From assembly GCA_002426755.1 (NCBI GenBank), contig DINI01000028.1, positions 173,433 to 237,432 of the forward strand: a stretch of 64,000 nucleotides of DNA, given 5' to 3'. The translations under genes were made by a program, and so were the position numbers. Positions 1-64,000 of the stretch are shown one piece after another. Below the pieces are notes generated by a model. It was given only the letters and a program-made list of their open reading frames with translations, was not told the DNA's origin and made no database searches. This DNA is from Flavobacteriaceae bacterium UBA5544. GTDB lineage: Bacteria; Bacteroidota; Bacteroidia; Flavobacteriales; Flavobacteriaceae. The stretch's first letter is position 1. Each line of letters starts with the position of its first letter.

Positions 1-142
1 ATTAAACAGAACAGGACATGAAGCGCTTTTGGGACAGCACAGCTTTGTATCAGAATTAAATAGCAAAATGTATTTTGGAGGTATCAAAAAATATGATTTT
101 CAATTCAGTAAATCCCAAAACAAACTCATAAAAACCGTATAA

Positions 143-1012
143 ATGCCTATAGAAGCATCAGAACTTATATTAAATCCGGATGGAAGTGTCTATCATCTCA
201 ATTTACGTCCGGAACATATCGCAAATACAGTAATAACCGTAGGTGACCCTGATCGGGTTGATACTGTCACAAAATATTTTGATACCGTCGAATTTCAAAC
301 AAAAAAACGAGAGTTCCACACCCAAACTGGCACCTATAAAGGAAAACGAATCACCGTAATTTCTACAGGGATTGGAACCGATAATATTGATATTGTTTTC
401 AATGAATTGGACGCTTTGGTCAACATCGATTTGGATAAAAGAGAGATCAAATCACAATTGACATCGCTTAATATCATTCGCATCGGAACTTCAGGTTCTA
501 TTCAAAAAGAAATCTCAATTGATTCATTTCTAATAAGTGATTATGCCGTTGGCTTTGATAGTTTATTGCATTTTTATCAAAGCGAACATGTGCAATTTAA
601 AGATATTTCTGAAGCTTTAGCTAGGCACACCCACTGGTCGATTTCAAAATCAAAACCTTATGTCGTAAAAGGTGATGAATCTTTGATAAAGAAGTTTAGT
701 TCAGATAAAACACATAAAGGCTTTACAGCAACCAATGTTGGATTTTATGGGCCTCAAGGAAGGATTCTTCGTTTGCCTATTCAGGATAATGAATTGAACG
801 ACAAATTGGCAAGCTTTGATTATAAAGGGATGTCAATTACCAATCTTGAGATGGAGACCGCTGGAATTTATGGTTTGTCAAAACTTTTGGGACATAGAGC
901 TTTGTCCATGAATGCCATTATTGCAAACAGGGCAACGGGCGAATTCACCAAGCGACCAAAAGAGGTTGTTGACGATTTAATTTCCTATTGTTTAGGGAAA
1001 TTGGTAGAATAA
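143..1012 (+). CDS. Nucleoside phosphorylase (PNP/UDP family 1, uridine phosphorylase-like)
   Basis: VGDPDRV, STGIGTDNIDI, IIRIGTSG and NLEME motifs typical of the family. Confidence 0.9.
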   Translation: MPIEASELILNPDGSVYHLNLRPEHIANTVITVGDPDRVDTVTKYFDTVEFQTKKREFHTQTGTYKGKRITVISTGIGTDNIDIVFNELDALVNIDLDKREIKSQLTSLNIIRIGTSGSIQKEISIDSFLISDYAVGFDSLLHFYQSEHVQFKDISEALARHTHWSISKSKPYVVKGDESLIKKFSSDKTHKGFTATNVGFYGPQGRILRLPIQDNELNDKLASFDYKGMSITNLEMETAGIYGLSKLLGHRALSMNAIIANRATGEFTKRPKEVVDDLISYCLGKLVE

Positions 1013-1106
1013 GGAATAAATTTGTTGTGACAAAGTTATTAAGGGTATTCCGTTAGAAAAATATTAATCAAGGCGTCATGTTGCCTTTACGAGAAATAAA
1101 AATAAT

Positions 1107-1961
1107 TTGAAAACAATAAAAATAGGAGGCGTTCCAGAACATTTTAACCTAGCATGGTATTTGACCTTAAAAAATGGAGAATATAAGGCAGAAGATATTA
1201 ATCTGCGTTGGGAAGATTATCATGGTGGAACCGGACAAATGACAAAAGCCTTACGCAATGGCGATATTGACATGGCAGTGATTTTAACCGAAGGTATTAT
1301 CAAAGATATTATTGAAGGCAATCCGAGCAAAATTGTACAGACTTTTGTGCAATCACCATTGCTGTGGGGAATACATGTGTCACACGATTCTGAATTCAAG
1401 TCAATTGCCGACTTAAAAGGCAAGCGTGCTGCAATTAGTCGCTTTGGTTCAGGTTCTCATCTCATGGCGTATATCAACGCTGAAAACAATCATTGGGATC
1501 TTGAGAAAGATTTAAAATTTGAGGTGATTCAAGATTTAGACGGGGCAGTAAAGGCTTTGACCAATGGAGATGCAGACTATTTTATGTGGGAGCGATTTAT
1601 GACAAAGCCATTGGTTGACAATAAAGTGTTTCGTTGTATTGGAGAGCTGCCAACACCTTGGCCATGTTTTGTTGTAGCCGTAAGAGATGAGTTTTTAACT
1701 ACCAATGAAAGTGATGTCAAGACAATTTTAGACATTATTAACAATACAACCATTGAGTTTAAAGACATACCAAGCATTGATAAAACAATTGCCAATAGAT
1801 ATGGACAAAAACTTGAAGACGTCCGCGAATGGCTATCATTGACCGAATGGTCACAAGATGTCCTTGATGAAAGTACCATTCAAAAAATACAAGACGAATT
1901 ACTGGAGGTCAACATCATAAAGAAAAGGAAATCTTACAATCAAATTGTAAAAAAAATATAG
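1107..1961 (+). CDS. Type 2 periplasmic-binding-fold protein (NMT1/THI5-like)
   Basis: GGVPEHFN start, GGTGQM, SRFGSGSHLM, FMWERFMTKP; conserved Bacteroidota/fungal family. Confidence 0.75.
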   Translation: MKTIKIGGVPEHFNLAWYLTLKNGEYKAEDINLRWEDYHGGTGQMTKALRNGDIDMAVILTEGIIKDIIEGNPSKIVQTFVQSPLLWGIHVSHDSEFKSIADLKGKRAAISRFGSGSHLMAYINAENNHWDLEKDLKFEVIQDLDGAVKALTNGDADYFMWERFMTKPLVDNKVFRCIGELPTPWPCFVVAVRDEFLTTNESDVKTILDIINNTTIEFKDIPSIDKTIANRYGQKLEDVREWLSLTEWSQDVLDESTIQKIQDELLEVNIIKKRKSYNQIVKKI

Positions 1962-2078
1962 TTTGATATTGTTAAAGTTTAACAAAGCTTTAAGTTTTTG
2001 GCACTTAACATGGGTTTTTAGAAAAAAATAATTACATTTGTTAGACAAATTTGTCGAATTTCCTAACTTGACATTACC

Positions 2079-2291
2079 TTGATGGCTATGATAATGATTA
2101 TTACTCTGACACTTTCTTTTTTAGTTGCTTTAAACTTTATCCTATTATTTTTCAGTTGTAACAAAACTTCCAAAAAAGAAACTACAGATAGTCCTCAAGT
2201 TATTGAAAATATGATCTCTAAAAAGATTGTTAGTAGAAAAGTCGTTACCAATCAATTGCCTTCAACCCAACTTGCTCCAACCGGGAGTTAG
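2079..2291 (+). CDS. Small hypothetical protein with N-terminal hydrophobic helix
   Basis: 70 aa ORF, TM/signal-like N-terminus ending FSCNK, C-terminus LAPTGS; last 47 bp overlap ung antisense. Confidence 0.6.
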   Translation: MMAMIMIITLTLSFLVALNFILLFFSCNKTSKKETTDSPQVIENMISKKIVSRKVVTNQLPSTQLAPTGS

Positions 2292-2910
2292 TTTTACTAA
2301 AATGTTTATTTCCGAACCAATATCCTCTATTAGCGCTTAACGGCGACGGATGTCCTGTGGATAAAACGGAATGTTTGGAAGTATCGATTAGTTTAATTTT
2401 CTGTTTGGCAAATCCGCCCCAAAGTAAGAATATCACATTTTCTTTTTGATGGCTGATTGTCTTAATAACAGCATCTGTAAATGTTTCCCACCCTTTGTTT
2501 TGATGGCTTCCGGCCTGATGCGCCCTAACAGTCAAAGTTGCGTTCAATAATAAGACACCTTGTTTTGCCCATCGCTCCAAATTACCAGATTTTGGATACG
2601 GAATTCCTAAATCAGACTCAATTTCCTTAAAAATATTGATGAGCGATGGAGGAAGCGCAATTCCGTCATTTACCGAAAAACATAATCCATTTGCTTGACC
2701 AAAACCATGGTAAGGGTCTTGACCAATGATGACTACTTTCAGCTTATCAAAAGGACACCAATCAAAAGATGCAAATATTTGTTTGCCAGGTGGAAAACAT
2801 TGATGGTGTGTATATTCATTTTTAACAAAAACTGTCAAATCCTTGAAGTAAGCTTTGTCAAATTCCTCTTGAAGTAATGGTTTCCAGCTTTGGTGTATAT
2901 CAACGTCCAT
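2245..2910 (-). CDS. ung: Uracil-DNA glycosylase family 1
   Basis: GQDPYH catalytic motif, HPSPLS motif, GVLLLNATLTV. Confidence 0.97.
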   Translation of the reverse strand: MDVDIHQSWKPLLQEEFDKAYFKDLTVFVKNEYTHHQCFPPGKQIFASFDWCPFDKLKVVIIGQDPYHGFGQANGLCFSVNDGIALPPSLINIFKEIESDLGIPYPKSGNLERWAKQGVLLLNATLTVRAHQAGSHQNKGWETFTDAVIKTISHQKENVIFLLWGGFAKQKIKLIDTSKHSVLSTGHPSPLSANRGYWFGNKHFSKTNSRLEQVGLKAIDW

Positions 2911-2956
2911 TAAAAATAATTACTTTTGTCCTACGAAATTAGCATAAAAAAATAGA

Positions 2957-5122
2957 ATGATTCACATTCACGAAAAAACATTACAGGACATAGAATTCCA
3001 TAAAGTGTTGCAGCAAGTGTCGGGCTACTGCATAACGGCTTTGGGTACAGAACTTACGCTTTCTATTTTGCACTTTTCGGATAAAGAATCCATTTTAAAA
3101 GCGCTGCAACATACAAACGAATACTTATCTTCTTTAGAAAATGACAATCGAATTCCCAATCATGGTTTTGAGCCGATAACAAAAGAATTACAATATTTAA
3201 AAATTGAAAATTCAGTTTTAGAAACCTCTAGTTTTAAGAAAATCGCATCAATATCTTTGACCTGCAATGAGATTATCTTGTTTTTGAAAAAGTTTGAAGA
3301 TTACTATCCTGAATTGTTTGATTTTTCATCAGAAATTGAGGTCTCTAAAGTGATTGTTGAAAAAATTGATGCCATTATAGACCGATTTGGAGATGTAAAG
3401 GATAATGCTTCGGATACTTTATTTGGTTTACGGCAAGATATCAATGCTGTAAAAGGCAAAATCAATCAAAGTTTTGCATCTGCTTTGAATACTTACCATG
3501 CCTTGGAATATCTTGATGATATCCGTGAATCTGTGATGGATAACAAACGTGTTTTGGCTGTCAAAGCTATGTATCGTCGCAAAGTGAAAGGTGCCATTTT
3601 AGGTGGAAGTAAAACTGGAAGTATCGTTTATATAGAGCCAGAAACCACCTTTCGATATACACGAGAACTCAATAATTTAGAATTTGACGAACAAGAAGAA
3701 GTCAAACGCATTTTAAAACAATTGACCGAGTTCATACGTCCCTTTTCAGCCTTATTGAAACAGTATCAAACCTTCTTAACTGAATTGGATGTCATTTCCG
3801 CTAAAGCCAAATACGCAAATGCCATCAATGGGATTTTACCAAACATCAATGAAGAAAAAACATATCAATTAAGAGATGCGTACCATCCGTTACTCTATGT
3901 TTCCAATCAGAAGAAAAAAATAAAAACCTATCCGCAGTCTATTGAACTCAATCCTGAAAATAGAATTATCGTTATATCGGGCCCAAATGCTGGAGGAAAA
4001 AGCATCACTTTAAAGACGGTTGGACTGCTTCAAGTCATGTTACAAAGCGGAATGCTTATTCCTGTACATGAGCGCAGTAATATATGCTTATTCGATAGGA
4101 TTTTAAGTGATATTGGTGACAATCAATCTATCGAAAATCATTTGAGCACCTATAGCTATCGCTTAAAACAAATGAATTATTTCTTAAAGAAATGCAATAA
4201 AAACACCTTGTTTCTGATTGATGAATTTGGAACAGGAAGTGACCCCGAACTTGGAGGCGCTTTGGCCGAAACTTTTTTAGAGGAATTCTATCATCGTGAA
4301 GCTTTTGGAATCATTACCACCCACTACTCCAACTTGAAAATATTGGCGAATGAATTGCCTTTTATGCAAAATGCCAATATGCTGTTTGATGAAAAAAGTC
4401 TTGAGCCCATGTACAAACTGGCTTTGGGACAAGCGGGAAGTTCCTTCACCTTTGAAGTGGCACAAAAAAACGGCATTCCTTATAGTTTGGTGAATAGAGC
4501 AAAGAAAAAAATAGAGCGAGGTAAAGTACGTTTTGACGCCACCATCGCAAAACTTCAAAAAGAACGCTCCAAGTTGGAAAAGACAGGTGAATCGTTAAAA
4601 TTGAATGAAAAGAAAAAATTGGCCGAAGCAGATAAGTTGGAAGAAATCAATGCCAAAATCCAAAAGAAATTGGAAAGCTATCAAGAGCTGTATGATAGCA
4701 ATCAACGGTTGATTTATTTGGGCCAGAAACTGAATGATCTGTCTGAAAAATATTTTGACAACAAACGGAAAAAAGAATTGATGGATGAGCTTTTTAAATT
4801 GGTTCAAATTGAAAATTCAAAACGAAAAAAAATTTCTGTCAAGCAAAAGCAAATGAAAAAGGCTAAAGAGAAAAAAGTCATTCAGGAAGCAGAAAAAACT
4901 GTAGAAGTCATTCGTCAAAAAAAGAAAGCGGCCAAGAAAAAAACCGAATCAGTTCCAAAACCAAAACCAGTTTTCAAAATTGGAGATCGTGTGCGCTTGC
5001 AAGATGGAAGAGCCGTTGGAAGCATTGATAAATTAGAAAAAAATAAGGCTGTAATAAATTACGGCATGTTTACGACCAATGTAAGTATAGAGCAATTAGA
5101 ACTTGTAGAAGCCGCCAAATGA
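2957..5122 (+). CDS. mutS2: MutS2-family ATPase (C-terminal KOW-like domain, no recognisable Smr)
   Basis: Walker A GPNAGGKS, LIDEFGTGSDP, TTHY, coiled coil, terminal KIGDRVRL KOW-like segment. Confidence 0.92.
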   Translation: MIHIHEKTLQDIEFHKVLQQVSGYCITALGTELTLSILHFSDKESILKALQHTNEYLSSLENDNRIPNHGFEPITKELQYLKIENSVLETSSFKKIASISLTCNEIILFLKKFEDYYPELFDFSSEIEVSKVIVEKIDAIIDRFGDVKDNASDTLFGLRQDINAVKGKINQSFASALNTYHALEYLDDIRESVMDNKRVLAVKAMYRRKVKGAILGGSKTGSIVYIEPETTFRYTRELNNLEFDEQEEVKRILKQLTEFIRPFSALLKQYQTFLTELDVISAKAKYANAINGILPNINEEKTYQLRDAYHPLLYVSNQKKKIKTYPQSIELNPENRIIVISGPNAGGKSITLKTVGLLQVMLQSGMLIPVHERSNICLFDRILSDIGDNQSIENHLSTYSYRLKQMNYFLKKCNKNTLFLIDEFGTGSDPELGGALAETFLEEFYHREAFGIITTHYSNLKILANELPFMQNANMLFDEKSLEPMYKLALGQAGSSFTFEVAQKNGIPYSLVNRAKKKIERGKVRFDATIAKLQKERSKLEKTGESLKLNEKKKLAEADKLEEINAKIQKKLESYQELYDSNQRLIYLGQKLNDLSEKYFDNKRKKELMDELFKLVQIENSKRKKISVKQKQMKKAKEKKVIQEAEKTVEVIRQKKKAAKKKTESVPKPKPVFKIGDRVRLQDGRAVGSIDKLEKNKAVINYGMFTTNVSIEQLELVEAAK

Positions 5123-5532
5123 TACATCTACCCAAACATAAAAAACTAATCCTTTTCGACGGTGTTTGTAATCTGTGTGATGCATCGGTTCAATATATCA
5201 TAAAACATGATAAAAACGATGTGTTTAGATATACTGCTTTACAAAGCGAAATAGGTCAAGAGATTATTAAGAAATTCAATATAGATACAACAAAAACCGA
5301 TTCTATCCTGCTCTATTCTGAAGAAAACGGTATTTCCTATAAATCAACAGCCGCTTTAAAAATCGCTTCAAAACTTGGATTTCCTAGAAATTTAATGGCG
5401 GCATTCCTGATTGTTCCTACATTCATCAGAAACTGGGTCTACGATTATATCGCAAAAAACCGTTACAAATGGTATGGAAAGAAGAACGAATGTATGATTC
5501 CGACACCTGAATTAAAATCAAAATTTCTTTAA
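5119..5532 (+). CDS. DCC1-like thiol-disulfide oxidoreductase (DUF393)
   Basis: FDGVCNLC motif, YDYIAKNRYKWYG, CMIPTP; ATGA overlap with mutS2. Confidence 0.9.
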   Translation: MIHLPKHKKLILFDGVCNLCDASVQYIIKHDKNDVFRYTALQSEIGQEIIKKFNIDTTKTDSILLYSEENGISYKSTAALKIASKLGFPRNLMAAFLIVPTFIRNWVYDYIAKNRYKWYGKKNECMIPTPELKSKFL

Positions 5533-5551
5533 TCGCTTCACTCTAAAGCAT

Positions 5552-5583
5552 AAAAAAGCCCTCATTCGGGGAACAGGGCTTTT
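5552..5583. terminator. Bidirectional intrinsic terminator
   Basis: AAAAGCCCT-12 nt-AGGGCTTTT with A/T tracts on both sides. Confidence 0.8.
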
Positions 5584-5664
5584 CTAACAATTTAACAACT
5601 TACTTAAAACTAATTTAACTTAAAACAAAAACTTAAATTATTGATTAATAGCACATTATTTTGA
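5552..5664 (-). ncRNA. Putative U-rich small RNA (~110 nt)
   Basis: Minus-strand promoter directly upstream, no meaningful ORF, three TTTAAGT motifs, ends in terminator. Confidence 0.45.
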
Positions 5665-5669
5665 TGATG

Positions 5670-5702
5670 TAAATGTACTGCAAGGATTGGATTCCGAACA
5701 AA
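5670..5702 (-). promoter_or_regulatory. Bacteroidota primary-sigma promoter driving the putative sRNA
   Basis: -33 TTTG (5702-5699), 21 nt spacer, -7 TACATTTA (5677-5670; consensus TAnnTTTG, one mismatch). Confidence 0.55.
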
Positions 5703-5998
5703 ATTTTCGTTGAATGCATTGAAAAAATTGTTTAAATTAACGAGAATGCAAATAACACCCATGAGTAGCAATATTTTTAAAGTAATCAAAAATAGGTGAT
5801 GGCATTTTGACTAATCCAATAGCTACGTTCTCTACCGAAATAGACCACTTCAATTATAGTTGTTGTTAGAATTTAAAAGAATGTTTTTCAGTTTAATTTT
5901 GATAAAAAATTTAATTATTGTAATTTACAGACCAATCGGAAAAGCCGAAACAGCGATTTAAACTATCTGAAAGTAGGCAAAATTTAAATTTTATTATT

Positions 5999-6259
5999 AT
6001 GAAAAGTATTCTTTACATTTTCCTGTTTAGTTTGTCATTTTTTTTTAACCCTAGAAGTGAAGCAACAGAAAAGCCAGCTTGCGTAAATGCCTGTATTTGT
6101 GGTAATGATCAAGATGGAGATGGTAGCTTGAATGAGCATGAATTTCAAGAAATGTCTGAAGGTCAGAAGGATGTTCCGACTTTTGCAGAATTGGATGATA
6201 ACGAAGATAGTCTTATTGACGACCAAGAAATAGAAGATTACCCTGGTTGCAAATCATAA
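5999..6259 (+). CDS. Small secreted protein with two EF-hand loops and four Cys
   Basis: Signal peptide MKSILYIFLFSLSFFF; 12-residue loops DQDGDGSLNEHE and DDNEDSLIDDQE. Confidence 0.75.
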   Translation: MKSILYIFLFSLSFFFNPRSEATEKPACVNACICGNDQDGDGSLNEHEFQEMSEGQKDVPTFAELDDNEDSLIDDQEIEDYPGCKS

Positions 6260-6271
6260 GTTGTTTATATT

Positions 6272-6315
6272 AAAGCCATGAATTTTTTTAACTTATATAA
6301 AAAATTCATGGCTTT
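6272..6315 (+). terminator. Long intercistronic hairpin (terminator or transcript stabiliser)
   Basis: AAAGCCATGAATTTTTT / AAAAAATTCATGGCTTT ~17 bp stem between peptide and receptor genes. Confidence 0.65.
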
Positions 6316-6350
6316 TATCTTCTTCTTTCAAATCTCTCCCAATAATATAA

Positions 6351-8771
6351 ATGAAATTTAATTTCCAATCGGTACTTGCTTTATCTTTCTTTTTTTCTGT
6401 ATTTCATATCCAGTCTCAAAATAATTCCTCACAAAATGGACAAAAATTTGAAGTTTCAATTTACATAACTGATTCACTAAAAAATTCAATTCCTATTGTT
6501 AATGTTTTTTTTAAAAATGTTGTTTCATCCGAAGAATATTTTTATACTATGGATCATAGCAAGGAATTCCAAACATTTTTGCCATCAGGGCAATACAATT
6601 TAGTGATAAGCGCCCAAAAGTACGCTGATTACAACACTATCTTTTCTTTATCTGAAAACCAAAAATTACCTAAAGTAACTTTATTTGAAAAGAGTATAAT
6701 ACTTGATGAAATAATCATCTCTGCAAAAATCACAAGAAAAATTAAACAAAATGCTACGGGACTTATTATTGATTTAAAAAATGACACCATTTTTCGTGAC
6801 GTGACTGTTAATGAAATTCTACCTTATCTCCCGTCTGTTCAGGTTGATAATCAGGGTAATTTCCTTTTACAAGGTGAGCAAGCCAAGGTGATTATTGATG
6901 GTAAACTTCAAGAGTTATCAAAAGAAACTTTAGCTTCAAAACTTCTAAATTTAAAAGGTCTAAATGTCCAAAATATAGAATTAATACAAACTCCATCAGC
7001 AAAATATGATGCGAGTATTAAAAAAATTATCAACATAAATACTAAAAAAGATAGAGAGGATGGCATAAATGGATCTGTAAGCAATAGAATAACAAATTCA
7101 GATTTATCAATACTCTCCTCTTCGGCTATCGATTATAAAATTAAAAAAACAATAGTTAACTTTAATATGACCCCTTTTTCATATAATCGAAAGTCTGTTG
7201 AAACCATAACTACACGACGTTTATTGGATAATTCTTTGTTTTTTAATGAAAATATAGATAAAATTGACAAAAATAATTCTAAAAGTTATAATCTCGGTTT
7301 AGATTACACGATTAATTCTAATCATTCATTTTATTTGAATTATGGTTTGTCAAATTCCAAATGGAGGAGTTCTATAATGTTCAATAGTGAAAAATTTAGT
7401 TTTGAAACATTAGAGACTACATTTTTTTCAGATTCAAAAACCTTAAATAATTCCAAAACTGATATTGCCAACTTTGGTTACAGATATGATATTGGACAAA
7501 AAAATGCTCGTCTTGATTTGGCAGCCAGCTATGAAAATCATAATGAAAACAATGAAAAGGATTTGAAAAATTTAGAGTTATTTCCAAATAGCAATAATAA
7601 TATAGATGTAAAAAATATTGATGAAGTATTAAATCAAGTGGATGCTTTCAGTTCTCGAATAGATTTTAGTTTGCCTCTCAAAGATTCTAACAAAAAGTTT
7701 GAGGCAGGAATAAAATATGATATTTTAAACATTTCTAATAGTAATATTTTTAAGAAGTTCAATTCAGAAACCGATAATTATGAGGCGGATCCAAATTTTA
7801 GTAATCAATTTAAATATAAAGAGAATAAATTTTCTCTTTATACTTCATTGGATAATAATCGAAATAGGTTGAAATATTCCATTGGTTTTAGATTAGAGAA
7901 TATATTGACTAATAGTCATTCTATAGATATCAATTTAAAAACAGAAAATTCCTTTTTTAATTTTCTTCCTATAATATCATTGAAGTATATAACAAATAAA
8001 GCTGAAACGAACAATATTAGCCTTTCTTATAGAAAAGGTTACATTTTACCTCCATATTTACAGCTAAATCCATTTGAAAATTTTATTAATAACAACACTA
8101 TTCAACGAGGCAATCCTAATTTGACGCAAAGTATCTATCATAGCTTTAATTTGGGTTATACTTTAAAAAACAAGTATTTTTTTTCTTTTAATATTTATAA
8201 TTATACTGACTATTTTGCATCAACTGAAATTTTAGTAAATGAGCAAAATATAATTTCATATGAAAATATTGGCAACAAAAATAGTTATCGTTTTACATTT
8301 TATTCAAATCATGTCTTTTACAAATGGTGGCGTATTTATTTAAATGTGTCTTTAGATTATAAATTAACAAAAAGTCAAAGAATCCATACGGCCATAGCAA
8401 ATTATTTCTTTAGCTCCACAAATATGTTTAATTTACTAAATGATTATCGAATTTCTTTAATAACTAGTTTTAGCAATGGTAACTCTTCGAATTTTGAAAT
8501 ACCAAACAGTTTTCTTCGATTTTATTCTTCAATCACTTTTTCCAAACTTTTATTGAACAAAAAATTGTCTCTTGGTATTAGAGCAATAGATCTTTTTGCG
8601 GTTAACAACAAGGATATTAGTACTTATATTATTGATAATACTGAGTACTCAAACAGAAATTTATTCCAATCTCCTAAAATATTTTTTGATATTACGTATA
8701 GATTCAATTCAGGTAAAAAAATTGATAATAAAAATAAAAAGAAAAGCTCGATTGATGAAGGCAGATTTTAA
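6351..8771 (+). CDS. TonB-dependent-receptor-like outer membrane beta-barrel protein (carboxypeptidase-regulatory-like N-domain, plug, OMP_b-brl_3-type barrel)
   Basis: Signal peptide, LDEIII linker, IELIQTPSAKYDA plug motif, YLQLNPF/RGNPNL, C-terminal Phe; very AT-rich. Confidence 0.8.
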   Translation: MKFNFQSVLALSFFFSVFHIQSQNNSSQNGQKFEVSIYITDSLKNSIPIVNVFFKNVVSSEEYFYTMDHSKEFQTFLPSGQYNLVISAQKYADYNTIFSLSENQKLPKVTLFEKSIILDEIIISAKITRKIKQNATGLIIDLKNDTIFRDVTVNEILPYLPSVQVDNQGNFLLQGEQAKVIIDGKLQELSKETLASKLLNLKGLNVQNIELIQTPSAKYDASIKKIININTKKDREDGINGSVSNRITNSDLSILSSSAIDYKIKKTIVNFNMTPFSYNRKSVETITTRRLLDNSLFFNENIDKIDKNNSKSYNLGLDYTINSNHSFYLNYGLSNSKWRSSIMFNSEKFSFETLETTFFSDSKTLNNSKTDIANFGYRYDIGQKNARLDLAASYENHNENNEKDLKNLELFPNSNNNIDVKNIDEVLNQVDAFSSRIDFSLPLKDSNKKFEAGIKYDILNISNSNIFKKFNSETDNYEADPNFSNQFKYKENKFSLYTSLDNNRNRLKYSIGFRLENILTNSHSIDINLKTENSFFNFLPIISLKYITNKAETNNISLSYRKGYILPPYLQLNPFENFINNNTIQRGNPNLTQSIYHSFNLGYTLKNKYFFSFNIYNYTDYFASTEILVNEQNIISYENIGNKNSYRFTFYSNHVFYKWWRIYLNVSLDYKLTKSQRIHTAIANYFFSSTNMFNLLNDYRISLITSFSNGNSSNFEIPNSFLRFYSSITFSKLLLNKKLSLGIRAIDLFAVNNKDISTYIIDNTEYSNRNLFQSPKIFFDITYRFNSGKKIDNKNKKKSSIDEGRF

Positions 8772-8810
8772 AATAACAATGCAAGTCAATTTGTTTATCT
8801 AAAAACCTAA

Positions 8811-9566
8811 ATATTTAACGAAAATGAGATTGCCAATATAAGTGTGCTCAAAGACGCTGAAGCTTCGAGTCTGTATGGCAATAGAGGAGCAAATGGTATA
8901 ATTATAATCAATACAACAAAAGGAGAATTCACATCAAATGGCGATGCGATAGAACAAGGAATTACCAACACCCGCTTTGAAATCAAAAAACAATACACTA
9001 TTCCCAATGATGGCGATGTCACAGTGATCGAAATAGAAAATTACTCGGTTCCTGCTACGTATGCCTATTTCGCTGCACCAGTTTTAAATGAAAATGTGTT
9101 TTTAACGGCAAAAATCGGAAACTGGGAGCAATATAATCTCTTGCCAGCTGAAGCCAATGTCTACTTTGAAGGCAGTTATTCAGGAAAAACCAATATCAAT
9201 CCATTGGCAACCACAGATAGTTTAACCATCTCACTTGGTGTTGACCCAAACGTAGTGGTTAAGCGCACTGAATTGAATGATTTCAAGAAAAACCAATATA
9301 TAGGAAGCAATAAAATCATCAATAAAGCCTATGAGATAGAATTGAAAAACAATAAACAATCGTCGATAGATTTAGTATTATTTGATAGAATTCCCATCAG
9401 CCAGAACAGAGACATCAAGGTTGAGGAGATTGAAACAGGGAATTCGGATTATAATGAAGAAAAAGGTATCATGGAATGGAAAGTAAATTTAAAACCAAAC
9501 GACAAAAACACTTTTAAGTTCTCTTATGCGATAAAATATCCAAAACTAAAACGCATAAATCTTTGA
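8811..9566 (+). pseudogene. 5'-truncated DUF4139-family gene (end of TonB-plug-like segment plus C-terminal DUF4139 part)
   Basis: Frame opens after TAA 8808 mid-motif (NEIANISVLKDAEASSLYGNRGANGIIII); no signal peptide or N-terminal domains; typical C-terminus DRIPIS...GIMEWK...KYPK. Confidence 0.75.
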
Positions 9567-9573
9567 TATCAAT

Positions 9574-9709
9574 AAGCCTCAAGGCAATAGTATCTAGCTT
9601 GAGCCCAACTTCCGTTAGTTGGGAATGAATCAAGTTCTTATCTCGTGCAAGTCTAACATTGGATAAGTTTTAAATTTAATTTGAAAAGAGAAATTGCGTC
9701 TTGAGGCTT
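9574..9709. ncRNA. Putative structured RNA or palindromic element
   Basis: Closing stem AAGCCTCAAG-GCAAT / ATTGC-CTTGAGGCTT enclosing hairpins AGCTTGA..CCCAACT/AGTTGGG..TCAAGTT and CTTATC/GATAAG. Confidence 0.4.
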
Positions 9710-9804
9710 TTATCAATTTATAAATCCCATAAAAGATAACATCCTTTTAACATATTGCTGAATTGAATTTGGAATACCTTTACTGCTTGTTCTAAAAACA
9801 TTCA

Positions 9805-10710
9805 ATGAATTCAAAATATTATATCTCGGTCATCACAGCCTTCAGTATTTGGGGCTTTTTTAGTGTGGTTCTAAAATCGTTGGATGACTTTTCCGCATTT
9901 GATATTTTGACTTATCGTTCATTGATCTCTGTTTCGATCATGTTGCTTGTTTCTTTATTGCTTCGTCCCAAAGCTCTGAAGTCAAACATCAATTTATTCC
10001 AATCCCAAACCAAACAAATCAAACGTCGTATTATATTTATCAATGCAATTAGCGGGTTGTTTTTGGCGCTCAATTGGTATATTTTTATTTATGTGATGAA
10101 CAATGTGAGTGTCAGTGCGACTTCGTTGGCATATCTGATTTGCCCTATCCTGACGATGGTGTTGGCTTATCTTATCTTAAAAGAAAAATTGTTCAAACTG
10201 CAATGGTTGGCTGTTGTATTGAGCTGTATTGCGTGTCTTTTGATGTCTTTGGGAGATTTTATAAACCTCTTCTACAGCATGATTATAGCGTTTACGTATG
10301 CTATTTATTTGGTATTACAACGCAAAAACCAAGAAATGGATCGATTTTTAGTTCTCACGGCACAAGTGTTTTTTGCTGTGCTATTATTATTGCCGTTTTT
10401 CTCCGTTTATGAAACCACAACTGAAAAGACACCGTTTTTTTATGGCATGTTGTTATTGATTGCAATTGTTTTTACAATCATTCCAATGTTCTTGAATATT
10501 TATGCTTTAAAAGGACTGAATTCATCTGTAGTGGGTGTTTTTATTTACTTGAATCCAATTATCAATTTCCTTTTGGCAATTTTCTATTTTAAGGAAGAAA
10601 TTACATTATTGCAAGGATTGAGCTATCTTTTGATAATAATATCAATCATCATTTTTAATTTTTCATCATTAAAAAATAGAATCAATAGAAGAAGAGCTGC
10701 CCATATTTGA
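9805..10710 (+). CDS. rarD: EamA/DMT-family transporter RarD
   Basis: AFSIWG start, NWYIFIY, SLAYLICP, EKL..LQW, FIYLNP; about 10 TM helices. Confidence 0.85.
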   Translation: MNSKYYISVITAFSIWGFFSVVLKSLDDFSAFDILTYRSLISVSIMLLVSLLLRPKALKSNINLFQSQTKQIKRRIIFINAISGLFLALNWYIFIYVMNNVSVSATSLAYLICPILTMVLAYLILKEKLFKLQWLAVVLSCIACLLMSLGDFINLFYSMIIAFTYAIYLVLQRKNQEMDRFLVLTAQVFFAVLLLLPFFSVYETTTEKTPFFYGMLLLIAIVFTIIPMFLNIYALKGLNSSVVGVFIYLNPIINFLLAIFYFKEEITLLQGLSYLLIIISIIIFNFSSLKNRINRRRAAHI

Positions 10711-10714
10711 GATA

Positions 10715-12160
10715 TTAAGAATCTAAATCGAAGGTTTCGGTTGGATTTTTGGTGTCATGATAATCCAGCATTTGCTCTCCATCAGCGATAATTGTGCAAA
10801 CGGTTGCATCTCCTGTAACGTTTACTACGGTCCTAAACATATCCAAGATTCTATCAACAGGAAAAATAATGGCTATCCACGCAGGGTTCAGTCCGACCGA
10901 ATCGAGAACAATAATGAGCATAACCAGTCCTGCACTTGGGACGGCTGCAGAACCTATCGAAGCCAAGGTAGTGGTTAAAACCACCGTAAGTTGTTGTCCA
11001 ATGGTCAAATCTATCATGTGCATCTGTGCTAAAAAAATCACGGCAACTGCTTGGTACAAACTGGTTCCATCCATATTTACGGTTGCTCCAATAGGCAATA
11101 CAAAACTGCTCACTTTTTTATTGACTCCAAGATTTTCTTCTACACACTCCATAGTGACAGGAAGCGTCGCAGCACTACTAGAGGTTGAAAACGCCAATGT
11201 TTGAGCAGGACTCATTGCTTTGAAAAAACCTGCATAAGGTATTTTTTTGACAAATGTTTTTAGAATTGCAGGATAGGTGATAAATATCATAATCAGTAAT
11301 CCAACGAGAACAGTCAATGAATACCAGCTTAAACCTTTAAATATTTCAACAACTTTCCCAATATCATCACCAGCCATTTTGCTCACGACTCCTGCCAATA
11401 GTGCAAATACAAAAAATGGTGCAGCTTGCATGACTAAATCGACCATTTTGAGAAAGACTTCGTTGATACTGTCAACCAAATTCACAACAGGTTGAGCTTT
11501 TTCGGTCGGAATAAACAAAAGACATACACCAAAAAAGATTGCGAAAAAGATAATCTGAAGCATCAATCCATTATTGGAAAGTGAGTAGAAAAAGTTATCA
11601 GGTACAATATCGATTAAAGGTTGTAAGGGTGAGGTATTTTTCTGCTTTTCTGCTTTTTCCAGTTTATCGGCTACCGAAACTTCTTTTAAATCTGCTTTTG
11701 ACAGTTCTGTGATTTTCTGTGCCCGTTCAATGAATGCCGGATCGTGCAAATAATTAATGCCGTCTTTAATTTCATGACCTTGGGATGCAGCCCATATCTC
11801 ATAATTAATACGATTGTCAATTCGGCTTTGTTCATCAATGAGTTTGCCTGGTTTTATGGTGTTCACCAAAATTAGTCCCAAGGAAATTGCAAAAACGGTT
11901 GTCAGCAAATAAATCAACAAGGTCTTCCCTCCCATTCGCCCCAAACTTTTAGGGTCGCCAATATTTGCAACGCCACTGATAATTGAAAATAGTACCAACG
12001 GAACGGCAATGAGTTTTAATAAATTGATGAAAATAGTACCAAATGGGTCAATCCAATTAATGGTGAATTCGCTCCAGCCCATTGAACTTGACAACAGTGC
12101 CCAAATGATACCGAGCGTCATTCCAATTAGGATTTTCCAGTGTAATGCTAGTTTTTTCAT
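10715..12160 (-). CDS. Dicarboxylate/amino acid:cation symporter (GltP/DctA family)
   Basis: AFSTSSSAATLP, LPIGATVNMDGTSLYQ, DRILDMFRTVVNVTGD. Confidence 0.95.
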   Translation of the reverse strand: MKKLALHWKILIGMTLGIIWALLSSSMGWSEFTINWIDPFGTIFINLLKLIAVPLVLFSIISGVANIGDPKSLGRMGGKTLLIYLLTTVFAISLGLILVNTIKPGKLIDEQSRIDNRINYEIWAASQGHEIKDGINYLHDPAFIERAQKITELSKADLKEVSVADKLEKAEKQKNTSPLQPLIDIVPDNFFYSLSNNGLMLQIIFFAIFFGVCLLFIPTEKAQPVVNLVDSINEVFLKMVDLVMQAAPFFVFALLAGVVSKMAGDDIGKVVEIFKGLSWYSLTVLVGLLIMIFITYPAILKTFVKKIPYAGFFKAMSPAQTLAFSTSSSAATLPVTMECVEENLGVNKKVSSFVLPIGATVNMDGTSLYQAVAVIFLAQMHMIDLTIGQQLTVVLTTTLASIGSAAVPSAGLVMLIIVLDSVGLNPAWIAIIFPVDRILDMFRTVVNVTGDATVCTIIADGEQMLDYHDTKNPTETFDLDS

Positions 12161-12241
12161 AATCTATAGTGATTTTTTAGCCCTGATTGAAGCGATATCC
12201 TTTTGCTTTTTTGCAAAAGATAAAGCGGAAAGCAGGAATAG

Positions 12242-13303
12242 CTACTTATACGTTTTATTGAACAGCCAAAAATCTGCCAGGACCAACGCTGCCATAGCTT
12301 CTACAATCGGTACAGCTCTTGGCACCACACAAGGGTCATGGCGACCTTTGCCTTGCATTTCTACGATTTGACCCTGATTATCCAAGGTGTTTTGTTTTTG
12401 AATGATGGTCGCAACGGGTTTAAAGGCAACCCTGAAATAAATATCCATACCATTGCTAATGCCACCTTGAATGCCTCCGGATAGATTGGTTTTGGTGGTT
12501 CCGTCGGCGTTGAACTGGTCATTGTGTTCACTACCTTTCATTTTGGCTCCACAGAAACCACTTCCATATTCAAAACCTTTGACCGCGTTGATGGAGAGCA
12601 TTGCTTTGCCCAATTCTGCGTGAAGTTTATCAAAAACGGGTTCGCCCAGTCCGATCGGCACATTTTGAATTACACAAGTCACCGTTCCTCCTATGGTATC
12701 ACCTTCTTTTCTTATCGCTTTTATTTTTTCAATCATTTGATTCGCAATTGATTCGTCTGGGCAACGTACATCATTACTTTCAATTTTGGAGAAGTCTAAA
12801 TCTTGATAGGGTTTTTCTAAAAACAAATCTCCTACAGAAGATGTGTAGGCATAAATTTTAACATCTTTCAACACTTGTTTTGCAATCGCACCAGCCACAA
12901 CTCTACAGGCCGTTTCTCTTGCTGAACTGCGTCCACCTCCTCTATAATCTCGAATGCCATATTTTTTGTCGTAGGTATAATCAGCGTGACTTGGTCTATA
13001 GACATCTTTAATATGCGAATAGTCTTTTGATTTTTGATTGGTGTTTTTAATTGTAAAACCAATTGGGGTTCCTGTAGTTTGCCCTTCAAAAATTCCTGAT
13101 AAAAATTCGACAGTGTCAGGTTCTTTTCGTTGTGTCACAATTTCAGATTGTCCGGGTTTTCGTCGATTCAATTCGGATTGGATGGCTTCCATATCCAAAA
13201 CAATACCTGATGGACAGCCATCTAAAACACCGCCAATTGCCGGACCATGTGATTCGCCAAATGTAGTCAGTTTAAATAAAGTTCCAAAGGAGTTTCCAGC
13301 CAT
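12242..13303 (-). CDS. aroC: Chorismate synthase
   Basis: [32 protein letters not shown] signatures. Confidence 0.98.
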
Positions 13304-13487
13304 AAGATGTATTTTATGCTAATGTAATTGTATTATTAGACATAGAAAAATAGATTTTTAAATCAGATTTAATGAGGTCGACGTGTTCAAGATAACAATT
13401 TCGTAACAAATTACTCACAGTTAATTAATTACTGTTTAAAGATTAGTTAATGTTAATGTCTGTTCTTTGCCATAGAATCTTAACCTT

Positions 13488-14336
13488 TTGAAATTAAAAC
13501 GAAAAGTAGAAATTGCCGTTATCTCAGATGTTCATCTTGGGACTTATGGTTGTCATGCCAAGCAACTGTTGACGTATCTCAATAGTATTCAGCCTAAAAA
13601 ACTGATATTGAATGGGGATATCATTGATATTTGGCAGTTTAGTAAACGTTACTTTCCAAAAGCGCATCTTCGTGTACTCAAGAAAATTCTTGATATGGCT
13701 TCCGAAGGAGTGGAAATCATCTACATTACAGGCAATCACGATGAAATGTTGAGGAAATTCAGTGAAACCACTATTGGTAACATTTCCATAGTTGATAAAA
13801 AAGTATTAGAGTTGGATGGCAAAAAAGCTTGGTTCTTTCATGGTGATGTGTTTGATGTTTCCATCCAAAATGCAAAGTGGCTTGCAAAATTAGGAGGCTA
13901 TGGCTACGACTTGCTTATTCTGCTTAATCAATTTATTAACTGGATATTACAACTAGTTGGTAAAGAAAAATACTCACTTTCAAAAAAAATCAAGAATAGC
14001 GTAAAAGGTGCCATTAAATACATCAATGACTTTGAAAAAGTAGCGTCAGATTTGGCCATTGAAAATGGTTATGATTATGTGGTTTGTGGGCATATTCATC
14101 AGCCGAAAATGCTTATAAAGGAAAACAAGATTGGAAAAACAATGTACCTCAATTCAGGTGACTGGGTGGAGAATTTCACGGCCTTGGAATATCAGTTCAA
14201 ACGCTGGAAAATCTACAACTATAACTTTGATAAGCTCTCCCCTTTTTTTGCAGACGAAGACATCAAGGAAATGGATGATATGGAGTTAAAGGATTTAATC
14301 GCAGCCATCACCATTATCAAACCATCTTCAGATTAA
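13488..14336 (+). CDS. LpxH-like metallophosphoesterase (UDP-2,3-diacylglucosamine diphosphatase family)
   Basis: SDVHLG, NGDIID, GNHD, FHGD, CGHIH, NSGDW motifs. Confidence 0.85.
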   Translation: MKLKRKVEIAVISDVHLGTYGCHAKQLLTYLNSIQPKKLILNGDIIDIWQFSKRYFPKAHLRVLKKILDMASEGVEIIYITGNHDEMLRKFSETTIGNISIVDKKVLELDGKKAWFFHGDVFDVSIQNAKWLAKLGGYGYDLLILLNQFINWILQLVGKEKYSLSKKIKNSVKGAIKYINDFEKVASDLAIENGYDYVVCGHIHQPKMLIKENKIGKTMYLNSGDWVENFTALEYQFKRWKIYNYNFDKLSPFFADEDIKEMDDMELKDLIAAITIIKPSSD

Positions 14337-17258
14337 TGCCCTTCTTAAAATGGAGATTGGATGCAAAGCTTCTCGTTGAGTTCCATCTTTTATTTGATGC
14401 CTGCAGCTCGTTCCGTTAGCGGAAATGATGGTGTCATTTGAAGCATTGCGAATTGCAGGAAACAATGTTTGTTCTCCAATCTGCATACTGACCTTGTAAT
14501 GTTCTTTTTCGTACCCAAAACTTCCAGCCATACCACAACAACCACTAGGAATAATTGTGACTTTATAATTTTCTGGTAGATTAAGAATGTCAAAGCTTGA
14601 CGATTGATTCCTCAACGCTTTTTGATGACAGTGACCATGAAACTTGATGATTTTTGATTCTAAAGTAAAATGAGAGGATTTTATGTTTCCTAATTTAATT
14701 TCACTTTGAATAAATTCTTCTATCAAATAGCTATGTTTTGCAATCTGTTCTGCGGATACTTTGTCATCGGCTAACTTTGTGTATTCATCAGTAAACGTTA
14801 AAACAGCGGACGGTTCTATGCCAATAAGAGGCATATTTTCTGAAATTTTTTCTTTAAAAATGGATACATTTTTGTTCGCCAGTTCTTTTGCTTCTTTGAG
14901 CAATCCTTTCGATAAATGTGCCCGTCCGGATTCTACATTATGGACTATTTCAACTGAATAATTAAGGGCATTGAGCAGTTCCAAAGCATCTATACCAATT
15001 TGGGAATCTAAAAAATTGGTAAATTCATCATTGAAGAGATAGACTTTTTTGATATAAGCCCCACCGTTTCTATCCAATTTGGAATCTTTGTAAAAGCTTT
15101 TCAAGCTTATATTTGAAAGTAACGGAAGACTTCTCTGTCTGGCAATTCCAAAGGATGATTTTATTATGGACGAAGTCAGCTTATTGCTAAACATAAAATT
15201 CGTCAGTCTGGAAAAGTTGTATCCATAGCTATTCAATTTGTTATTGTGAGCAAATAATTTGGTCCTCAAATTAATACCATTTGCTTTCTGATATTGATAT
15301 TGAAACTCTGCCTTTAAACTCGCGACATCAACACTACTTGGGCATTCACTGGCACAGGCTTTACAGCTTAAGCAGAGGTCAAAAACCTCCTTTAATTCTT
15401 TATGATCAAATTTATTGGGTTTATTGGAATTTGTCAAAAACTCACGCAGTGCATTAGCTCGTGCCCTGGTTGTATCTTTTTCGTTTCGCGTCGCACGATA
15501 ACTTGGGCACATGGTACCACCAAATTCTGGTAATTTTCGACAATCTCCAGAACCATTGCATTTTTCTGCTTCTCGAAGAATTCCTAAAGATGCTGAAAAA
15601 TCAAGGAGCGTTTCTATTTCTGGCTCGATTCTATTAGGTTGATAACGCAAACTTTCATCCATTGGAAACGCATTGACAATTTTACCTGGATTAAAGATAT
15701 TGTCAGGATCGAATGCAGCCTTGATGCGTCTTAATAATTGATAATTTGCCTCACCAATCATAAATGGGATAAATTCCCCCCGAACAATCCCATCACCATG
15801 TTCACCACTCAAAGAGCCTTGATACTTTTTGACCAGATGTGCCACGTCAGTTGTGATTTTTCTGAAGTCAGCTACACCTTTATTGATCTTTAAATTCAAA
15901 ATTGGTCGCAAATGCAACTCACCTGCGCCTGCATGCGCGTAATAAATTGCTTTTTGGTCGTGGGATTTCATTAATTGTGTGAACTCACCAATGTAATTGG
16001 CCAAATCCGGTAAAGCGACAGCTGTATCCTCAATACATGCGGCAGATTTATCATCTCCTATGATATTCCCTAATAATCCTAGTCCCGCTTTCCTAAGCTC
16101 TACAGCTTTGTCTATATCATCACCCATCAAAACAGGAAACGCATAGCTTAAACCCGACTTTTGAACGTCTGAAACCATATTTACGGCTTGCTCGTTTACA
16201 CTTTCCAATGAATTGGCTCTTACTTCACACATCAAAATTGCCTTTGGGTCGCCGATGATAAATTGTCTATTCTGCTGTTGTGTTTTGTTATGTTTTGTAC
16301 AATCTAAAATCGTTTTATCCATCATCTCACAAGTATAGAGATTATGTCTCATCACCATTTCTACACTGTTAAGGCATTGTTCAATGCTATCAAAATGTAA
16401 AGCGACCATTATGGACTCTGTAGGAGGCAAATCATCCAATTGAAGTGTTATCTGTGTTGTGAAGGCCAATGTTCCTTCGCTACCAGACAGCAATTTGGAC
16501 ATATTAAATGATTCTAAAGAATCAGTAAACACTTCACATTTCAACAATTCGTCAATGGCATAGCCTGTATTGCGTCGATGTATTTCGGGCTTTGGAAAAT
16601 TATCTTTAATTTGATTTTGAATGGTTTTTGATTCCAATTCGTTATAAATAGTCTTGTAAATATGACCTTCGAGTGTGTTTAATTTTAGTTTTTGATTAAA
16701 CTCATCCAATGACAGGTTTTTAAAAACTACTTCACTCCCATCGCTCAAAATGGCTTGAAGTTCCAAAACCTTATCCCGTGTCACACCATATTGAATTGAG
16801 GTTGTGCCAGACGAATTATTACCTACCATTCCTCCTATCATGCATCTGTTGGATGTAGATGTATTGGGTCCAAAGAACAAGCCAAAAGGTCTCAAATAGT
16901 TGTTCAATTCATCACGAACCACACCTGGCTGCACAGTGACCGTTTTGGTCTTTTCGTTGATATCTATAATTTTGGTAAAGTATTTAGATACATCTACCAC
17001 GATACCATCACCAACGCACTGACCTGCCAACGAAGTTCCTGCGGTTCTAGGAATCAACGAAGTGTTATTCGTTTTGGCAAAATCAATCAAATCTTTGATG
17101 TCTTGTTTGTCTTTTGGATAGGCAACTGCAAGTGGCAATTTTCTGTAAACGGATGCATCGGTTGCATAAATAGATTTTATCAAATCATCATATAACAATT
17201 CTCCTTTGAGATTGACACTCAACAGACCTAATAAAGAGTTAATATTCGTTGCATTCAA
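14328..17258 (-). CDS. FAD-binding/Fe-S oxidoreductase (FAD-linked oxidase plus 4Fe-4S and CCG domains)
   Basis: PRTAGTSLAGQ, GSEGTL, GEHGDG, CLSCKACASECP, HGHCHQ, CCGMAGSFG. Confidence 0.92.
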   Translation of the reverse strand: MNATNINSLLGLLSVNLKGELLYDDLIKSIYATDASVYRKLPLAVAYPKDKQDIKDLIDFAKTNNTSLIPRTAGTSLAGQCVGDGIVVDVSKYFTKIIDINEKTKTVTVQPGVVRDELNNYLRPFGLFFGPNTSTSNRCMIGGMVGNNSSGTTSIQYGVTRDKVLELQAILSDGSEVVFKNLSLDEFNQKLKLNTLEGHIYKTIYNELESKTIQNQIKDNFPKPEIHRRNTGYAIDELLKCEVFTDSLESFNMSKLLSGSEGTLAFTTQITLQLDDLPPTESIMVALHFDSIEQCLNSVEMVMRHNLYTCEMMDKTILDCTKHNKTQQQNRQFIIGDPKAILMCEVRANSLESVNEQAVNMVSDVQKSGLSYAFPVLMGDDIDKAVELRKAGLGLLGNIIGDDKSAACIEDTAVALPDLANYIGEFTQLMKSHDQKAIYYAHAGAGELHLRPILNLKINKGVADFRKITTDVAHLVKKYQGSLSGEHGDGIVRGEFIPFMIGEANYQLLRRIKAAFDPDNIFNPGKIVNAFPMDESLRYQPNRIEPEIETLLDFSASLGILREAEKCNGSGDCRKLPEFGGTMCPSYRATRNEKDTTRARANALREFLTNSNKPNKFDHKELKEVFDLCLSCKACASECPSSVDVASLKAEFQYQYQKANGINLRTKLFAHNNKLNSYGYNFSRLTNFMFSNKLTSSIIKSSFGIARQRSLPLLSNISLKSFYKDSKLDRNGGAYIKKVYLFNDEFTNFLDSQIGIDALELLNALNYSVEIVHNVESGRAHLSKGLLKEAKELANKNVSIFKEKISENMPLIGIEPSAVLTFTDEYTKLADDKVSAEQIAKHSYLIEEFIQSEIKLGNIKSSHFTLESKIIKFHGHCHQKALRNQSSSFDILNLPENYKVTIIPSGCCGMAGSFGYEKEHYKVSMQIGEQTLFPAIRNASNDTIISANGTSCRHQIKDGTQREALHPISILRRALI

Positions 17259-17399
17259 GTTAAAGATGGTATTCGTTTAGAAGTAATTTCGTGATAAATT
17301 TAAACGTTATAAACCAATTTTAACAGAAGTTTGACGTTATATTTCATACAACAGAAATGTTAAATTGTATTTTTGTTAAAACTTAAAAACTCAAAATTT

Positions 17400-17903
17400 A
17401 TGAAAAGATTTTTTTTAATTGGTATGGCCTTATTTGGCTTTACAGCAGTCATAACTGCGCAGGATATATCTGAAAATGCCATTGGTCTTCGATTAGGTGA
17501 CAGTGATGGCTTTGGTGCTGAAGTATCATATCAAAGAGCTGTAGGTAGTGATAATAACCGATTGGAATTTGATTTGGGGATCCGTAATGGAAAGAACTAT
17601 GATGGTTTTAAATTGGTAGGGTTATACCAATGGGTGTGGAACATAGATGGTGGTTTTAATTGGTATGCAGGCCCTGGTGCAGGACTTGCCTCCTACAACT
17701 ATAAATATAGAGCCAATGGCAATGATTTTGATGATGATTATACATTTGCATTTTTGGCTGGTGACATAGGTATTGAATACAATTTTGATATTCCTTTAAT
17801 GATTTCACTTGATTTTAGACCGGAATTTGGTTTAGGTGATAGTGATTACCGTAATGATAATTTAGATTTTGATATTGGAATCGGTATTAGATATCAGTTT
17901 TAA
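17400..17903 (+). CDS. Small outer membrane beta-barrel protein
   Basis: ATG at 17400 preferred; signal peptide, amphipathic strands, terminal GIGIRYQF. Confidence 0.75.
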   Translation: MKRFFLIGMALFGFTAVITAQDISENAIGLRLGDSDGFGAEVSYQRAVGSDNNRLEFDLGIRNGKNYDGFKLVGLYQWVWNIDGGFNWYAGPGAGLASYNYKYRANGNDFDDDYTFAFLAGDIGIEYNFDIPLMISLDFRPEFGLGDSDYRNDNLDFDIGIGIRYQF

Positions 17904-17925
17904 ATAACAATTTGAATATAAAATG

Positions 17926-17954
17926 AAACCACCTCTATATGGAGGTGGTTTTTT
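17926..17954 (+). terminator. Intrinsic terminator
   Basis: AAACCACCTC/GAGGTGGTTT followed by T run. Confidence 0.85.
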
Positions 17955-18005
17955 ATTTATAATCATTTGTAAATATTAAAGGGTCAATAATTAATAAAAA
18001 TACAT

Positions 18006-19145
18006 TTAAACAAACCTTGAACAAGACTTCAAGGTCCGTTGATATAAGGATTCATATTGAGGTACAATGTTATTGATGTCAAATTTTCTGGAAGCTTCCT
18101 TGGCATTTTGTTTAAATTGCATCAACCTGTTTGGATCTTTCAATATGTGAATAGAATTTTTTGACATATCCTCCACGTCATTTACTTCACTCAAAAACCC
18201 AGTAACACCTTCAATATTAACTTCTGGAATACCACCTGTATTGCTAGAAATAACAGGAACGCCAGACGCCATAGCTTCCAATGCTGCCAAACCAAAACTT
18301 TCGGTAAGTGAGGGCAAAAGAAAAAGATCACTAAAACAAAGAATTTTGTCTATCTCATTGCTGTTACCAAAGAAAACTACTTTATCGGAGATACCGAGTT
18401 CTTTGCACAAACGTTCTGCATTTAATTTTTCAGGACCCTCACCTACCATCATCAACTTTGCCGGGATTTCCTTTTGAATGTTATAAAAAATATTGATGAT
18501 ATCTGGTATTTGCTTCACTTTCCGGAAATTACTGATATGGGTGACAATCTTTTCCTTCTCCGTTGCCATAATCTCACGTTGACAATCGGTAAAATGGGTT
18601 TTGTATTTACTGATGTCAATAAAATTTGGGATAACATCTATATCTTTTTTAATGTCAAATAAGCGAAGTGTATCGTCTTTCAGACTTTGAGAAACCGATG
18701 TTACGGCATCAGATTTGTTGATACTAAAGGTAACAGCCGGTTTATAAAAAGGATGACTTCCAACAAGTGTAATATCTGTTCCGTGAAGCGTTGTGACTAT
18801 TGGAACGTAAATACCTTCTTCCTGAAGCATTTTCTTCGCCATATAAGCCGCATAAGCATGAGGGATGGCATAATGAACATGCAGTATTTCTATGCCATGT
18901 AATTTGACCATATCCACAAGCTTACTGGATAGTGCCAATTCATAGGGTTGATATAAAAATAATGGATATTCAGGTACGTTCACTTCATGATAATGGACAT
19001 TGCTTCCGAGTAAATCGAGTCTAACTGGTTGGCTATAGGTGATAAAATGAATTTCATGGCCACGTTTAGATAGGGCAAGTCCCAATTCTGTAGCAACAAC
19101 ACCACTTCCTCCAAAAGTTGGATAACATACGATTCCTATTTTCAT
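18006..19145 (-). CDS. bshA: N-acetyl-alpha-D-glucosaminyl L-malate synthase (GT4)
   Basis: CYPTFGGSGVVATELG, HVHYAIPHA, TTLHGTDIT, ESFGLAALEAMA. Confidence 0.95.
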   Translation of the reverse strand: MKIGIVCYPTFGGSGVVATELGLALSKRGHEIHFITYSQPVRLDLLGSNVHYHEVNVPEYPLFLYQPYELALSSKLVDMVKLHGIEILHVHYAIPHAYAAYMAKKMLQEEGIYVPIVTTLHGTDITLVGSHPFYKPAVTFSINKSDAVTSVSQSLKDDTLRLFDIKKDIDVIPNFIDISKYKTHFTDCQREIMATEKEKIVTHISNFRKVKQIPDIINIFYNIQKEIPAKLMMVGEGPEKLNAERLCKELGISDKVVFFGNSNEIDKILCFSDLFLLPSLTESFGLAALEAMASGVPVISSNTGGIPEVNIEGVTGFLSEVNDVEDMSKNSIHILKDPNRLMQFKQNAKEASRKFDINNIVPQYESLYQRTLKSCSRFV

Positions 19146-19163
19146 ATCAAATTACTTAAAATT

Positions 19164-22079
19164 TCAATCAATAATTGCTTCATAGATGAGGCGTTGTATT
19201 TCTGTTCTTATGCCTTCTTTCAACAGCAAATTATTATTTGCATTTGGATAGGTTCTATTGGATAAAAACACATATACAATTTCTTTGTCTGGGTCTGCCC
19301 AAGCCATTGTGCCAGTGAACCCTGTATGGCCAAAGCTTTGCATGGAAACACAGCCACATGTTGAACCTTCGCCACTTAATTGTGGTTTATCAAAGCCTAA
19401 TCCGCGTCTATTCCCTCTCGAACAATAATAACACGTGTTGAACTTGTCCAATGTTTCTGTCTTAAAGTAACGCTTGCCACCATAAAATCCTTTTTGCAGG
19501 TACATCTGCATTATTTTTGCAACATCATTGGCATTACTGAAAATCCCTGCATGTCCTCCAACCCCTCCTTGCATGGCAGCACCCATATCGTGCACATACC
19601 CTTGGATGCGTTCATGTCTAAAATAATCGTCTTCTTCAGTTGGTACAATTTCAGAATCACTAAAAATATTTGCTGGATTATAGGTGGTAAAATTTGCTCC
19701 CAATGATTCATAAAAATGGTCTTGCACCAATTCGTCCATAGGTTTGTCGTAATGTTTCTCTATATATTTCTTTAAAATATAATAGCCTAAATCACTGTAT
19801 TTGTATTTTTGGGAAGGCAATAAATCGCTATCTCTAATGAGTTTTTGAATGGTGTCTGGATAATCTTTCTGTAAATAGATTTCTTCCGCAACCTTCACAC
19901 TAAAATTAGGGCTGAATTTACGCCTATACAAAGCTGCACTCGGTTTTTTGGACGAATCCAACGTTGCAATATAAAATGGTACCCAAGGCTTGAGTCGTGC
20001 GTAATGAGATAGCATTTCTTTTAAAGTGATATTCTTTTTATTGGAATCGCGGTAGTCTGGCAATAATTGACCTAATTTTGAATCAATTGAAATAACACCT
20101 TTGTCTTCCAATTCCATTATTAATGGCAAAGTCGCCAGTATTTTGGTTAACGAAGCCACATCGTATATATCGTTGAATTTTACGGGCTCTCCATTATCAT
20201 AAGTATGACTTCCAAAAGATTTGTTATAGATAACCTTTCCTTTACGAGCCACCAACAATTGTAGTCCTGGAGTTGTCTTATGATCGATTGCCAATAAAGC
20301 CATAGAATCTAGTTTTTTTAGCTTTTCCGAACTCATACCAACGCTTTCTGGCAATCCATAACTTAACGATAGAATTGAAGGATAGGTGATGCCGTCTCCC
20401 ACTTTAAAATTTTCTCCAGTAGATACGGGTAAATGGCCTTTGGCAGGAATAGCTCCAAAAATCAATTGGGCTGATTTACGCTGTGCAATCTCGCTGTTCT
20501 GATAGCTCATCACAATACCTTCAATATTTTCAACACTTCGCAGATCATTCATGGCGTATGGTCTTGAAAAGATATCTAGAATGACGGTGTTTGTTCTGGC
20601 TATTTCATATAGCCAAGTCAGTTCTTGTTCCGTAAATTGATAAGCTTTCCAAGGATTGGCGTTAGAGCGATGCAATCCAATGATGACCGTATTATATAGC
20701 TGAAGTTTGGTAATCATATCATCCAATTTGTCAGCTTTGATTTCGTGTACTTTTGTGTACTTTTTCAATTCATCCAAAAATGCGGAACCATCATCGTCGC
20801 CAAATTTTACATAAGCAATTTTTCTTGTTTCCAAATGGCGCAAAGGTAGAATCTCTTTGGTATTGCGAGACACGGTTATGGCATTCTCCATTAATTCTTC
20901 ATAGAGTAAATCATCTTTCAATCGGTTTAAATCTTCAACCAAATGTGCAGTACCAACAGGGCTATAATGATTGAGCCCGACTTTGTATTTTGCCATTAAT
21001 ATCTTTTTTACTGAATGTGCCAAACGCTCTTCAGAGATATCTTTGTTATTGTAGGCTTCAATTAATTTCAGAACACCTTTTTCAGTATTTTCAGACATTA
21101 GCAATACGTCATTCCCAGCCATAAATGCGGCCAAATCGATGTCGGCAGAATCACTGAATGTTGAGACGCCTTTCATTCCAAGAGCATCTGTAAATATGAG
21201 ACCTTTAAACTGTAGTCTTTCCTTCAAAATACCCTGAATAATCGTTTTAGATAACGAAGAAGGGACTCCATTGCGAGGTTCTAAACTTGGAACATTAAGA
21301 TGTGCTACCATTACACTTGACAAACCTTCTTGGATCAATCTTTTGTATGGATACAATTCTATAGAATCAATTCGTTTTTCATTAAAATTGATGGTTGGTA
21401 ACGATTTGTGTGAATCACTATCGGTATCACCATGTCCAGGAAAATGTTTGGCGCTTGCAAGCACACCAGCGCTTTGCATACCTTTCATAAAAGCAGAAGC
21501 CTTGTTGGTGACATTATCCCTTTCTTCCCCAAAAGAACGGTTCCCTATGATAGGGTTTTTTGGATTGGTATTGATGTCTACATCAGGTGCAAAATTAAAA
21601 TGAACTCCAAGACGCTTACAATGCTCCCCAATATAACGGCCCGTTTGTTCTATGAGTTTGTTGTCTTTAATAGCTCCTAAAGTCATGTTCCAAGGAAAAG
21701 CATATGTGGAGTCCAGACGCATACTCAATCCCCATTCTGCATCCATTCCGATTAATAAAGGAATGTTTGAAGCGGATTGTAGTTCGTTATTAAGCTTTGC
21801 TTGGCTTACTGGGTCTCCATTGGTATAAATAATCCCACCTATTTTTTGGTTTAAGATAAGATTGACAATTTTGGATTTATCCAGATTTTTCTTTTCAGAA
21901 TACACCTGAACCATGAATAGCTGTCCAACTTTTTCTTCAAGTGTCATTTTATTATAAATACTGTCTACCCATTTCTCTTGTTTAGCCACATCTTTAGCCA
22001 ATAACGGATTGGTATTTACTTGGGCATAAGCAGTTACAGATAAAATAAAAGTACAAATGAGGGGAAAAACTAAACGCAT
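19164..22079 (-). CDS. GH3 beta-N-acetylglucosaminidase fused to a serine-hydrolase/beta-lactamase domain
   Basis: DAEWG, KHFPGHGDT, FTDAL; C-terminal SLTK, YSDLG, GHAG, GHTGFTGT. Confidence 0.92.
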   Translation of the reverse strand: MRLVFPLICTFILSVTAYAQVNTNPLLAKDVAKQEKWVDSIYNKMTLEEKVGQLFMVQVYSEKKNLDKSKIVNLILNQKIGGIIYTNGDPVSQAKLNNELQSASNIPLLIGMDAEWGLSMRLDSTYAFPWNMTLGAIKDNKLIEQTGRYIGEHCKRLGVHFNFAPDVDINTNPKNPIIGNRSFGEERDNVTNKASAFMKGMQSAGVLASAKHFPGHGDTDSDSHKSLPTINFNEKRIDSIELYPYKRLIQEGLSSVMVAHLNVPSLEPRNGVPSSLSKTIIQGILKERLQFKGLIFTDALGMKGVSTFSDSADIDLAAFMAGNDVLLMSENTEKGVLKLIEAYNNKDISEERLAHSVKKILMAKYKVGLNHYSPVGTAHLVEDLNRLKDDLLYEELMENAITVSRNTKEILPLRHLETRKIAYVKFGDDDGSAFLDELKKYTKVHEIKADKLDDMITKLQLYNTVIIGLHRSNANPWKAYQFTEQELTWLYEIARTNTVILDIFSRPYAMNDLRSVENIEGIVMSYQNSEIAQRKSAQLIFGAIPAKGHLPVSTGENFKVGDGITYPSILSLSYGLPESVGMSSEKLKKLDSMALLAIDHKTTPGLQLLVARKGKVIYNKSFGSHTYDNGEPVKFNDIYDVASLTKILATLPLIMELEDKGVISIDSKLGQLLPDYRDSNKKNITLKEMLSHYARLKPWVPFYIATLDSSKKPSAALYRRKFSPNFSVKVAEEIYLQKDYPDTIQKLIRDSDLLPSQKYKYSDLGYYILKKYIEKHYDKPMDELVQDHFYESLGANFTTYNPANIFSDSEIVPTEEDDYFRHERIQGYVHDMGAAMQGGVGGHAGIFSNANDVAKIMQMYLQKGFYGGKRYFKTETLDKFNTCYYCSRGNRRGLGFDKPQLSGEGSTCGCVSMQSFGHTGFTGTMAWADPDKEIVYVFLSNRTYPNANNNLLLKEGIRTEIQRLIYEAIID

Positions 22080-22241
22080 ATATATGTGGACTTACTAAAG
22101 GCTATATAGATAAACTAAAAACTATGCCAAAATAGTACATTTGGCAGGAAGACAATAGGATTTTAAGATAGTTTTATTAAGAAGTTTATTAAGAGTTTTT
22201 AAACCAGAAGTTGAAATGCAATTTCAATTTGATGATTAGAT

Positions 22242-22724
22242 TTATAGAAAACGTGAATGCCAACTCTCACTTGCAGGGACCTCCCAACTCTCATTAAATT
22301 CGGCAATATTGGTCACTAAATTATTGAATACAATCGTGTTTTTGGAAACTGCTTTTTCTTTTGCCATTTTTTTGAAGTCGATCAATGTTTTGTATGCAAT
22401 ATACTCTCCTTGTTTATAGGAAACATTCATTTTGTCCATTAAATCCACATTATAATCTTTTTCCAATTGCTGAATAAAATGAACCGATGCATCGATAGAG
22501 CAACCTGTTGCTTTGTTCAACTCTTGGTTTAATGCAATAATGATAAATCGTTTATATTTAATATCATAACCTGATTGTAAATCGCTTCCGTGAGCTGTCC
22601 AGTTTGAAATAAAAATATCTAATTTAGATTTTATTTCGGCAATCTCATCATCTGTAAATGAGCGATTGGCTTGGTATATCCAAACACGTGATTCTTCTGG
22701 TAAGGTAGTGAAGTCAACTAACAT
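22242..22724 (-). CDS. Conserved Bacteroidota hypothetical protein
   Basis: SRVWIYQ, WTAHG, ATGCSID, FNNLV, SWHSRF; usual neighbour of GH3/bshA. Confidence 0.75.
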   Translation of the reverse strand: MLVDFTTLPEESRVWIYQANRSFTDDEIAEIKSKLDIFISNWTAHGSDLQSGYDIKYKRFIIIALNQELNKATGCSIDASVHFIQQLEKDYNVDLMDKMNVSYKQGEYIAYKTLIDFKKMAKEKAVSKNTIVFNNLVTNIAEFNESWEVPASESWHSRFL

Positions 22725-22732
22725 TCTATTTT

Positions 22733-23956
22733 TTATTCTATTAAATCTATATGTCTATCGTGATATCCTAACAAATACAACACACCATCCAGCCCTATAC
22801 TGGAGATAGCGCTTTGTGCACTGTTTTTTACCGTGGGTTTGGCATGAAACGCAATACCCAAACCAGCGAGATTGAGCATTGGCAGATCATTGGCGCCATC
22901 GCCTACTGCAATGGTCTGGGCAATATCAATCCCTTCTTTATGTGCGATTTCTTGAAGATATTCAGCTTTTTTATTGCCATCAACAATATCGCCAAGATAG
23001 TTTCCTGTTAATTTACCATCTTTTATTTCCAATTGGTTGGCATACACATAGTCAATTCCCAATTCCTTTTGCAAATAATTTCCGAAATAGGTGAATCCAC
23101 CTGAAAGAATTGCGGTTTTGAAGCCATATTTTTTCAGGGTATCAATCAATCTTTTTGCACCTTTTGTTATCGGTAAATTAATGGCCACATCATGCAGCAC
23201 ATCTTCGTTTAAACCCTCTAACAGCTTCATTCTGCGAACAAAACTTTCATTAAAATCAATCTCGCCATTCATGGCCGATTCTGTAATGGCTTTGACTTCA
23301 TCACCAACGCCTGCCAATTCGGCTAATTTATCAATCACTTCCGCCTGAATCAATGTGGAATCCATATCAAAACACACCAAGCGTCTATTTCTTCTATAGA
23401 TGTTATCCTCTTGAAAGGCAATATCTACATCTAAATCATGGGAAATTTGCATGAATTTAGCTGTAAATTCAGGTTTGTTATCAATTTTACCTCTAATGGA
23501 GAGTTGTACGCATGCTCTCGGATACTCTTCTTTTCTAGTAAGCGATAAACGGCCTGTAAGTCTTTTAATCGCGTCAATATTCAGGTTTTTTTCCGAAATG
23601 ATCTGAGTGACTTTAGAAATCTGCTCTGCAGTTAATTTTTCTCCCAAAAGCGTTACTATATAACGGTCCTTGCCTTGGTTGCTGACCCACTTTTCGTAAT
23701 TTTCAGATGAGATAGGAGTAAATTTAGCTTTGACACCAAGTTCATACGCTTTAAATAACAGGTCTTTTAATACTGCTGCAGATTTGTTTCCTGATTCAAT
23801 TTCAAATAAAAACCCGAGTGACAAGGTATCATGAATATTGGCTTGTCCAATATCCAATACTTTGGCACCATATTGTGCCAGTACATTGGTTAATCCTGAA
23901 GTTAAACCAGGTTTATCTTGTCCTGAAATGTTTAAAAGAAATATTTCGGTGGTCAT
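22733..23956 (-). CDS. serB: Phosphoserine phosphatase with two ACT domains
   Basis: HAD motif FDMDSTLI, SGGF, GDGANDLPM; N-terminal GQDKPG ACT. Confidence 0.95.
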   Translation of the reverse strand: MTTEIFLLNISGQDKPGLTSGLTNVLAQYGAKVLDIGQANIHDTLSLGFLFEIESGNKSAAVLKDLLFKAYELGVKAKFTPISSENYEKWVSNQGKDRYIVTLLGEKLTAEQISKVTQIISEKNLNIDAIKRLTGRLSLTRKEEYPRACVQLSIRGKIDNKPEFTAKFMQISHDLDVDIAFQEDNIYRRNRRLVCFDMDSTLIQAEVIDKLAELAGVGDEVKAITESAMNGEIDFNESFVRRMKLLEGLNEDVLHDVAINLPITKGAKRLIDTLKKYGFKTAILSGGFTYFGNYLQKELGIDYVYANQLEIKDGKLTGNYLGDIVDGNKKAEYLQEIAHKEGIDIAQTIAVGDGANDLPMLNLAGLGIAFHAKPTVKNSAQSAISSIGLDGVLYLLGYHDRHIDLIE

Positions 23957-24744
23957 TATAAATCCTGTGCATTTGCAATTAATTCTGCAACATCCATCAC
24001 AGCCACTTCGCTTTCTTTTTCTTTTCCTTTAATACCGTCCGTCATCATGGTATTGCAGAATGGGCAACCCGCTGCAATGATTTGTGGTTTGGTTTCCAAA
24101 GCTTGTTCTGTACGTTCTATATTAATGTCCTTATCACCTTTTTCTGGTTCTTTGAACATTTGCGCGCCACCAGCACCACAGCATAACCCACGCGATTTAC
24201 ATGATTTCATTTCGATTAATTCCGCATCCAATTTCCTAATTAATTCTCTTGGTGCTTCGTATACATTGTTGGCACGTCCTAAATAACACGGATCGTGAAA
24301 TGTGATACGTTTTCCTTTGAACTGTCCTCCTTCAATCGATAATCGACCTTCATCCAATAAAGATTTTAAAAATTGGGTATGGTGCATTACTTCGTACTTG
24401 CCCCCCAATCCAGGATATTCGTTTTTGATGGTGTTAAAGCAATGTGGACACGCTGTTACGATTTTTTTGATTTCGTAAGCGTTCATGACCTCTATGTTTG
24501 TAACCGCTTGCATCTGAAACAAAAACTCATTGCCGGAACGTTTGGCTGGGTCTCCAGTACAGCTTTCTTCAGTTCCCAAGACAGCAAACTCAACATTGGC
24601 TTTGTTCAATATTCGCACCAATGCTTTGGTTATTTTTTTGGCTCTATCATCAAAACTTCCGGCACAGCCAACCCAAAACAACACTTCTGGTTGCTTGCCT
24701 TCTGCCATGAATTCTGCCATAGTTGGTACTTTGATGTTTTCCAT
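23956..24744 (-). CDS. CCG-domain Fe-S protein
   Basis: WVGCAG, ESCTGD, TACPHC, HDPCYLGR, CCGAGG. Confidence 0.9.
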   Translation of the reverse strand: MENIKVPTMAEFMAEGKQPEVLFWVGCAGSFDDRAKKITKALVRILNKANVEFAVLGTEESCTGDPAKRSGNEFLFQMQAVTNIEVMNAYEIKKIVTACPHCFNTIKNEYPGLGGKYEVMHHTQFLKSLLDEGRLSIEGGQFKGKRITFHDPCYLGRANNVYEAPRELIRKLDAELIEMKSCKSRGLCCGAGGAQMFKEPEKGDKDINIERTEQALETKPQIIAAGCPFCNTMMTDGIKGKEKESEVAVMDVAELIANAQDL

Positions 24745-24933
24745 TTATTCGTTATTATATTTTTTATGCATACCCATTGCAAAATAAGATAATCCAGCTC
24801 CGAAGGTTATTCCAAAAGCATATTCTAAAAAATCTGTACATATCATTGGAACAATAAATCCTATTAGCATGAAAATTATCCCAACAGCTATTAATTTTTT
24901 TGGATTATCATAAAATGATCTCATATTATTCAT
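24745..24933 (-). CDS. Small two-TM membrane protein
   Basis: 62 aa, two hydrophobic helices, abuts or overlaps both neighbouring genes on the same strand. Confidence 0.55.
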   Translation of the reverse strand: MNNMRSFYDNPKKLIAVGIIFMLIGFIVPMICTDFLEYAFGITFGAGLSYFAMGMHKKYNNE

Positions 24934-26239
24934 TCTTCCAGTTCAATCGGTCCATTTGGTTGTAAGGCCAAGGGGCTCCGTTGTTTTCAACATTCGTCAT
25001 CATATTGTTCAATTCCATTGGCGCGGCGCTTTGCTCCATAACCAAATAACGACGCATGTCCATAATAATTGATAATGGGTCGATGCTCACGGGACATGCT
25101 TCCACACAAGCGTTACAAGTTGTACAAGCCCAAAGTTCTTCACGCGTGATATAATCGTCCAATAATTGCTTGCCGTCATCCTTAAACATGCCTTTATTGG
25201 CGTCAATATTTTTCCCTACCTCTTCAAGACGGTCACGAGTGTCCATCATTATTTTTCGAGGTGATAATTTTTTGCCTGTTTTATTAGCCGGACATTCACT
25301 TGTGCATCGACCACACTCTGTACAGGTGTAAGCATTGAGTAATTGAACCCAATTCAAATCTTGTACGTCACTGGCTCCAAATTTTGCTGGTGTGTCTGTA
25401 ACTGATCCTTCCGGTTGTGCGGCAAATGGATCGATATTAGGATCCATCATCATTTTCACTTCTTTGGTGACGGCTTCATTATTGTCAAACTGACCTTTAG
25501 GCCTAGTCTTTCCATAAAACGTATTTGGAAACGCCAATAAAATATGCAAATGCTTGGAAAAATATAGGTAATTCAAAAACACTAAAATCCCTAAAATATG
25601 TAACCACCAAGCTGTGCGTTCAATAATGTGAAAGGTTTCTGATGACGTATTCCCAAACCAAGAGGTGATGTGTTGACTGATAATATTACCAGTATCCATA
25701 GCTTGAAAATGAACATCCGTAGCATTCATCACCAAGAACAGTGTCATTAAGACCATCTCAAAATAGAGTATGAAATTTGCGTCATTTTTTGGCCAAGAAG
25801 TCATTTCTTTTGACCAGAAACGTTTAATTTTTATGATATTTCTCCTCATCCAAAAAATGATGACCGACACAAAAACAAGAGCAGCCAGAATTTCAAAACT
25901 GCCAATTAAAAAGCCATAGACAGATGCAGGCAAAACAGTTGAGAACAATCGATGCGTCCCAAACAGACCATCAAGAATAATCTCAAGAACTTCAATATTA
26001 ATAATTACAAAACCAACATAAACAATCACGTGCAAGAAACCAGCAATGGGACGTTTTACCATTTTAGATTGGCCCAAAGCAATCATTGCCATATTTCTCC
26101 AGCGCTGGGATTTATTGTCGCTTACGTCAACATCTCGACCCAATTTGAGGTTACGGATCAGTTTTTTTACGTTCGTTGCAAAATATCCAATACCGGAAAT
26201 AAGCGCAATGGCGAAAAGTATGTTTGGAATATAATTCAT
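24926..26239 (-). CDS. Membrane-bound 4Fe-4S oxidoreductase subunit (HdrE/GlpC-like)
   Basis: TM N-terminal half, CTECGRCTSECP and CTTCNACVEACP ferredoxin motifs. Confidence 0.9.
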   Translation of the reverse strand: MNYIPNILFAIALISGIGYFATNVKKLIRNLKLGRDVDVSDNKSQRWRNMAMIALGQSKMVKRPIAGFLHVIVYVGFVIINIEVLEIILDGLFGTHRLFSTVLPASVYGFLIGSFEILAALVFVSVIIFWMRRNIIKIKRFWSKEMTSWPKNDANFILYFEMVLMTLFLVMNATDVHFQAMDTGNIISQHITSWFGNTSSETFHIIERTAWWLHILGILVFLNYLYFSKHLHILLAFPNTFYGKTRPKGQFDNNEAVTKEVKMMMDPNIDPFAAQPEGSVTDTPAKFGASDVQDLNWVQLLNAYTCTECGRCTSECPANKTGKKLSPRKIMMDTRDRLEEVGKNIDANKGMFKDDGKQLLDDYITREELWACTTCNACVEACPVSIDPLSIIMDMRRYLVMEQSAAPMELNNMMTNVENNGAPWPYNQMDRLNWKNE

Positions 26240-26251
26240 CAGTGGTTGGTA

Positions 26252-27223
26252 TTAATTCTCCTCTGGCTGGGTTTTCTCGTCTTCGATAATATTGCCTTCA
26301 GCATCAAATTTTCCTGGTTTCTTGCCGAAGACTGAAAAATGAACATAACGTTTTGGATTCAATTTAAAATCTTGAAGCAATTGTTCTAATTGTTTTGAAG
26401 CACCTTCAAGGTTGGTATAAAGTTTATCATCGGTCATTAATTTACCCAAGGTTCCGTTCCCGTTTTTGACATCAGCCATTAATGAATTGACACTTTGCAA
26501 AGTGCTTTCTAGTTGCGCAACTGATTCAGAAAGTTTCACGTTTTTGAGGTCAGCACTCATGACAGCTAGGTCAGAACTTACAGTATTAAAATTTTTGATG
26601 GCAGAAGATAGTTCAGCATCGTTTTTAGACACCAAAGCATTGATGCTGTTGGAAAGTCTGTTGAAAGAAGCAATTGTTTTGTTTAGTTCGGCAATGGTTT
26701 GTTTTAGACCTTCTTCAGAATCATCAACTACCAATTTATTCAGATTGATAAGCAAAGTATCTGCAGATTGCATGGTATTGCCAAGATTACTGCTGATTCC
26801 AGAAAAATTTTCTGTCAAGCTTCTGATAAGACCTTGTTCCACCATTGATTCTAAATAATCGCCACTTTCGGCCATTTGGTCCCCAGGTTCAGGAACGATT
26901 GCCAATCCATTACCTCCCATCAAACCTGTTTCGTACAATTTAATCTTGCTATTGGTTGAGAATTTAATATCATTTTCAACAGAAATTGTCACTTTGGTTT
27001 TGCCTGTTTTTGTATCATACTCAATATTGGTAATCTTGCCAATCTTGTTTCCCTTGATGGTAACAGGTGCCGATGTATCGAGCGCATTATAGTCAAACGT
27101 TGTGTGATATTCTGCATTATTATCTAAAATATTAATGCCTTTAAGATAGTTGAACAGGAAAACCATTAACAGGATTCCTGAAATTACTAATATTGCGGTT
27201 TTGACTTCTCTTGAAATTTTCAA
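26252..27223 (-). CDS. MlaD/MCE family protein
   Basis: N-terminal TM, MCE domain (VTIKGNKIGKI, GLMGG), helical region, NPKRYVHFSVFG. Confidence 0.9.
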   Translation of the reverse strand: MKISREVKTAILVISGILLMVFLFNYLKGINILDNNAEYHTTFDYNALDTSAPVTIKGNKIGKITNIEYDTKTGKTKVTISVENDIKFSTNSKIKLYETGLMGGNGLAIVPEPGDQMAESGDYLESMVEQGLIRSLTENFSGISSNLGNTMQSADTLLINLNKLVVDDSEEGLKQTIAELNKTIASFNRLSNSINALVSKNDAELSSAIKNFNTVSSDLAVMSADLKNVKLSESVAQLESTLQSVNSLMADVKNGNGTLGKLMTDDKLYTNLEGASKQLEQLLQDFKLNPKRYVHFSVFGKKPGKFDAEGNIIEDEKTQPEEN

Positions 27224-27278
27224 TGTTCAGACGATTTAGTTGCTCACAAAATTAGCAATAAATATAGTAAGAATGATT

Positions 27279-28427
27279 TTAATTTGCAGTTGTTTTAAGC
27301 GCGTCATTGAGGTCTATGCGCTTTCCTTCTTTATAAGCCACTATAAAGCATTCGGGATATCCTTTCTTTTGAGCCTCTGTTTGTAACTGTTTGGCTTTAT
27401 TATAATCTGAAGTGTACCCGTAGAAATATTTAAACAACCTACCTTCTTTTTCTCGTGAAACGTCAGACAAACCATTAAAATTGAAAGGTTTAGGTTCTAG
27501 TTTGTTGGAACTTGCAGCCAATTGTACTTTAAAGACGATATTGTTATAAACGAGCTCCGGAGTTGGGATTTCAACTTTTTCAATAGGTCCGTCTTCTTTG
27601 ACGACCATTTGTGTTGTAGATTCTGAATAAATATTTTCCCCAACATTTTGGTCCAAGATTTTTTTATAGTCAACAATTGCATCATAAATGGAACCAGATA
27701 TTTCGTCCTGTCCTTTTGATGAATTAAGATAGGCTCCCTCCTCTTTATTGGTAACAAAACCTGTTTCTACGAGCACACTTGGCATAGCGGTTTGATGTAT
27801 GACCCAAAGGCTTGCTTGTTTTACACCTCTGCTTTTGCGACGTATTTTGTTAACGAACTTTCGTTCAATATAACTGGCCAACAAGATACTGTTCTCCGTA
27901 TATTCTTCTTGCATCAGGGAGATGCCAATTGAAGATACTGGAGAGTGGGGGTCAAAACCTTCATAGTGTTTTTCATAGTCATCCTCCATAAAAATAACCT
28001 CGTTTTCTGCCTTGGCCACCTCGAAGTTTTTATTTGTATTCTTTAGATCCAATACGTAGGTTTCTGTTCCTGAAGCTTCTGTGTGGTGCGCATTACAATG
28101 GATGGACACAAATAAATCAGCATCGGCATCATTGGCTATTTTTGCCCTGTCTTTTAACTCTACAAATACATCGGTTTTTCGGGTATATACAACTTTAAAT
28201 TCCCCATTCTTCTCAAGATCTTTACCCACGGCCAAAACGATTTTAAGCGCAATATCTTTTTCTTTATAACCGTATTTTGAGTTTTTACCTGGATCCTTTC
28301 CACCATGGCCAGCATCAAGGACTACAATAAATTTTCCGTTGTTCTTTTGAAAGGCATTGGCAGATGTTAAAAAACATGTAAAAATGAAGACTGTTAATAC
28401 GATTGTAGATAGTGTGTTCGTTCTCAT
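27279..28427 (-). CDS. N-acetylmuramoyl-L-alanine amidase (Amidase_3)
   Basis: LDAGHGGKDPG, FVSIHCNA, PSVLVETGF. Confidence 0.93.
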   Translation of the reverse strand: MRTNTLSTIVLTVFIFTCFLTSANAFQKNNGKFIVVLDAGHGGKDPGKNSKYGYKEKDIALKIVLAVGKDLEKNGEFKVVYTRKTDVFVELKDRAKIANDADADLFVSIHCNAHHTEASGTETYVLDLKNTNKNFEVAKAENEVIFMEDDYEKHYEGFDPHSPVSSIGISLMQEEYTENSILLASYIERKFVNKIRRKSRGVKQASLWVIHQTAMPSVLVETGFVTNKEEGAYLNSSKGQDEISGSIYDAIVDYKKILDQNVGENIYSESTTQMVVKEDGPIEKVEIPTPELVYNNIVFKVQLAASSNKLEPKPFNFNGLSDVSREKEGRLFKYFYGYTSDYNKAKQLQTEAQKKGYPECFIVAYKEGKRIDLNDALKTTAN

Positions 28428-28478
28428 ACTGATTTTAACGGCTAATAAACTCGCTTTATTTTAATTTTAGATTTTTAA

Positions 28479-31259
28479 ATGATCAATCCCAAAAAAATAT
28501 ATGTAATTTTGGGGTTTCAAAAACCGAGCCATACTTTTACAAAAATACACCTAAAAGCATTGCGTACAAACAACTTTCACATACTTTTTGCCTTAAGTTT
28601 TACAGTGCTTATTAACACTTTGGGATTTGCACAAGATTTGCCAAAATCCACTGAACCGATAAAATCTACCGAAAGAGATAGTGTGGTAATGACGATGGAT
28701 TCTTTGAAAAGCCTTCCAATCAATTTAAAGGAAAATGACTCCATCGTAACAGATACCATCCCCAAGAAGAAAGAAACTTTGCAAGGCATCGTGAAGTATA
28801 AGGCTAAAGATTACGTTTCCATTAATCAGCGTGAACAAAAAATCTACCTTTATAATGAAGCCGAGGTAAAGTACCAAGATATGGAAATCAAATCAGGGAT
28901 TATTGTCATTGATTATAGCAAGAATTTAGTATATGCAGGAAGGTTAAAGGATTCCTTGGGTGTCTATACCCAAGCACCTGTTTTTAAGCAGGGTGAAAAT
29001 GTAGTGGAACCGGATTCCATTATTTTTAATACAGAAAACAAGAAAGCTCTGATTTATAACTCAAGAACAGAACAAAGTGGATTTCATGTCTTTGCTCCTT
29101 ACACAAAAAAAGAAAATGATTCAGTATACTTTATGTCGAAGGCCAGGTTTACAACCTCTGAAAATCTTGAGGATCCAGAGTATGAATTCGTAACTTCAAG
29201 AATTAAGTTTGTTCCAAATAAAAAAATTGTTGCGGGTCCAACAATTATGGAAATTTATGGAGTACCTACTCCTTTATACGTACCTTTTGCCTATTTTCCA
29301 TTAACCAATAAGCAAACTTCTGGAATTCTCTTCCCTACGTTTGGACAGGAAAGCCAACGTGGTTATGGTCTTACAAACGGGGGTTATTATTTTGCTGTTA
29401 GTGATTATTTTGATTTGGCAGTACTTGGTGATTATTGGACCAACGGAAGTTATGGATTGCGGCTGGAATCACAATATGCCTTGAGGTATCGCTTTTCTGG
29501 AAATGTTGGGTTTCGTTACGAAAATTTGATCAATAGTGAGCGAGGATTTCCTGACTATTCCAAAAGCTCGATTTATAATATTAGATGGTCACATACGCAA
29601 GATGGTAAATCGAACCCCAGTTCAAGGTTTTCAGCTTCTGTGAATCTTGGAAGTAGTCGATATTATCAGGAGTCCATCAACCAGATCAACCAATCAAATT
29701 TTTTAAACAATACCTTATCCTCATCAGTTTCGTATTCAAAAACATTTGATACAGAACCAAGTATCAACTACAGTATTACTGCCACACATTCACAAAATAC
29801 ACAGACACAACAAATAAACATGACATTGCCAACTTTTCAAGGAAGCATCAGTCGTATCTATCCGTTTGAGCCCTCTATCGGAACCAAAAAAGGAATCATC
29901 CAGAACATCAACTTTCAATACAATGTAAGAGCAGAAAACCGTATTCAAACGACGGATTCCCTATTCTTCAAAAAGGAAATGTTTGACGATGCACTTATGG
30001 GAGTCAAGCATTCCATTCCAATCACAACAAACTTTAAAGTGCTCAAATATTTTAGTGTCAGTGCAAATACAAATTTTGATGAAAACTGGACCTTCAATAC
30101 CATAAGACGCTATTATGATAATGTCAATGAAGAAATTGTCACGGAAGATTTAAAGGGATTTGACAGTTTTAGAACCTACAATTTTAGTACGAGTATTGGA
30201 ACCACTATTTATGGGATGTTCGATTTTAAAAAACCCGGAAAAGACCCAAAAATCCAAGCTATTCGTCATGTGATGCGTCCATCAATCAGTTATAACATCA
30301 ACCCTGCATTTGACCAATATTACGATACTTTTGAGGTTATTGATGCCGATGGAACAACCACTCAAGAGTACACTCGTTTTCAAAATTCCATTTTTGGAAG
30401 TCCAAATAAAACATTTTCGAGTTCGTTAGGATTGTCATTGGCTAACAATTTTGAGATGAAAGTGCGTCCAAAAGATTCTACAGCTACAGAACCAAAAAAA
30501 GTTAAGATTCTCGACAACTTGAATTTTTCGACTTCCTATAATTTTGCAGGTGATTCCTTGCAATGGAGCCCAGTACGAGCTTCAGGGGGCACGCAAATTT
30601 TGGACAATAAAATGAGTATTAATTTTGGGATGGTTTTGGATCCTTACGCATTGGATAACAATAACCGTAAAATCAATACTTTCAATATTAATAATGGAGG
30701 AAGCCTATTTAGATTGACTTCTGCCAACTTGAATGTAAGCTATTCGTTATCAAATTCAACTTTTTCTGGTGGCGATGGTTTGGATGCTAAAGAAGAGCAG
30801 GAATCCATCCAAAGTGGTGGACGAGCTGATGATTTATTTGGAAAGCCACAGGATTTTTCGGATCAAAGATTGACGGATGATGATAGAGAAAATGAAGAGA
30901 AAACACCAAGTGAACTTTATAATTATAAAATCCCCTGGAGCTTGCGTTTGGCCTACGCCGTGAACTATTCCAATAATGCACGCCAAAGCGAAATATCTTC
31001 CAATTCCCTGATGTTTTCAGGAGATATAGAAGTTTCACCGCGCTGGACACTCGGTGCTTCTTCAGGATATGATTTTAAAAATCAGGGATTTACTTACACG
31101 CAACTGCGTTTTGAACGTGATTTATTGAGTTGGCGCATGAATTTTAGTTGGATTCCATTCAGTAGTAGAAGTTCATGGAGTTTCTTTATAGGTATCAAAT
31201 CAAACTTATTGAAGGATATTAAGTATGACCAGCGCAAGCGACCTGACCAGCAATTGTAA
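28479..31259 (+). CDS. lptD: Putative LPS assembly protein LptD (start may be TTG ~28509)
   Basis: Large OM protein with OstA-like N-domain (IYLYNEAEVKY), long beta-barrel; divergent from amidase as usual in Bacteroidota. Confidence 0.75.
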   Translation: MINPKKIYVILGFQKPSHTFTKIHLKALRTNNFHILFALSFTVLINTLGFAQDLPKSTEPIKSTERDSVVMTMDSLKSLPINLKENDSIVTDTIPKKKETLQGIVKYKAKDYVSINQREQKIYLYNEAEVKYQDMEIKSGIIVIDYSKNLVYAGRLKDSLGVYTQAPVFKQGENVVEPDSIIFNTENKKALIYNSRTEQSGFHVFAPYTKKENDSVYFMSKARFTTSENLEDPEYEFVTSRIKFVPNKKIVAGPTIMEIYGVPTPLYVPFAYFPLTNKQTSGILFPTFGQESQRGYGLTNGGYYFAVSDYFDLAVLGDYWTNGSYGLRLESQYALRYRFSGNVGFRYENLINSERGFPDYSKSSIYNIRWSHTQDGKSNPSSRFSASVNLGSSRYYQESINQINQSNFLNNTLSSSVSYSKTFDTEPSINYSITATHSQNTQTQQINMTLPTFQGSISRIYPFEPSIGTKKGIIQNINFQYNVRAENRIQTTDSLFFKKEMFDDALMGVKHSIPITTNFKVLKYFSVSANTNFDENWTFNTIRRYYDNVNEEIVTEDLKGFDSFRTYNFSTSIGTTIYGMFDFKKPGKDPKIQAIRHVMRPSISYNINPAFDQYYDTFEVIDADGTTTQEYTRFQNSIFGSPNKTFSSSLGLSLANNFEMKVRPKDSTATEPKKVKILDNLNFSTSYNFAGDSLQWSPVRASGGTQILDNKMSINFGMVLDPYALDNNNRKINTFNINNGGSLFRLTSANLNVSYSLSNSTFSGGDGLDAKEEQESIQSGGRADDLFGKPQDFSDQRLTDDDRENEEKTPSELYNYKIPWSLRLAYAVNYSNNARQSEISSNSLMFSGDIEVSPRWTLGASSGYDFKNQGFTYTQLRFERDLLSWRMNFSWIPFSSRSSWSFFIGIKSNLLKDIKYDQRKRPDQQL

Positions 31260-31320
31260 TGTTCAGTTGCGTTAGTACAAAGTTTTATGTTACTTTGAGT
31301 AATTGTTTCAAATACTAATT

Positions 31321-31701
31321 ATGAAAAAAATCATCAATACTCCGAATGCGCCAGCTCCTATTGGACCTTATAATCAAGCCGTTTTAACTGATAACACATT
31401 GTATATCTCTGGGCAAATTGCATTGAACCCAGAGTCCATGGAATTGGTTATGGGTGATATTAAAACAGAGACCAAACAAGTCATGGAAAATTTAAAGGCT
31501 GTTCTTGAAGCTGCAGGTATGACGTTTGAAAATGTAGTAAAGTCTTCAATTTTTATCAGTGATATGAACAATTTTGGTCAAATCAATGAAGTGTACGCCA
31601 CTTACTTTGACAGTGACACGGCTCCAGCACGAGAAACGGTTGAAGTTGCCAATCTGCCAAAATTTGTCAATGTAGAAATTAGCATGATTGCTGTAAAATA
31701 A
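31321..31701 (+). CDS. RidA/YjgF family enamine deaminase
   Basis: APAPIGPYNQA, SGQI, PARETVEVANLP, VEIS. Confidence 0.93.
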   Translation: MKKIINTPNAPAPIGPYNQAVLTDNTLYISGQIALNPESMELVMGDIKTETKQVMENLKAVLEAAGMTFENVVKSSIFISDMNNFGQINEVYATYFDSDTAPARETVEVANLPKFVNVEISMIAVK

Positions 31702-31838
31702 CCTCCTTTTGATTGAAAACAGTTCTACCAATAAACTTTCAACACTTGTTAATAAATCATCTTTTCTAAATTCAAAATAGACATTGAAATCCGTGTTCTA
31801 AAACGTACTTTTGAAAGTAAACCAATTCAAGTACACCA

Positions 31839-32879
31839 ATGCGAATAGAATATGATATAAAGTTGGGCTTTAAAGATGTGATGATACGACCAAAACGTTC
31901 GACACTCAAAAGCCGTTCTCAAGTGAATCTCAAGCGTCAATTCAAATTTTTGCACAGCAACAATTCTTGGTCCGGTATTCCAATTATGGCGGCGAATATG
32001 GATACAGTTGGAACCTTTGAGATGGCTATGGCATTATCAAAACAAGAATTATTCACAGCAATTCATAAACATTATTCTGTTGAAAAATGGAAAACTTTTC
32101 TTTCCAAAGCACCAGAAAACATTTGCAATTACATCGCCATCAGTACAGGAACCAGTAAACAAGATGCAGATAAGTTAAAAGCCATCTCCAACCTAAACAA
32201 AAACATAAAGTTTATTTGCATTGATGTCGCTAATGGTTATTCGGAGCATTTTGTCAATTTTGTGAAGCAAACTCGGTCACAATATCCTGATAAGGTAATT
32301 ATTGCAGGAAATGTGGTAACTGGCGAAATGGTTGAAGAATTACTGCTGGCTGGAGCCGATATCATTAAAGTTGGAATTGGCCCTGGTTCAGTGTGTACAA
32401 CGCGCGTCAAAACTGGTGTTGGATACCCACAACTATCCGCGATTATTGAATGTGCTGATGCTGCGCATGGCTTGGGTGGACAGATTATCAGTGATGGTGG
32501 CTGCACAACTCCTGGTGATGTGGCAAAAGCCTTTGGTGCTGGAGCTGATTTTGTAATGCTTGGAGGGATGTTTGCTGGACATGATGAAAGTGGTGGTGAA
32601 ACGGTTGTGCGAAAAGGAAAAACATACAAACAATTTTATGGTATGAGTTCGTTAACAGCCATGGAAAAACATATTGGAGGTGTTGCCGATTATAGAGCCA
32701 GTGAAGGTAAAACCGTTGAAGTACCGTATCGCGGCAAAGTAGATAATACGTTACAGGACATTCTTGGAGGCGTTCGTAGTACATGTACGTATGTGGGTGC
32801 GCAACGATTGAAAGAATTGACCAAACGAACCACCTTTATTAGGGTTGAAGAACAGGAAAATAAAGTTTATAACGAATAG
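31839..32879 (+). CDS. guaC: GMP reductase
   Basis: [37 protein letters not shown]. Confidence 0.96.
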
Positions 32880-32926
32880 ACGTTATTTGTTCTTTAGATA
32901 GAATTTTAATCAAATAATAATAGAAG

Positions 32927-33787
32927 CTAAAGGTGTTTAGTATGATAAGCAACCAACCCCTCAATTGGACGACGAACAAAATTACCTACTTTAAAACCTA
33001 ATTCTTCACCCACCTCTCTTATTTCATTTTGTGAAAAGTAGGCAATGGAGCCAGCAAAATGAACCGGTACTTTTTCAATCTCATATTTGAATTGAAGGAT
33101 CATATTTTTAGCAAACAATCGCACACCTTCCTTAATCATGTTTTGGACATACAGGGAATCCTTGTTTAGAAACATGAATTCAGCAAAATTTGCCAAATAG
33201 GCATTTGGACTTGGTTGTTTATATAGATTATATTTGATAAAATCCGCATCCATATTATATTTATCGGCGAAAGATACCCTTATGGCTTCAGGCATATGAT
33301 TGAAATAATAATCACGAATCAATTGTTTGCCATAATAATTTCCGGAAGCGTCATCCATCAAGGTGTAACCTAAAGAAGTTATACGTTGGTGCAGACGTTC
33401 ACCGTCATAATAACTACAATTAGAACCAGTTCCTAGAATACAGACGACTGCTGCCTCATCATCAGTGTTCAGCGACGCCCTAACCGCTGCCATTGTGTCT
33501 TCTGTTACCTCTACTTCCGCATTGACAAAGATATCTTCCAATACTTTTTTAAGTAGTAATTTTGGATTTTCAGTACCGCAACCGGCTCCATAGAAAAACA
33601 CATGAGTAACATCACGTTTATGTACCATTAACTCTTCACTTTTCCTGATAATTTTGTATAGCTTCTTTTCTTTGAGAATCTCGGGGTTTAGACCACTTGT
33701 TCTTATTTTTTCTAGAAGTTGCTTTCCGTTATTATCAACTGAAATCCAATCGGCTTTTGTAGAACCACTGTCAACTATTAAAATCAT
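32927..33787 (-). CDS. BadF/BadG-type N-acetylglucosamine kinase-like ATPase
   Basis: DSGSTKADW, FYGAGC, ILGTGSN, GY.L.DDASG, FAGSIA. Confidence 0.85.
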   Translation of the reverse strand: MILIVDSGSTKADWISVDNNGKQLLEKIRTSGLNPEILKEKKLYKIIRKSEELMVHKRDVTHVFFYGAGCGTENPKLLLKKVLEDIFVNAEVEVTEDTMAAVRASLNTDDEAAVVCILGTGSNCSYYDGERLHQRITSLGYTLMDDASGNYYGKQLIRDYYFNHMPEAIRVSFADKYNMDADFIKYNLYKQPSPNAYLANFAEFMFLNKDSLYVQNMIKEGVRLFAKNMILQFKYEIEKVPVHFAGSIAYFSQNEIREVGEELGFKVGNFVRRPIEGLVAYHTKHL

Positions 33788-33800
33788 GCTGTATTTGAAT

Positions 33801-33853
33801 AAAAATTCCGTACAAGTTCAAACTATATAAATATAGTAAAACTTATACGGAAT
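33801..33853 (-). terminator. Terminator downstream of gap
   Basis: ATTCCGTATAAGTT / AACTTGTACGGAAT stem followed by T run on the minus strand. Confidence 0.65.
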
Positions 33854-33864
33854 GTGATGTATAA

Positions 33865-34926
<1,062 letters not shown>

Positions 34927-35913
34927 TTATGTACTCATAATATCAGATACACGTAACAATTCTTTGTTGATCTTTGATTTTCCTTTGACAGCTTGTTCCA
35001 AGGGCGTAAGTGCCATAACATCATTGATTAAGCCAACCATATAATTGGTTTTGCCATCCAATAAACTTTCTACAGCCTTCACTCCCATTCTACTGGCAAG
35101 CACTCTGTCAAAACATGAAGGTGAGCCACCACGTTGCATATGACCCAAAACGGATACTCTAACATCATACTCATCCATGTTTTCCTCAACATAGTCCTTC
35201 AATTCGAAAACATTCTTACCAATTTTATCGCCTTCTGCCACAACCACAATACTGGATGATTTTCCAGATTGTTTACTGCGTTGTAATGATTCCAATAAAC
35301 GGTCTAAACCTAAATCTTCTTCAGGAATCAAGATTTCTTCGGCTCCAGCTCCTACGCCAGCATTCAAGGCAATATGGCCAACATCTCGTCCCATTACTTC
35401 GACGAAAAATAGACGATTGTGTGAACTTGCCGTATCTCGGATTTTATCAATGCAATCCACAACCGTGTTAAGTGCAGTATCAAATCCTAAAGTATGTGAA
35501 GTTCCAAAAATATCATTATCTATAGTACCAGGAATTCCCATGACAGGAAAGTTGTATTCTTTATTGAAAATAAGTCCTCCGTTGAAAGTTCCGTCTCCAC
35601 CTATTAATACCAAAGCATCAATATTGGCATCGACAAGTTTTTCGTGTGCAATTTTTCTGCCTTCAGGAGTTCTAAACTCTTTAGAGCGGGCAGATTTTAA
35701 AACAGTTCCACCTTTATTGATAATTCCTTTAACACTACGTGCGTCCATGGATTTAAAGTCACCTTCAATCATTCCTTCGTAGCCACGGTATATACCTACA
35801 CATTCTATGTTATGGTATGCGCAAGTTCTGACCACCGAACGGATGGCTGCATTCATTCCTGGAGAGTCACCTCCAGAGGTCATGACACCTATCTTTTTTA
35901 TGTTTTTTGACAT
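34927..35913 (-). CDS. pfkA: ATP-dependent 6-phosphofructokinase
   Basis: TSGGDSPGMNAAIR, GGDG, TIDND, EVMGR, LGHMQRGG. Confidence 0.98.
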   Translation of the reverse strand: MSKNIKKIGVMTSGGDSPGMNAAIRSVVRTCAYHNIECVGIYRGYEGMIEGDFKSMDARSVKGIINKGGTVLKSARSKEFRTPEGRKIAHEKLVDANIDALVLIGGDGTFNGGLIFNKEYNFPVMGIPGTIDNDIFGTSHTLGFDTALNTVVDCIDKIRDTASSHNRLFFVEVMGRDVGHIALNAGVGAGAEEILIPEEDLGLDRLLESLQRSKQSGKSSSIVVVAEGDKIGKNVFELKDYVEENMDEYDVRVSVLGHMQRGGSPSCFDRVLASRMGVKAVESLLDGKTNYMVGLINDVMALTPLEQAVKGKSKINKELLRVSDIMST

Positions 35914-36048
35914 CTAATTCTAACTTTGAAAAGTAAAACTAATAAACTAATATTAGAATTGCCGATGTATTGAAGATTATTTAACAGTGCTATTAAAACT
36001 CAATCGTTTTCGTTAATAACTCTCTTAAAATTAGTAGAAAAAACATGA

Positions 36049-39000
36049 TTAATTGTTGTCTTTTTTGTCAGATTTGGGCTTTATCGTGATGTAATCTGGA
36101 GTCATTTGTTCTTCTTCTTTTTTGTTCGCTTCCTCATCTCGTTTTTGGGCCTCTTTTTCTTCTTTATTTTTTCCAGAGAAAATGATTTGAAGCAATTCTT
36201 TAAAAGTATCGAATTCTACACTGTATGATAAACCTAAACCTTGCGTGTAGCCAATTTCTTCTCCGAAATTACGGATGTTGTTTTCTCTGTTGAAGAATTT
36301 GGCGGACAATGTCCCGTCGTCGTTCAATAATAATTCAATCTCGGCATCGCCAGCAATTACCGTTTGGTTGACGCCCCCTACTGGCACACCCACTTTACCA
36401 TTAAATAAAACACGGTCACTGATTTTTGTGCTCAAGGTTAATCCGAGTCGATCATCAGTTTGATATTCTGGGGTAGTTTCACCTGACTCAAAATTAACAC
36501 CCACCCTTACCTTATCATCATCACTTGAGAACAAGCTATTAAAGAGGTTGTTAACCCTGTCCTCAACCGTTCCATAAGCTTGCTGTCCTAAACTTATCTC
36601 ACTGGCAAAAGAACCAGTTGCCAACAAAAACACTCCTTGGTTGTCTCTACTTTCCTTCGTTTCAAGACGATAATCCAACTCCGATTTAATGGTGGAACTC
36701 ACATTAGGAAACCCAAAAGTGAAATCCAAATCAGGTTGTTCTAATTGGCCTGTTAGATTAAGCTCCACATTTACAGGAATGCTCCTGTTGATTGGATTGT
36801 CCAATAATACGGATGGATTCGCATTGGTTTTGTATATCGCCTTTAAATTAAGTTGCGCTTTTAATGGGTCGCCATCCCATCGTAGGTTCCCTCCTTTTTC
36901 CACCTCAAGTTTCTTCTGCACCAAACCACCATAGGCAAAATTGTAGGTTCCTTTATAGATGACAAAATCTCCGTACATATTGAATTTTCCATTAGTATTG
37001 ATTTCTATCAGCAAGTTACCTTCTCCACTTCCTTGAATGGTACTACCTGATTTTCTATCGACAACAATTTCTATATCTGCATTTTGATTAACGTCTAAAT
37101 CAAAGTCGAGCTCCAAACCTTTCACTTCGGTTTCAGAAATAGTTTCACCTCTTAAACGTGCCGCTTTTTCTTCAGGACTTAAAAAATGCATATAAGAATT
37201 GTCTCCAAAACTTTGAGTATCACTTAAAGGGATTTTAAATACCGTTCCTTGTGCCGTACTGCCATCTACTTTGATGACCAGCTGTTCGGTTGGGCCATAA
37301 ATACTGGCCTGCCCCGTAACGAATGCGGTACCATAATATAAAGCATCTTCGGTATCTTCCGTATCCAAAACCAGCAAACGCTTGGTATCAATATCTAACC
37401 CAAGTCGCCAATCGGAAAAGTTATTATGACTCATATAACCATTAAGAGTTGCTCTTGAAAAGTATTTTGAATCCGTCATCACAACCTCATTGAATATAAA
37501 CTTTTGCTCCTCCAATAGTACTTCGGAATCAAAATCAAATGAATAATCTACGTTTAGGTATGGGATGGTCATACCTGCATTATTCAACACCAGATTGCCA
37601 TTAATGTCTGGTTTTTTGAGATTTCCTGTTGCTTTGACATTTCCGGAAGCCAAACCTCTAATATTGTTTATGACATCAGCACCAAACACATTGAGGAATG
37701 CCAATTGAAATTCATCAAACTCAATATCTAGATTGATGCTTGGGTTGGATTGGCCAACATCGATATAGCCTTTGGCAATTAAGGATTTTAAATTGTCATT
37801 CTGCAATAACAAATCGACTTCATAGTTGGTCAGGGACTCGTTACCTATGATATCTGCTCTTAAATCTCCCAACTCGAACTCATTGAACTTAAATCGGTCA
37901 ATTGTAACATTCGAATTTGGTAAATACACGCCATCTTTCTGAAGTACTTCCAATTTTCCATTCACATTGCCTGCGAAATGGATACTATCCAACCGCGGTG
38001 TGATTTTATTCAAATCGACATCTTTAAAATTAAGTTTTATGTCCTTATAAGTAGAATCGCGTATCTCTCCTGCAAGTTCTATTTCTTCATCAAGGTGACT
38101 CATCACAATTTCTGAAATATCAAATTGCTTGAATTGTCTGTCAAAAGTTATTTTGTTTTGCTTATCCCTGTTCTCATTAATCACCCAATCGTTTTCTTTG
38201 AATCGCACACCAGATTTTTTAAAACCAACCACAGATTTATTGTCTTTATCGATGGTATAGAAGAGGCTCAAGTCAAAATTGTCTTTATTGAGTTTTCCTC
38301 CTTGAAATTCAGATTTGATAAACAACGTATCTCTAATGGTAACATTAATCAAATTAAATTTTGAAACATTATAGTAATTGGTGTTGATGGAATCTATCTC
38401 CACAAACGTGTTGAACAATGGATTGGAATTATCGATTTTCAAGTCCACATTGTTAGCGAAATAATCATTCAATTTGATTTGTGGTGACTTAAATGCAAGC
38501 TTAAAACCGCGCTCATCACTTTCAATGCGGCCTTTAATGGATGTGTTTGGACCCAATTCCAATTCATGTACAAATACCTCAATGATTTTATTGTAAACCG
38601 TAAAATTAAAATCGAGGTATTCGTCGTCTTCGATTTTATGGGGAAGATAATTGGTGTAAATACTTCCAATGGAATTTTCAACGAGCTTACCAATGTTCTC
38701 AAACTTAAAGACACCGCTAACGGTTCCTTCGATGATATCTGTTGAATTGATACTTATATTTCGCTTTTCATTTTCAAAGCTTGAAGTGACATCAAAATCC
38801 TCAAAAAAGTATTCATCGTTTTGATTGATGTAGGTTGTGTTTTTAAAATTCAACGTACCATAAGCATCATTGATGTTGGTGCCTTTCATTGACATGATGA
38901 CTTGTCCTTTAAATACAGAAAGGCTATCCTTGCTTACGAAATTCAAAGCTTTTAGATTGGCATACTGCACATCGGCAGTAAAATCCATAGTTTTAATGTC

Positions 39001-40467
39001 TTTGGAAAGGTCGGCTAATCCATTAAATTTAAACTTGAAATTTTCATCGTTGGACACCAAATCACCATTAAAAACATTATTCCCAATCTGACCCATAATA
39101 TCAATGTCCATGTAAGTATAATCATTGTAATTCAATGAAAATACTTTTCCTGCAACATCCGTTTTTAAGTTTTCGATGGTGAAACCTTTTCCATCAACGT
39201 CTAAATCAAAAGATGTTTCTTTGACTTTCGGGTCATTAAGAAGTTGACCAATATCGAACTGGTCAAAAATTACTTTTCCTTTGTAACTGGCATTGTCAAT
39301 ATTATCAATTTCAGATAATAGCATTTGGGTGTCAATGTAGCCAATATCTGTACGGATTTCAAGGCTAGAATCAATATATGTAGGCGTGATTTTAGTAGTC
39401 CCATTCATAGAAAAATTACCGACTTTTGAAAACACGCTTGGAATGGTTTCACCCAAAAGATTTGGAAGCATCGCTCTTAAATCGAAATAATTTGAAGACA
39501 AATCATCAAATCTACCATCCAATTCAAAATTGTTTTCTGATGTATTAAAAAGGTTTTTAAAATTGATATCACCATAAATGCGAGTCCGTGAAGTGGTAGT
39601 CAGTTTTAAATTATCGGCCTGTAAATTGTTCAAGGTTCCCGAAAGATTCACATTCAATTTTGCCCGTTGGTCAACACCAAATTCATTGTAGAATGTATTG
39701 AGTTCATCAAGCAACACTTCAGAATCCTTAAAATTAGCTTCCACTTTTACCTTATTGGTAAAATCCTTTAGGTCTTCTGGAGTATAGCTAAATTTTACAT
39801 TTCCCTTCAAATGGGAATGTGTGGTAGTAATGCTCAAATCATCAAAACTCAAATGGTCAGGAGAATACTCAAAATCTGTAACCATATTTTTTACCACTAA
39901 TCCGCGACTGTCTATGAAAGCAAAAGTGTTGATTCTAGCACTGATGTCACTATCGTTGATAACGAAATTGGTGGCATTGAGATATAATTTATTGAATTCA
40001 ATTAATTTTGGTGTTTCCTTGTTCTCATTAATCATCCGGAATGTTCCGTCATAAATTGAAACATCACTAGACGATAATAAAAATGTTTTTACCTCTTTCT
40101 GCGGATTGTCTTCCTCAAATTTTTTGATGAACACATCCAAATTGGACATTGGTTCATCTTTATATATTTTTATGTTAAAGGTCAACCCGTTAATATCAAT
40201 GTCACCGAAAGTCAGTTTTCCGTTATAAATGTTCGTAAAACTTAAAATGGAGGTATTAAGTTCGTTGACGTTGATGAGCGTGTCTTTTTTATAGTCCTCA
40301 ATATAAATACTTTTCAATTCCACATCACCATTGATTTTTAAGCCAATTTTATCAATAGTTATATGTGTCCCAAAATCATCATTGATACGTTGGGTCACTT
40401 TTTTTCCAAGATAGGTTTGTACCGACGGAAGTGATAACACCAACATTAAAATGATAAAAAGCAGCAC
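36049..40467 (-). CDS. tamB: Translocation/assembly module TamB-domain protein (frame open to ~40512)
   Basis: 1472 aa, N-terminal TM anchor, beta-rich AsmA-like body, C-terminal DUF490-like region. Confidence 0.85.
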   Translation of the reverse strand: MLLFIILMLVLSLPSVQTYLGKKVTQRINDDFGTHITIDKIGLKINGDVELKSIYIEDYKKDTLINVNELNTSILSFTNIYNGKLTFGDIDINGLTFNIKIYKDEPMSNLDVFIKKFEEDNPQKEVKTFLLSSSDVSIYDGTFRMINENKETPKLIEFNKLYLNATNFVINDSDISARINTFAFIDSRGLVVKNMVTDFEYSPDHLSFDDLSITTTHSHLKGNVKFSYTPEDLKDFTNKVKVEANFKDSEVLLDELNTFYNEFGVDQRAKLNVNLSGTLNNLQADNLKLTTTSRTRIYGDINFKNLFNTSENNFELDGRFDDLSSNYFDLRAMLPNLLGETIPSVFSKVGNFSMNGTTKITPTYIDSSLEIRTDIGYIDTQMLLSEIDNIDNASYKGKVIFDQFDIGQLLNDPKVKETSFDLDVDGKGFTIENLKTDVAGKVFSLNYNDYTYMDIDIMGQIGNNVFNGDLVSNDENFKFKFNGLADLSKDIKTMDFTADVQYANLKALNFVSKDSLSVFKGQVIMSMKGTNINDAYGTLNFKNTTYINQNDEYFFEDFDVTSSFENEKRNISINSTDIIEGTVSGVFKFENIGKLVENSIGSIYTNYLPHKIEDDEYLDFNFTVYNKIIEVFVHELELGPNTSIKGRIESDERGFKLAFKSPQIKLNDYFANNVDLKIDNSNPLFNTFVEIDSINTNYYNVSKFNLINVTIRDTLFIKSEFQGGKLNKDNFDLSLFYTIDKDNKSVVGFKKSGVRFKENDWVINENRDKQNKITFDRQFKQFDISEIVMSHLDEEIELAGEIRDSTYKDIKLNFKDVDLNKITPRLDSIHFAGNVNGKLEVLQKDGVYLPNSNVTIDRFKFNEFELGDLRADIIGNESLTNYEVDLLLQNDNLKSLIAKGYIDVGQSNPSINLDIEFDEFQLAFLNVFGADVINNIRGLASGNVKATGNLKKPDINGNLVLNNAGMTIPYLNVDYSFDFDSEVLLEEQKFIFNEVVMTDSKYFSRATLNGYMSHNNFSDWRLGLDIDTKRLLVLDTEDTEDALYYGTAFVTGQASIYGPTEQLVIKVDGSTAQGTVFKIPLSDTQSFGDNSYMHFLSPEEKAARLRGETISETEVKGLELDFDLDVNQNADIEIVVDRKSGSTIQGSGEGNLLIEINTNGKFNMYGDFVIYKGTYNFAYGGLVQKKLEVEKGGNLRWDGDPLKAQLNLKAIYKTNANPSVLLDNPINRSIPVNVELNLTGQLEQPDLDFTFGFPNVSSTIKSELDYRLETKESRDNQGVFLLATGSFASEISLGQQAYGTVEDRVNNLFNSLFSSDDDKVRVGVNFESGETTPEYQTDDRLGLTLSTKISDRVLFNGKVGVPVGGVNQTVIAGDAEIELLLNDDGTLSAKFFNRENNIRNFGEEIGYTQGLGLSYSVEFDTFKELLQIIFSGKNKEEKEAQKRDEEANKKEEEQMTPDYITIKPKSDKKDNN

Positions 40468-40572
40468 TATAATGGCTGCTATTTTAGATAGTATTTTGAG
40501 AAATTTTTTGATACGTTTTAAAGTTATAACTTTGTAGTCAAATTTAACAATTATTGTGCCTAAATTTCATTA

Positions 40573-41595
40573 ATGTCTTCACAAAATATTTATATTCTTG
40601 GTATTGAGTCATCGTGTGATGATACGGCGGCTTCTGTAATGCTTAACGGAAAAATATTGAGCAACATTGTAGCAAGCCAATCGATTCATGAAGCCTATGG
40701 AGGTGTGGTTCCTGAATTGGCATCTAGAGCACATCAGCAAAACATAGTCCCTGTTGTTCATGAAGCATTGAGAAGAGCCAATATAGATAAGGCACAATTA
40801 AATGCCATTGCCTTTACTCGTGGCCCAGGTTTAATGGGTTCTTTGTTGGTTGGGACGTCGTTTGCAAAATCGTTGGCTTATGGCTTGGACATTCCGCTGA
40901 TCGGTGTCAATCACATGTCGGCACATATTCTGGCCCATTTTATTGATGAGGACGGATACAACAAGCCTCCCTTTCCTTTTTTGGCAATGACCATATCTGG
41001 TGGACACACTCAAATCGTAAAAGTCAATAACTATTTTGATATGGAAGTCATTGGCGAAACCATTGACGATGCCGTTGGTGAAGCCTTTGATAAAAGTGGA
41101 AAATTATTGGGTTTAGGTTATCCTGCAGGACCCGAAATTGACAAACGTGCTAAATTGGGTAACCCAAAAAGATTCAAATTTACAAAGCCTAACGTTGAGG
41201 GACTGAATTTTAGTTTTTCAGGTTTGAAGACTGCAATTTTATACTTCATTCAGAAGGAAACACAGTCAAATCCAAATTTCATCGAAGAGAATCTGAATGA
41301 CATTTGCGCATCCATTCAATATACTATTATTGGAATTTTGATCGATAAATTAAAACTTGCCACCAAGCATACTGGCATAAAACACATTGCCATTGGTGGT
41401 GGTGTGTCTGCAAATTCTGGCATTCGCCAAGCTTTAAAAGATGGTGAAGCAAAATTTGGATGGACAACGTATGTTCCGAAATTTGAGTTCACCACTGACA
41501 ATGCAGCGATGATTGCCATCGTTGGGTATTTAAAATATTTGGAAGGTAATTTTGATGGGAATGACTTGGTGGCTTCATCAAGATTAAAGATTTAG
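40573..41595 (+). CDS. tsaD: tRNA t6A transferase subunit TsaD
   Basis: GIESSCDDT, GGVVPELASRAH, VNHMSAH, SGGHT, DDAVGEAFDK, DNAAMIA. Confidence 0.97.
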   Translation: MSSQNIYILGIESSCDDTAASVMLNGKILSNIVASQSIHEAYGGVVPELASRAHQQNIVPVVHEALRRANIDKAQLNAIAFTRGPGLMGSLLVGTSFAKSLAYGLDIPLIGVNHMSAHILAHFIDEDGYNKPPFPFLAMTISGGHTQIVKVNNYFDMEVIGETIDDAVGEAFDKSGKLLGLGYPAGPEIDKRAKLGNPKRFKFTKPNVEGLNFSFSGLKTAILYFIQKETQSNPNFIEENLNDICASIQYTIIGILIDKLKLATKHTGIKHIAIGGGVSANSGIRQALKDGEAKFGWTTYVPKFEFTTDNAAMIAIVGYLKYLEGNFDGNDLVASSRLKI

Positions 41596-41751
41596 TTGGC
41601 TTTTTTTAGTGTTTTATTCTCTTTCCTTTACTCTGACGATCTGTTCTATCCAAAGTTGTCAACAATCAATTCTTAAAAACTTAAAAACAGTTCTGTCATA
41701 AGCATCTGCATTCATTTTAAATTTGAATCCAAATCAACAAAAACCCTAATT

Positions 41752-42387
41752 ATGCTTAAACAGCTACTCTGCTCTGCTTTATTTTTATCCACAATTCTTA
41801 CATCTGCCCAAAATACAATTGAAAAACAATTGGATTCGATTCATGATGAAGCTCAGGCTACAAAATTTATTGAAAACCATAAATCCAATAAAGGAACGCT
41901 CTATGTATTCAATAAAGAAAAGCACAAAACACAATTGGCTCAAGAGCTTTTTAAGATGGGGAAAGGTGGTAGCAAAGTAATAACTAATGATATTGAAAAA
42001 ATACATTATAAGGTTATTGACACATATAATGTGCCTTATTATCGGGTAAGTTATGTGTATTTAGATGGCACTAATAAGACCAATGATGAGATTTTTAAAT
42101 GGGAACAACAGATTCTTACCAAATATCAACAAGGATATAAGTTTAAGGATTTGGCAAAACAATATTCAATGGACAGCAATGCTACTCGTGGAGGTGATAT
42201 GGGTTGGTTTACAAAAGGCACAATGGACCCAGAATTTGAAGATGCTATCATAAATTCACCAAACAGCGTTGGAGATCTTTTTACGGTGCATCTGCAAAAC
42301 AGCAACAAACACTATGTTGTTTTGAAAACATTTGACCAAAAAATGATTGAAGAGATAAAAGTCCTGACGGTTACCGAAAAAATCTAA
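41752..42387 (+). CDS. Secreted parvulin/PpiC-type peptidyl-prolyl isomerase
   Basis: Signal peptide; FKDLAKQYSMD..GGDMGWF..GTMDPEFEDA. Confidence 0.8.
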   Translation: MLKQLLCSALFLSTILTSAQNTIEKQLDSIHDEAQATKFIENHKSNKGTLYVFNKEKHKTQLAQELFKMGKGGSKVITNDIEKIHYKVIDTYNVPYYRVSYVYLDGTNKTNDEIFKWEQQILTKYQQGYKFKDLAKQYSMDSNATRGGDMGWFTKGTMDPEFEDAIINSPNSVGDLFTVHLQNSNKHYVVLKTFDQKMIEEIKVLTVTEKI

Positions 42388-42388
42388 A

Positions 42389-43096
42389 ATGCAATTATTC
42401 TATAATCCTGATATCGACGAACACACACGTCAATTGGCGTTTTCAAAAGATGAAAGCAAGCATATTGTAAAGGTTCTGCGAAAATCGATTGGTGACGAAC
42501 TGCAAATTACCAATGGAAAAGGTTGGCTTTTTAATGCTGAAATTTCAGTTGCTGATATCAAGAATTGTATTGCGATTATCACTTCAAGAACATATCAGAA
42601 TCCGAAAAATTATCAGCTTCATTTAGCGGTCGCTCCAACAAAAATGAACGACAGATATGAATGGTTTCTTGAAAAGGCCACAGAAATTGGGGTAGACGTC
42701 ATTACGCCTATTATTTGTGACCGTAGCGAACGTAAAGTCGTTAAGACGGACCGTTTTGAAAAGATTTTACAATCAGCAATGAAGCAATCGCTTCATTATT
42801 ACATGCCACAATTGAACGAGCCTATTTTGTTGAAGGGTTTTTTGCAGCATGATGTTAGAGGTCAAAAATTCATCGCCCATTGTGAGGAAACCAATAGAAA
42901 ATCTCTAAAAAAAGAATTGATCCCAAATCAAGACATCACAATCCTTATCGGTCCTGAAGGAGATTTTAGTTCTAATGAAATTGAGTTGGCAATAAAAAAC
43001 GGATTTGTTCCTGTCACACTAGGCGACACACGTTTGAGAACTGAGACTGCTGCGATTGTTGCTTGTCATAGTGTTGCTTTTGTAAATGAATTATAA
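42389..43096 (+). CDS. rsmE: 16S rRNA m3U1498 methyltransferase
   Basis: ESKHIVKVLR, EKATEIGV, IGPEGDFS, RLRTETA. Confidence 0.95.
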   Translation: MQLFYNPDIDEHTRQLAFSKDESKHIVKVLRKSIGDELQITNGKGWLFNAEISVADIKNCIAIITSRTYQNPKNYQLHLAVAPTKMNDRYEWFLEKATEIGVDVITPIICDRSERKVVKTDRFEKILQSAMKQSLHYYMPQLNEPILLKGFLQHDVRGQKFIAHCEETNRKSLKKELIPNQDITILIGPEGDFSSNEIELAIKNGFVPVTLGDTRLRTETAAIVACHSVAFVNEL

Positions 43097-43819
43097 ATTT
43101 AGCTGACTTCCTCCAACAATATCAAAATCAAACGTTTCAATTATTGTTATTAAAGATAAATTATCCGAAGATTTTACCAATTGAGGAATAGTAACAGTTG
43201 TTTTTCCTGTTTTAGAATTTAAGTTGATTTCCATTTGTTCTACAACAATATTTGAATTTTTTAAGCTTCTATTTTTGTTTTCTCCTCTCGATATCGATGT
43301 GGTTCGTTCATCAATAGTCAAAGCAATCAACAATTTCTTGTTGCTAATGTCACCTTCTACATGGTAGTCAAAAGAGATCGAGGTATCACTCTTTTTTACG
43401 TTGGAAATTGAAATACTATTTTCAGCTTTTTTACCTAAATATGATTTGATTTTAGATTTTAAAATGCCTTCGTTTGAACCTACAAAATGTTCTTTTCCAT
43501 TCACTACCATTTGAGGTGTATAAATGGTGCTATTATTGAATTTTTTTCCATAACGCCTTTGTTTGTCACTGAATTCTGCTTTGCTAAAAGGGTCTTTCCA
43601 ACCAATATAATTCCAATAATCCACATGATAGGACAATGCTACGACTTCTGATTGGTCGTAATTTTTTTTGATGTTGTTTAACAAATCATCCGCTGGTGGA
43701 CAGCTCGAGCAGCCTTGTGATGTAAACAATTCCAAAACCACAATTGGTTTGAACGTTGCATCTTTAGACGGTTCTGCAGATGTTAACAAAACAATTAACG
43801 CGATAAATAGAAGTTTCAT
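43091..43819 (-). CDS. DUF1223 thioredoxin-like secreted protein
   Basis: ELFTSQGCSSCPPAD, HVDYWNYIGWKDPFS, YTPQMVVNG. Confidence 0.92.
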   Translation of the reverse strand: MKLLFIALIVLLTSAEPSKDATFKPIVVLELFTSQGCSSCPPADDLLNNIKKNYDQSEVVALSYHVDYWNYIGWKDPFSKAEFSDKQRRYGKKFNNSTIYTPQMVVNGKEHFVGSNEGILKSKIKSYLGKKAENSISISNVKKSDTSISFDYHVEGDISNKKLLIALTIDERTTSISRGENKNRSLKNSNIVVEQMEINLNSKTGKTTVTIPQLVKSSDNLSLITIIETFDFDIVGGSQLNL

Positions 43820-43843
43820 AGGTATTATTTTTATTTTTGAGAG

Positions 43844-44512
43844 ATGTTATTTAGTACGATGAATTTTAGAAGTCTTACAATTAGTTTTGTTTTTAGTGTT
43901 TGTTTAACACTCACTTCCAATGCGCAGGATATCGCAGTTTTAAAATATAAAGGTGGAGGTGATTGGTATGGAAATCCAACGTCGTTGCCTAATTTAATAG
44001 CATTTTGTAACGCCAATATCAACACCAAGATAAACCCCAAACCAGAAGTTGTCGAAACAGGAAGTCTTGATATATATCAATACCCAATGTTGCACATGAC
44101 CGGTCATGGCAATGTGTTTTTTAGTGATGAAGATGCTGAAAATTTGAGAAATTATCTTCTCTCGGGCGGGTTTCTACACATCGACGACAACTACGGTTTA
44201 CAACCTTATATTACAAAAGAACTCAAAAAAGTATTTCCAGATAAGGAGTTGGTAGAGCTTCCGAAAACCCATGAGATTTTTAATGTTTTTTACAAGTTCC
44301 CAGAAGGTTTGCCAAAAATTCATGTACACGATGGTAAGCGTCCACAAGCGTTTGGTGTCTTTAATGAAGGCAGATTAGTTCTGTTATTCACTTATGAAAG
44401 TGATTTGGGGAATGGCTGGGAAGATTCTGAGGTTCACAACGACCCAATAGAACTGCACGAAAAAGCTTTAAAAATGGGTGCCAACATTATTAAGTACGCA
44501 TTCGAAAATTAA
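43844..44512 (+). CDS. DUF4159 protein
   Basis: GGGDWY, TGHG, GGFLHIDDNYG, DLGNGWED. Confidence 0.88.
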   Translation: MLFSTMNFRSLTISFVFSVCLTLTSNAQDIAVLKYKGGGDWYGNPTSLPNLIAFCNANINTKINPKPEVVETGSLDIYQYPMLHMTGHGNVFFSDEDAENLRNYLLSGGFLHIDDNYGLQPYITKELKKVFPDKELVELPKTHEIFNVFYKFPEGLPKIHVHDGKRPQAFGVFNEGRLVLLFTYESDLGNGWEDSEVHNDPIELHEKALKMGANIIKYAFEN

Positions 44513-44515
44513 GGT

Positions 44516-44851
44516 ATGAGATTAAGCTATCGGTGTACCTTATGCAAAACGGAGAATTACATAAAAACAAAATGCACCAATCGACATGATCTGCTTATGG
44601 AACTTGGAAAAGATGAAATCCATGAAACGTGCAAATTCTGTAGTTCGACAAACAAAAAACATATCAACAGATTGCATGCAGAAATTAATAAAGCTATTAT
44701 CCTGATATCATTTTCAGTCACTCTTTTGTTGGCTATCCTACTTTTATTTGGATATGGATATATCTCGTTTGCAATTTTTGTCATTCCTGTTTTTTCAGCA
44801 TTTGATCAACATAAAAAAGCCAGTAATTTTAACAGGACAATGATTAAATAA
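44516..44851 (+). CDS. Hypothetical membrane protein with Zn-ribbon-like Cys pairs
   Basis: CTLC and CKFC pairs, two C-terminal hydrophobic segments. Confidence 0.6.
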   Translation: MRLSYRCTLCKTENYIKTKCTNRHDLLMELGKDEIHETCKFCSSTNKKHINRLHAEINKAIILISFSVTLLLAILLLFGYGYISFAIFVIPVFSAFDQHKKASNFNRTMIK

Positions 44852-45352
44852 ATGCAACTTTCCCATCACAATAAAACATTCGAGAAAAAACCATTTCCAA
44901 TTATTTTAGTGTGTGATAACATTTCAAAAGCACCAAATATTGGAAGTTTATTCAGAATAGCAGATGCTTTTGGAGTGGAAAAGCTACTATTTTGCGGACA
45001 AAATATTCCTTTGGGAAGACGAATAACCAAAACGTCCAGGGCTACTGAAAAAGTGGTTGCATATGAAATTCATGAAGATATAATAAGTCTAGTCAATAAA
45101 TTGAAACTTGAAGGTCATTTTATTGTTTCGTTGGAAATCACATCAAACAGTATATCTATTAATAAGTACAATTTTCCAAATCAACCCATTGCATTAATCA
45201 TTGGCGATGAAAATCACGGGGTGTCACATACCATTCTAGAGATGAGTGATATTATAATTCACATAGATATGTTTGGTCATAACAGCAGTATGAATGTTGC
45301 ACAAGCCACATCCATTGCACTCTACGAGATTACGAAACAAATGAACAACTAA
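44852..45352 (+). CDS. TrmH/SpoU family RNA methyltransferase
   Basis: APNIGSLFRIADAFG, IIGDE..GV, SSMNVAQA. Confidence 0.88.
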   Translation: MQLSHHNKTFEKKPFPIILVCDNISKAPNIGSLFRIADAFGVEKLLFCGQNIPLGRRITKTSRATEKVVAYEIHEDIISLVNKLKLEGHFIVSLEITSNSISINKYNFPNQPIALIIGDENHGVSHTILEMSDIIIHIDMFGHNSSMNVAQATSIALYEITKQMNN

Positions 45353-45402
45353 TATTTCCTATTGGGTTATTATCGAAATCTAAATTCGCTTATATTTACG
45401 AT

Positions 45403-46491
45403 ATGAACTCAAAAACCATTGCAAAAGGAAATCTAAAGACATTGGCTGTCGTAGCCGGAGTGATACTCCTGATTTATATCCTTTTTAAAATCAAGTCGTT
45501 GCTCCTATTTATTTTTATTGCGGGCGTTATTTCTTTGATTTGCAGACCTTTGGTTTCGTTCTTGAAGCATCGATTAAAATTTAGTAATACCCTTGCTTCT
45601 TTTACAACCTTGATTTTAGTTGGAGGTTTTTTGTTCTTGATGATGCGGATTTTTTTGCCAATTGTGCTTGAACAGAGCAAAAATATATCTGATATCGATT
45701 TTAAGGTGGTAAAGAAAGATCTTAACGAACTAAACATTCAAGCTAGCGAGTATTTAGGAGTGGATAGAATAAATATCGTCGAAGCCATCAAACGGACCGA
45801 TTTCGTGAGGAATTTTAATTCGGAATTTGTCGCTAGCTTTGTTGAAATATTCTTCCGTAATATTGGCGATGTTGTGATTGGAATTTTTTCTGTACTGTTC
45901 ATATCTTTCTTTCTTTTAAAAGACGAAAAATTGATTACAAAGGCCGTAACATCTTTTGCAGATCGAGGCAATGAACGACGTTCGGTGGTGGTTTTTACAA
46001 AAGTAAAAGAACTGCTTTCCAGATATTTCTTGGGTTTATTGATTCAAACACTGATTGTAGCCTTATTTTATTTGGGACTTTTAATGTATTTGGATGTCAA
46101 AAATGCTTTGGCAATAGCCATTATTTGTGCATTTCTGAATATTGTTCCTTATTTGGGACCACTAATTGGCGCTGTGCTAATGATGCTTGTAGTTGTATCA
46201 AACAATCTTGGCGCTAATTTCTCTACAGATTTACTTCCTTTATTGATTAAAGTTTTGATTGGCGTTTCTATAGTTCAGCTAATAGACAACTTGATTTCAC
46301 AACCAGTTATTTTTGGACGAAGTGTCCGTTCACATCCATTGGAAATATTTATTGCTATCATCATAGGCGGTTTGCTGTTCAATATTGGGGGAATGATTCT
46401 CGCTGTTCCGGTGTACACCACTTTAAAAGTGATTTCCCAAGAATTTCTCTCAGAATATAAGATTGTGAAACATTTGACCAAAAATCTTTAA
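45403..46491 (+). CDS. AI-2E family transporter
   Basis: Multiple TMs, FFLLKD, NIVPYLGP, QLIDN, HPL, LAVP. Confidence 0.9.
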   Translation: MNSKTIAKGNLKTLAVVAGVILLIYILFKIKSLLLFIFIAGVISLICRPLVSFLKHRLKFSNTLASFTTLILVGGFLFLMMRIFLPIVLEQSKNISDIDFKVVKKDLNELNIQASEYLGVDRINIVEAIKRTDFVRNFNSEFVASFVEIFFRNIGDVVIGIFSVLFISFFLLKDEKLITKAVTSFADRGNERRSVVVFTKVKELLSRYFLGLLIQTLIVALFYLGLLMYLDVKNALAIAIICAFLNIVPYLGPLIGAVLMMLVVVSNNLGANFSTDLLPLLIKVLIGVSIVQLIDNLISQPVIFGRSVRSHPLEIFIAIIIGGLLFNIGGMILAVPVYTTLKVISQEFLSEYKIVKHLTKNL

Positions 46492-46498
46492 ACTTGGT

Positions 46499-47680
46499 TT
46501 GAATACTCTTCTTTTAAATACTGAAAGTCAAGAATTCATAAATAATCATTTGAATTCTGACATTGCATCGTTACTCTTAAAAGGAATTTCAATTGAAGGA
46601 ATTGATTTAAAAGAACTCATTGAACAAATTGAGGCAAAAAAAAGATGCGTCAAAAAACTTCCTACTTGGTTCAATTCCGAAACTATTTATTTTCCCAATA
46701 AACTTAATATTGAACAGACATCTTCAGAAGCTACCGCAGAATACAAGGCGGCATTGATACAAGGCAATTCAATCATAGACCTTACAGGCGGATTTGGGGT
46801 AGATTGCTATTATTTTTCCAAACGTTTTGAATCCGTTGTGCATTGCGAAATCAATGAAGAATTGTCTAATATAGTTAAACATAATTTCCATCAGTTTCAG
46901 ATTCAAAACATTAAAACACTGGCTTCTGATGGAATTGAAGTTCTAAAAAACTCAAAAAAAAATTATGATTGGATCTATGTAGATCCCTCCAGAAGACATT
47001 ATAGTAAGGGGAAAGTGTTCTTCTTGAAGGATTGTCTGCCTAATATTCCAACACAACTGGATGCATTATTTGAACACTCAAACAACATTATGATCAAAAC
47101 CTCACCTCTTTTGGATATTTCCGTGGGTATTGATGAGTTAAAACATGTAAAAACAATCCATGTTGTTGCTGTGAATAATGAAGTCAAAGAATTGCTTTGG
47201 ATGCTTGAAAAAGGATATCAATCAGCCATCACACTACAAACTATCAATCTAAAGTCTGAAAACAATGAGGTTTTCAATTTCAACTTTCAAAATGAATCAG
47301 AAATAGAGGCAAATTTTAGCTTGCCTCTTGATTATCTCTATGAACCAAATTCTGCCATTTTAAAAGCTGGTGGTTTTAATTCAATTGCATCACAATTGGA
47401 CATCAATAAACTTCACAAACATTCACATCTTTATACCTGTGAGCATTTGATCGAATTTCCAGGTAGGCGTTTTAAGATTGTCAAAACCATTCCTTACCAT
47501 AAGAAAACGATTAAAAAGCTTGGTATTCAACAAGCCAATATTACAACCCGCAATTTTCCAGAAACTGTTGAGCAGATTCGAAAAAATCTAAAAATTAGCG
47601 AGGGAGGTAATGACTATTTGTTCTTTACTACCGACTTAAATAATAAAAAAATTGTTCTTATCAGCTCAAAAATTAATTAG
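46499..47680 (+). CDS. Class I SAM-dependent methyltransferase with THUMP-like C-terminal domain
   Basis: EQTSSE, DLTGGFGVD, YVDPSRR, KTSPLLD, YEPNSAILKAG. Confidence 0.88.
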   Translation: MNTLLLNTESQEFINNHLNSDIASLLLKGISIEGIDLKELIEQIEAKKRCVKKLPTWFNSETIYFPNKLNIEQTSSEATAEYKAALIQGNSIIDLTGGFGVDCYYFSKRFESVVHCEINEELSNIVKHNFHQFQIQNIKTLASDGIEVLKNSKKNYDWIYVDPSRRHYSKGKVFFLKDCLPNIPTQLDALFEHSNNIMIKTSPLLDISVGIDELKHVKTIHVVAVNNEVKELLWMLEKGYQSAITLQTINLKSENNEVFNFNFQNESEIEANFSLPLDYLYEPNSAILKAGGFNSIASQLDINKLHKHSHLYTCEHLIEFPGRRFKIVKTIPYHKKTIKKLGIQQANITTRNFPETVEQIRKNLKISEGGNDYLFFTTDLNNKKIVLISSKIN

Positions 47681-48110
47681 ACGCAGCTTGAGGCTGAACA
47701 TTTTTTAATTGATTGTTTGAATCTATTTCCAAACTCACTTCAGTGCAAAAATCCATTAAATGGCTAACTTTTTCTCCATTAAAATCAACGGCAGTTATAG
47801 AAAAAAGTGATTGCCCATTTGGAAAAGTTTTCCAATCTGAAATTTCACCCGGCTCTAAATTAGCTTCAGACCCTAAAAGACTGCCAGTAGTGCTATATAT
47901 TCTGAAATTGAAAGTTAAAGTGCCATTGTTAATAAGCCTTGCCCTTGGATTCTCCCCACTACAAGCGGAGACTTCTTGAGACTGTTCGACAGAAGATAAC
48001 GGAACAACTGCTAATTGTTGTTCTAATTGGTCCGTCGGTTCAACAGAGCAATTATAAAGCGGAGTCATAACTATTGCCAAAGCAATAGCTTTTAGTAGGT
48101 TGGTTTTCAT
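47673..48110 (-). CDS. Hypothetical lipoprotein
   Basis: Lipobox-like LYNC after hydrophobic stretch; beta-rich C-domain. Confidence 0.7.
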   Translation of the reverse strand: MKTNLLKAIALAIVMTPLYNCSVEPTDQLEQQLAVVPLSSVEQSQEVSACSGENPRARLINNGTLTFNFRIYSTTGSLLGSEANLEPGEISDWKTFPNGQSLFSITAVDFNGEKVSHLMDFCTEVSLEIDSNNQLKNVQPQAASN

Positions 48111-48141
48111 TTGATTTGGGGTTTAAATGAAATTATGTCCG

Positions 48142-48270
48142 CAAATATATGTTAAAAGATAGGTTACGTAAAGAATTAATTCGATGAAACGTATTAAATA
48201 TTCGATATAATACTCAAATATCGACGAATAACATCTTTATGTTCGATAAAAAGCATAATTGTTCGATGAA
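48142..48270 (-). promoter_or_regulatory. Promoter (-7 TATATTTG) with five upstream phased TCGA-core direct repeats
   Basis: TTCGATGAA 48180, TTCGATATA 48201, ATCGACGAA 48220, TTCGATAAA 48242, TTCGATGAA 48262. Confidence 0.65.
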
Positions 48271-48300
48271 ATTAAATTATGTATAATGTTGTTTTGAGAC

Positions 48301-48438
48301 CTAAAAAACATTGAATACATAACCCAATAACCAGTACAAAATTAAAAACACAACGATAGTGCCAATGCATCCGCATTTGCCACCACCTATTTTTTTCGCG
48401 CCCCAACCTGCCAATATTGCCCTTAATAAATTTTTCAT
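48301..48438 (-). CDS. 45-aa small membrane protein absent from the ORF track (MKNLLRAILAGWGAKKIGGGKCGCIGTIVVFLILYWLLGYVFNVF)
   Basis: Hand-translated: ATG 48438, TAG 48303-48301, AT-rich upstream region, Gly-rich linker, C-terminal TM. Confidence 0.75.
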   Translation of the reverse strand: MKNLLRAILAGWGAKKIGGGKCGCIGTIVVFLILYWLLGYVFNVF

Positions 48439-48504
48439 GTTTGCTGAATTTAGTTAGTAAAAATAGTCTAAAATTCAAAGTGGTTTGGGCGCAAAAGAAA
48501 GAAT

Positions 48505-49155
48505 TTATATCTCAAATAGATTTGTTTTCGTAAAGGCGTAGCAAATTGTGCCTTTATCATCACAACCCGTATTCAGGCCTGTGAATTCACTGAAAGCAGG
48601 CAGAATCAACTGTGATTTCGATACTTGAAAACAGGGCAATTTGATAAATTGCTTCCCTCTACCCTTTATCAAAACGCCAGGATGTGTATGACCGGAAATA
48701 CAAAATATAGCTTCCTGACAATGATTGACGTCATGGACAAAGCGAAAGGGCGTGCGTTCGTGAAATGACTTGTCTATTTCAATACCCAAATCTTCGTAGA
48801 TGGATAACTGTAATCGATCGTGATTTCCCTTGATGAGTCGCCATTCTTTAGCTTCAAACTGAACTTTCCATTCTTTAAATGTTTGAATGTCTTTATTGAC
48901 TTCTGCATGGAATAAATCTCCGACAATCAGAATGGTTTCAATATCAAAATGCTGAATCAGGTTTTTTAAGCGCTTCAGGTCATTATGTAAGACTTGTGAA
49001 GGAATGGCAATTCCTGCCTTTCTAAAGTGGGCCGTTTTGCCAATGTGCAAATCGGAAAGCACCAACATCTTCTCGCGTTGCCAATACAGGACTCTGCTGT
49101 TGGTTAATTTCAAAGTCTCACCACTACACTCAATTTCTTTTGTTACTAAACTCAT
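48505..49155 (-). CDS. pdeM: Ligase-associated DNA damage response metallophosphoesterase/endonuclease
   Basis: SDLHIGK, VGDLFH, KGNHD, SGHTHP, LPAFSEFTG; operon context. Confidence 0.9.
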   Translation of the reverse strand: MSLVTKEIECSGETLKLTNSRVLYWQREKMLVLSDLHIGKTAHFRKAGIAIPSQVLHNDLKRLKNLIQHFDIETILIVGDLFHAEVNKDIQTFKEWKVQFEAKEWRLIKGNHDRLQLSIYEDLGIEIDKSFHERTPFRFVHDVNHCQEAIFCISGHTHPGVLIKGRGKQFIKLPCFQVSKSQLILPAFSEFTGLNTGCDDKGTICYAFTKTNLFEI

Positions 49156-51614
49156 ATTTGGGTTGACCTTAAAACCTCATTTTTGATGCGCTTGATGCGA
49201 CTGTCTAAATCTTCACTTGTCAAAGATTGTCGCAAGCTATCAACTTTTATTGGAAAACTCAAAGGTGTGAACGATTTTGCATGTTTTATAATGATTTTAC
49301 TGTGTGAAATACGCTCGAAAGCCGCTTTCAATCGTACTTCTTCCAACTGCTGATTAAAGACTTCAGTATAAGCCTGTCTCAACAATAAGTTCTGTGGTTC
49401 ATAGTCTTCGAGAACTCGAAATATCAATCCTGAAGAGGACTGTAAACTTTTATTGTTCTTCCGATTGCCAGGTTGTGATTGTACGACCAATCCTGAAATG
49501 ACGGCAATATCCCGGAATTTACGGGATGCCATTTCAGAGGCGTTGATACTTCCGATAACGTCATCCATCAAATTTTCTTTGGAGAGCAATTGCTCAACAT
49601 TGGATTCATCGATAGGAATTTCTTGGTCACATAACAATTCAAATCCGTAATCGTTCATTGCAATGGTAAAGGTTAAAGGTTTAATTTGACTTAATCGAAA
49701 TGCTATCAAAGCTGCCATCACTTCATGCACCAATCGACCTTCAAATGGATACATAAAGAGATGAAAGCCATCTTTCGTTTCAATCAATTCAACTAAAAAT
49801 TCATCCAATCTTGGAATATGGGAATGTTTTTCCTGCTGTGAAATCAAGGGATGCAAAAACTTCAATTCTTTTTCAGACGTCTTTGGCTCTAAGGATTCTG
49901 CTAATTTGATTCTTAGATATTGACTCAAATAAGACGACAACGGCAAACGCCCACCCAACCAACTAGGAGCTCTTGCGGATTTGCTCTTACTACGTTTCAC
50001 AAACACGGTCATATCTTTGATATTGACAATTTCCAACACACGACCTGCCAGAATAAAATGGTCCCCAATCTTCATTTTGGAAATAAAGTATTCTTCCACC
50101 ATCCCGACGTAGCCTCCGGAAAAGAACTTGACTTTCAACATGGCATCGCTCACAATGGCACCGATATTCATCCGATGTAGCATACTAATGCGACGACTTT
50201 TGACTTTATAAAGTCCATCGTCATCCTTAATGACTTTGTGGAATTCTTCATATGCATTCAAGGTATTGCCGCCTTGCGTAATGAATTGGATCGCCCAATG
50301 CCAATCGTCCTTGGTCATAAATTGGAAAGCGTGCGTGCGAAGAATCATTTCATATAATTTTTTGCTGTCAAATCCTTCGCCAACAGCCAACGAGACCATA
50401 AACTGAATCATTACATCAAAGGTCATGACCATTGGTTCACGAGCTTCGATGCGTTTTTCCTTGACGGCTTGTTTGAGTGCGGCGGCTTCAATTAATTCCA
50501 AGGAATGCGTAGGTATAAAATAGATTTTTGATACTTCATAAGGCGAATGACCACTACGACCTGCACGCTGCATAAACCTTGCAATTCCTTTTGCTGAACC
50601 AATTTGGATCACACAATCCACTGGTTTAAAATCGACACCCAAATCTAAAGACGAGGTACACACAACCGCTTTCAGTAACCCATCCGATATGGAATCTTCA
50701 ATCCAATTACGAAGTGTGAAATCAATTGACCCATGATGGATGGCGAGTTGTCCAGCTAAATCCGGGGCTTCATTCAGAATCATTTGATACCACATCTCCG
50801 ATTGATTTCGGGTATTTGTAAATATCAATGTCGTTTGATTGGCATAAATGATTGGAATGATTTTCGACACCATTTTTGTTCCCATATGTCCTGCCCAAGG
50901 CAGCACTTCAATGTCATCGGGAAGTACGGTAACGATTTCTATCTTTTTTTTCTCTTTGGCGACAATCATTTTGGTCTTGAATCCGTCATAGGGAATCAAC
51001 ACATTTTGGGCTTCTTCCAAATTGCCAATGGTCGCTGTAATGCCCCAAATTTTTAAATCTTTGGTCAAAGAGAGCAACCGAGTTATGGCCAATTCCGTCA
51101 GTACACCGCGTTTGGAGCCCAACAATTCGTGCCATTCATCGACTGCCACGCATTTTAGATGTTTAAAGAATTTGGAGTTGTTTTTTTGGGAAAACAAGAT
51201 GTGAACGGTTTCAGGTGTGGTTAATAACACATCAGGCATTAAGCGTTCTTGTCGTCGTCTATCTTTTTGGGAGGTGTCACCATTCCGGACTTCAATGGTC
51301 CAATCCAAACCGATTTCTTCTACGGCAGCGGTCATGGCTTTTGCCAAATCTTTCGCTAACGAACGCAGCGGACTTATCCACAATAATTTCAAACCTTTTT
51401 TATGCGAATCAGGATTATTGAGATAATCGATGACCACCGCAAGAAATACAGAAAATGTTTTCCCAAATCCAGTTGGCGCTACCACCACACCTGAATAGTT
51501 ATTGGCATAACTTTCCCAGGTCTGCAACTGGAAGTCAAAAGGTGTGTTGCCTTTCTCTGCCATCCAATTGGCAATGATACCATAACCATCGGTGTCTTTA
51601 AATGCTTTTTTCAA
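49152..51614 (-). CDS. Ligase-associated DEXH-box helicase (Lhr-core)
   Basis: APTGFGKT, DEWHE, HHGS, QRAGRSGH, PFEGRLVHE. Confidence 0.93.
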   Translation of the reverse strand: MKKAFKDTDGYGIIANWMAEKGNTPFDFQLQTWESYANNYSGVVVAPTGFGKTFSVFLAVVIDYLNNPDSHKKGLKLLWISPLRSLAKDLAKAMTAAVEEIGLDWTIEVRNGDTSQKDRRRQERLMPDVLLTTPETVHILFSQKNNSKFFKHLKCVAVDEWHELLGSKRGVLTELAITRLLSLTKDLKIWGITATIGNLEEAQNVLIPYDGFKTKMIVAKEKKKIEIVTVLPDDIEVLPWAGHMGTKMVSKIIPIIYANQTTLIFTNTRNQSEMWYQMILNEAPDLAGQLAIHHGSIDFTLRNWIEDSISDGLLKAVVCTSSLDLGVDFKPVDCVIQIGSAKGIARFMQRAGRSGHSPYEVSKIYFIPTHSLELIEAAALKQAVKEKRIEAREPMVMTFDVMIQFMVSLAVGEGFDSKKLYEMILRTHAFQFMTKDDWHWAIQFITQGGNTLNAYEEFHKVIKDDDGLYKVKSRRISMLHRMNIGAIVSDAMLKVKFFSGGYVGMVEEYFISKMKIGDHFILAGRVLEIVNIKDMTVFVKRSKSKSARAPSWLGGRLPLSSYLSQYLRIKLAESLEPKTSEKELKFLHPLISQQEKHSHIPRLDEFLVELIETKDGFHLFMYPFEGRLVHEVMAALIAFRLSQIKPLTFTIAMNDYGFELLCDQEIPIDESNVEQLLSKENLMDDVIGSINASEMASRKFRDIAVISGLVVQSQPGNRKNNKSLQSSSGLIFRVLEDYEPQNLLLRQAYTEVFNQQLEEVRLKAAFERISHSKIIIKHAKSFTPLSFPIKVDSLRQSLTSEDLDSRIKRIKNEVLRSTQI

Positions 51615-53203
51615 ACGGAATTTGTGATTAGTTTTTTTACGTCTTCAATATCGTCAATTTCGCTGACAGGTTTGTCACGTCTCCATCTTAAAATTCTTGG
51701 GAATCGCAATGCCACTCCAGATTTATGACGATTGCTAAAAGCGATGCCTTCAAAGGCGATTTCAAACACCAATTCAGGCTTTACAGTGCGTACTGGGCCG
51801 AATTTTTCAATGGCGTTCTTGTTCACAAAACGGGATATTTCTGTGATTTCTTTATCGGTCAATCCTGAATAGGCTTTTGCTACTGTTACCAAGCCATCAT
51901 CTTTTTTGACTGCAAAGGTATAATCCGTATATTTTGAACTTCGGCGTCCACTTCCTTTTTGGGCGTATATCATGACAGCGTCAATGGTTAAGGGGTCCAC
52001 TTTCCATTTCCACCAATCACCTTTTTTGCGCCCTGTATGATAGGGTGAATGTTTATGTTTCAGCATCAAACCTTCGCTGTTGAAGTCTCTTGCACTGTTG
52101 CGATAGGTGTTTAAGTCTTCCCATTTATTGAAAGGCAGTATTTCAGACAGAAGCGTATCGTTCGTTTTGTCTTTATGAGTGAATAAAGTCTCTAGCAATT
52201 GACGTCGATAGGAAAGCGGTTTCTCACGGACATCCGTACCATTCCATTCCAACAAATCATAGACGTAAAAGCCTACGGGAATATCTTCCAACATTTTCTT
52301 ACTGACGTTCTTTCGATTCAAACGTTTTTGTAAATCATTAAACAATAGAACAGCGTTGTCTTTCAGTGCCAAAATCTCCCCGTCAATCACAAAATCATCG
52401 TCAAAGACTTCCATGGCGGCCACCAATTCTGGAAATTGACTCGTCACTAACTCCTCGCCTCTTGACCAAATGAATATTTCATCATTCCGCTTCACGATTT
52501 GCCCTCGTATGCCATCCCATTTGTATTCCACTTGCCAATCGGCTGGGTCGCCCAATTCTGGTAATTCCTTTTCTAACGCATAGGCCAGACAAAATGGATA
52601 CGGTTTTGAATTGTCATAATTGATATGTTCACCTTGAAGTAATTCCTGAAAATCCATTGTATTGATATCCCAGTTACCGATGATGCTGTGCATTAGCTGA
52701 TTGGCATCAATCCCAGAATATTTCGCGAGTGCATTGACCAATGTTTTTTTAGACACTCCAATCCTAAAACTACCACCGATCAATTTATTGAATATCAACC
52801 GTTCTTGCATTTGCAATCCTGACCAGGCGTTCAGGACGTATTCTTTTTTGGCTTCCTCTGATTTTGGTCGTAAAGCAATCAACTCCTTCATCCAGTCGCT
52901 TAAGGTTTTTTCGATGTGATGCGTAGGGTCTGGCAGCATCAAGGCAATGGTTTCACCCAAATCACCCACACTGCTATAACTCTCCAGAAACAACCATTCA
53001 GGATAGCCTGTAATCTCCATACACCAAGCTCTTAAAAGGGAGGTCTTCACCGGTCGTGGTGGACGTTTCCCTGTGAAAATACTTATGAGCCACAGTTTGT
53101 CTTTATCTGGAGCTGTGTTGAGATAATCCACGAGCGCACTGATTTTGGAATTGGTCTTATTCGTGATTTCCAAGGCACTGATAAGGTCTGAAAAGTGCTT
53201 CAT
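51611..53203 (-). CDS. ATP-dependent DNA ligase
   Basis: EYKWDGIR adenylation motif, DGEI, EGLMLK, WWKWK, LRFPRI. Confidence 0.95.
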   Translation of the reverse strand: MKHFSDLISALEITNKTNSKISALVDYLNTAPDKDKLWLISIFTGKRPPRPVKTSLLRAWCMEITGYPEWLFLESYSSVGDLGETIALMLPDPTHHIEKTLSDWMKELIALRPKSEEAKKEYVLNAWSGLQMQERLIFNKLIGGSFRIGVSKKTLVNALAKYSGIDANQLMHSIIGNWDINTMDFQELLQGEHINYDNSKPYPFCLAYALEKELPELGDPADWQVEYKWDGIRGQIVKRNDEIFIWSRGEELVTSQFPELVAAMEVFDDDFVIDGEILALKDNAVLLFNDLQKRLNRKNVSKKMLEDIPVGFYVYDLLEWNGTDVREKPLSYRRQLLETLFTHKDKTNDTLLSEILPFNKWEDLNTYRNSARDFNSEGLMLKHKHSPYHTGRKKGDWWKWKVDPLTIDAVMIYAQKGSGRRSSKYTDYTFAVKKDDGLVTVAKAYSGLTDKEITEISRFVNKNAIEKFGPVRTVKPELVFEIAFEGIAFSNRHKSGVALRFPRILRWRRDKPVSEIDDIEDVKKLITNSV

Positions 53204-54237
53204 GCGGTGGTGGTTTTTTCAGTGACTAATTCTTTATCATCCTCATCGCTGCCGTATTCGGTTTTGACCTCTGCGGAAGGAATGCCAATTTCATTAAGGT
53301 ATTTTGAAAACGTCGACTGACTACCATGGGTTACATACACTTTTTCAGCGCCTGTGGCTTTTACGGCGGACAATAATCCGTTCCAATCGGCGTGGTCGCT
53401 GACTGCAAAACCAGCATCTACGGCTTTCCATCGGCGATTCCCGCGTATTTGCATCCACCCGGAGCAAATTGCCGTGGCCGCATTTGGTAGTTTCTTCAGA
53501 AGTTTGGAGCCCAATAAGGCTGGTGGCATAATGACTATCTTGTTTTGTAGGTCTTCCTTTTTGAAATCATAATTCAGCAATTGTGTCTTTGGCAATACAA
53601 TTCCGGAACTTTCAATGGCATTGTTGAGATTGTGTATGGCGCTATGCACGTACATCTCATTCACACCTTCCATCAACTTCATGATGCGTTGTGCTTTTCC
53701 CAAGGAATAGCCAAGAAAGACACTCGTGCGATTGTGGGATTTGTTGAGTGCCACCCAATCGTGCATTTGTTGTTGCAGCTCTTCTTCTGGCAACCAATTG
53801 TAAATTGGCAAGCCAAAGGTGCTTTCAGTGATGAATTCATGGCATTTTACAGGTTCGTAAGGAACCGTTAAATGGTCATTCTTTACCTTGTAATCACCAG
53901 TAAAGACGACCACAAAACCTTTGTACTCCAAACGTATTTGTGCCGAGCCAATCACATGGCCCGCGGGATAAAAACTTACTTGCACGCCATTGACCATCTT
54001 TGCAACATCATATCCCATATGCTCGATGCTGATATCCGCACCAATGCGATGTTTTAGAATTGGCACCGAATCGGTATGGCAGAGATAATGCTTCATTCCC
54101 CAACGCGCATGGTCGGCATGTCCGTGGGAAATGATGGCATAGTCCACCGGCAACCATGGATCCAAATAGAATTTTCCAGGGATGCAGTAGATCCCTTTTT
54201 TTGTGAATTTTATAAGTTTCAAATGTGATTGGGTCAA
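53200..54237 (-). CDS. Ligase-associated DNA damage response exonuclease (MBL/beta-CASP)
   Basis: HGHADH, PAGHVIGSAQ, TGDYK, ESTFG, SDHADW. Confidence 0.92.
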   Translation of the reverse strand: MTQSHLKLIKFTKKGIYCIPGKFYLDPWLPVDYAIISHGHADHARWGMKHYLCHTDSVPILKHRIGADISIEHMGYDVAKMVNGVQVSFYPAGHVIGSAQIRLEYKGFVVVFTGDYKVKNDHLTVPYEPVKCHEFITESTFGLPIYNWLPEEELQQQMHDWVALNKSHNRTSVFLGYSLGKAQRIMKLMEGVNEMYVHSAIHNLNNAIESSGIVLPKTQLLNYDFKKEDLQNKIVIMPPALLGSKLLKKLPNAATAICSGWMQIRGNRRWKAVDAGFAVSDHADWNGLLSAVKATGAEKVYVTHGSQSTFSKYLNEIGIPSAEVKTEYGSDEDDKELVTEKTTTA

Positions 54238-54284
54238 TGGTGAAACATTAGGACTTTAGCACGGGATTCTTCTACCCAATATAC

Positions 54285-54313
54285 AGAAAAACCCGAACCT
54301 AAATTCGGGTTTT
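54285..54313 (-). terminator. Intrinsic terminator
   Basis: AAACCCGAA/TTCGGGTTT stem. Confidence 0.75.
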
Positions 54314-54319
54314 CTATAC

Positions 54320-54820
54320 TTAAGGCTTTAGTTTACCAAAATCCATCGTGTCTGGTTCGTTGCCTGTGATGGCGCCTACACCCATTTTTACCAAGGTTAC
54401 CAGTTTATTAGATTTCGGGTCCCAATAATAGGCCTCGGTAGGATGGACCGAAATTGCTGTGATATTTGGGTCCTGTTTTCCTTCGAACCATGCATCATCG
54501 GACTTGCCATAGAGTTCATCAATAATGGTTTGGTCTGTTGTGATCTTCGCCTTTCCGTATACATTCATAAACTGCATATCCCCTTTGTTGGCATATACCA
54601 AATGTAAATTAGCATCCTTTTCGATATTCTGGTTGTGTGTGCTATTTTTATTGCTCAAGAACCAGATATTCCCCTGCTCGTCCACTTTTTTGGTACTCAT
54701 GGGAATCATGTGCAGAGGTGTCTGTTTTAAATTGGTGGTCATCATTGTAAAATCAATGTTTTCTGCCAATTCCTTTACCTTCTTTTTAGCGTCTTCGTTG
54801 TATAAATTTTCTTTGCTCAT
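54320..54820 (-). CDS. General stress protein (pyridoxamine 5'-phosphate oxidase-like)
   Basis: Start MSKENL preferred; PMSTKKVDEQGNIWF, WFEGKQDPN, YYWD. Confidence 0.85.
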   Translation of the reverse strand: MSKENLYNEDAKKKVKELAENIDFTMMTTNLKQTPLHMIPMSTKKVDEQGNIWFLSNKNSTHNQNIEKDANLHLVYANKGDMQFMNVYGKAKITTDQTIIDELYGKSDDAWFEGKQDPNITAISVHPTEAYYWDPKSNKLVTLVKMGVGAITGNEPDTMDFGKLKP

Positions 54821-55002
54821 AATGTTTATGTTTTGAGTAAAATTATTAAACATACCGATAGGAATATGCTCCAATTCCTTAAAAGGTTAACTCAAAACCG
54901 AGAACTATCGTTATTTATATTTTTATTTAGATTAAGATTTAATCATAATGAGTCAAGAGAAGGCATCTTGCATCGCTAGCTTTGTAATTAAAACAATACC
55001 TT

Positions 55003-55557
55003 ATGGATACCAACAGATTATCAAAAAAAGTAGAAGCCATTCTCAATTCGCAAGCCACTAAAGAAGCCGAAGCCGCACAGATATATCTATCTTACGGCTG
55101 TTGGGCCGATGCACAGGGCTTTGGAGGCGTTGCCAATTTTTTTATGAGGCATGCAGGTGAAGAACGCAACCATATGATGAAAGTGATTCGATACATTTTA
55201 GATCGTGGTGGGGAAGTTAAAGTGACCGCCATTAAAGCACCGCCCAAGAACCCAAAAAACTTACAGGAGTGTTTTGAAAAGACCTTTCAGCATGAGGTAG
55301 ATAACTCGAATGCCATTTATGAGATTGTCAATCTTGCCCATGCCGAGAAAGACTGGGCCACTTATAACTTTGCGCAATGGTTCGTGAAAGAGCAAATTGA
55401 AGAAGAGAAAGTGGTGATGGAATTACTCGACAAATTGAAGATTGCGGGTGGACCAAAAGCCTCCGATGAATCGTTATTTAATTTAGACAAGTATTTGGCC
55501 AATGCACCAGACCATGCCGAATTGCCAAGAGAAGCGTCTGAAGCGAATCCGGAGTAG
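55003..55557 (+). CDS. Non-heme ferritin
   Basis: EAEAAQIY, EERNHM, HEVDNS, WFVKEQIEEE ferroxidase ligands; promoter TAGCTTTG upstream. Confidence 0.9.
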   Translation: MDTNRLSKKVEAILNSQATKEAEAAQIYLSYGCWADAQGFGGVANFFMRHAGEERNHMMKVIRYILDRGGEVKVTAIKAPPKNPKNLQECFEKTFQHEVDNSNAIYEIVNLAHAEKDWATYNFAQWFVKEQIEEEKVVMELLDKLKIAGGPKASDESLFNLDKYLANAPDHAELPREASEANPE

Positions 55558-55580
55558 TTAGGAACTTATAACTTATGAAG

Positions 55581-55605
55581 AGCACCTGTAACCGGGTGCT
55601 TTTTT
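55581..55605 (+). terminator. Intrinsic terminator after ferritin
   Basis: AGCACCTG/CGGGTGCT followed by T run. Confidence 0.8.
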
Positions 55606-55682
55606 ATTGCCCTTTATCGACGAGCTTTGGTTTTGATTTTTATGGTACTTTTATGACCATTATTTAAACAAGCCAATTGCCT

Positions 55683-55841
55683 ATGCCAAAAAAAGGGAGC
55701 GCCAAGAACACCAAGAACAAGGCCCTGCACAGTAAACTGATGGCGCAGAAAAAGAACAAGAAACAACAGGAGGCACAACAACGGAAGGACAAACTGAAGC
55801 TTATTGTAAAGAAGGCCAAGGAGTCGAAACAGCAACCGTAA
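55683..55841 (+). CDS. 52-aa Lys-rich small protein absent from the ORF track (MPKKGSAKNTKNKALHSKLMAQKKNKKQQEAQQRKDKLKLIVKKAKESKQQP)
   Basis: Hand-translated: ATG 55683, TAA 55839-55841; purine-rich coding-like composition; helical basic sequence. Confidence 0.7.
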   Translation: MPKKGSAKNTKNKALHSKLMAQKKNKKQQEAQQRKDKLKLIVKKAKESKQQP

Positions 55842-55909
55842 GACCCGTTGGGTGATGCTCGCCACATTGTGGGTGTTGTGATAGAGGACTAGGGTTGGGG
55901 TGCCGTTGA

Positions 55910-56041
55910 CCTTAAGTGCACCTTAGTACTACCTTAATAGCACCTTAAGTGCACCTTACTACTACCTTACTATGACCTTACTAGCACTTTAGGTTTCCCT
56001 TACTTTCCCTTTAGGTTACCGTTACGGAGACCTTAAGAAGC
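55910..56041. repeat. Phased tandem array: 12 units of exactly 11 bp, consensus CCTTA-N5-A/C
   Basis: ccttaagtgca ccttagtacta ccttaatagca ccttaagtgca ccttactacta ccttactatga ccttactagca ctttaggtttc ccttactttcc ctttaggttac cgttacggaga ccttaagaagc. Confidence 0.9.
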
Positions 56042-56350
56042 CTGGGTTGGTGATTTGATTTTTTTTAGACCGTCATCACCGTCGTTCATCACTAATTGGG
56101 TGTGATTTTTTAGGCTTATTTCTTCATTTAAAGGCTTGTATTTTAATTTTTTATCACTTTTTTGCATTTTTTTGGGTAGTCATTTTCTTATATTTTTAGC
56201 AAAAGCAATTAAAGTGGTGTTCAATTATTTTGCATTAAATTCAATGAAAATCGTCATTTTCTACATATTCTTCAATAATTGATACTTATATTGACTTTGA
56301 CCCCCGTAAAAAATCTTAAAAAAATATATTGTCAATTAAATTTTATTTTA

Positions 56351-56571
56351 TATGTTTGGTCTCACAACTGCAGTAGGTTCCATTTTTTACTTGTGTGAAC
56401 TTATTGTTTTTGAGACGGTTGGCCAACCGTCATACTTCTCCTAGAATTTTTATTTCATTACTGATTTTTTAACGGAACAAGACCCCAACGTCTATTCCCA
56501 TTATTTAACCTGATCTGGTCTGCGCATTTTTGGATGCCATGGCGCAGCTGGATCCTAAAATTTATATTATT
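56351..56571 (+). promoter_or_regulatory. Promoter (-7 TATGTTTG) and ~210-nt structured 5' leader
   Basis: Consensus TAnnTTTG 56351-56358; stems GTCTCA/TGAGAC, GACGGTTG-gc-CAACCGTC, GATCTGG-t-CTGCGC/GCGCAG-CTGGATC. Confidence 0.6.
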
Positions 56572-57372
56572 ATGGCTAAAAACAATTCTTTTATCAAGTT
56601 AGATGGGACCCTTGATGGGTTGACCTTCTATAGAGCGAACGGCGAGAACTTCGTGAAGACTCAAAGCCGTATTACCAAAAAACGTTTGATGACCGAAGAC
56701 GCTTTTGAGCGTACCCGTGAGAACATGCGTGAATTTGGAGGAGCCGCAAAGGCCGGTAAGGGCTTTAGAGATGCCTTTGCCGGTATTGGCAAACTTATGA
56801 GTGATACCTATATGGGAGCTCGCAACAACGGGATCATGAAACAAATTTTGAACCGTGGTGTTGGCGTGCGTGGTGAACGTGAGATTAATGTGGAGGGCTA
56901 CGGCATTATGCTGCAAGGCTTTGAGTTTAATATCAAAGTCCCATTCGGCAGTATTTTTTATGCCCCTAATCAGGCACCAACCATTGGTGTGAGCCGTGAT
57001 GGCATACGATGGACGATTGCCGATTTTAATACGGGATCGTATGTGAACAGCCCTGTAGGCGCTACCCACTTTAAGTTGGTGCTTGCCGGAGGATTTGTGA
57101 GCAACTACGAGTACCAGGTGATGATGGATGGCTACGAACCTGTTGATGCCGCTGTGAACGGCGTGGGCAGTGTGACGTACAGTGATGCGATTCCCATTGG
57201 TGGAATGGTAGGTGCCTCAACCATCTTGGATGTTGACCTTACCAGTGTCGGGACGGTTCCTGTGACTTCAGTGCTGTTTGGTGCTGTGGGGATTCTATTT
57301 TACCAAGAAGTGAATGCAAATTTATATTTGCTTGCTCAAAACAACGCGATGAAGGTTGCCGTTGTTGGCTAA
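56572..57372 (+). CDS. Uncharacterised Bacteroidota protein (N-terminal KLDGTLDGLTFY motif, RTRENMREFG helix, beta-rich C-domain; possibly DUF6266-related)
   Basis: ATG 56572 with AT-rich initiation region; resembles widespread MAKxxGxIKLxGTxGDxxFY proteins ending GIxFYQEVNG. Confidence 0.75.
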   Translation: MAKNNSFIKLDGTLDGLTFYRANGENFVKTQSRITKKRLMTEDAFERTRENMREFGGAAKAGKGFRDAFAGIGKLMSDTYMGARNNGIMKQILNRGVGVRGEREINVEGYGIMLQGFEFNIKVPFGSIFYAPNQAPTIGVSRDGIRWTIADFNTGSYVNSPVGATHFKLVLAGGFVSNYEYQVMMDGYEPVDAAVNGVGSVTYSDAIPIGGMVGASTILDVDLTSVGTVPVTSVLFGAVGILFYQEVNANLYLLAQNNAMKVAVVG

Positions 57373-57375
57373 ACG

Positions 57376-57404
57376 CCTCCCCTAACCCCTTCAAAGAAGG
57401 GAAC
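57376..57404. repeat. REP-like palindrome (CCTCCCCTAACCCCTTC-AAA-GAAGGG)
   Basis: Resembles the Bacteroidota CCCCTxxCCCCTCCAAAGGAGGGGA dispersed repeat (from memory). Confidence 0.5.
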
Positions 57405-57503
57405 TCTATTATTTAACTAATACCGTTGATGCTTATGAAACATACGTAAAATAATTGGCCAAATATGTCCCATTTGAGAAGTGTGGGACTATTAAACGAG
57501 ATG

Positions 57504-57544
57504 AAACCATCTTACATTTTAGGAGAGTGTAGGATGGTTTTTTT
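57504..57544 (+). terminator. Intrinsic terminator closing the 56.5-kb module
   Basis: AAACCATCTTACAT / GTGTAGGATGGTTT followed by T run. Confidence 0.8.
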
Positions 57545-57651
57545 ATGTTTTGGAGTTTGGGGCCTCTTGCGGAACGGCCTTGCTAAAATATTTTTGGTGC
57601 TTTGTGAAACCAATTGAAAAATTTAGTAAATATGCATTGGTCTAATCCTAA

Positions 57652-58422
57652 TTGCGTATGGTTAAGTACGTTATCACCAATTCCATGAAACGCCATGAGC
57701 GTGCCAATCTGTGTTTGAAAGTTTTTAATGATATGGTTGACTGCCATAAATTGTACTATTTGTCCAAACCTTTGGGTAAAATCATTGAGAGCAAACTTAA
57801 AAGCCAAAACAAATTTAGGCCCAGTAAAGAGCCGATTTTTGCCATCACCTCTTCAACCTATAGAGGGCTTCCATTTTATATTTTCCTCGATAGGACGCAA
57901 ACGGTTCAAGTGGTTTTTAATACCTCGCCGATCGATGCTTCTTATGTGGAGTTTATAAAGATTCTTAATTTGCCCAATAACAAGACGATGGTGTTCACCC
58001 AGCACGCATTGGACCGCTATAATGAGCGTGTGCATGGGCGTAAGTATGACAATTATAAGGATATCATGAAACGGTTTATGGTGAACAACCCGATGGTCAA
58101 TTCTAACATTGTGCATAACGGGCATAAAATCACCTCGAGGGTTGCAGAAGGATTTTTAAGCGGGACCAGGGACACCACCCATCACATGATGATCATGAAT
58201 ACTTTTTTTGACAAGCTCGATGAGGAGGACAATAAATCGCAGCATTATAGCAGATCCTATTTTGATTCTTTGTCGGCCCTATCCCCTGACCTGCGGGATT
58301 TTTTTAAGAATTTAGAATATGAAAAAGCCAAAGGGAACATTACCCATGAGGAAATGATCGTACAACTTCAGCTACGTTATCTCCAACTCATTGAGGAGGG
58401 GATGAAGAAAGGATTGTTATAA
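57652..58422 (+). CDS. Hypothetical protein, possible RNase-toxin-like domain
   Basis: 256 aa; FTQHALDRYNERV motif. Confidence 0.55.
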   Translation: MRMVKYVITNSMKRHERANLCLKVFNDMVDCHKLYYLSKPLGKIIESKLKSQNKFRPSKEPIFAITSSTYRGLPFYIFLDRTQTVQVVFNTSPIDASYVEFIKILNLPNNKTMVFTQHALDRYNERVHGRKYDNYKDIMKRFMVNNPMVNSNIVHNGHKITSRVAEGFLSGTRDTTHHMMIMNTFFDKLDEEDNKSQHYSRSYFDSLSALSPDLRDFFKNLEYEKAKGNITHEEMIVQLQLRYLQLIEEGMKKGLL

Positions 58423-58476
58423 CTGCAAAGTCATAAACCCCCGATTAAGAGACTTTAGGGCCACTGTTTCTTTCTA

Positions 58477-58659
58477 TCAGTATTGCCACCAGGCTTTGAT
58501 AAATTCATCTTCCTTTAAGGGCGTTGGCACCAGATTGAAGCCTTTGCGCTGTTCCCAAACCGCTTTTGCTTCACGAATAAACCCTTGCAGGGTCAATACT
58601 TGTACCATATAGGTACCGTTGTCGGTCGGGAGGATTTTGTCTAGGTTGTGATAAGGCAT
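58477..58659 (-). CDS. 60-aa hypothetical protein, phage-like
   Basis: LP.DNGTYMVQV...IKAWWQY resembles small phage DUF551-like peptides. Confidence 0.5.
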   Translation of the reverse strand: MPYHNLDKILPTDNGTYMVQVLTLQGFIREAKAVWEQRKGFNLVPTPLKEDEFIKAWWQY

Positions 58660-58777
58660 TGGTATTTAAGTTTAGTTTAGGTATTAAAAGTAGCTCGTAA
58701 TTGTTAGACGGATTAACTGAAATGGAAAAATTGTGTGCTTGAATCGGGCCTTAAAAATGGTTTAAAGCTATCGGTAG

Positions 58778-59068
58778 CTATGGTGCTGGTGCCAATACTT
58801 CGCGCATCAACTCTTCCGGGCTCTGTTTTTGGGTGAGGTCTCGCAGCTTGTGTTTTAGTTTGAAGAGTTCGCCGTTTTTATTGGCAAGGCTTTTGCCCTC
58901 GCAGGGCAGTTTTTCGAGGGTGTGCATGCAGGCTTCTACGTAGAAGATGTTCATGAGCAGGAAGTGGGCCTTGCTATTGAGGTGTGGTACCCCATTGGCT
59001 TTGACCAACTGGCTGTAGTAGGATGTGAATTTCATGATTTTTGTGTTTGATATTACAAAAATACTCAT
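58778..59068 (-). CDS. Small hypothetical protein (ATG 59035 likely)
   Basis: Helical ORF MKFTSYYSQLVKANGVPHLN... Confidence 0.55.
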   Translation of the reverse strand: MSIFVISNTKIMKFTSYYSQLVKANGVPHLNSKAHFLLMNIFYVEACMHTLEKLPCEGKSLANKNGELFKLKHKLRDLTQKQSPEELMREVLAPAP

Positions 59069-59133
59069 AGTTGTAGCTGGGTGTTGCTACATTTTGTAGA
59101 ATTTGGGAGGGGTTTTTGGGTGGTTTAGTTATG

Positions 59134-59772
59134 CTATGACTGTTCAGTTATATACATGTGATTTGAAGGATTTGGAATAGGATTTCCTTTTATTTGTGAT
59201 GTAATCTTCTCAACCCATTCTTTTTGTTTTTTGTTATTCGGTGGAAGAGGATGATAATAGGCAAATTCCGTTTTCGTTTTTTTGATTCCAAAGGTATTTT
59301 CTATGCCTATCTTGTCTAAAGCTTTCTTTGCTAATTCATTTAATTTTTTATTGACGCCCCATGCAAGGATGATTGGGATTTGTCTAATAAATAGATTGTC
59401 AAACTCTTCATTTCTTCGGGAATCAAATATTGAATGCGGAATATTATGAGCTATAAACTCTGGAATCTTTTTGTAGAATATTTTACATTTTGGCTCTTTC
59501 AAATCCGACAAATTAAAAACACGAGCATAATTAAATCCACATTCGTTCATAACCAACATGATCTGGTTTTGAGTTGGATCTGGTTTTGTAACTGTTTCGG
59601 AACCACTGTAATCATTTTTATCAATTGGTTCTGAACTGCCAGGATTCATCATGATGACCATTAAATCTGGAGTTTCTATATCAATATTTTTCCTCTTAAT
59701 GTTTAAGTACTTTCTAAACTTATGATTATCGACTTGATAGAATAGCCCTGTTATTATGAAGTTCTCTTTCAT
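59134..59772 (-). CDS. DUF1643-family protein
   Basis: VIMMNPGSS, PDPT, VFNLSD, IILAWG, YHPL motifs. Confidence 0.75.
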   Translation of the reverse strand: MKENFIITGLFYQVDNHKFRKYLNIKRKNIDIETPDLMVIMMNPGSSEPIDKNDYSGSETVTKPDPTQNQIMLVMNECGFNYARVFNLSDLKEPKCKIFYKKIPEFIAHNIPHSIFDSRRNEEFDNLFIRQIPIILAWGVNKKLNELAKKALDKIGIENTFGIKKTKTEFAYYHPLPPNNKKQKEWVEKITSQIKGNPIPNPSNHMYITEQS

Positions 59773-59827
59773 CTGGAATTTTTGAGAGCAGTTTAATCAA
59801 AAAGACTTGTGCCATTGTTGCCAGTAG

Positions 59828-60247
59828 TTATTTATTCACTTTTCTTCCATAAACCGATATTTTAATCGGAAAAATTTGAAGCTCAATTCCTTCTCCAAGG
59901 CTAAATGAAAATGTTTTAGTTTTCTTTAGTATGCCTTTTGAAGTATATGAATTTCCAGTCAAATTATTATACGCTTGTACACCATTGGAATGAAAGGCGT
60001 TACCAGTCAAGTTGTTGTAAGCTTGAACTCCGTTGGAATGAAATGCACTTCCTGTCAGATTGTTATAAGCCTGAACCCCATTAGAATGAAAGGCACTACC
60101 AGTCAAATTGTTATAGGCTTGGACCCCATTAGAATGGAAAGCACCACCAGTTAAATTGTTGTAAGCTTGAACTCCGTTTGGATGAAAAGCACTACCAGTT
60201 AAATCATTCCATTTATATACTCCATTTGGGTGTTTTGAACTAGCCAT
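59828..60247 (-). CDS. 139-aa protein with 16-aa tandem repeats (NNLTGSAFHSNGVQAY x5 plus 2 partial)
   Basis: 48-bp period; repeats differ mostly at synonymous positions. Confidence 0.85.
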   Translation of the reverse strand: MASSKHPNGVYKWNDLTGSAFHPNGVQAYNNLTGGAFHSNGVQAYNNLTGSAFHSNGVQAYNNLTGSAFHSNGVQAYNNLTGNAFHSNGVQAYNNLTGNSYTSKGILKKTKTFSFSLGEGIELQIFPIKISVYGRKVNK

Positions 60248-60262
60248 ATTCTATAATTGAAT

Positions 60263-60787
60263 TTAATTATTATGTAAAAACCATTCATAAAGTAATGGTT
60301 TCATTGATTTTTCTTCTTTAGTTTCTTGTTCGTAATTTAAGACAAAATCTCTCGGAATTTCAATTCCATAATATGTATGTGGAAAACTATCGTTTTCCTG
60401 GTTAAAAGGGTCTTCAGCATCCTCAATTCTAGCTAGGTCAATTATGTTTCCATCTACAGTATTAAAACTATGTGTAATAATCGGATAAGGGAATGTATTG
60501 CGAGCTACAAAACCTGTATAGTATTTAAAATTACAATCTGCAATTGTAGAAGCTTTTGCCGAATAGTGACATTGATAATGAATATGTTCATATCCAAGGT
60601 CATTAATTCCATTTAACATTTCATTACTTGGAACTACTTCATTGTATGATTCTATTGTATTAATTTCTTGTAAATTATCTCTTATCCATTGATTAAAAAT
60701 ATCCTTTTCAAGTCCATAGATTTCATTGTAAAAGATTCCGCCTTCGTCAAGGCATAATTCGTAAAAATCTACTTCGTTCAAATTCAT
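60263..60787 (-). CDS. 174-aa hypothetical protein with a putative Cys-His-Asp triad (transglutaminase/papain-like)
   Basis: QCHYSA (C73), YYTGF, THSFN (H106), GNIID (D117). Confidence 0.55.
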   Translation of the reverse strand: MNLNEVDFYELCLDEGGIFYNEIYGLEKDIFNQWIRDNLQEINTIESYNEVVPSNEMLNGINDLGYEHIHYQCHYSAKASTIADCNFKYYTGFVARNTFPYPIITHSFNTVDGNIIDLARIEDAEDPFNQENDSFPHTYYGIEIPRDFVLNYEQETKEEKSMKPLLYEWFLHNN

Positions 60788-60829
60788 TTATTTTCGGTTT
60801 TTTGACAGGTTATGCTGTTTTTTTTTAAT

Positions 60830-60969
60830 TACTGGCAACGTTTTGTGTATGGTTAGTTGCGTGGTTAAGCAACTAATTTAGTATACAAAAACTTGCCAGA
60901 GAAAATTCCGAAGGAATTTTCCAGATAAGCACTTGCCAAAGCAATTAATTATACACGGTGTTAGCAACA
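60830..60969 (-). other. attC-like imperfect palindrome (Flavo-1-type element)
   Basis: Outer arms AAC..GTGTAT-GGTTAGTTGC / GCAATTAATT-ATACAC..GTT; inner hairpin GAAAATTCC/GGAATTTTC; lies between a stop codon and the next start. Confidence 0.75.
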
Positions 60970-61822
60970 GTACTTATTTGATTTTTGAATTAATGTCATT
61001 CAATTTTTTTGCGAATTCAAGTTTTCTTAATTCTTTATTTCGTTTGTCTACAGCTTCATCTAATGAGAAGAAGATAATAGCTTTTACAATCGGTAAATAT
61101 TCTTGACATTCATTTTCTTCGAGCTCGTGCACTCCTTTACTTAAGGTGGAATATATATGAGAATTATCATTAAAATAATCAGGTAAAAATTCTTTTACAT
61201 AATTCAATTTATCTTCCATTCTCAATTTCCTGAATTCTTCTTCAGAAATTTTTTCAGCTATGTCTGATTCGTTAAAGTTCTTTAATATTATTCCTTCGAA
61301 TATCCTTCTGTAATACAAAAATGAAGCAATTGCGTAGCCATATGATTCTAACTGGGAAGCCTTTGCCAACTCTTTTAATTGAATATTATCAAGTACTTTC
61401 TTGTATTTATTAAAGTTTTCAATTACAGTATCGTATTTTGAAGGATACTCCGAAATTTTGACGAGTTGACTATCATCTAAATAGAAACCAAAAAGTATTT
61501 GGTGCTTTGGATTTGCACTACATCGAAAAGTTTTAAAAAGACTTGGTTTATTTCTGATTGCCTGTTGTCCATAATGAGAATTTCTAACACTTGATGTATC
61601 ATATATTCCGCTATCAGGCGCAAAAATTCTTTTCGCTTCACATTCTGTGCAGTAATGCTCAATTCTATCTTTAAAGCTCGATATTAGATAATTGAGGTCG
61701 GTTTCCGACCAAATTCCATTTTCATCTTCAACTTCTACTTTATTGTTCCATTTCGTATAAAGTGGTGAATCAACAATTATTTGCTTTATATCCATAAATT
61801 TGAGTTTGTATTGTTGCTAACA
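60959..61822 (-). mobile_element. Integron-like gene cassette 1 (one gene)
   Basis: Perfect 11-bp inverted pair TGTTAGCAACA (60959-60969) / TGTTGCTAACA (61812-61822) bracketing the 273-aa gene. Confidence 0.7.
60974..61795 (-). CDS. 273-aa hypothetical protein, Zn-ribbon plus HEPN-like domain
   Basis: CTEC...C..H; helical C-half with YRRIFE and LSKGVHEL. Confidence 0.55.
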   Translation of the reverse strand: MDIKQIIVDSPLYTKWNNKVEVEDENGIWSETDLNYLISSFKDRIEHYCTECEAKRIFAPDSGIYDTSSVRNSHYGQQAIRNKPSLFKTFRCSANPKHQILFGFYLDDSQLVKISEYPSKYDTVIENFNKYKKVLDNIQLKELAKASQLESYGYAIASFLYYRRIFEGIILKNFNESDIAEKISEEEFRKLRMEDKLNYVKEFLPDYFNDNSHIYSTLSKGVHELEENECQEYLPIVKAIIFFSLDEAVDKRNKELRKLEFAKKLNDINSKIK

Positions 61823-61957
61823 TCTGGATAAACGCACAGCTGTGTTTATTTCGATTATAAATTTTTAAATTGATATGTTTATTCGGCATAATCTTTAGAT
61901 AAACAAACCTTTTATTACATAGTATAGCAATTACGCTAAAATAAAGGAGATATCAAA

Positions 61958-61973
61958 TACGTAGTTCTACGTA
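61958..61973. promoter_or_regulatory. Perfect palindrome TACGTAG-tt-CTACGTA (operator-like)
   Basis: Directly visible, in the spacer upstream of the first cassette. Confidence 0.5.
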
Positions 61974-61994
61974 ATTGTTAATTAAAATTATTTA

Positions 61995-64000
61995 CTAGGA
62001 ATTTTTTACAATATCAATCTCCTCTTCCGTCAACCCATATAACTCATACACCATTGCGTCAATCTCTTTATCGGTTTGGTCTATTTGGGATTTGAGGGCT
62101 AGGGCTTTTTGTTGTTCGGTGGTGAAGTAATCTTCCCACTCTGCTTCTTCGGATAGAGAGAGTTTTATTTTCTTTTTTGCTAGTTCTTTGATGAACTCGG
62201 CATAGCTCAACTCATACCAACTTTCTAACTTTTTAGGTAACTTATCCAAGCCTTTAAATTTGCGTTGGAGGGTGCGTTGGAATTTGTTGTTTGTATTGAT
62301 AAATGAACTATATGATGATTGAATATCATCAACATGTAACTCTAATAATTTAATATTGTTAATTTCCTCAATGTTTTTAGAAATTGGAACAGTTAAGACT
62401 TTATCTCTTCTAAAATCGAAGTACCCTCCTTGCAATGAAGTGCAAATATTTTTCAGATAAAAGAATATAAGTTTTGAATTTAAAATTGCAATCAACGCTT
62501 TTGAATCAGAAGCAATAAAATAATTATTATTTGTTAATAAAAGTGAGCCCTCATTGTCCAAATAGAAACCACATTCATTTGAAATACTTCTCCATATTAT
62601 TTTAGGTTTTTGAATTTTGTCATAATAATCACAAGGTCTTAAATTCCACCAATTCTTTCCTTTATCACCTCTCTTAATTAAGTCCTTTTCAAAATTTGAT
62701 AACCAACTAAAAATACTAGGATATTTACTTTTTACATTAATGTCGTATTCAGTTAATATTATATATTTTCCACTATTTTCGTGTCTATATCTATATATGT
62801 CTTTTCCTGTTGCAACACTTTTAATTAATTCTTTTGATTTTATATCCTCATTCTCTAATATATCTTTCACACTATCATCTATAATGAAAGCATCATTTTT
62901 GCCAGTTTTAATTCCTAGAAAAACTTTCTTATTTACGTAGTCATTTAAGGACACTGACTTATGAAATAATTTTTTAAAAACCTTCTCACTGTTTTTATCT
63001 ATAAAATTCCATACATCGTTATTTAATGAGCTTTTTAAAACTTCATAAGCCTTTAAATTCAATAATCCGATAGGGTCTATTGTGAAATCTCTTTTATTAA
63101 TTTCCGAATAAATGAAATATTCTTTATTAGTCGATTTGTTTTTATTTAATACATAAATTATTGGATAAGTTGTGGCATCATCAAAAACAGGGTAATCATC
63201 AAAATCAAAAAGTAGTTCTAAATTGGTTTTTTCTTTTATGACTTTTCTAATTTGTCTGCCATAGGAAGCTTTTAAAAACTTATTTGGAAGAATAAATGAA
63301 AACGAACCTTTTTCATTCATTAAGTTAATACCTTTTTCAATAAAGTATGTATATAAATCGGCTACACTATTATAGCATTCATAGTTCTTTTCTAAATATG
63401 GCTTAATCTCCTTAAATAATTCCTGCCTAACATAAGGCGGATTCCCAATCACCACATCAAAACCCCGTTTAGTTTCAGCAGATTGCTTCGTGCCTCGCAA
63501 TGACGTTGTGATGGTGTTGGGTGATGGATTGAAGATTTGAGAGAACTCTTTCTCCCAATTAAATGCCTTATCGCCAGCGACCTTTTTATCATCAATCAAA
63601 CTATTGCCACATTTTATGTTGCTGTTTAAATCGTTGAGCTTACGTCGGGGCTGTGCGGTGCGTAACCAAAGGGAGAGTTTTGCAATCTCTACCGATTCTT
63701 CATTGAGGTCCACCCCATAGATATTGTTTTCTAAAATGGTGTTCTCGATATCACTCAATACCAAGCCACCACCAAGGACATTGGCTTTGAGTTCGTCGAT
63801 ATAACGATGTTCCTTAATCAGGAAATCCAAGGCTTGGTTTAGAAATGCGCCAGAGCCACAGGCAGGGTCGCAGATGGTGAGTTGCAATAGCCAATTGCGA
63901 TAGGTGTCCAGCAGGTCTACCAATTCCTGTAGTTTCTTTTTTGGTCGGTTGGCACGGCTTTTAAAGTATTCCTCTTCCTGAAAACCGAGTTCGACTTTCT
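61995..64000 (-). CDS. Type IIG (Eco57I/TaqI-like) restriction-modification enzyme, 5'-partial; frame stays open to the window end
   Basis: DPACGSGAF motif I, GVDLNEESVEIAKLSLW, GFDVVIGNPPY motif IV, TaqI-C-like KIIWRSIS. Confidence 0.9.
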   Translation of the reverse strand, partial: KVELGFQEEEYFKSRANRPKKKLQELVDLLDTYRNWLLQLTICDPACGSGAFLNQALDFLIKEHRYIDELKANVLGGGLVLSDIENTILENNIYGVDLNEESVEIAKLSLWLRTAQPRRKLNDLNSNIKCGNSLIDDKKVAGDKAFNWEKEFSQIFNPSPNTITTSLRGTKQSAETKRGFDVVIGNPPYVRQELFKEIKPYLEKNYECYNSVADLYTYFIEKGINLMNEKGSFSFILPNKFLKASYGRQIRKVIKEKTNLELLFDFDDYPVFDDATTYPIIYVLNKNKSTNKEYFIYSEINKRDFTIDPIGLLNLKAYEVLKSSLNNDVWNFIDKNSEKVFKKLFHKSVSLNDYVNKKVFLGIKTGKNDAFIIDDSVKDILENEDIKSKELIKSVATGKDIYRYRHENSGKYIILTEYDINVKSKYPSIFSWLSNFEKDLIKRGDKGKNWWNLRPCDYYDKIQKPKIIWRSISNECGFYLDNEGSLLLTNNNYFIASDSKALIAILNSKLIFFYLKNICTSLQGGYFDFRRDKVLTVPISKNIEEINNIKLLELHVDDIQSSYSSFINTNNKFQRTLQRKFKGLDKLPKKLESWYELSYAEFIKELAKKKIKLSLSEEAEWEDYFTTEQQKALALKSQIDQTDKEIDAMVYELYGLTEEEIDIVKNS
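63480..63504. repeat. REP-like element AGATTGCTTCGTGCCTCGCAATGAC inside the RM coding frame
   Basis: Translates as SLRGTKQS in an extra loop before GFDVVIGNPPY; resembles the dispersed GTCATTGCGAG..GAAGCAATCT repeat. Confidence 0.7.

Follow-up and report, generated by a model that had tools for sequence, protein, structure and literature searches.

Integrons are the textbook case of single-strand, structure-specific site-specific recombination, and the IntI insertion is held to be the defining adaptation of integron integrases. Integrons and CALINs are treated in Cury et al. 2016 (PMC4889954) and Neron et al. 2022 (PMC9024848), and Bacteroidetes are nearly integron-free in the IntegronFinder surveys (PMC9024848), which agrees with the remark in the initial annotation of the locus described here that Bacteroidota are not a classical IntI lineage. 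[quoted passage not shown] 2019, 10.1101/471110; follow-up PMC12247911), which were termed ‘reminiscent of integrons’ in 2019 (10.1101/471110). Their definition asks for immunity-gene cargo and, on the 5' side, an XerD-like recombinase that is at least 44% identical to B. fragilis BF9343_RS08045 (10.1101/471110). [quoted passage not shown] In the literature searched, we found no description of the flavobacterial arrays; the CALIN sites of the Polaribacter phage paper (PMC9892861) are different sites. The system had been called under-recognised, and so it appears to be in Flavobacteriaceae, but the rAID-1 arrays of Bacteroidales have been in print since 2019.

The array at 59773-61994

The window, a 64,000-nt stretch of the genome of Flavobacteriaceae bacterium UBA5544, very probably carries at 59773-61994 a small array of two cassettes, with no recombinase of its own, that is a satellite of an integron-like system for gene capture. 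An exact search places four boxes on the plus strand: GTTGCCAGTA at 59817-59826, TACTGGCAAC at 60830-60839, GTTAGCAACA at 60960-60969 and TGTTGCTAAC at 61812-61821. The two ends of each cassette are exact 10-nt reverse complements of each other, as the initial annotation had reported, together with the failure of neighbouring ends to pair; from base composition, we estimate that an exact partner for the 10-mer would turn up within ~1.2 kb ~1e-3 and ~5e-4 times. In an inverted-repeat search, the pair of cassette 2 lengthens to 14 nt (59817-59830 with 60826-60839, 93%) and that of cassette 1 to 15 nt (60959-60973 with 61808-61822, 93%). Such length by itself is unremarkable because the same search yields 93 inverted pairs in 4 kb; the telling feature is the placement of the boxes, two of which are the outer ends of a single repeat element (60830-60969), the remaining two occupying the only other intergenic gaps, immediately after or before an ORF.

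The array opens with a head module (61822-61994, minus strand) that lies between the stop codon of a type IIG RM gene and the first GTT, contains no recombinase gene and terminates in a small hairpin with the crossover triplet, GAATAAACACAGCTGTGCGTTTATCCAGAT|GTT. Some 45-170 nt of the module, including the hairpin and GTT, are common to two other array heads of the same genome (C31:68348-68543 and C20:176897-177121), and a site resembling it, ATAAAC...GTTTAT-N|GTT, is found 3' of a recombinase homologue from a different family of the phylum (locus L111). Neither nhmmer nor the covariance model matches the head module to the repeat. It was considered as a further attC family and rejected, since it lacks both the R'' box and a long palindrome; we read it as a hairpin+GTT site.

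Cassette 1 (60840-61821, minus strand) runs from GTTAGCAACA (61821 to 61812) through a 273-aa ORF (61795 to 60974) and TGTTGCTAAC (60969 to 60960) into the repeat body (60959 to 60840), which is assigned to this cassette because duplicated cassettes place the repeat with its upstream ORF. The complete attC-like site (60830-60969, plus strand), taken in its array form and written on the better-folding strand (bottom, antisense to the ORF), begins with the R'' box TACTGGCAAC and an unpaired spacer, continues into a 16-bp L-type stem that contains G:T pairs and a variable centre in which the hairpin GAAAATTCC-GAA-GGAATTTTC is conserved, and closes with the R' box GTTAGCAACA. This copy is found by nhmmer at E 4e-37, scores 130.6 bits on the plus strand and 16.8 on the minus strand with covariance model R1, and has a DNA fold z of -6. 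Cassette 2 (59817-60839, minus strand) comprises GTTGCCAGTA (60839 to 60830), a 174-aa ORF (60787 to 60263), a 139-aa ORF with 16-residue tandem repeats (60247 to 59828) and TACTGGCAAC (59826 to 59817). The R box of this cassette, GTTGCCAGTA / TACTGGCAAC, is also carried by other cassettes (C11:44761 and C32:141579).

The repeat of cassette 2 would be expected at 59773-59816 (minus strand), where there are 44 nt and then an AT-rich DUF1643 gene (59772 to 59134). Judged by eye, AAC|AATGGCACAAG... at this place is similar to AAC|AATGGCTATAAG... in other repeat copies, and the segment is probably the start of a truncated attC-like repeat fused to the DUF1643 gene; the repeat model gives no match to it even at E<=100. 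The array end is decayed, and cassette 2 lacks its own repeat. No recognisable repeat copy follows either outer box, 59817 or 61812, with nhmmer or the covariance model, and both are orphan half-sites. The initial annotation needs correcting in this respect, as the window contains a single complete repeat. After the DUF1643 gene, near 59040-59093, there is a possible further repeat remnant, discerned by eye and without model support.

The description of the genes as co-oriented, AT-rich and apparently promoterless is upheld: all ORFs of the array are on the minus strand, their GC content is 26-35% compared with 41-47% in 58000-59050, and the exact Bacteroidota -7 box TAnnTTTG is absent from the coding strand between 59700 and 62050. 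The array thus has the at least two co-directional low-GC genes (<=41%) and repetitive intergenic motifs that characterise rAID-1, although low GC discriminates little because the genome average is 36%. A CALIN is recognised by having two or more attC sites and no integrase in the vicinity. With one complete repeat, the window falls short of this, but other loci of the genome, such as C6:17-9610 with 10 repeats, would qualify by their layout. No tyrosine recombinase is encoded in the window, as previously noted, or anywhere on the whole 240-kb contig. Given the single complete repeat, the missing terminal repeat and the contig without a recombinase, the array may be a fossil. With its head module, two cassettes and lost terminal repeat, it is probably a seeded or broken-off fragment, which by now may have lost full mobility. 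In a comparison with 11 genomes of the same genus, what they have in common with the locus is limited to the repeat and portions of the neighbouring genes, and does not extend to the cassettes. Variable content would give this pattern, although, these being different species, it is not a test among strains.

Cassette boundaries and predicted strand-biased folding

The repeat is an imperfect palindrome of ~137 nt with 74 copies in the genome, organised in co-oriented arrays, many of which stop at contig breaks. We assessed the complementarity of cassette ends genome-wide in the 36 cassettes bounded by two repeat copies, comparing the 7 bases after GTT with the 7 before AAC and leaving the invariant GTT/AAC out of scoring. 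Own ends match at all seven positions in 15 cassettes and at six in another 7, far beyond chance: the background over all R'/R'' pairs is 1.1% at 7/7 and 2.2% at 6/7. The distribution of matches between the two ends of one repeat copy (n=42) follows this background. Matches are poor in 14 of the 36 cassettes, which may reflect missed divergent repeats or decay.

Duplicated cassettes define the unit as GTT...ORF...AAC plus repeat body (for example, C1:62365-63191 and C20:177935-177107 are 97% identical), and the homology of duplicated units stops exactly at AAC|G. A cassette consists of GTT-N7, one or two promoterless ORFs, N7'-AAC and then an imperfect palindrome of ~120 nt, and the complementarity of N7 and N7' holds inside a cassette and fails across junctions. 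The own-end test and these boundaries bear out the integron-like array with core sites split at AAC|GTT that had been proposed from the window. Outside the triplets, the boxes depart from RYYYAAC/GTTRRRY. In 48 of 53 inter-repeat units, the ORF is antisense to the strand represented in the repeat model.

The earlier suggestion of a hairpin-based site is strengthened by the repeat stem, which has 16 bp with 7 covarying pairs. At two stem positions G:T is conserved (23/26 and 25/26 copies) and occurs on one strand only; on the strand that bears it, A:C is almost never found in the stem. The bottom strand is the more stable one in 36 of 40 copies (mean -2.0 kcal/mol; p=9e-7), and rebuilt circle junctions average -25.7 kcal/mol versus -21.2 for array junctions, being more stable in 23 of 25 cases (p=2e-5). 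For the window's own copy, the best fold of the array-form strand is a different 5' hairpin (-28.2 kcal/mol) and not the consensus fold. Taken across the copies, the data support a site that behaves as a folded single strand. Of the properties by which attC sites are known, we find the R''/R' and L''/L' arrangement, a predicted bottom-strand fold and the division of the cassette's own R box between its two ends; the RYYY/RRRY consensus is not kept, and no canonical extrahelical bases were identified. Among RNA families, the Flavo-1 motif (RF01705) was tried and rejected, with no match in 50000-64000 at E<=5; its 7 matches above cut-off in the genome (e.g., window 12175-12243) include none at a repeat copy, and over 50-64 kb the other Rfam families match at chance level only.

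Candidate Xer-like recombinases and their putative docking site

The initial annotation called for the co-occurring recombinase, and the genome encodes two candidates outside the window contig, the Xer-like tyrosine recombinase genes C4:53779-55065 and C26 ~37226-38422, both of which retain the R..K..HxxR..H..Y residues. Directly 3' of each gene is GATATAACnA|GTTGCC. The C4 gene, the sole one with downstream sequence before the contig end, is followed by cassettes with exact own-end pairs. Behind the stop codon of the recombinase, the docking site (A)TATATTTG-N-ATATAACnA|GTT is conserved: it is present at C4 and C26, in Polaribacter ALD11 and at the majority of the 45 listed loci. As at an attI site, the first cassette begins at the docking-site GTT, and from this arrangement we infer that the docking site may work as a recombination site.

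The two proteins score 192-214 bits against TIGR02249 (cut-off 265), in two pieces that skip model positions ~181-239. Compared with VchIntIA (2a3v), the array recombinase has 27 residues where IntI has 70; it thus lacks the ~43-residue IntI insertion, the additional domain (alpha-I2 region) between patches II and III that identifies the IntI clade. In this 99.4%-complete genome, no protein matches the IntI model at cut-off; the best two are the Xer-like genes, with no other candidate. The catalytic core has its best match in Xer by both sequence and fold, archaeal XerA (4a8e, 5hxy) being closest. It is preceded by an extra N-terminal domain of ~100 residues (beta-rich, pLDDT ~90); whole-chain Foldseek matches fall on the catalytic core, and none names this domain. 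Unlike XerC/D, or archaeal XerA at dif, which the core resembles, the array recombinases carry the added domain and are tied to cassette arrays rather than to a single dif site; separate housekeeping Xer-like genes are located on C16 and C10. Because the recombinase is without the insertion that reads extrahelical bases in folded attC, single-strand recognition is not to be assumed from homology.

Conservation of this architecture extends across Flavobacteriaceae, and other families of Bacteroidota show it as well. In Polaribacter sp. ALD11 (CP025119), the recombinase is accompanied by ATATAACCC|GTT and, within 10 kb, by 14 repeats. The gene, the docking site and repeats come together in 80 named Flavobacteriaceae loci, with 162 repeats downstream of the recombinase, in one orientation, versus 5 upstream; the repeat is present in 44 of the 45 recombinase loci with at least 1 kb of downstream sequence, and was detected in 130 of the 151 genomes that we sampled across 150 genera in this family. 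Full-length homologues with the same N-terminal domain occur in other Bacteroidota families at 35-38% identity. Among 10 such loci examined, nine have a GTT docking site, identified by eye, and in five of these nine the first cassette has an exact own-end pair. The nearest named relatives of these homologues are Bacteroidales MAG proteins, which indirectly suggest a link to Bacteroidales.

Proposed mechanism, alternatives and cargo

We compared these arrays with sedentary chromosomal integrons whose attC sites are long and homogeneous (Vibrio cholerae repeats), the ‘inverted integrase’ group and CALINs. Much is shared: a tyrosine recombinase at the head of promoterless cassettes that all point one way; a docking site ending in GTT; an imperfect palindrome at the end of each cassette, in which AAC...GTT cores are combined with a long stem and an unpaired spacer; a crossover beside GTT that leaves both halves of its own R box in each cassette; better folding of the ORF-antisense strand; and satellite arrays without a recombinase, the cargo being mainly orphan genes with some single-gene phage defences. 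In contrast to integrons, the array recombinase lacks the IntI insertion, falls below the IntI models, is nearest XerA and has the extra N-terminal domain; its gene and the cassettes have the same orientation. The boxes take the form N7-AAC/GTT-N7, extended to 10-11 bp, in place of RYYYAAC/GTTRRRY; the strand is apparently marked by fixed G:T and an asymmetric internal loop, not by defined extrahelical bases; and the hosts are Flavobacteriaceae and other Bacteroidota. With rAID-1, compared here by description, the arrays have in common the phylum, an XerD-like recombinase heading a series of short low-GC genes in one orientation, which may number in the tens, and conserved intergenic motifs. 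The Bacteroidales-related homologues show the GTT docking site and own-end pairing of the flavobacterial arrays. The flavobacterial arrays differ in using the 137-nt repeat family and in cargo, with a single NTF2-fold immunity protein among 79 array ORFs scanned genome-wide.

We propose that a cassette would be excised in circular form, the boxes from its two ends pairing with each other. The ORF-antisense strand would fold into an attC-like hairpin with the R box, an unpaired spacer and a long L stem, the mismatches being G:T on that strand only, and the recombinase would exchange strands just 5' of GTT with the docking site beside its gene or with another repeat; on the window array, the C4 and C26 recombinases would act in trans. 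We see about an even chance that Bacteroidota own an integron-type machinery, common in the sampled families, in which an Xer-derived recombinase with an N-terminal domain and without the IntI insertion recombines bottom-strand hairpins marked by fixed G:T. Its function would have been reached independently of, or very early apart from, IntI, with rAID-1 and the flavobacterial arrays as two branches. For arrays with no recombinase of their own and a hairpin+GTT head module, such as the one in the window, both seeding and servicing would take place in trans.

The same cassette system could instead employ double-stranded sites, as Xer at dif or lambda Int do, the palindrome being only a pair of binding sites or a terminator. 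Proximity of the recombinase to archaeal XerA and the missing insertion would suit such sites, the N-terminal beta-rich domain may perhaps be an arm-type DNA-binding domain, and full-length lambda Int aligns over ~370 columns, a weak hint. We nevertheless deem this unlikely: cassette-specific boxes ~120 nt apart make no workable double-strand core, non-Watson-Crick stem positions that are G:T on one strand form an asymmetry meaningless for duplex DNA, and a folded single strand is also favoured by the difference in stability between the strands and by the stability gained on circularisation.

Far less probable still is a classical integron remnant (CALIN) with ordinary attC sites, whose true IntI was lost or sits in the unassembled part of the genome. 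The AAC/GTT triplets, the cassette layout, the hairpin with its unpaired spacer and the ORF orientation all follow integron rules, and array ends often coincide with contig breaks, but the nearly complete genome yields no IntI at the model cut-off, Xer-like genes head arrays here and in Polaribacter, with repeats after the recombinase in nearly all related loci, the boxes deviate from the integron consensus outside the triplets, and Bacteroidetes are almost empty in the surveys cited above. Equally improbable, and already largely refuted, is the view of the repeat as a miniature palindromic mobile element (MITE- or REP-like), a structured RNA or a terminator between genes, with matching ends due to chance or target-site effects. 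A 137-nt intergenic palindrome in many copies, placed just 3' of ORFs as terminators are, is what it would predict; against it stand the regular co-oriented arrays with a recombinase gene linked on one side only, the sharp limit of duplicated-unit homology at AAC|G, the excess of exact own-end pairs over background, and G:T on the mRNA-antisense strand, by which an mRNA would bear C-A mismatches.

In these arrays, an insertion-less recombinase goes with the whole cassette grammar: R boxes that match between a cassette's own ends, an attI-like site, hairpins with a strand bias, and satellite arrays. If the folded-strand mechanism holds, the arrays would provide a second, independent experimental system for the reading of folded DNA by a tyrosine recombinase, a concrete, testable route to the building of the rAID-1 immunity arrays of the human gut, and access to a vast stock of orphan cassettes carried by marine Flavobacteriaceae, compact defence genes such as DRT UG5-nitrilase, Uzume and ThsB-like TIR included. 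The array in the window is by itself a more modest result, being a small and partly decayed satellite array.

The notion that the array stockpiles defence and toxin genes fared poorly: the three window ORFs have no significant match in Pfam, NCBIfam or PADLOC, and defence genes are a handful among the array ORFs scanned. Homologues of the 273-aa protein (50-83% identity) are found in Chryseobacterium, Tenacibaculum and Winogradskyella; of three contexts inspected, two metagenome contigs have other attC-like repeats, and a Chryseobacterium locus has none evident. The AlphaFold model of this protein has pLDDT 86, and several of its PDB matches, all at E > 0.09, are HEPN-type helical domains (2q00, 7ae6, 1jog, AbiA, Csm6'), a weak hint that it may be HEPN-like.

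Cassette boundaries and matched ends

Every gene from position 59134 to the end of the window lies on the minus strand: an AT-rich DUF1643 gene (59134-59772), a gene for a 139-aa protein built of 16-residue repeats (59828-60247), ORFs of 174 aa (60263-60787) and 273 aa (60974-61795), and a type IIG restriction-modification (RM) gene with Eco57I, N6_Mtase and TaqI_C domains (61995 onward). The initial annotation described an integron-like cassette array here from four 10-mer boxes, GTTGCCAGTA (59817-59826), TACTGGCAAC (60830-60839), GTTAGCAACA (60960-60969) and TGTTGCTAAC (61812-61821), all of which were found at these positions. In an inverted-repeat search, one box pair lengthens to 14 nt and the other to 15 nt, both at 93%; given that the same search yielded 93 inverted pairs of comparable length within 4 kb, the length of the pairs is by itself no proof.

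The 186-nt gap at 60788-60973 consists of non-unique sequence. Genome-wide searches with BLAST and with nhmmer, the latter in three rounds, identified 74 copies of an element of ~137 nt, which form co-oriented arrays with a spacing of 0.45-3 kb on contigs C1, C6, C10, C11, C12, C14, C20, C23, C29, C30, C31, C32 (the contig of the window, which spans C32:173433-237432) and C34, many of them at contig ends. In the orientation of the model, that is, the better-folding strand, every copy reads N7-AAC|G...T|GTT-N7. The window contains exactly one complete copy, 60830-60969, the two inner boxes being its two ends.

With AAC and GTT placed in each copy, the heptamer that follows GTT was compared with the one that precedes the next AAC. 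Exact reverse complements were found in 15 of the 36 inter-repeat units and pairs with one mismatch in another 7, against a background over all possible box pairs of 1.1% and 2.2%, respectively, whereas the two boxes of one repeat copy (n=42) show a background-like distribution. Thus, it is the cassette, not the repeat, that bears the matched pair, and the earlier observation that the ends of a cassette match each other but not those of its neighbor extends to the whole genome. At the sequence level, matched own ends are the signature to be expected of a circle with one folded site opened beside GTT. The 14 poor pairs come mostly from long intervals containing several ORFs, in which divergent repeats probably escaped detection; a one-base register shift is seen in some.

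Duplicated units delimit the cassette. The segments C1:62365-63191 and C20:177935-177107 are 97% identical, with the homology extending from AAC|G of one repeat to the next AAC|G, and C6:140-664 and C1:61856-62378 (83%) have GTT...AAC alone in common. Because, in addition, the ORFs run opposite to the model strand in 48 of 53 units, the cassette in gene orientation consists of GTT-N7, the ORF(s), N7'-AAC and its own repeat body, the same layout as in an integron cassette. In the window, cassette 1 (61821->60840, minus strand) comprises the 273-aa ORF and the repeat body 60959->60840, and cassette 2 (60839->59817, minus strand) the 174-aa and 139-aa ORFs. Cassette 2 has no repeat of its own, the 44 nt between its AAC and the DUF1643 start codon matching no model. 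The DUF1643 gene may itself be a third, decayed cassette, given that the minus strand past its stop codon (59040-59093) reads AAAATGTAGCAAC|ACCCAGC..., which by eye, albeit without model support, resembles an R''-AAC box and a repeat start.

Folding of the repeat

Alignment of 26 copies gives a consensus stem of 16 bp, in which 7 pairs covary; G:T is kept at two stem positions, in 23 and 25 of the 26 copies, and A:C is almost absent on that strand. When the copies were folded with DNA parameters, 36 of 40 had the greater stability on the model strand (antisense to the ORFs and, in integron terms, the bottom strand), the mean difference from the complement being -2.0 kcal/mol (Wilcoxon p=9e-7). 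When the own AAC box of each cassette was joined to its repeat and the resulting circle junction was folded, the rebuilt form was more stable than the array form in 23 of 25 cases (-25.7 vs -21.2 kcal/mol; p=2e-5). The R box and the long stem are separated by an unpaired spacer that is asymmetric (about 5 nt vs 3 nt), and a small conserved hairpin, GGAAAATCC-N-GGATTTTCC, occupies the center of the repeat. From the strand asymmetry, the covariation and the stability of the circle junction, rather than from the protein, we infer that recombination would involve a single strand.

In its array form, the window copy folds best into a 5' hairpin (60830-60900, plus strand; -28.2 kcal/mol), in which CTGGCAA, the R'' box, pairs with an internal TTGCCAG that is part of a motif, ACTTGCCA, duplicated at 60892 and 60933. 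This hairpin beats the consensus fold in this copy only and is treated here as a peculiarity of that copy.

The array recombinase and its docking sites

The initial annotation noted that the window encodes no tyrosine recombinase and that Bacteroidota are not a classical IntI lineage. Both points hold: none of the eight tyrosine recombinases in the genome is encoded on contig C32, and IntegronFinder 2.0 reports for Bacteroidetes In0 elements only, plus one complete integron, in Salinibacter (PMC9024848). The IntI model TIGR02249 had no match above the cut-off in the genome; its best two matches, C4:53779-55065 and C26 (~37226-38422), both genes at contig ends, each align in two segments, with model positions ~181-239 left out. 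The two proteins match Phage_int_SAM_4 and Phage_integrase in Pfam, keep the catalytic residues and score 223 and 212 bits against the NCBIfam XerA/"integron integrase" model (cut-off 220), missing the cut-offs of the IntI models. By sequence and predicted fold, their nearest solved structures are archaeal XerA, followed by VchIntIA (2a3v). In alignment with the latter, 70 residues of IntI correspond to 27 in the two proteins, so that the IntI-specific insertion, the part of IntI that reads the folded attC, is absent from the array recombinase. Unlike Xer and IntI, they possess an extra N-terminal domain (residues ~9-78), predicted to adopt a beta-beta-alpha-beta-beta-alpha-beta fold (pLDDT about 90).

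Downstream of both genes lies GATATAACnA|GTTGCC. Only the C4 gene has downstream sequence before the contig end, and the two cassettes that come next are bounded by exact own-end pairs, GTTGCCCAC...GTGGGCAAC and GTTGCCACCA...TGGTGGCAAC. In the window, the 173 nt from the RM stop codon to the first GTT are not a copy of the repeat; this head module ends in a small hairpin and GTT, GAATAAACACAGCTGTGCGTTTATCCAGAT|GTT, common to two other recombinase-less array heads (C31:68348-68543 and C20:176897-177121; ~170 nt in one). A like site, ATAAAC...GTTTAT-N|GTT, lies downstream of a homologous recombinase in a locus from another family (L111). We read the head module as a putative second type of docking site, here without a recombinase gene; the coding strand of 59700-62050 contains no exact match to TAnnTTTG, the Bacteroidota -7 promoter box. 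A second copy of the hairpin and GTT occurs within the C20 array (C20:178033-178116), ~100 nt past a repeat, so this type of site is not limited to array starts.

Homologs of the recombinase with 57-66% identity are present in Polaribacter, Tenacibaculum, Aquaticitalea, Tamlana, Hanstruepera and others. Polaribacter sp. ALD11, whose genome is complete, has ATATAACCC|GTTGGGCAAC downstream of the recombinase gene and then 14 repeats of the same family in 10 kb, interspersed with small co-oriented ORFs that have no Pfam matches. Across 80 named loci, 162 repeats in a single orientation were detected in 252 kb downstream of the recombinase, compared with 5 in 545 kb upstream, and of the 45 loci whose downstream sequence reaches 1 kb or more, 44 contain the repeat. 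In a sample of 150 genera of Flavobacteriaceae, the repeat covariance model matches 130 of 151 genomes and the recombinase is found in 73 (E<=1e-60); the listed genomes without the repeat are mostly smaller than about 2.7 Mb, the three exceptions being 3.4-4.2 Mb in size. A phylum sample of 300 genomes includes full-length homologs in several other families (35-38% identity, N-terminal domain included). By eye, nine of ten such loci have a GTT docking site, and in 5 of those 9 the own-end pair of the first cassette is exact, against an expectation of about 1e-3 per locus.

We found no description of the flavobacterial arrays in the literature searched. [quoted passage not shown] The link between the array recombinase and that of B. 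fragilis rAID-1 is indirect; one of the other-family recombinases has Bacteroidales MAG proteins as its nearest named relatives.

Cargo and genomic setting

The suggestion that the arrays stockpile defence genes stands in part: some of the 79 array ORFs scanned genome-wide match such genes, but searches of Pfam, NCBIfam and PADLOC returned no significant match for any of the three cassette ORFs of the window. Most of the 79 have no match; those that do include DRT UG5-nitrilase, UzuA (PADLOC E 1.2e-90), PDC-S66, a ThsB-like TIR protein, an NTF2-fold immunity protein, transporters and thioredoxin-like proteins. The DRT UG5-nitrilase reverse-transcriptase defence gene (PADLOC E 2.6e-231) forms a single 1051-aa cassette between two repeats (C31:69912-73064; 3159-6311 of locus L143).

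The 273-aa protein has homologs with 50-83% identity in Chryseobacterium, Tenacibaculum and Winogradskyella. Two of the three contexts inspected, both metagenome contigs, contain other attC-like repeats with GTT/AAC boxes, which would fit horizontal movement of this gene; no repeats are evident in the Chryseobacterium locus. Its structural model (pLDDT 86) gave weak HEPN-type matches, all above E 0.09. Five 16-residue repeats (NGVQAYNNLTGSAFHS; 48-nt DNA period) make up the 139-aa protein, and another short-repeat ORF (GNAIYDG heptads; C4:53293-53583) lies directly upstream of the C4 recombinase gene.

The match to the Flavo-1 RNA motif (RF01705) at 12175-12243 (plus strand) of the window is genuine (68.5 bits, E 9e-15); it is one of seven above the cut-off in the genome and has no relation to the cassette repeats.

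The middle of the RM gene (62300-63400), the target-recognition part, has 24-29% GC, compared with 42-45% at both ends, in one open frame, and looks like a swapped specificity segment. Upstream of the RM start (~C32:238721) and past the window end, fragments resembling a tRNA 3' end (GAAGGATTCGAACCTTCGACC...) occur three times (C32:238900-239593), next to short direct repeats at the contig end; together, these suggest that the RM gene and the cassettes are part of an island beside a tRNA integration site.

Follow-up and report, generated by a model that had tools for sequence, protein, structure and literature searches.

The described systems closest to the locus reported here are integrons, with their attC sites (59-base elements), and the rAID-1 arrays of gut Bacteroidales (Ross et al. 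2019; 10.1101/471110; PMC12247911), which are the closest published system in the same phylum. According to PMC4889954, attC sites in arrays are hybrids of two cassettes, and an IntI-specific insertion is credited to Messier and Roy 2001. That insertion is described as "not fully conserved" in a subgroup of integron-like recombinases (Smyshlyaev et al.; PMC8138268). Membership of rAID-1 is defined as occurrence in Bacteroidales with at least 44% identity to one B. fragilis recombinase, BF9343_RS08045, whose close homologues its authors considered restricted to Bacteroidales (Ross et al. 2019). Full-text searches on integron or attC together with Flavobacteria or Bacteroidota, with subscription journals outside their scope, returned no published description for Flavobacteriaceae. 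Surveys with IntegronFinder 2.0 reported from Bacteroidetes only In0 elements, plus one complete integron in Salinibacter (PMC9024848). Integrons are held to be essentially absent from Bacteroidota, yet the genome described here contains the full cassette grammar, with about 70 sites, and that grammar extends across a bacterial family.

The window, meaning the whole stretch of 64,000 nucleotides analysed from Flavobacteriaceae bacterium UBA5544, contains at 60830-60969 a 140-nt stretch that reads TACTGGC, then AAC...GTT, then AGCAACA. The 126 nt from AAC to GTT (60837-60962) form a predicted attC-like recombination site, with the plus strand as the predicted folding ('bottom') strand, on the evidence of family copies, L-stem covariation and G.T asymmetry. 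The R boxes are AAC at 60837-60839 and GTT at 60960-60962, and between the triplets and the stem lie asymmetric, unpaired spacers, GTTTT (60840-60844) versus GGT (60957-60959). The L stem is formed by GTGTATGGTTAGTTGC (60845-60860) and GCAATTAATTATACAC (60941-60956), 16 bp of which three are G.T. Within the variable terminal region (60861-60940) sits a small inner hairpin, GAAAATTCC-GAA-GGAATTTTC (60901-60921, plus strand; arms 60901-60909 and 60913-60921), which has an equivalent in most family members, GGAAAATCC...GGATTTTCC; the word ACTTGCCA occurs twice, at 60891-60898 and 60931-60938. Outside the triplets, the two flanks are complementary at only 2/7 positions. A sequence-only reading had described a 140-bp imperfect hairpin with an inner stem and two direct repeats, paired inside AAC/GTT and mismatched beyond; these features are all present in the sequence, and the 16 bp of pairing inside and 2/7 outside bear out the contrast that it drew. 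We judge, with a probability of roughly 0.8, that 60837-60962 is a cassette recombination site, an attC analogue, placed where two promoterless cassettes of a small orphan array meet, and recombined as a folded strand by a recombinase related to Xer and IntI.

Predicted folding of the site exceeds that of shuffled sequence on both strands (z = -4.6 on the plus strand and -5.5 on the minus strand; 0 of 200 shuffles as good). Taken by itself, the window copy is predicted to be most stable as a local hairpin (60832-60899) plus the small inner one, and less so as the long-range hairpin of 140 nt: under DNA parameters the minimum free energy is -28.3 kcal/mol (local hairpin) versus -16.9 kcal/mol for the attC-like fold of the plus strand as it stands, the minus strand giving -13.3 kcal/mol. 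When the outer 7 nt were swapped for a cassette's own partner, the attC-like fold reached -25.5 and -24.7 kcal/mol, close to the minimum of -28.3. Across the family the picture differs from that of the single copy. RNAalifold, run on 40 copies from the same genome, predicted the long-range stem as the sole structure, while the local hairpin was rejected as a conserved fold, being paired at 58% versus 54% in shuffled controls and specific to a subfamily of four members that also carry ACTTGCCA words. The conserved, covarying fold of the family is the long-range stem, not the local hairpin. The local hairpin of the window copy makes use of an internal pseudo right arm (60870-60899, ending CTTGCCAG), which pairs with the left arm and the cassette-specific flank CTGGCAA. 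A sister copy, C11:44637 (contigs of this genome are given as C and a number), has GTT-GCCAGTA as its real 3' flank, which hints at a history shared between the subfamily and a cassette core of the GCCAGTA type.

The covariation alignment comprises 40 copies chosen for an AAC start and a GTT end; coming from one genome, they are all related, and the shuffle control overstates the signal, a slid control being fairer. Taking the R and L stems together, 96.6% of cells were paired versus 83.3% in shuffled alignments, and at most 47% when one partner was slid by 1-3 columns; in the L stem alone (16 pairs) the figure was 95.9%. Cells changed on both sides numbered 97 versus 32 after shuffling, the covariation score was 0.36 versus 0.12 (reached by 0 of 500 shuffles), and compensatory changes were found in 8 of the 16 stem pairs. 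The family spacer is unpaired, 5-7 nt on one side versus 3 nt on the other. A bulged T is present in some copies only, and the alignment does not establish VCR-like, defined extrahelical bases. None of the 40 aligned copies departs from AAC and GTT, but they were selected for these ends, and other copies have variants such as TAC, AGC and GGT.

Could the arms instead be protein-binding half-sites of a duplex, recombined in the manner of Xer/dif or Cre/lox within the same cassette system? The alignment makes this unlikely. Half-sites need no compensatory changes between arms that lie 80 nt apart, and a long, variable, hairpin-forming region separates those arms. Nor would duplex recombination yield the bias seen among the stem cells, which comprise 516 Watson-Crick, 97 G.T and 3 A.C pairs, with two positions that are nearly always G.T (37/40 and 39/40) and a third at which G.T is frequent. 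Since each G.T of one strand appears as A.C in its complement, the plus strand of the site model is the better folder; its energy advantage in the attC-like fold is modest at 3.6 kcal/mol, a point in favour of the duplex alternative. Covariation and the 97:3 excess of G.T over A.C lend indirect support to folding as a single strand, as the attC-like reading would have it, and because cassette ORFs are antisense to the site model, the favoured folding strand would correspond to the integron 'bottom' strand.

BLAST detected about 40 copies of the element in its own 3.7-Mb genome, and iterated nhmmer detected 71. These are arranged mostly as runs in a common orientation, at intervals of 0.55-1.4 kb, including arrays of at least 17 sites on C1/C6, 10 sites on C11 and two runs on C10, with others on C34, C32, C20, C31, C30, C12 and C14. 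Many copies sit at the ends of contigs, which would follow if assembly tends to fail at such repeats. The copy in the window stands by itself, its closest family member being 90 kb off. Conservation in the family alignment begins exactly at AAC and stops exactly at GTT, leaving the 7 nt outside each triplet free to vary.

These variable flanks are not independent of one another. When the 7 nt following the GTT of one site were compared with the 7 nt preceding the AAC of the next, in 44 adjacent site pairs, the two ends of the same cassette were perfectly reverse-complementary (7/7) in 18 pairs and matched at 6/7 or better in 25. By comparison, the two flanks of the same site were perfectly complementary in 1/51 cases, with 1/51 at 6/7 or better, and an all-against-all comparison of flanks gave 40 perfect pairs among 3658 (1.1%) and 2.9% at 6/7 or better. 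Several of the failures fall in long intervals, which probably conceal a missed site, or are one-base offsets. Because complementarity breaks within a site and returns between a cassette's own ends, each array site reads as a hybrid of two cassettes. Precisely this pattern, broken outside AAC/GTT and restored by pairing a cassette's own ends, had been put forward as the check on the sequence-only reading, and it was borne out by the 18/44 perfect pairs and by both cassettes of the window, which match at 7/7.

The intervals between sites behave as compact gene cassettes. Of 43 cassettes, 39 have their longest ORF running antisense to the site model, and the ORF of a single-ORF cassette typically begins 9-24 nt past a site, its stop coming 8-20 nt short of the following one. 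Cassettes have a GC content of 31-33%, below both the genome (36.8%) and the recombinase genes (41-44.5%). Products of cassettes elsewhere in the genome include a DUF1883-TIR protein, an HD_3 phosphohydrolase, a glyoxalase/bleomycin-resistance-type protein, and SnoaL-like, DUF4304 and DUF7674 proteins; one single cassette of 3.2 kb (C31:69887-73076) encodes a 1051-aa protein with a reverse-transcriptase domain. The TIR and reverse-transcriptase cassettes carry defence-type genes, and many further products resemble, by eye, small exported proteins. Separately, long 'cassettes' of the C34 array contain, at C34:117600-123200, a repeat of up to 430 bp in triplicate (90-92% identity between copies), pointing to a module that was duplicated or to insertion of an element into the array.

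High copy number, a palindromic and intergenic character and a tendency to break assemblies are also what a selfish dispersed repeat of the REP/BIME or MITE type would show, one that a transposase disperses without any connection to cassette exchange. We consider such an origin highly improbable here. The copies share an orientation, lie about a gene's length apart and have ORFs packed into the intervals; their flanks are cassette-specific inverted cores instead of target-site duplications, and the elements are physically tied to one recombinase family. The genome was also found to contain no Y1/HUH (RAYT, IS200/IS605) transposase and no serine recombinase, which rules out either type of enzyme as the agent.

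A structured noncoding RNA, whether Flavo-1-like or novel, was weighed as well, as was an RNA element acting in cis, for instance as a terminator or to stabilise mRNA. The site shares with the Flavo-1 RNA motif its occurrence in Flavobacteria, an intergenic position and an imperfect hairpin, but the sequence and structure of that motif are unrelated to those of the attC-like site. Using Rfam Flavo-1 (RF01705; gathering score 42 bits), cmscan gave no match at the element (60600-61200) even at E<=10, which rules out the Flavo-1 label of the sequence-only reading; the two elements are unrelated. What stood of that reading, through the own-end test, is the hybrid recombination site or attC analogue with exchange at the triplet. 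A permissive scan of 60600-61200 against Rfam produced only microRNA-type matches at chance level. The sole Rfam match over the gathering threshold in the whole window is a Flavo-1 copy at 12175-12243 (plus strand, 68.5 bits), 48 kb from the element, within the 80-nt gap between the minus-strand genes 10715-12160 and 12242-13303. Seven Flavo-1 copies in the genome exceed the cut-off; all are single and dispersed, and none lies at a copy of the attC-like element.

We hold an RNA of either kind to be just as improbable as a selfish repeat; no Rfam family matches, and the true Flavo-1 copies lie elsewhere. Strong predicted folding of both strands and a place between co-directional genes would suit an RNA, and G.U pairs are allowed in RNA too; but the mRNA of the flanking genes carries the A.C version, the favoured strand being antisense to them, and the coding strand has no T-run after the hairpin. 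An RNA would also leave unexplained why a flank covaries with the far end of its cassette and why the elements are linked to a recombinase.

Read along the minus strand, the window locus consists of an Eco57I-type restriction-modification gene (61995-63998), a 53-bp conserved block (61924-61976, plus strand), a type-2 site, cassette 1, the site at 60837-60962, cassette 2, a decayed site and a DUF1643 gene. Cassette 1 (60963-61818, minus strand) is occupied by a single ORF of 273 aa (60974-61795, minus strand), whose stop codon lies 12 nt from the site. Cassette 2 (59820-60836, minus strand) has ORFs of 174 aa (60263-60787) and 139 aa (59828-60247), the latter for a 16-residue-repeat protein. 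None of the three cassette ORFs matched a Pfam family over its cut-off. The flank TACTGGC (60830-60836, plus strand) is the core of cassette 2 and the exact reverse complement of GCCAGTA at 59820-59826, while AGCAACA (60963-60969, plus strand) is the core of cassette 1 and the exact reverse complement of TGTTGCT at 61812-61818. Both predicted partners are present in the window in the expected context, GTT-GCCAGTA at 59817 and TGTTGCT-AAC at 61812-61821. Exact 10-nt pairs of this kind arise by chance 9-14 times per window, and for a specified partner on the correct side within 4 kb we estimate a probability of the order of 0.004 each. The decayed remnant at the distal end of cassette 2 (59773-59819, plus strand) ends in ...GCCATTGTT, which resembles GCC-type right arms weakly, as a resemblance only, and it gave no nhmmer match to the site family.

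Cassette 1 is bounded on its proximal side by the type-2 site (61819-61858, plus strand), which consists of AAC, ATCT and a short bulged hairpin, GGATAAACGCACAG/CTGTGTTTATTTC, with TAT replacing GTT. The genome has four such sites, the three beyond the window being located on C31 (within 68408-68543, a stretch that also takes in a copy of the 53-bp block), at C20:177111 and at C20:178106. All share AAC followed by 4 nt and a bulged hairpin of 13-14 bp, TAT or TAC instead of GTT, and an AAC box on one side only. The three non-window copies abut cassettes with matching far ends (7/7, 7/7 and 6/7). Type-2 sites bound the recombinase-proximal side of orphan arrays, and in two loci the 53-bp block lies alongside; the window block is 87% identical to C31:68408-68460, at the same position relative to another array. 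The type-2 site was considered as an attI-like motif and set aside, its sequence differing from that of the ATATAAC-type entry site described below.

Some further features of this neighbourhood stand apart from the array. Tandem repeats of 48 bp (75-78% identity, 59934-60204) lie in the 139-aa ORF of cassette 2 and account for its 16-residue repeats. A gene pair of 96 aa and 60 aa (58477-59068, minus strand) is the sole part of the neighbourhood found in relatives, three of which (G007, G009 and G011) carry it at 61-77% amino-acid identity, always in another context, which in G011 includes an adjacent member of the attC-like family; the pair could represent a former cassette or else a module of toxin-antitoxin type. 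At 55909-55985 there is an 11-bp phased tandem array with an ACCTTA core.

No recombinase gene adjoins the site at 60837-60962, the nearest being on other contigs, so any action on it would have to be in trans, and no recombinase pseudogene was found beside the window array. The window locus may be a fossil, given how small the array is and that it ends distally in a decayed site and proximally in one of the puzzling type-2 kind. The window cassette genes were conserved in 0 of 30 relatives, and the genes and flanks were not syntenic, so that no empty-site comparison could be made.

Eight tyrosine recombinases are encoded in the genome, and two stand out, at C4:53779-55065 and C26:36989-38422. 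They scored 192 bits (C4) and 213 bits (C26) with the IntI model TIGR02249, for which the cut-off is 265 bits; no IntI over that cut-off occurs in the genome, which by these best scores lacks a complete integron in the sense of an IntI with its additional domain. With NF040815 ('site-specific tyrosine recombinase/integron integrase'; cut-off 220 bits) the scores were 223 (C4) and 211 bits (C26). Both proteins combine a SAM-like core-binding domain with a catalytic domain, preceded by an N-terminal region with no Pfam match, of about 130 residues in C4 and about 185 in C26. An AlphaFold model places a small alpha/beta unit in this region, and a fold search with the recombinase model returned XerA and IntI-type folds only, which is uninformative on the N-terminal domain. 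Their closest solved relatives are the archaeal XerA structures (4a8e, 5hxy), followed by VchIntIA (2a3v). The alignment to VchIntIA skips residues 182-243, where the query has 19 residues; judged by this alignment, those residues are the IntI-specific insertion, and the C4 and C26 recombinases lack it. In VchIntIA the insertion contacts extrahelical bases. Recognition of a hairpin accordingly cannot be assumed by homology, and the closeness to XerA and the missing insertion that reads extrahelical bases both speak for the duplex alternative discussed above.

The two recombinase genes lie near contig ends, and each is followed by GATATAAC-NA-GTT and a variable word. The C4 gene is directly followed by two co-directional cassettes with matched ends, GTT-GCCCAC...GTGGGC-AAC and GTT-GCCACCA...TGGTGGC-AAC, and GC content is 31% downstream versus 44.5% in the recombinase gene. 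At the C26 gene, the contig end is reached after the attI-like motif. Near the start of another contig, C21:536-684 matches the last 50 residues of the C4 recombinase with 60-82% identity and a frameshift; it is a third copy of the recombinase, possibly a dead one.

Linkage of site and recombinase was found to extend beyond this genome. Two scans yielded 136 homologous recombinase loci, mostly from Flavobacteriaceae (Winogradskyella, Lutibacter, Confluentibacter, Tamlana, Maribacter, Polaribacter and others), and more distant homologues occur across Bacteroidota and beyond, those of Bacteroidales being 33-42% identical to the C4 protein. The site HMM built from this genome gave 96 matches in 35 of the 136 loci, of which 90 were downstream and co-oriented and 6 upstream and divergent. 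ATATAAC-NN-GTT with a variable 7-mer was present in about 30 loci, 20-40 nt past the stop codon or farther in a few, a placement that would suit an attI-like entry site. A generic detector of GTT+7 and 7+AAC chains, applied upstream and downstream of the 136 recombinase genes (1.6 versus 0.96 links/kb), proved too noisy in AT-rich DNA to count as evidence. Among 30 relatives, whose kinship makes these bare counts and not independent observations, the site was present in 10/11 of the same genus, 16/18 of the same family and 0/12 from other families of the order; for the recombinase the corresponding counts were 8/11, 14/18 and 0/12. One 99%-complete relative has sites and, at the threshold used, no recombinase, so orphan arrays do exist. 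A second recombinase clade in Flavobacteriaceae (L094, L103, L109, L123, L126 and L128; 35-39% identical to C4) also neighbours sites of the family, which in two loci are upstream and divergent, as in classical integrons.

Together, these observations are consistent with the following scheme. The antisense strand (plus in the window) would fold in vivo as single-stranded DNA into an AAC/GTT box, an asymmetric spacer, a 16-bp stem and a terminal region that varies and contains small hairpins. The recombinase of C4 or C26 would then bind the folded site, presumably with some role for its N-terminal domain, and catalyse strand exchange, the cut falling in or beside one of the AAC/GTT triplets. 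Cassettes would be excised as circles and inserted beside the recombinase gene at ATATAAC NN GTT, or at sites of the family. Exchange at the triplet, as proposed, would make each array site a hybrid, with the 5' outer 7 nt from one cassette and the 3' outer 7 nt from its neighbour, and a perfect 10-bp outer stem would be restored only by joining a cassette's own ends. No near-identical cassette pairs exist within the genome, so the side of the crossover could not be located from duplicates. Cassettes in a second context were represented in the relatives' loci by one truncated match only, and neither an excised circle, an empty site nor a cassette duplicated in a second context was found in the genome, the 30 relatives and the recombinase loci; mobility is for this reason inferred from the grammar and the variability of the arrays only.

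On a broader view, a separate lineage of integron-type capture may exist in Flavobacteriaceae and probably across much of Bacteroidota, the gut rAID-1 being one branch of it, in which a XerA-like recombinase without the IntI insertion recombines folded single-stranded hairpins; we put the odds of this at about even. If it holds, the defining IntI domain is not needed for cassette capture, and surveys with IntI and attC models greatly underestimate how common integron-like systems are. The domain by which integron integrases are defined is missing from the recombinase, despite chimeric hairpin sites, complementary cassette ends, packed promoterless ORFs and a conserved entry site. Should the system be active at the present day, it would show that cassette capture at hairpin sites can do without the IntI insertion, would account mechanistically for the so far puzzling "integron-like" repeats in rAID-1 arrays, and would mean that marine bacteria have a large stock of mobile accessory genes, among them TIR and reverse-transcriptase genes of the defence type. 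One recombinase and one 126-nt site form a directly testable pair.

Set against known systems, the site most resembles integron attC sites. It shares with them an imperfect AAC...GTT inverted repeat, an unpaired spacer, an inner stem conserved in structure and a variable terminal region, and likewise a position directly 3' of promoterless ORFs in co-oriented arrays of chimeric sites, with the own ends of a cassette complementary. The favoured folding strand, judged from the G.T bias of the stem and from energy, is antisense to the ORFs in both cases, and cassette contents are similarly variable, AT-rich and inclusive of defence-type genes (TIR, reverse transcriptase), with orphan arrays away from the recombinase. 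The nearest kind of integron is found in the repeats of about 123-126 bp of sedentary chromosomal integrons and in the integrase-less clusters termed CALIN or SALIN (Cury et al. 2016, PMC4889954; Neron et al. 2022, PMC9024848). Unlike in attC, outer pairing is cassette-specific and reaches 7 nt beyond the triplet, giving a 10-bp box instead of RYYYAAC/GTTRRRY, and the entry site is ATATAAC-NN-GTT. Unlike IntI, the recombinase is without the IntI-specific insertion, falls below the cut-off of the IntI model and has an extra N-terminal region of about 100-190 aa; its gene is usually co-directional with the cassettes, not divergent from them.

In sequence and fold, the catalytic and core-binding domains are closest to XerA. 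Xer acts on a single short duplex dif site in chromosome resolution, whereas here about 70 long, structured sites bound gene cassettes. The likeness to rAID-1 lies in a 5' tyrosine recombinase, there of the XerD family, followed by an array of short co-directional genes with repetitive intergenic sequences 'reminiscent of integrons', and in an array GC content below that of the recombinase gene. This comparison draws on published descriptions of the rAID-1 recombinase. The rAID-1 papers give motifs and not folded sites, own-end complementarity or a crossover, and most rAID-1 cargo consists of T6SS immunity genes, in contrast to the mixed cassette contents here. Even so, the arrangement by which rAID-1 loci are recognised, at least two co-directional low-GC genes downstream of the recombinase with repetitive intergenic sequences, is found at the C4 locus.
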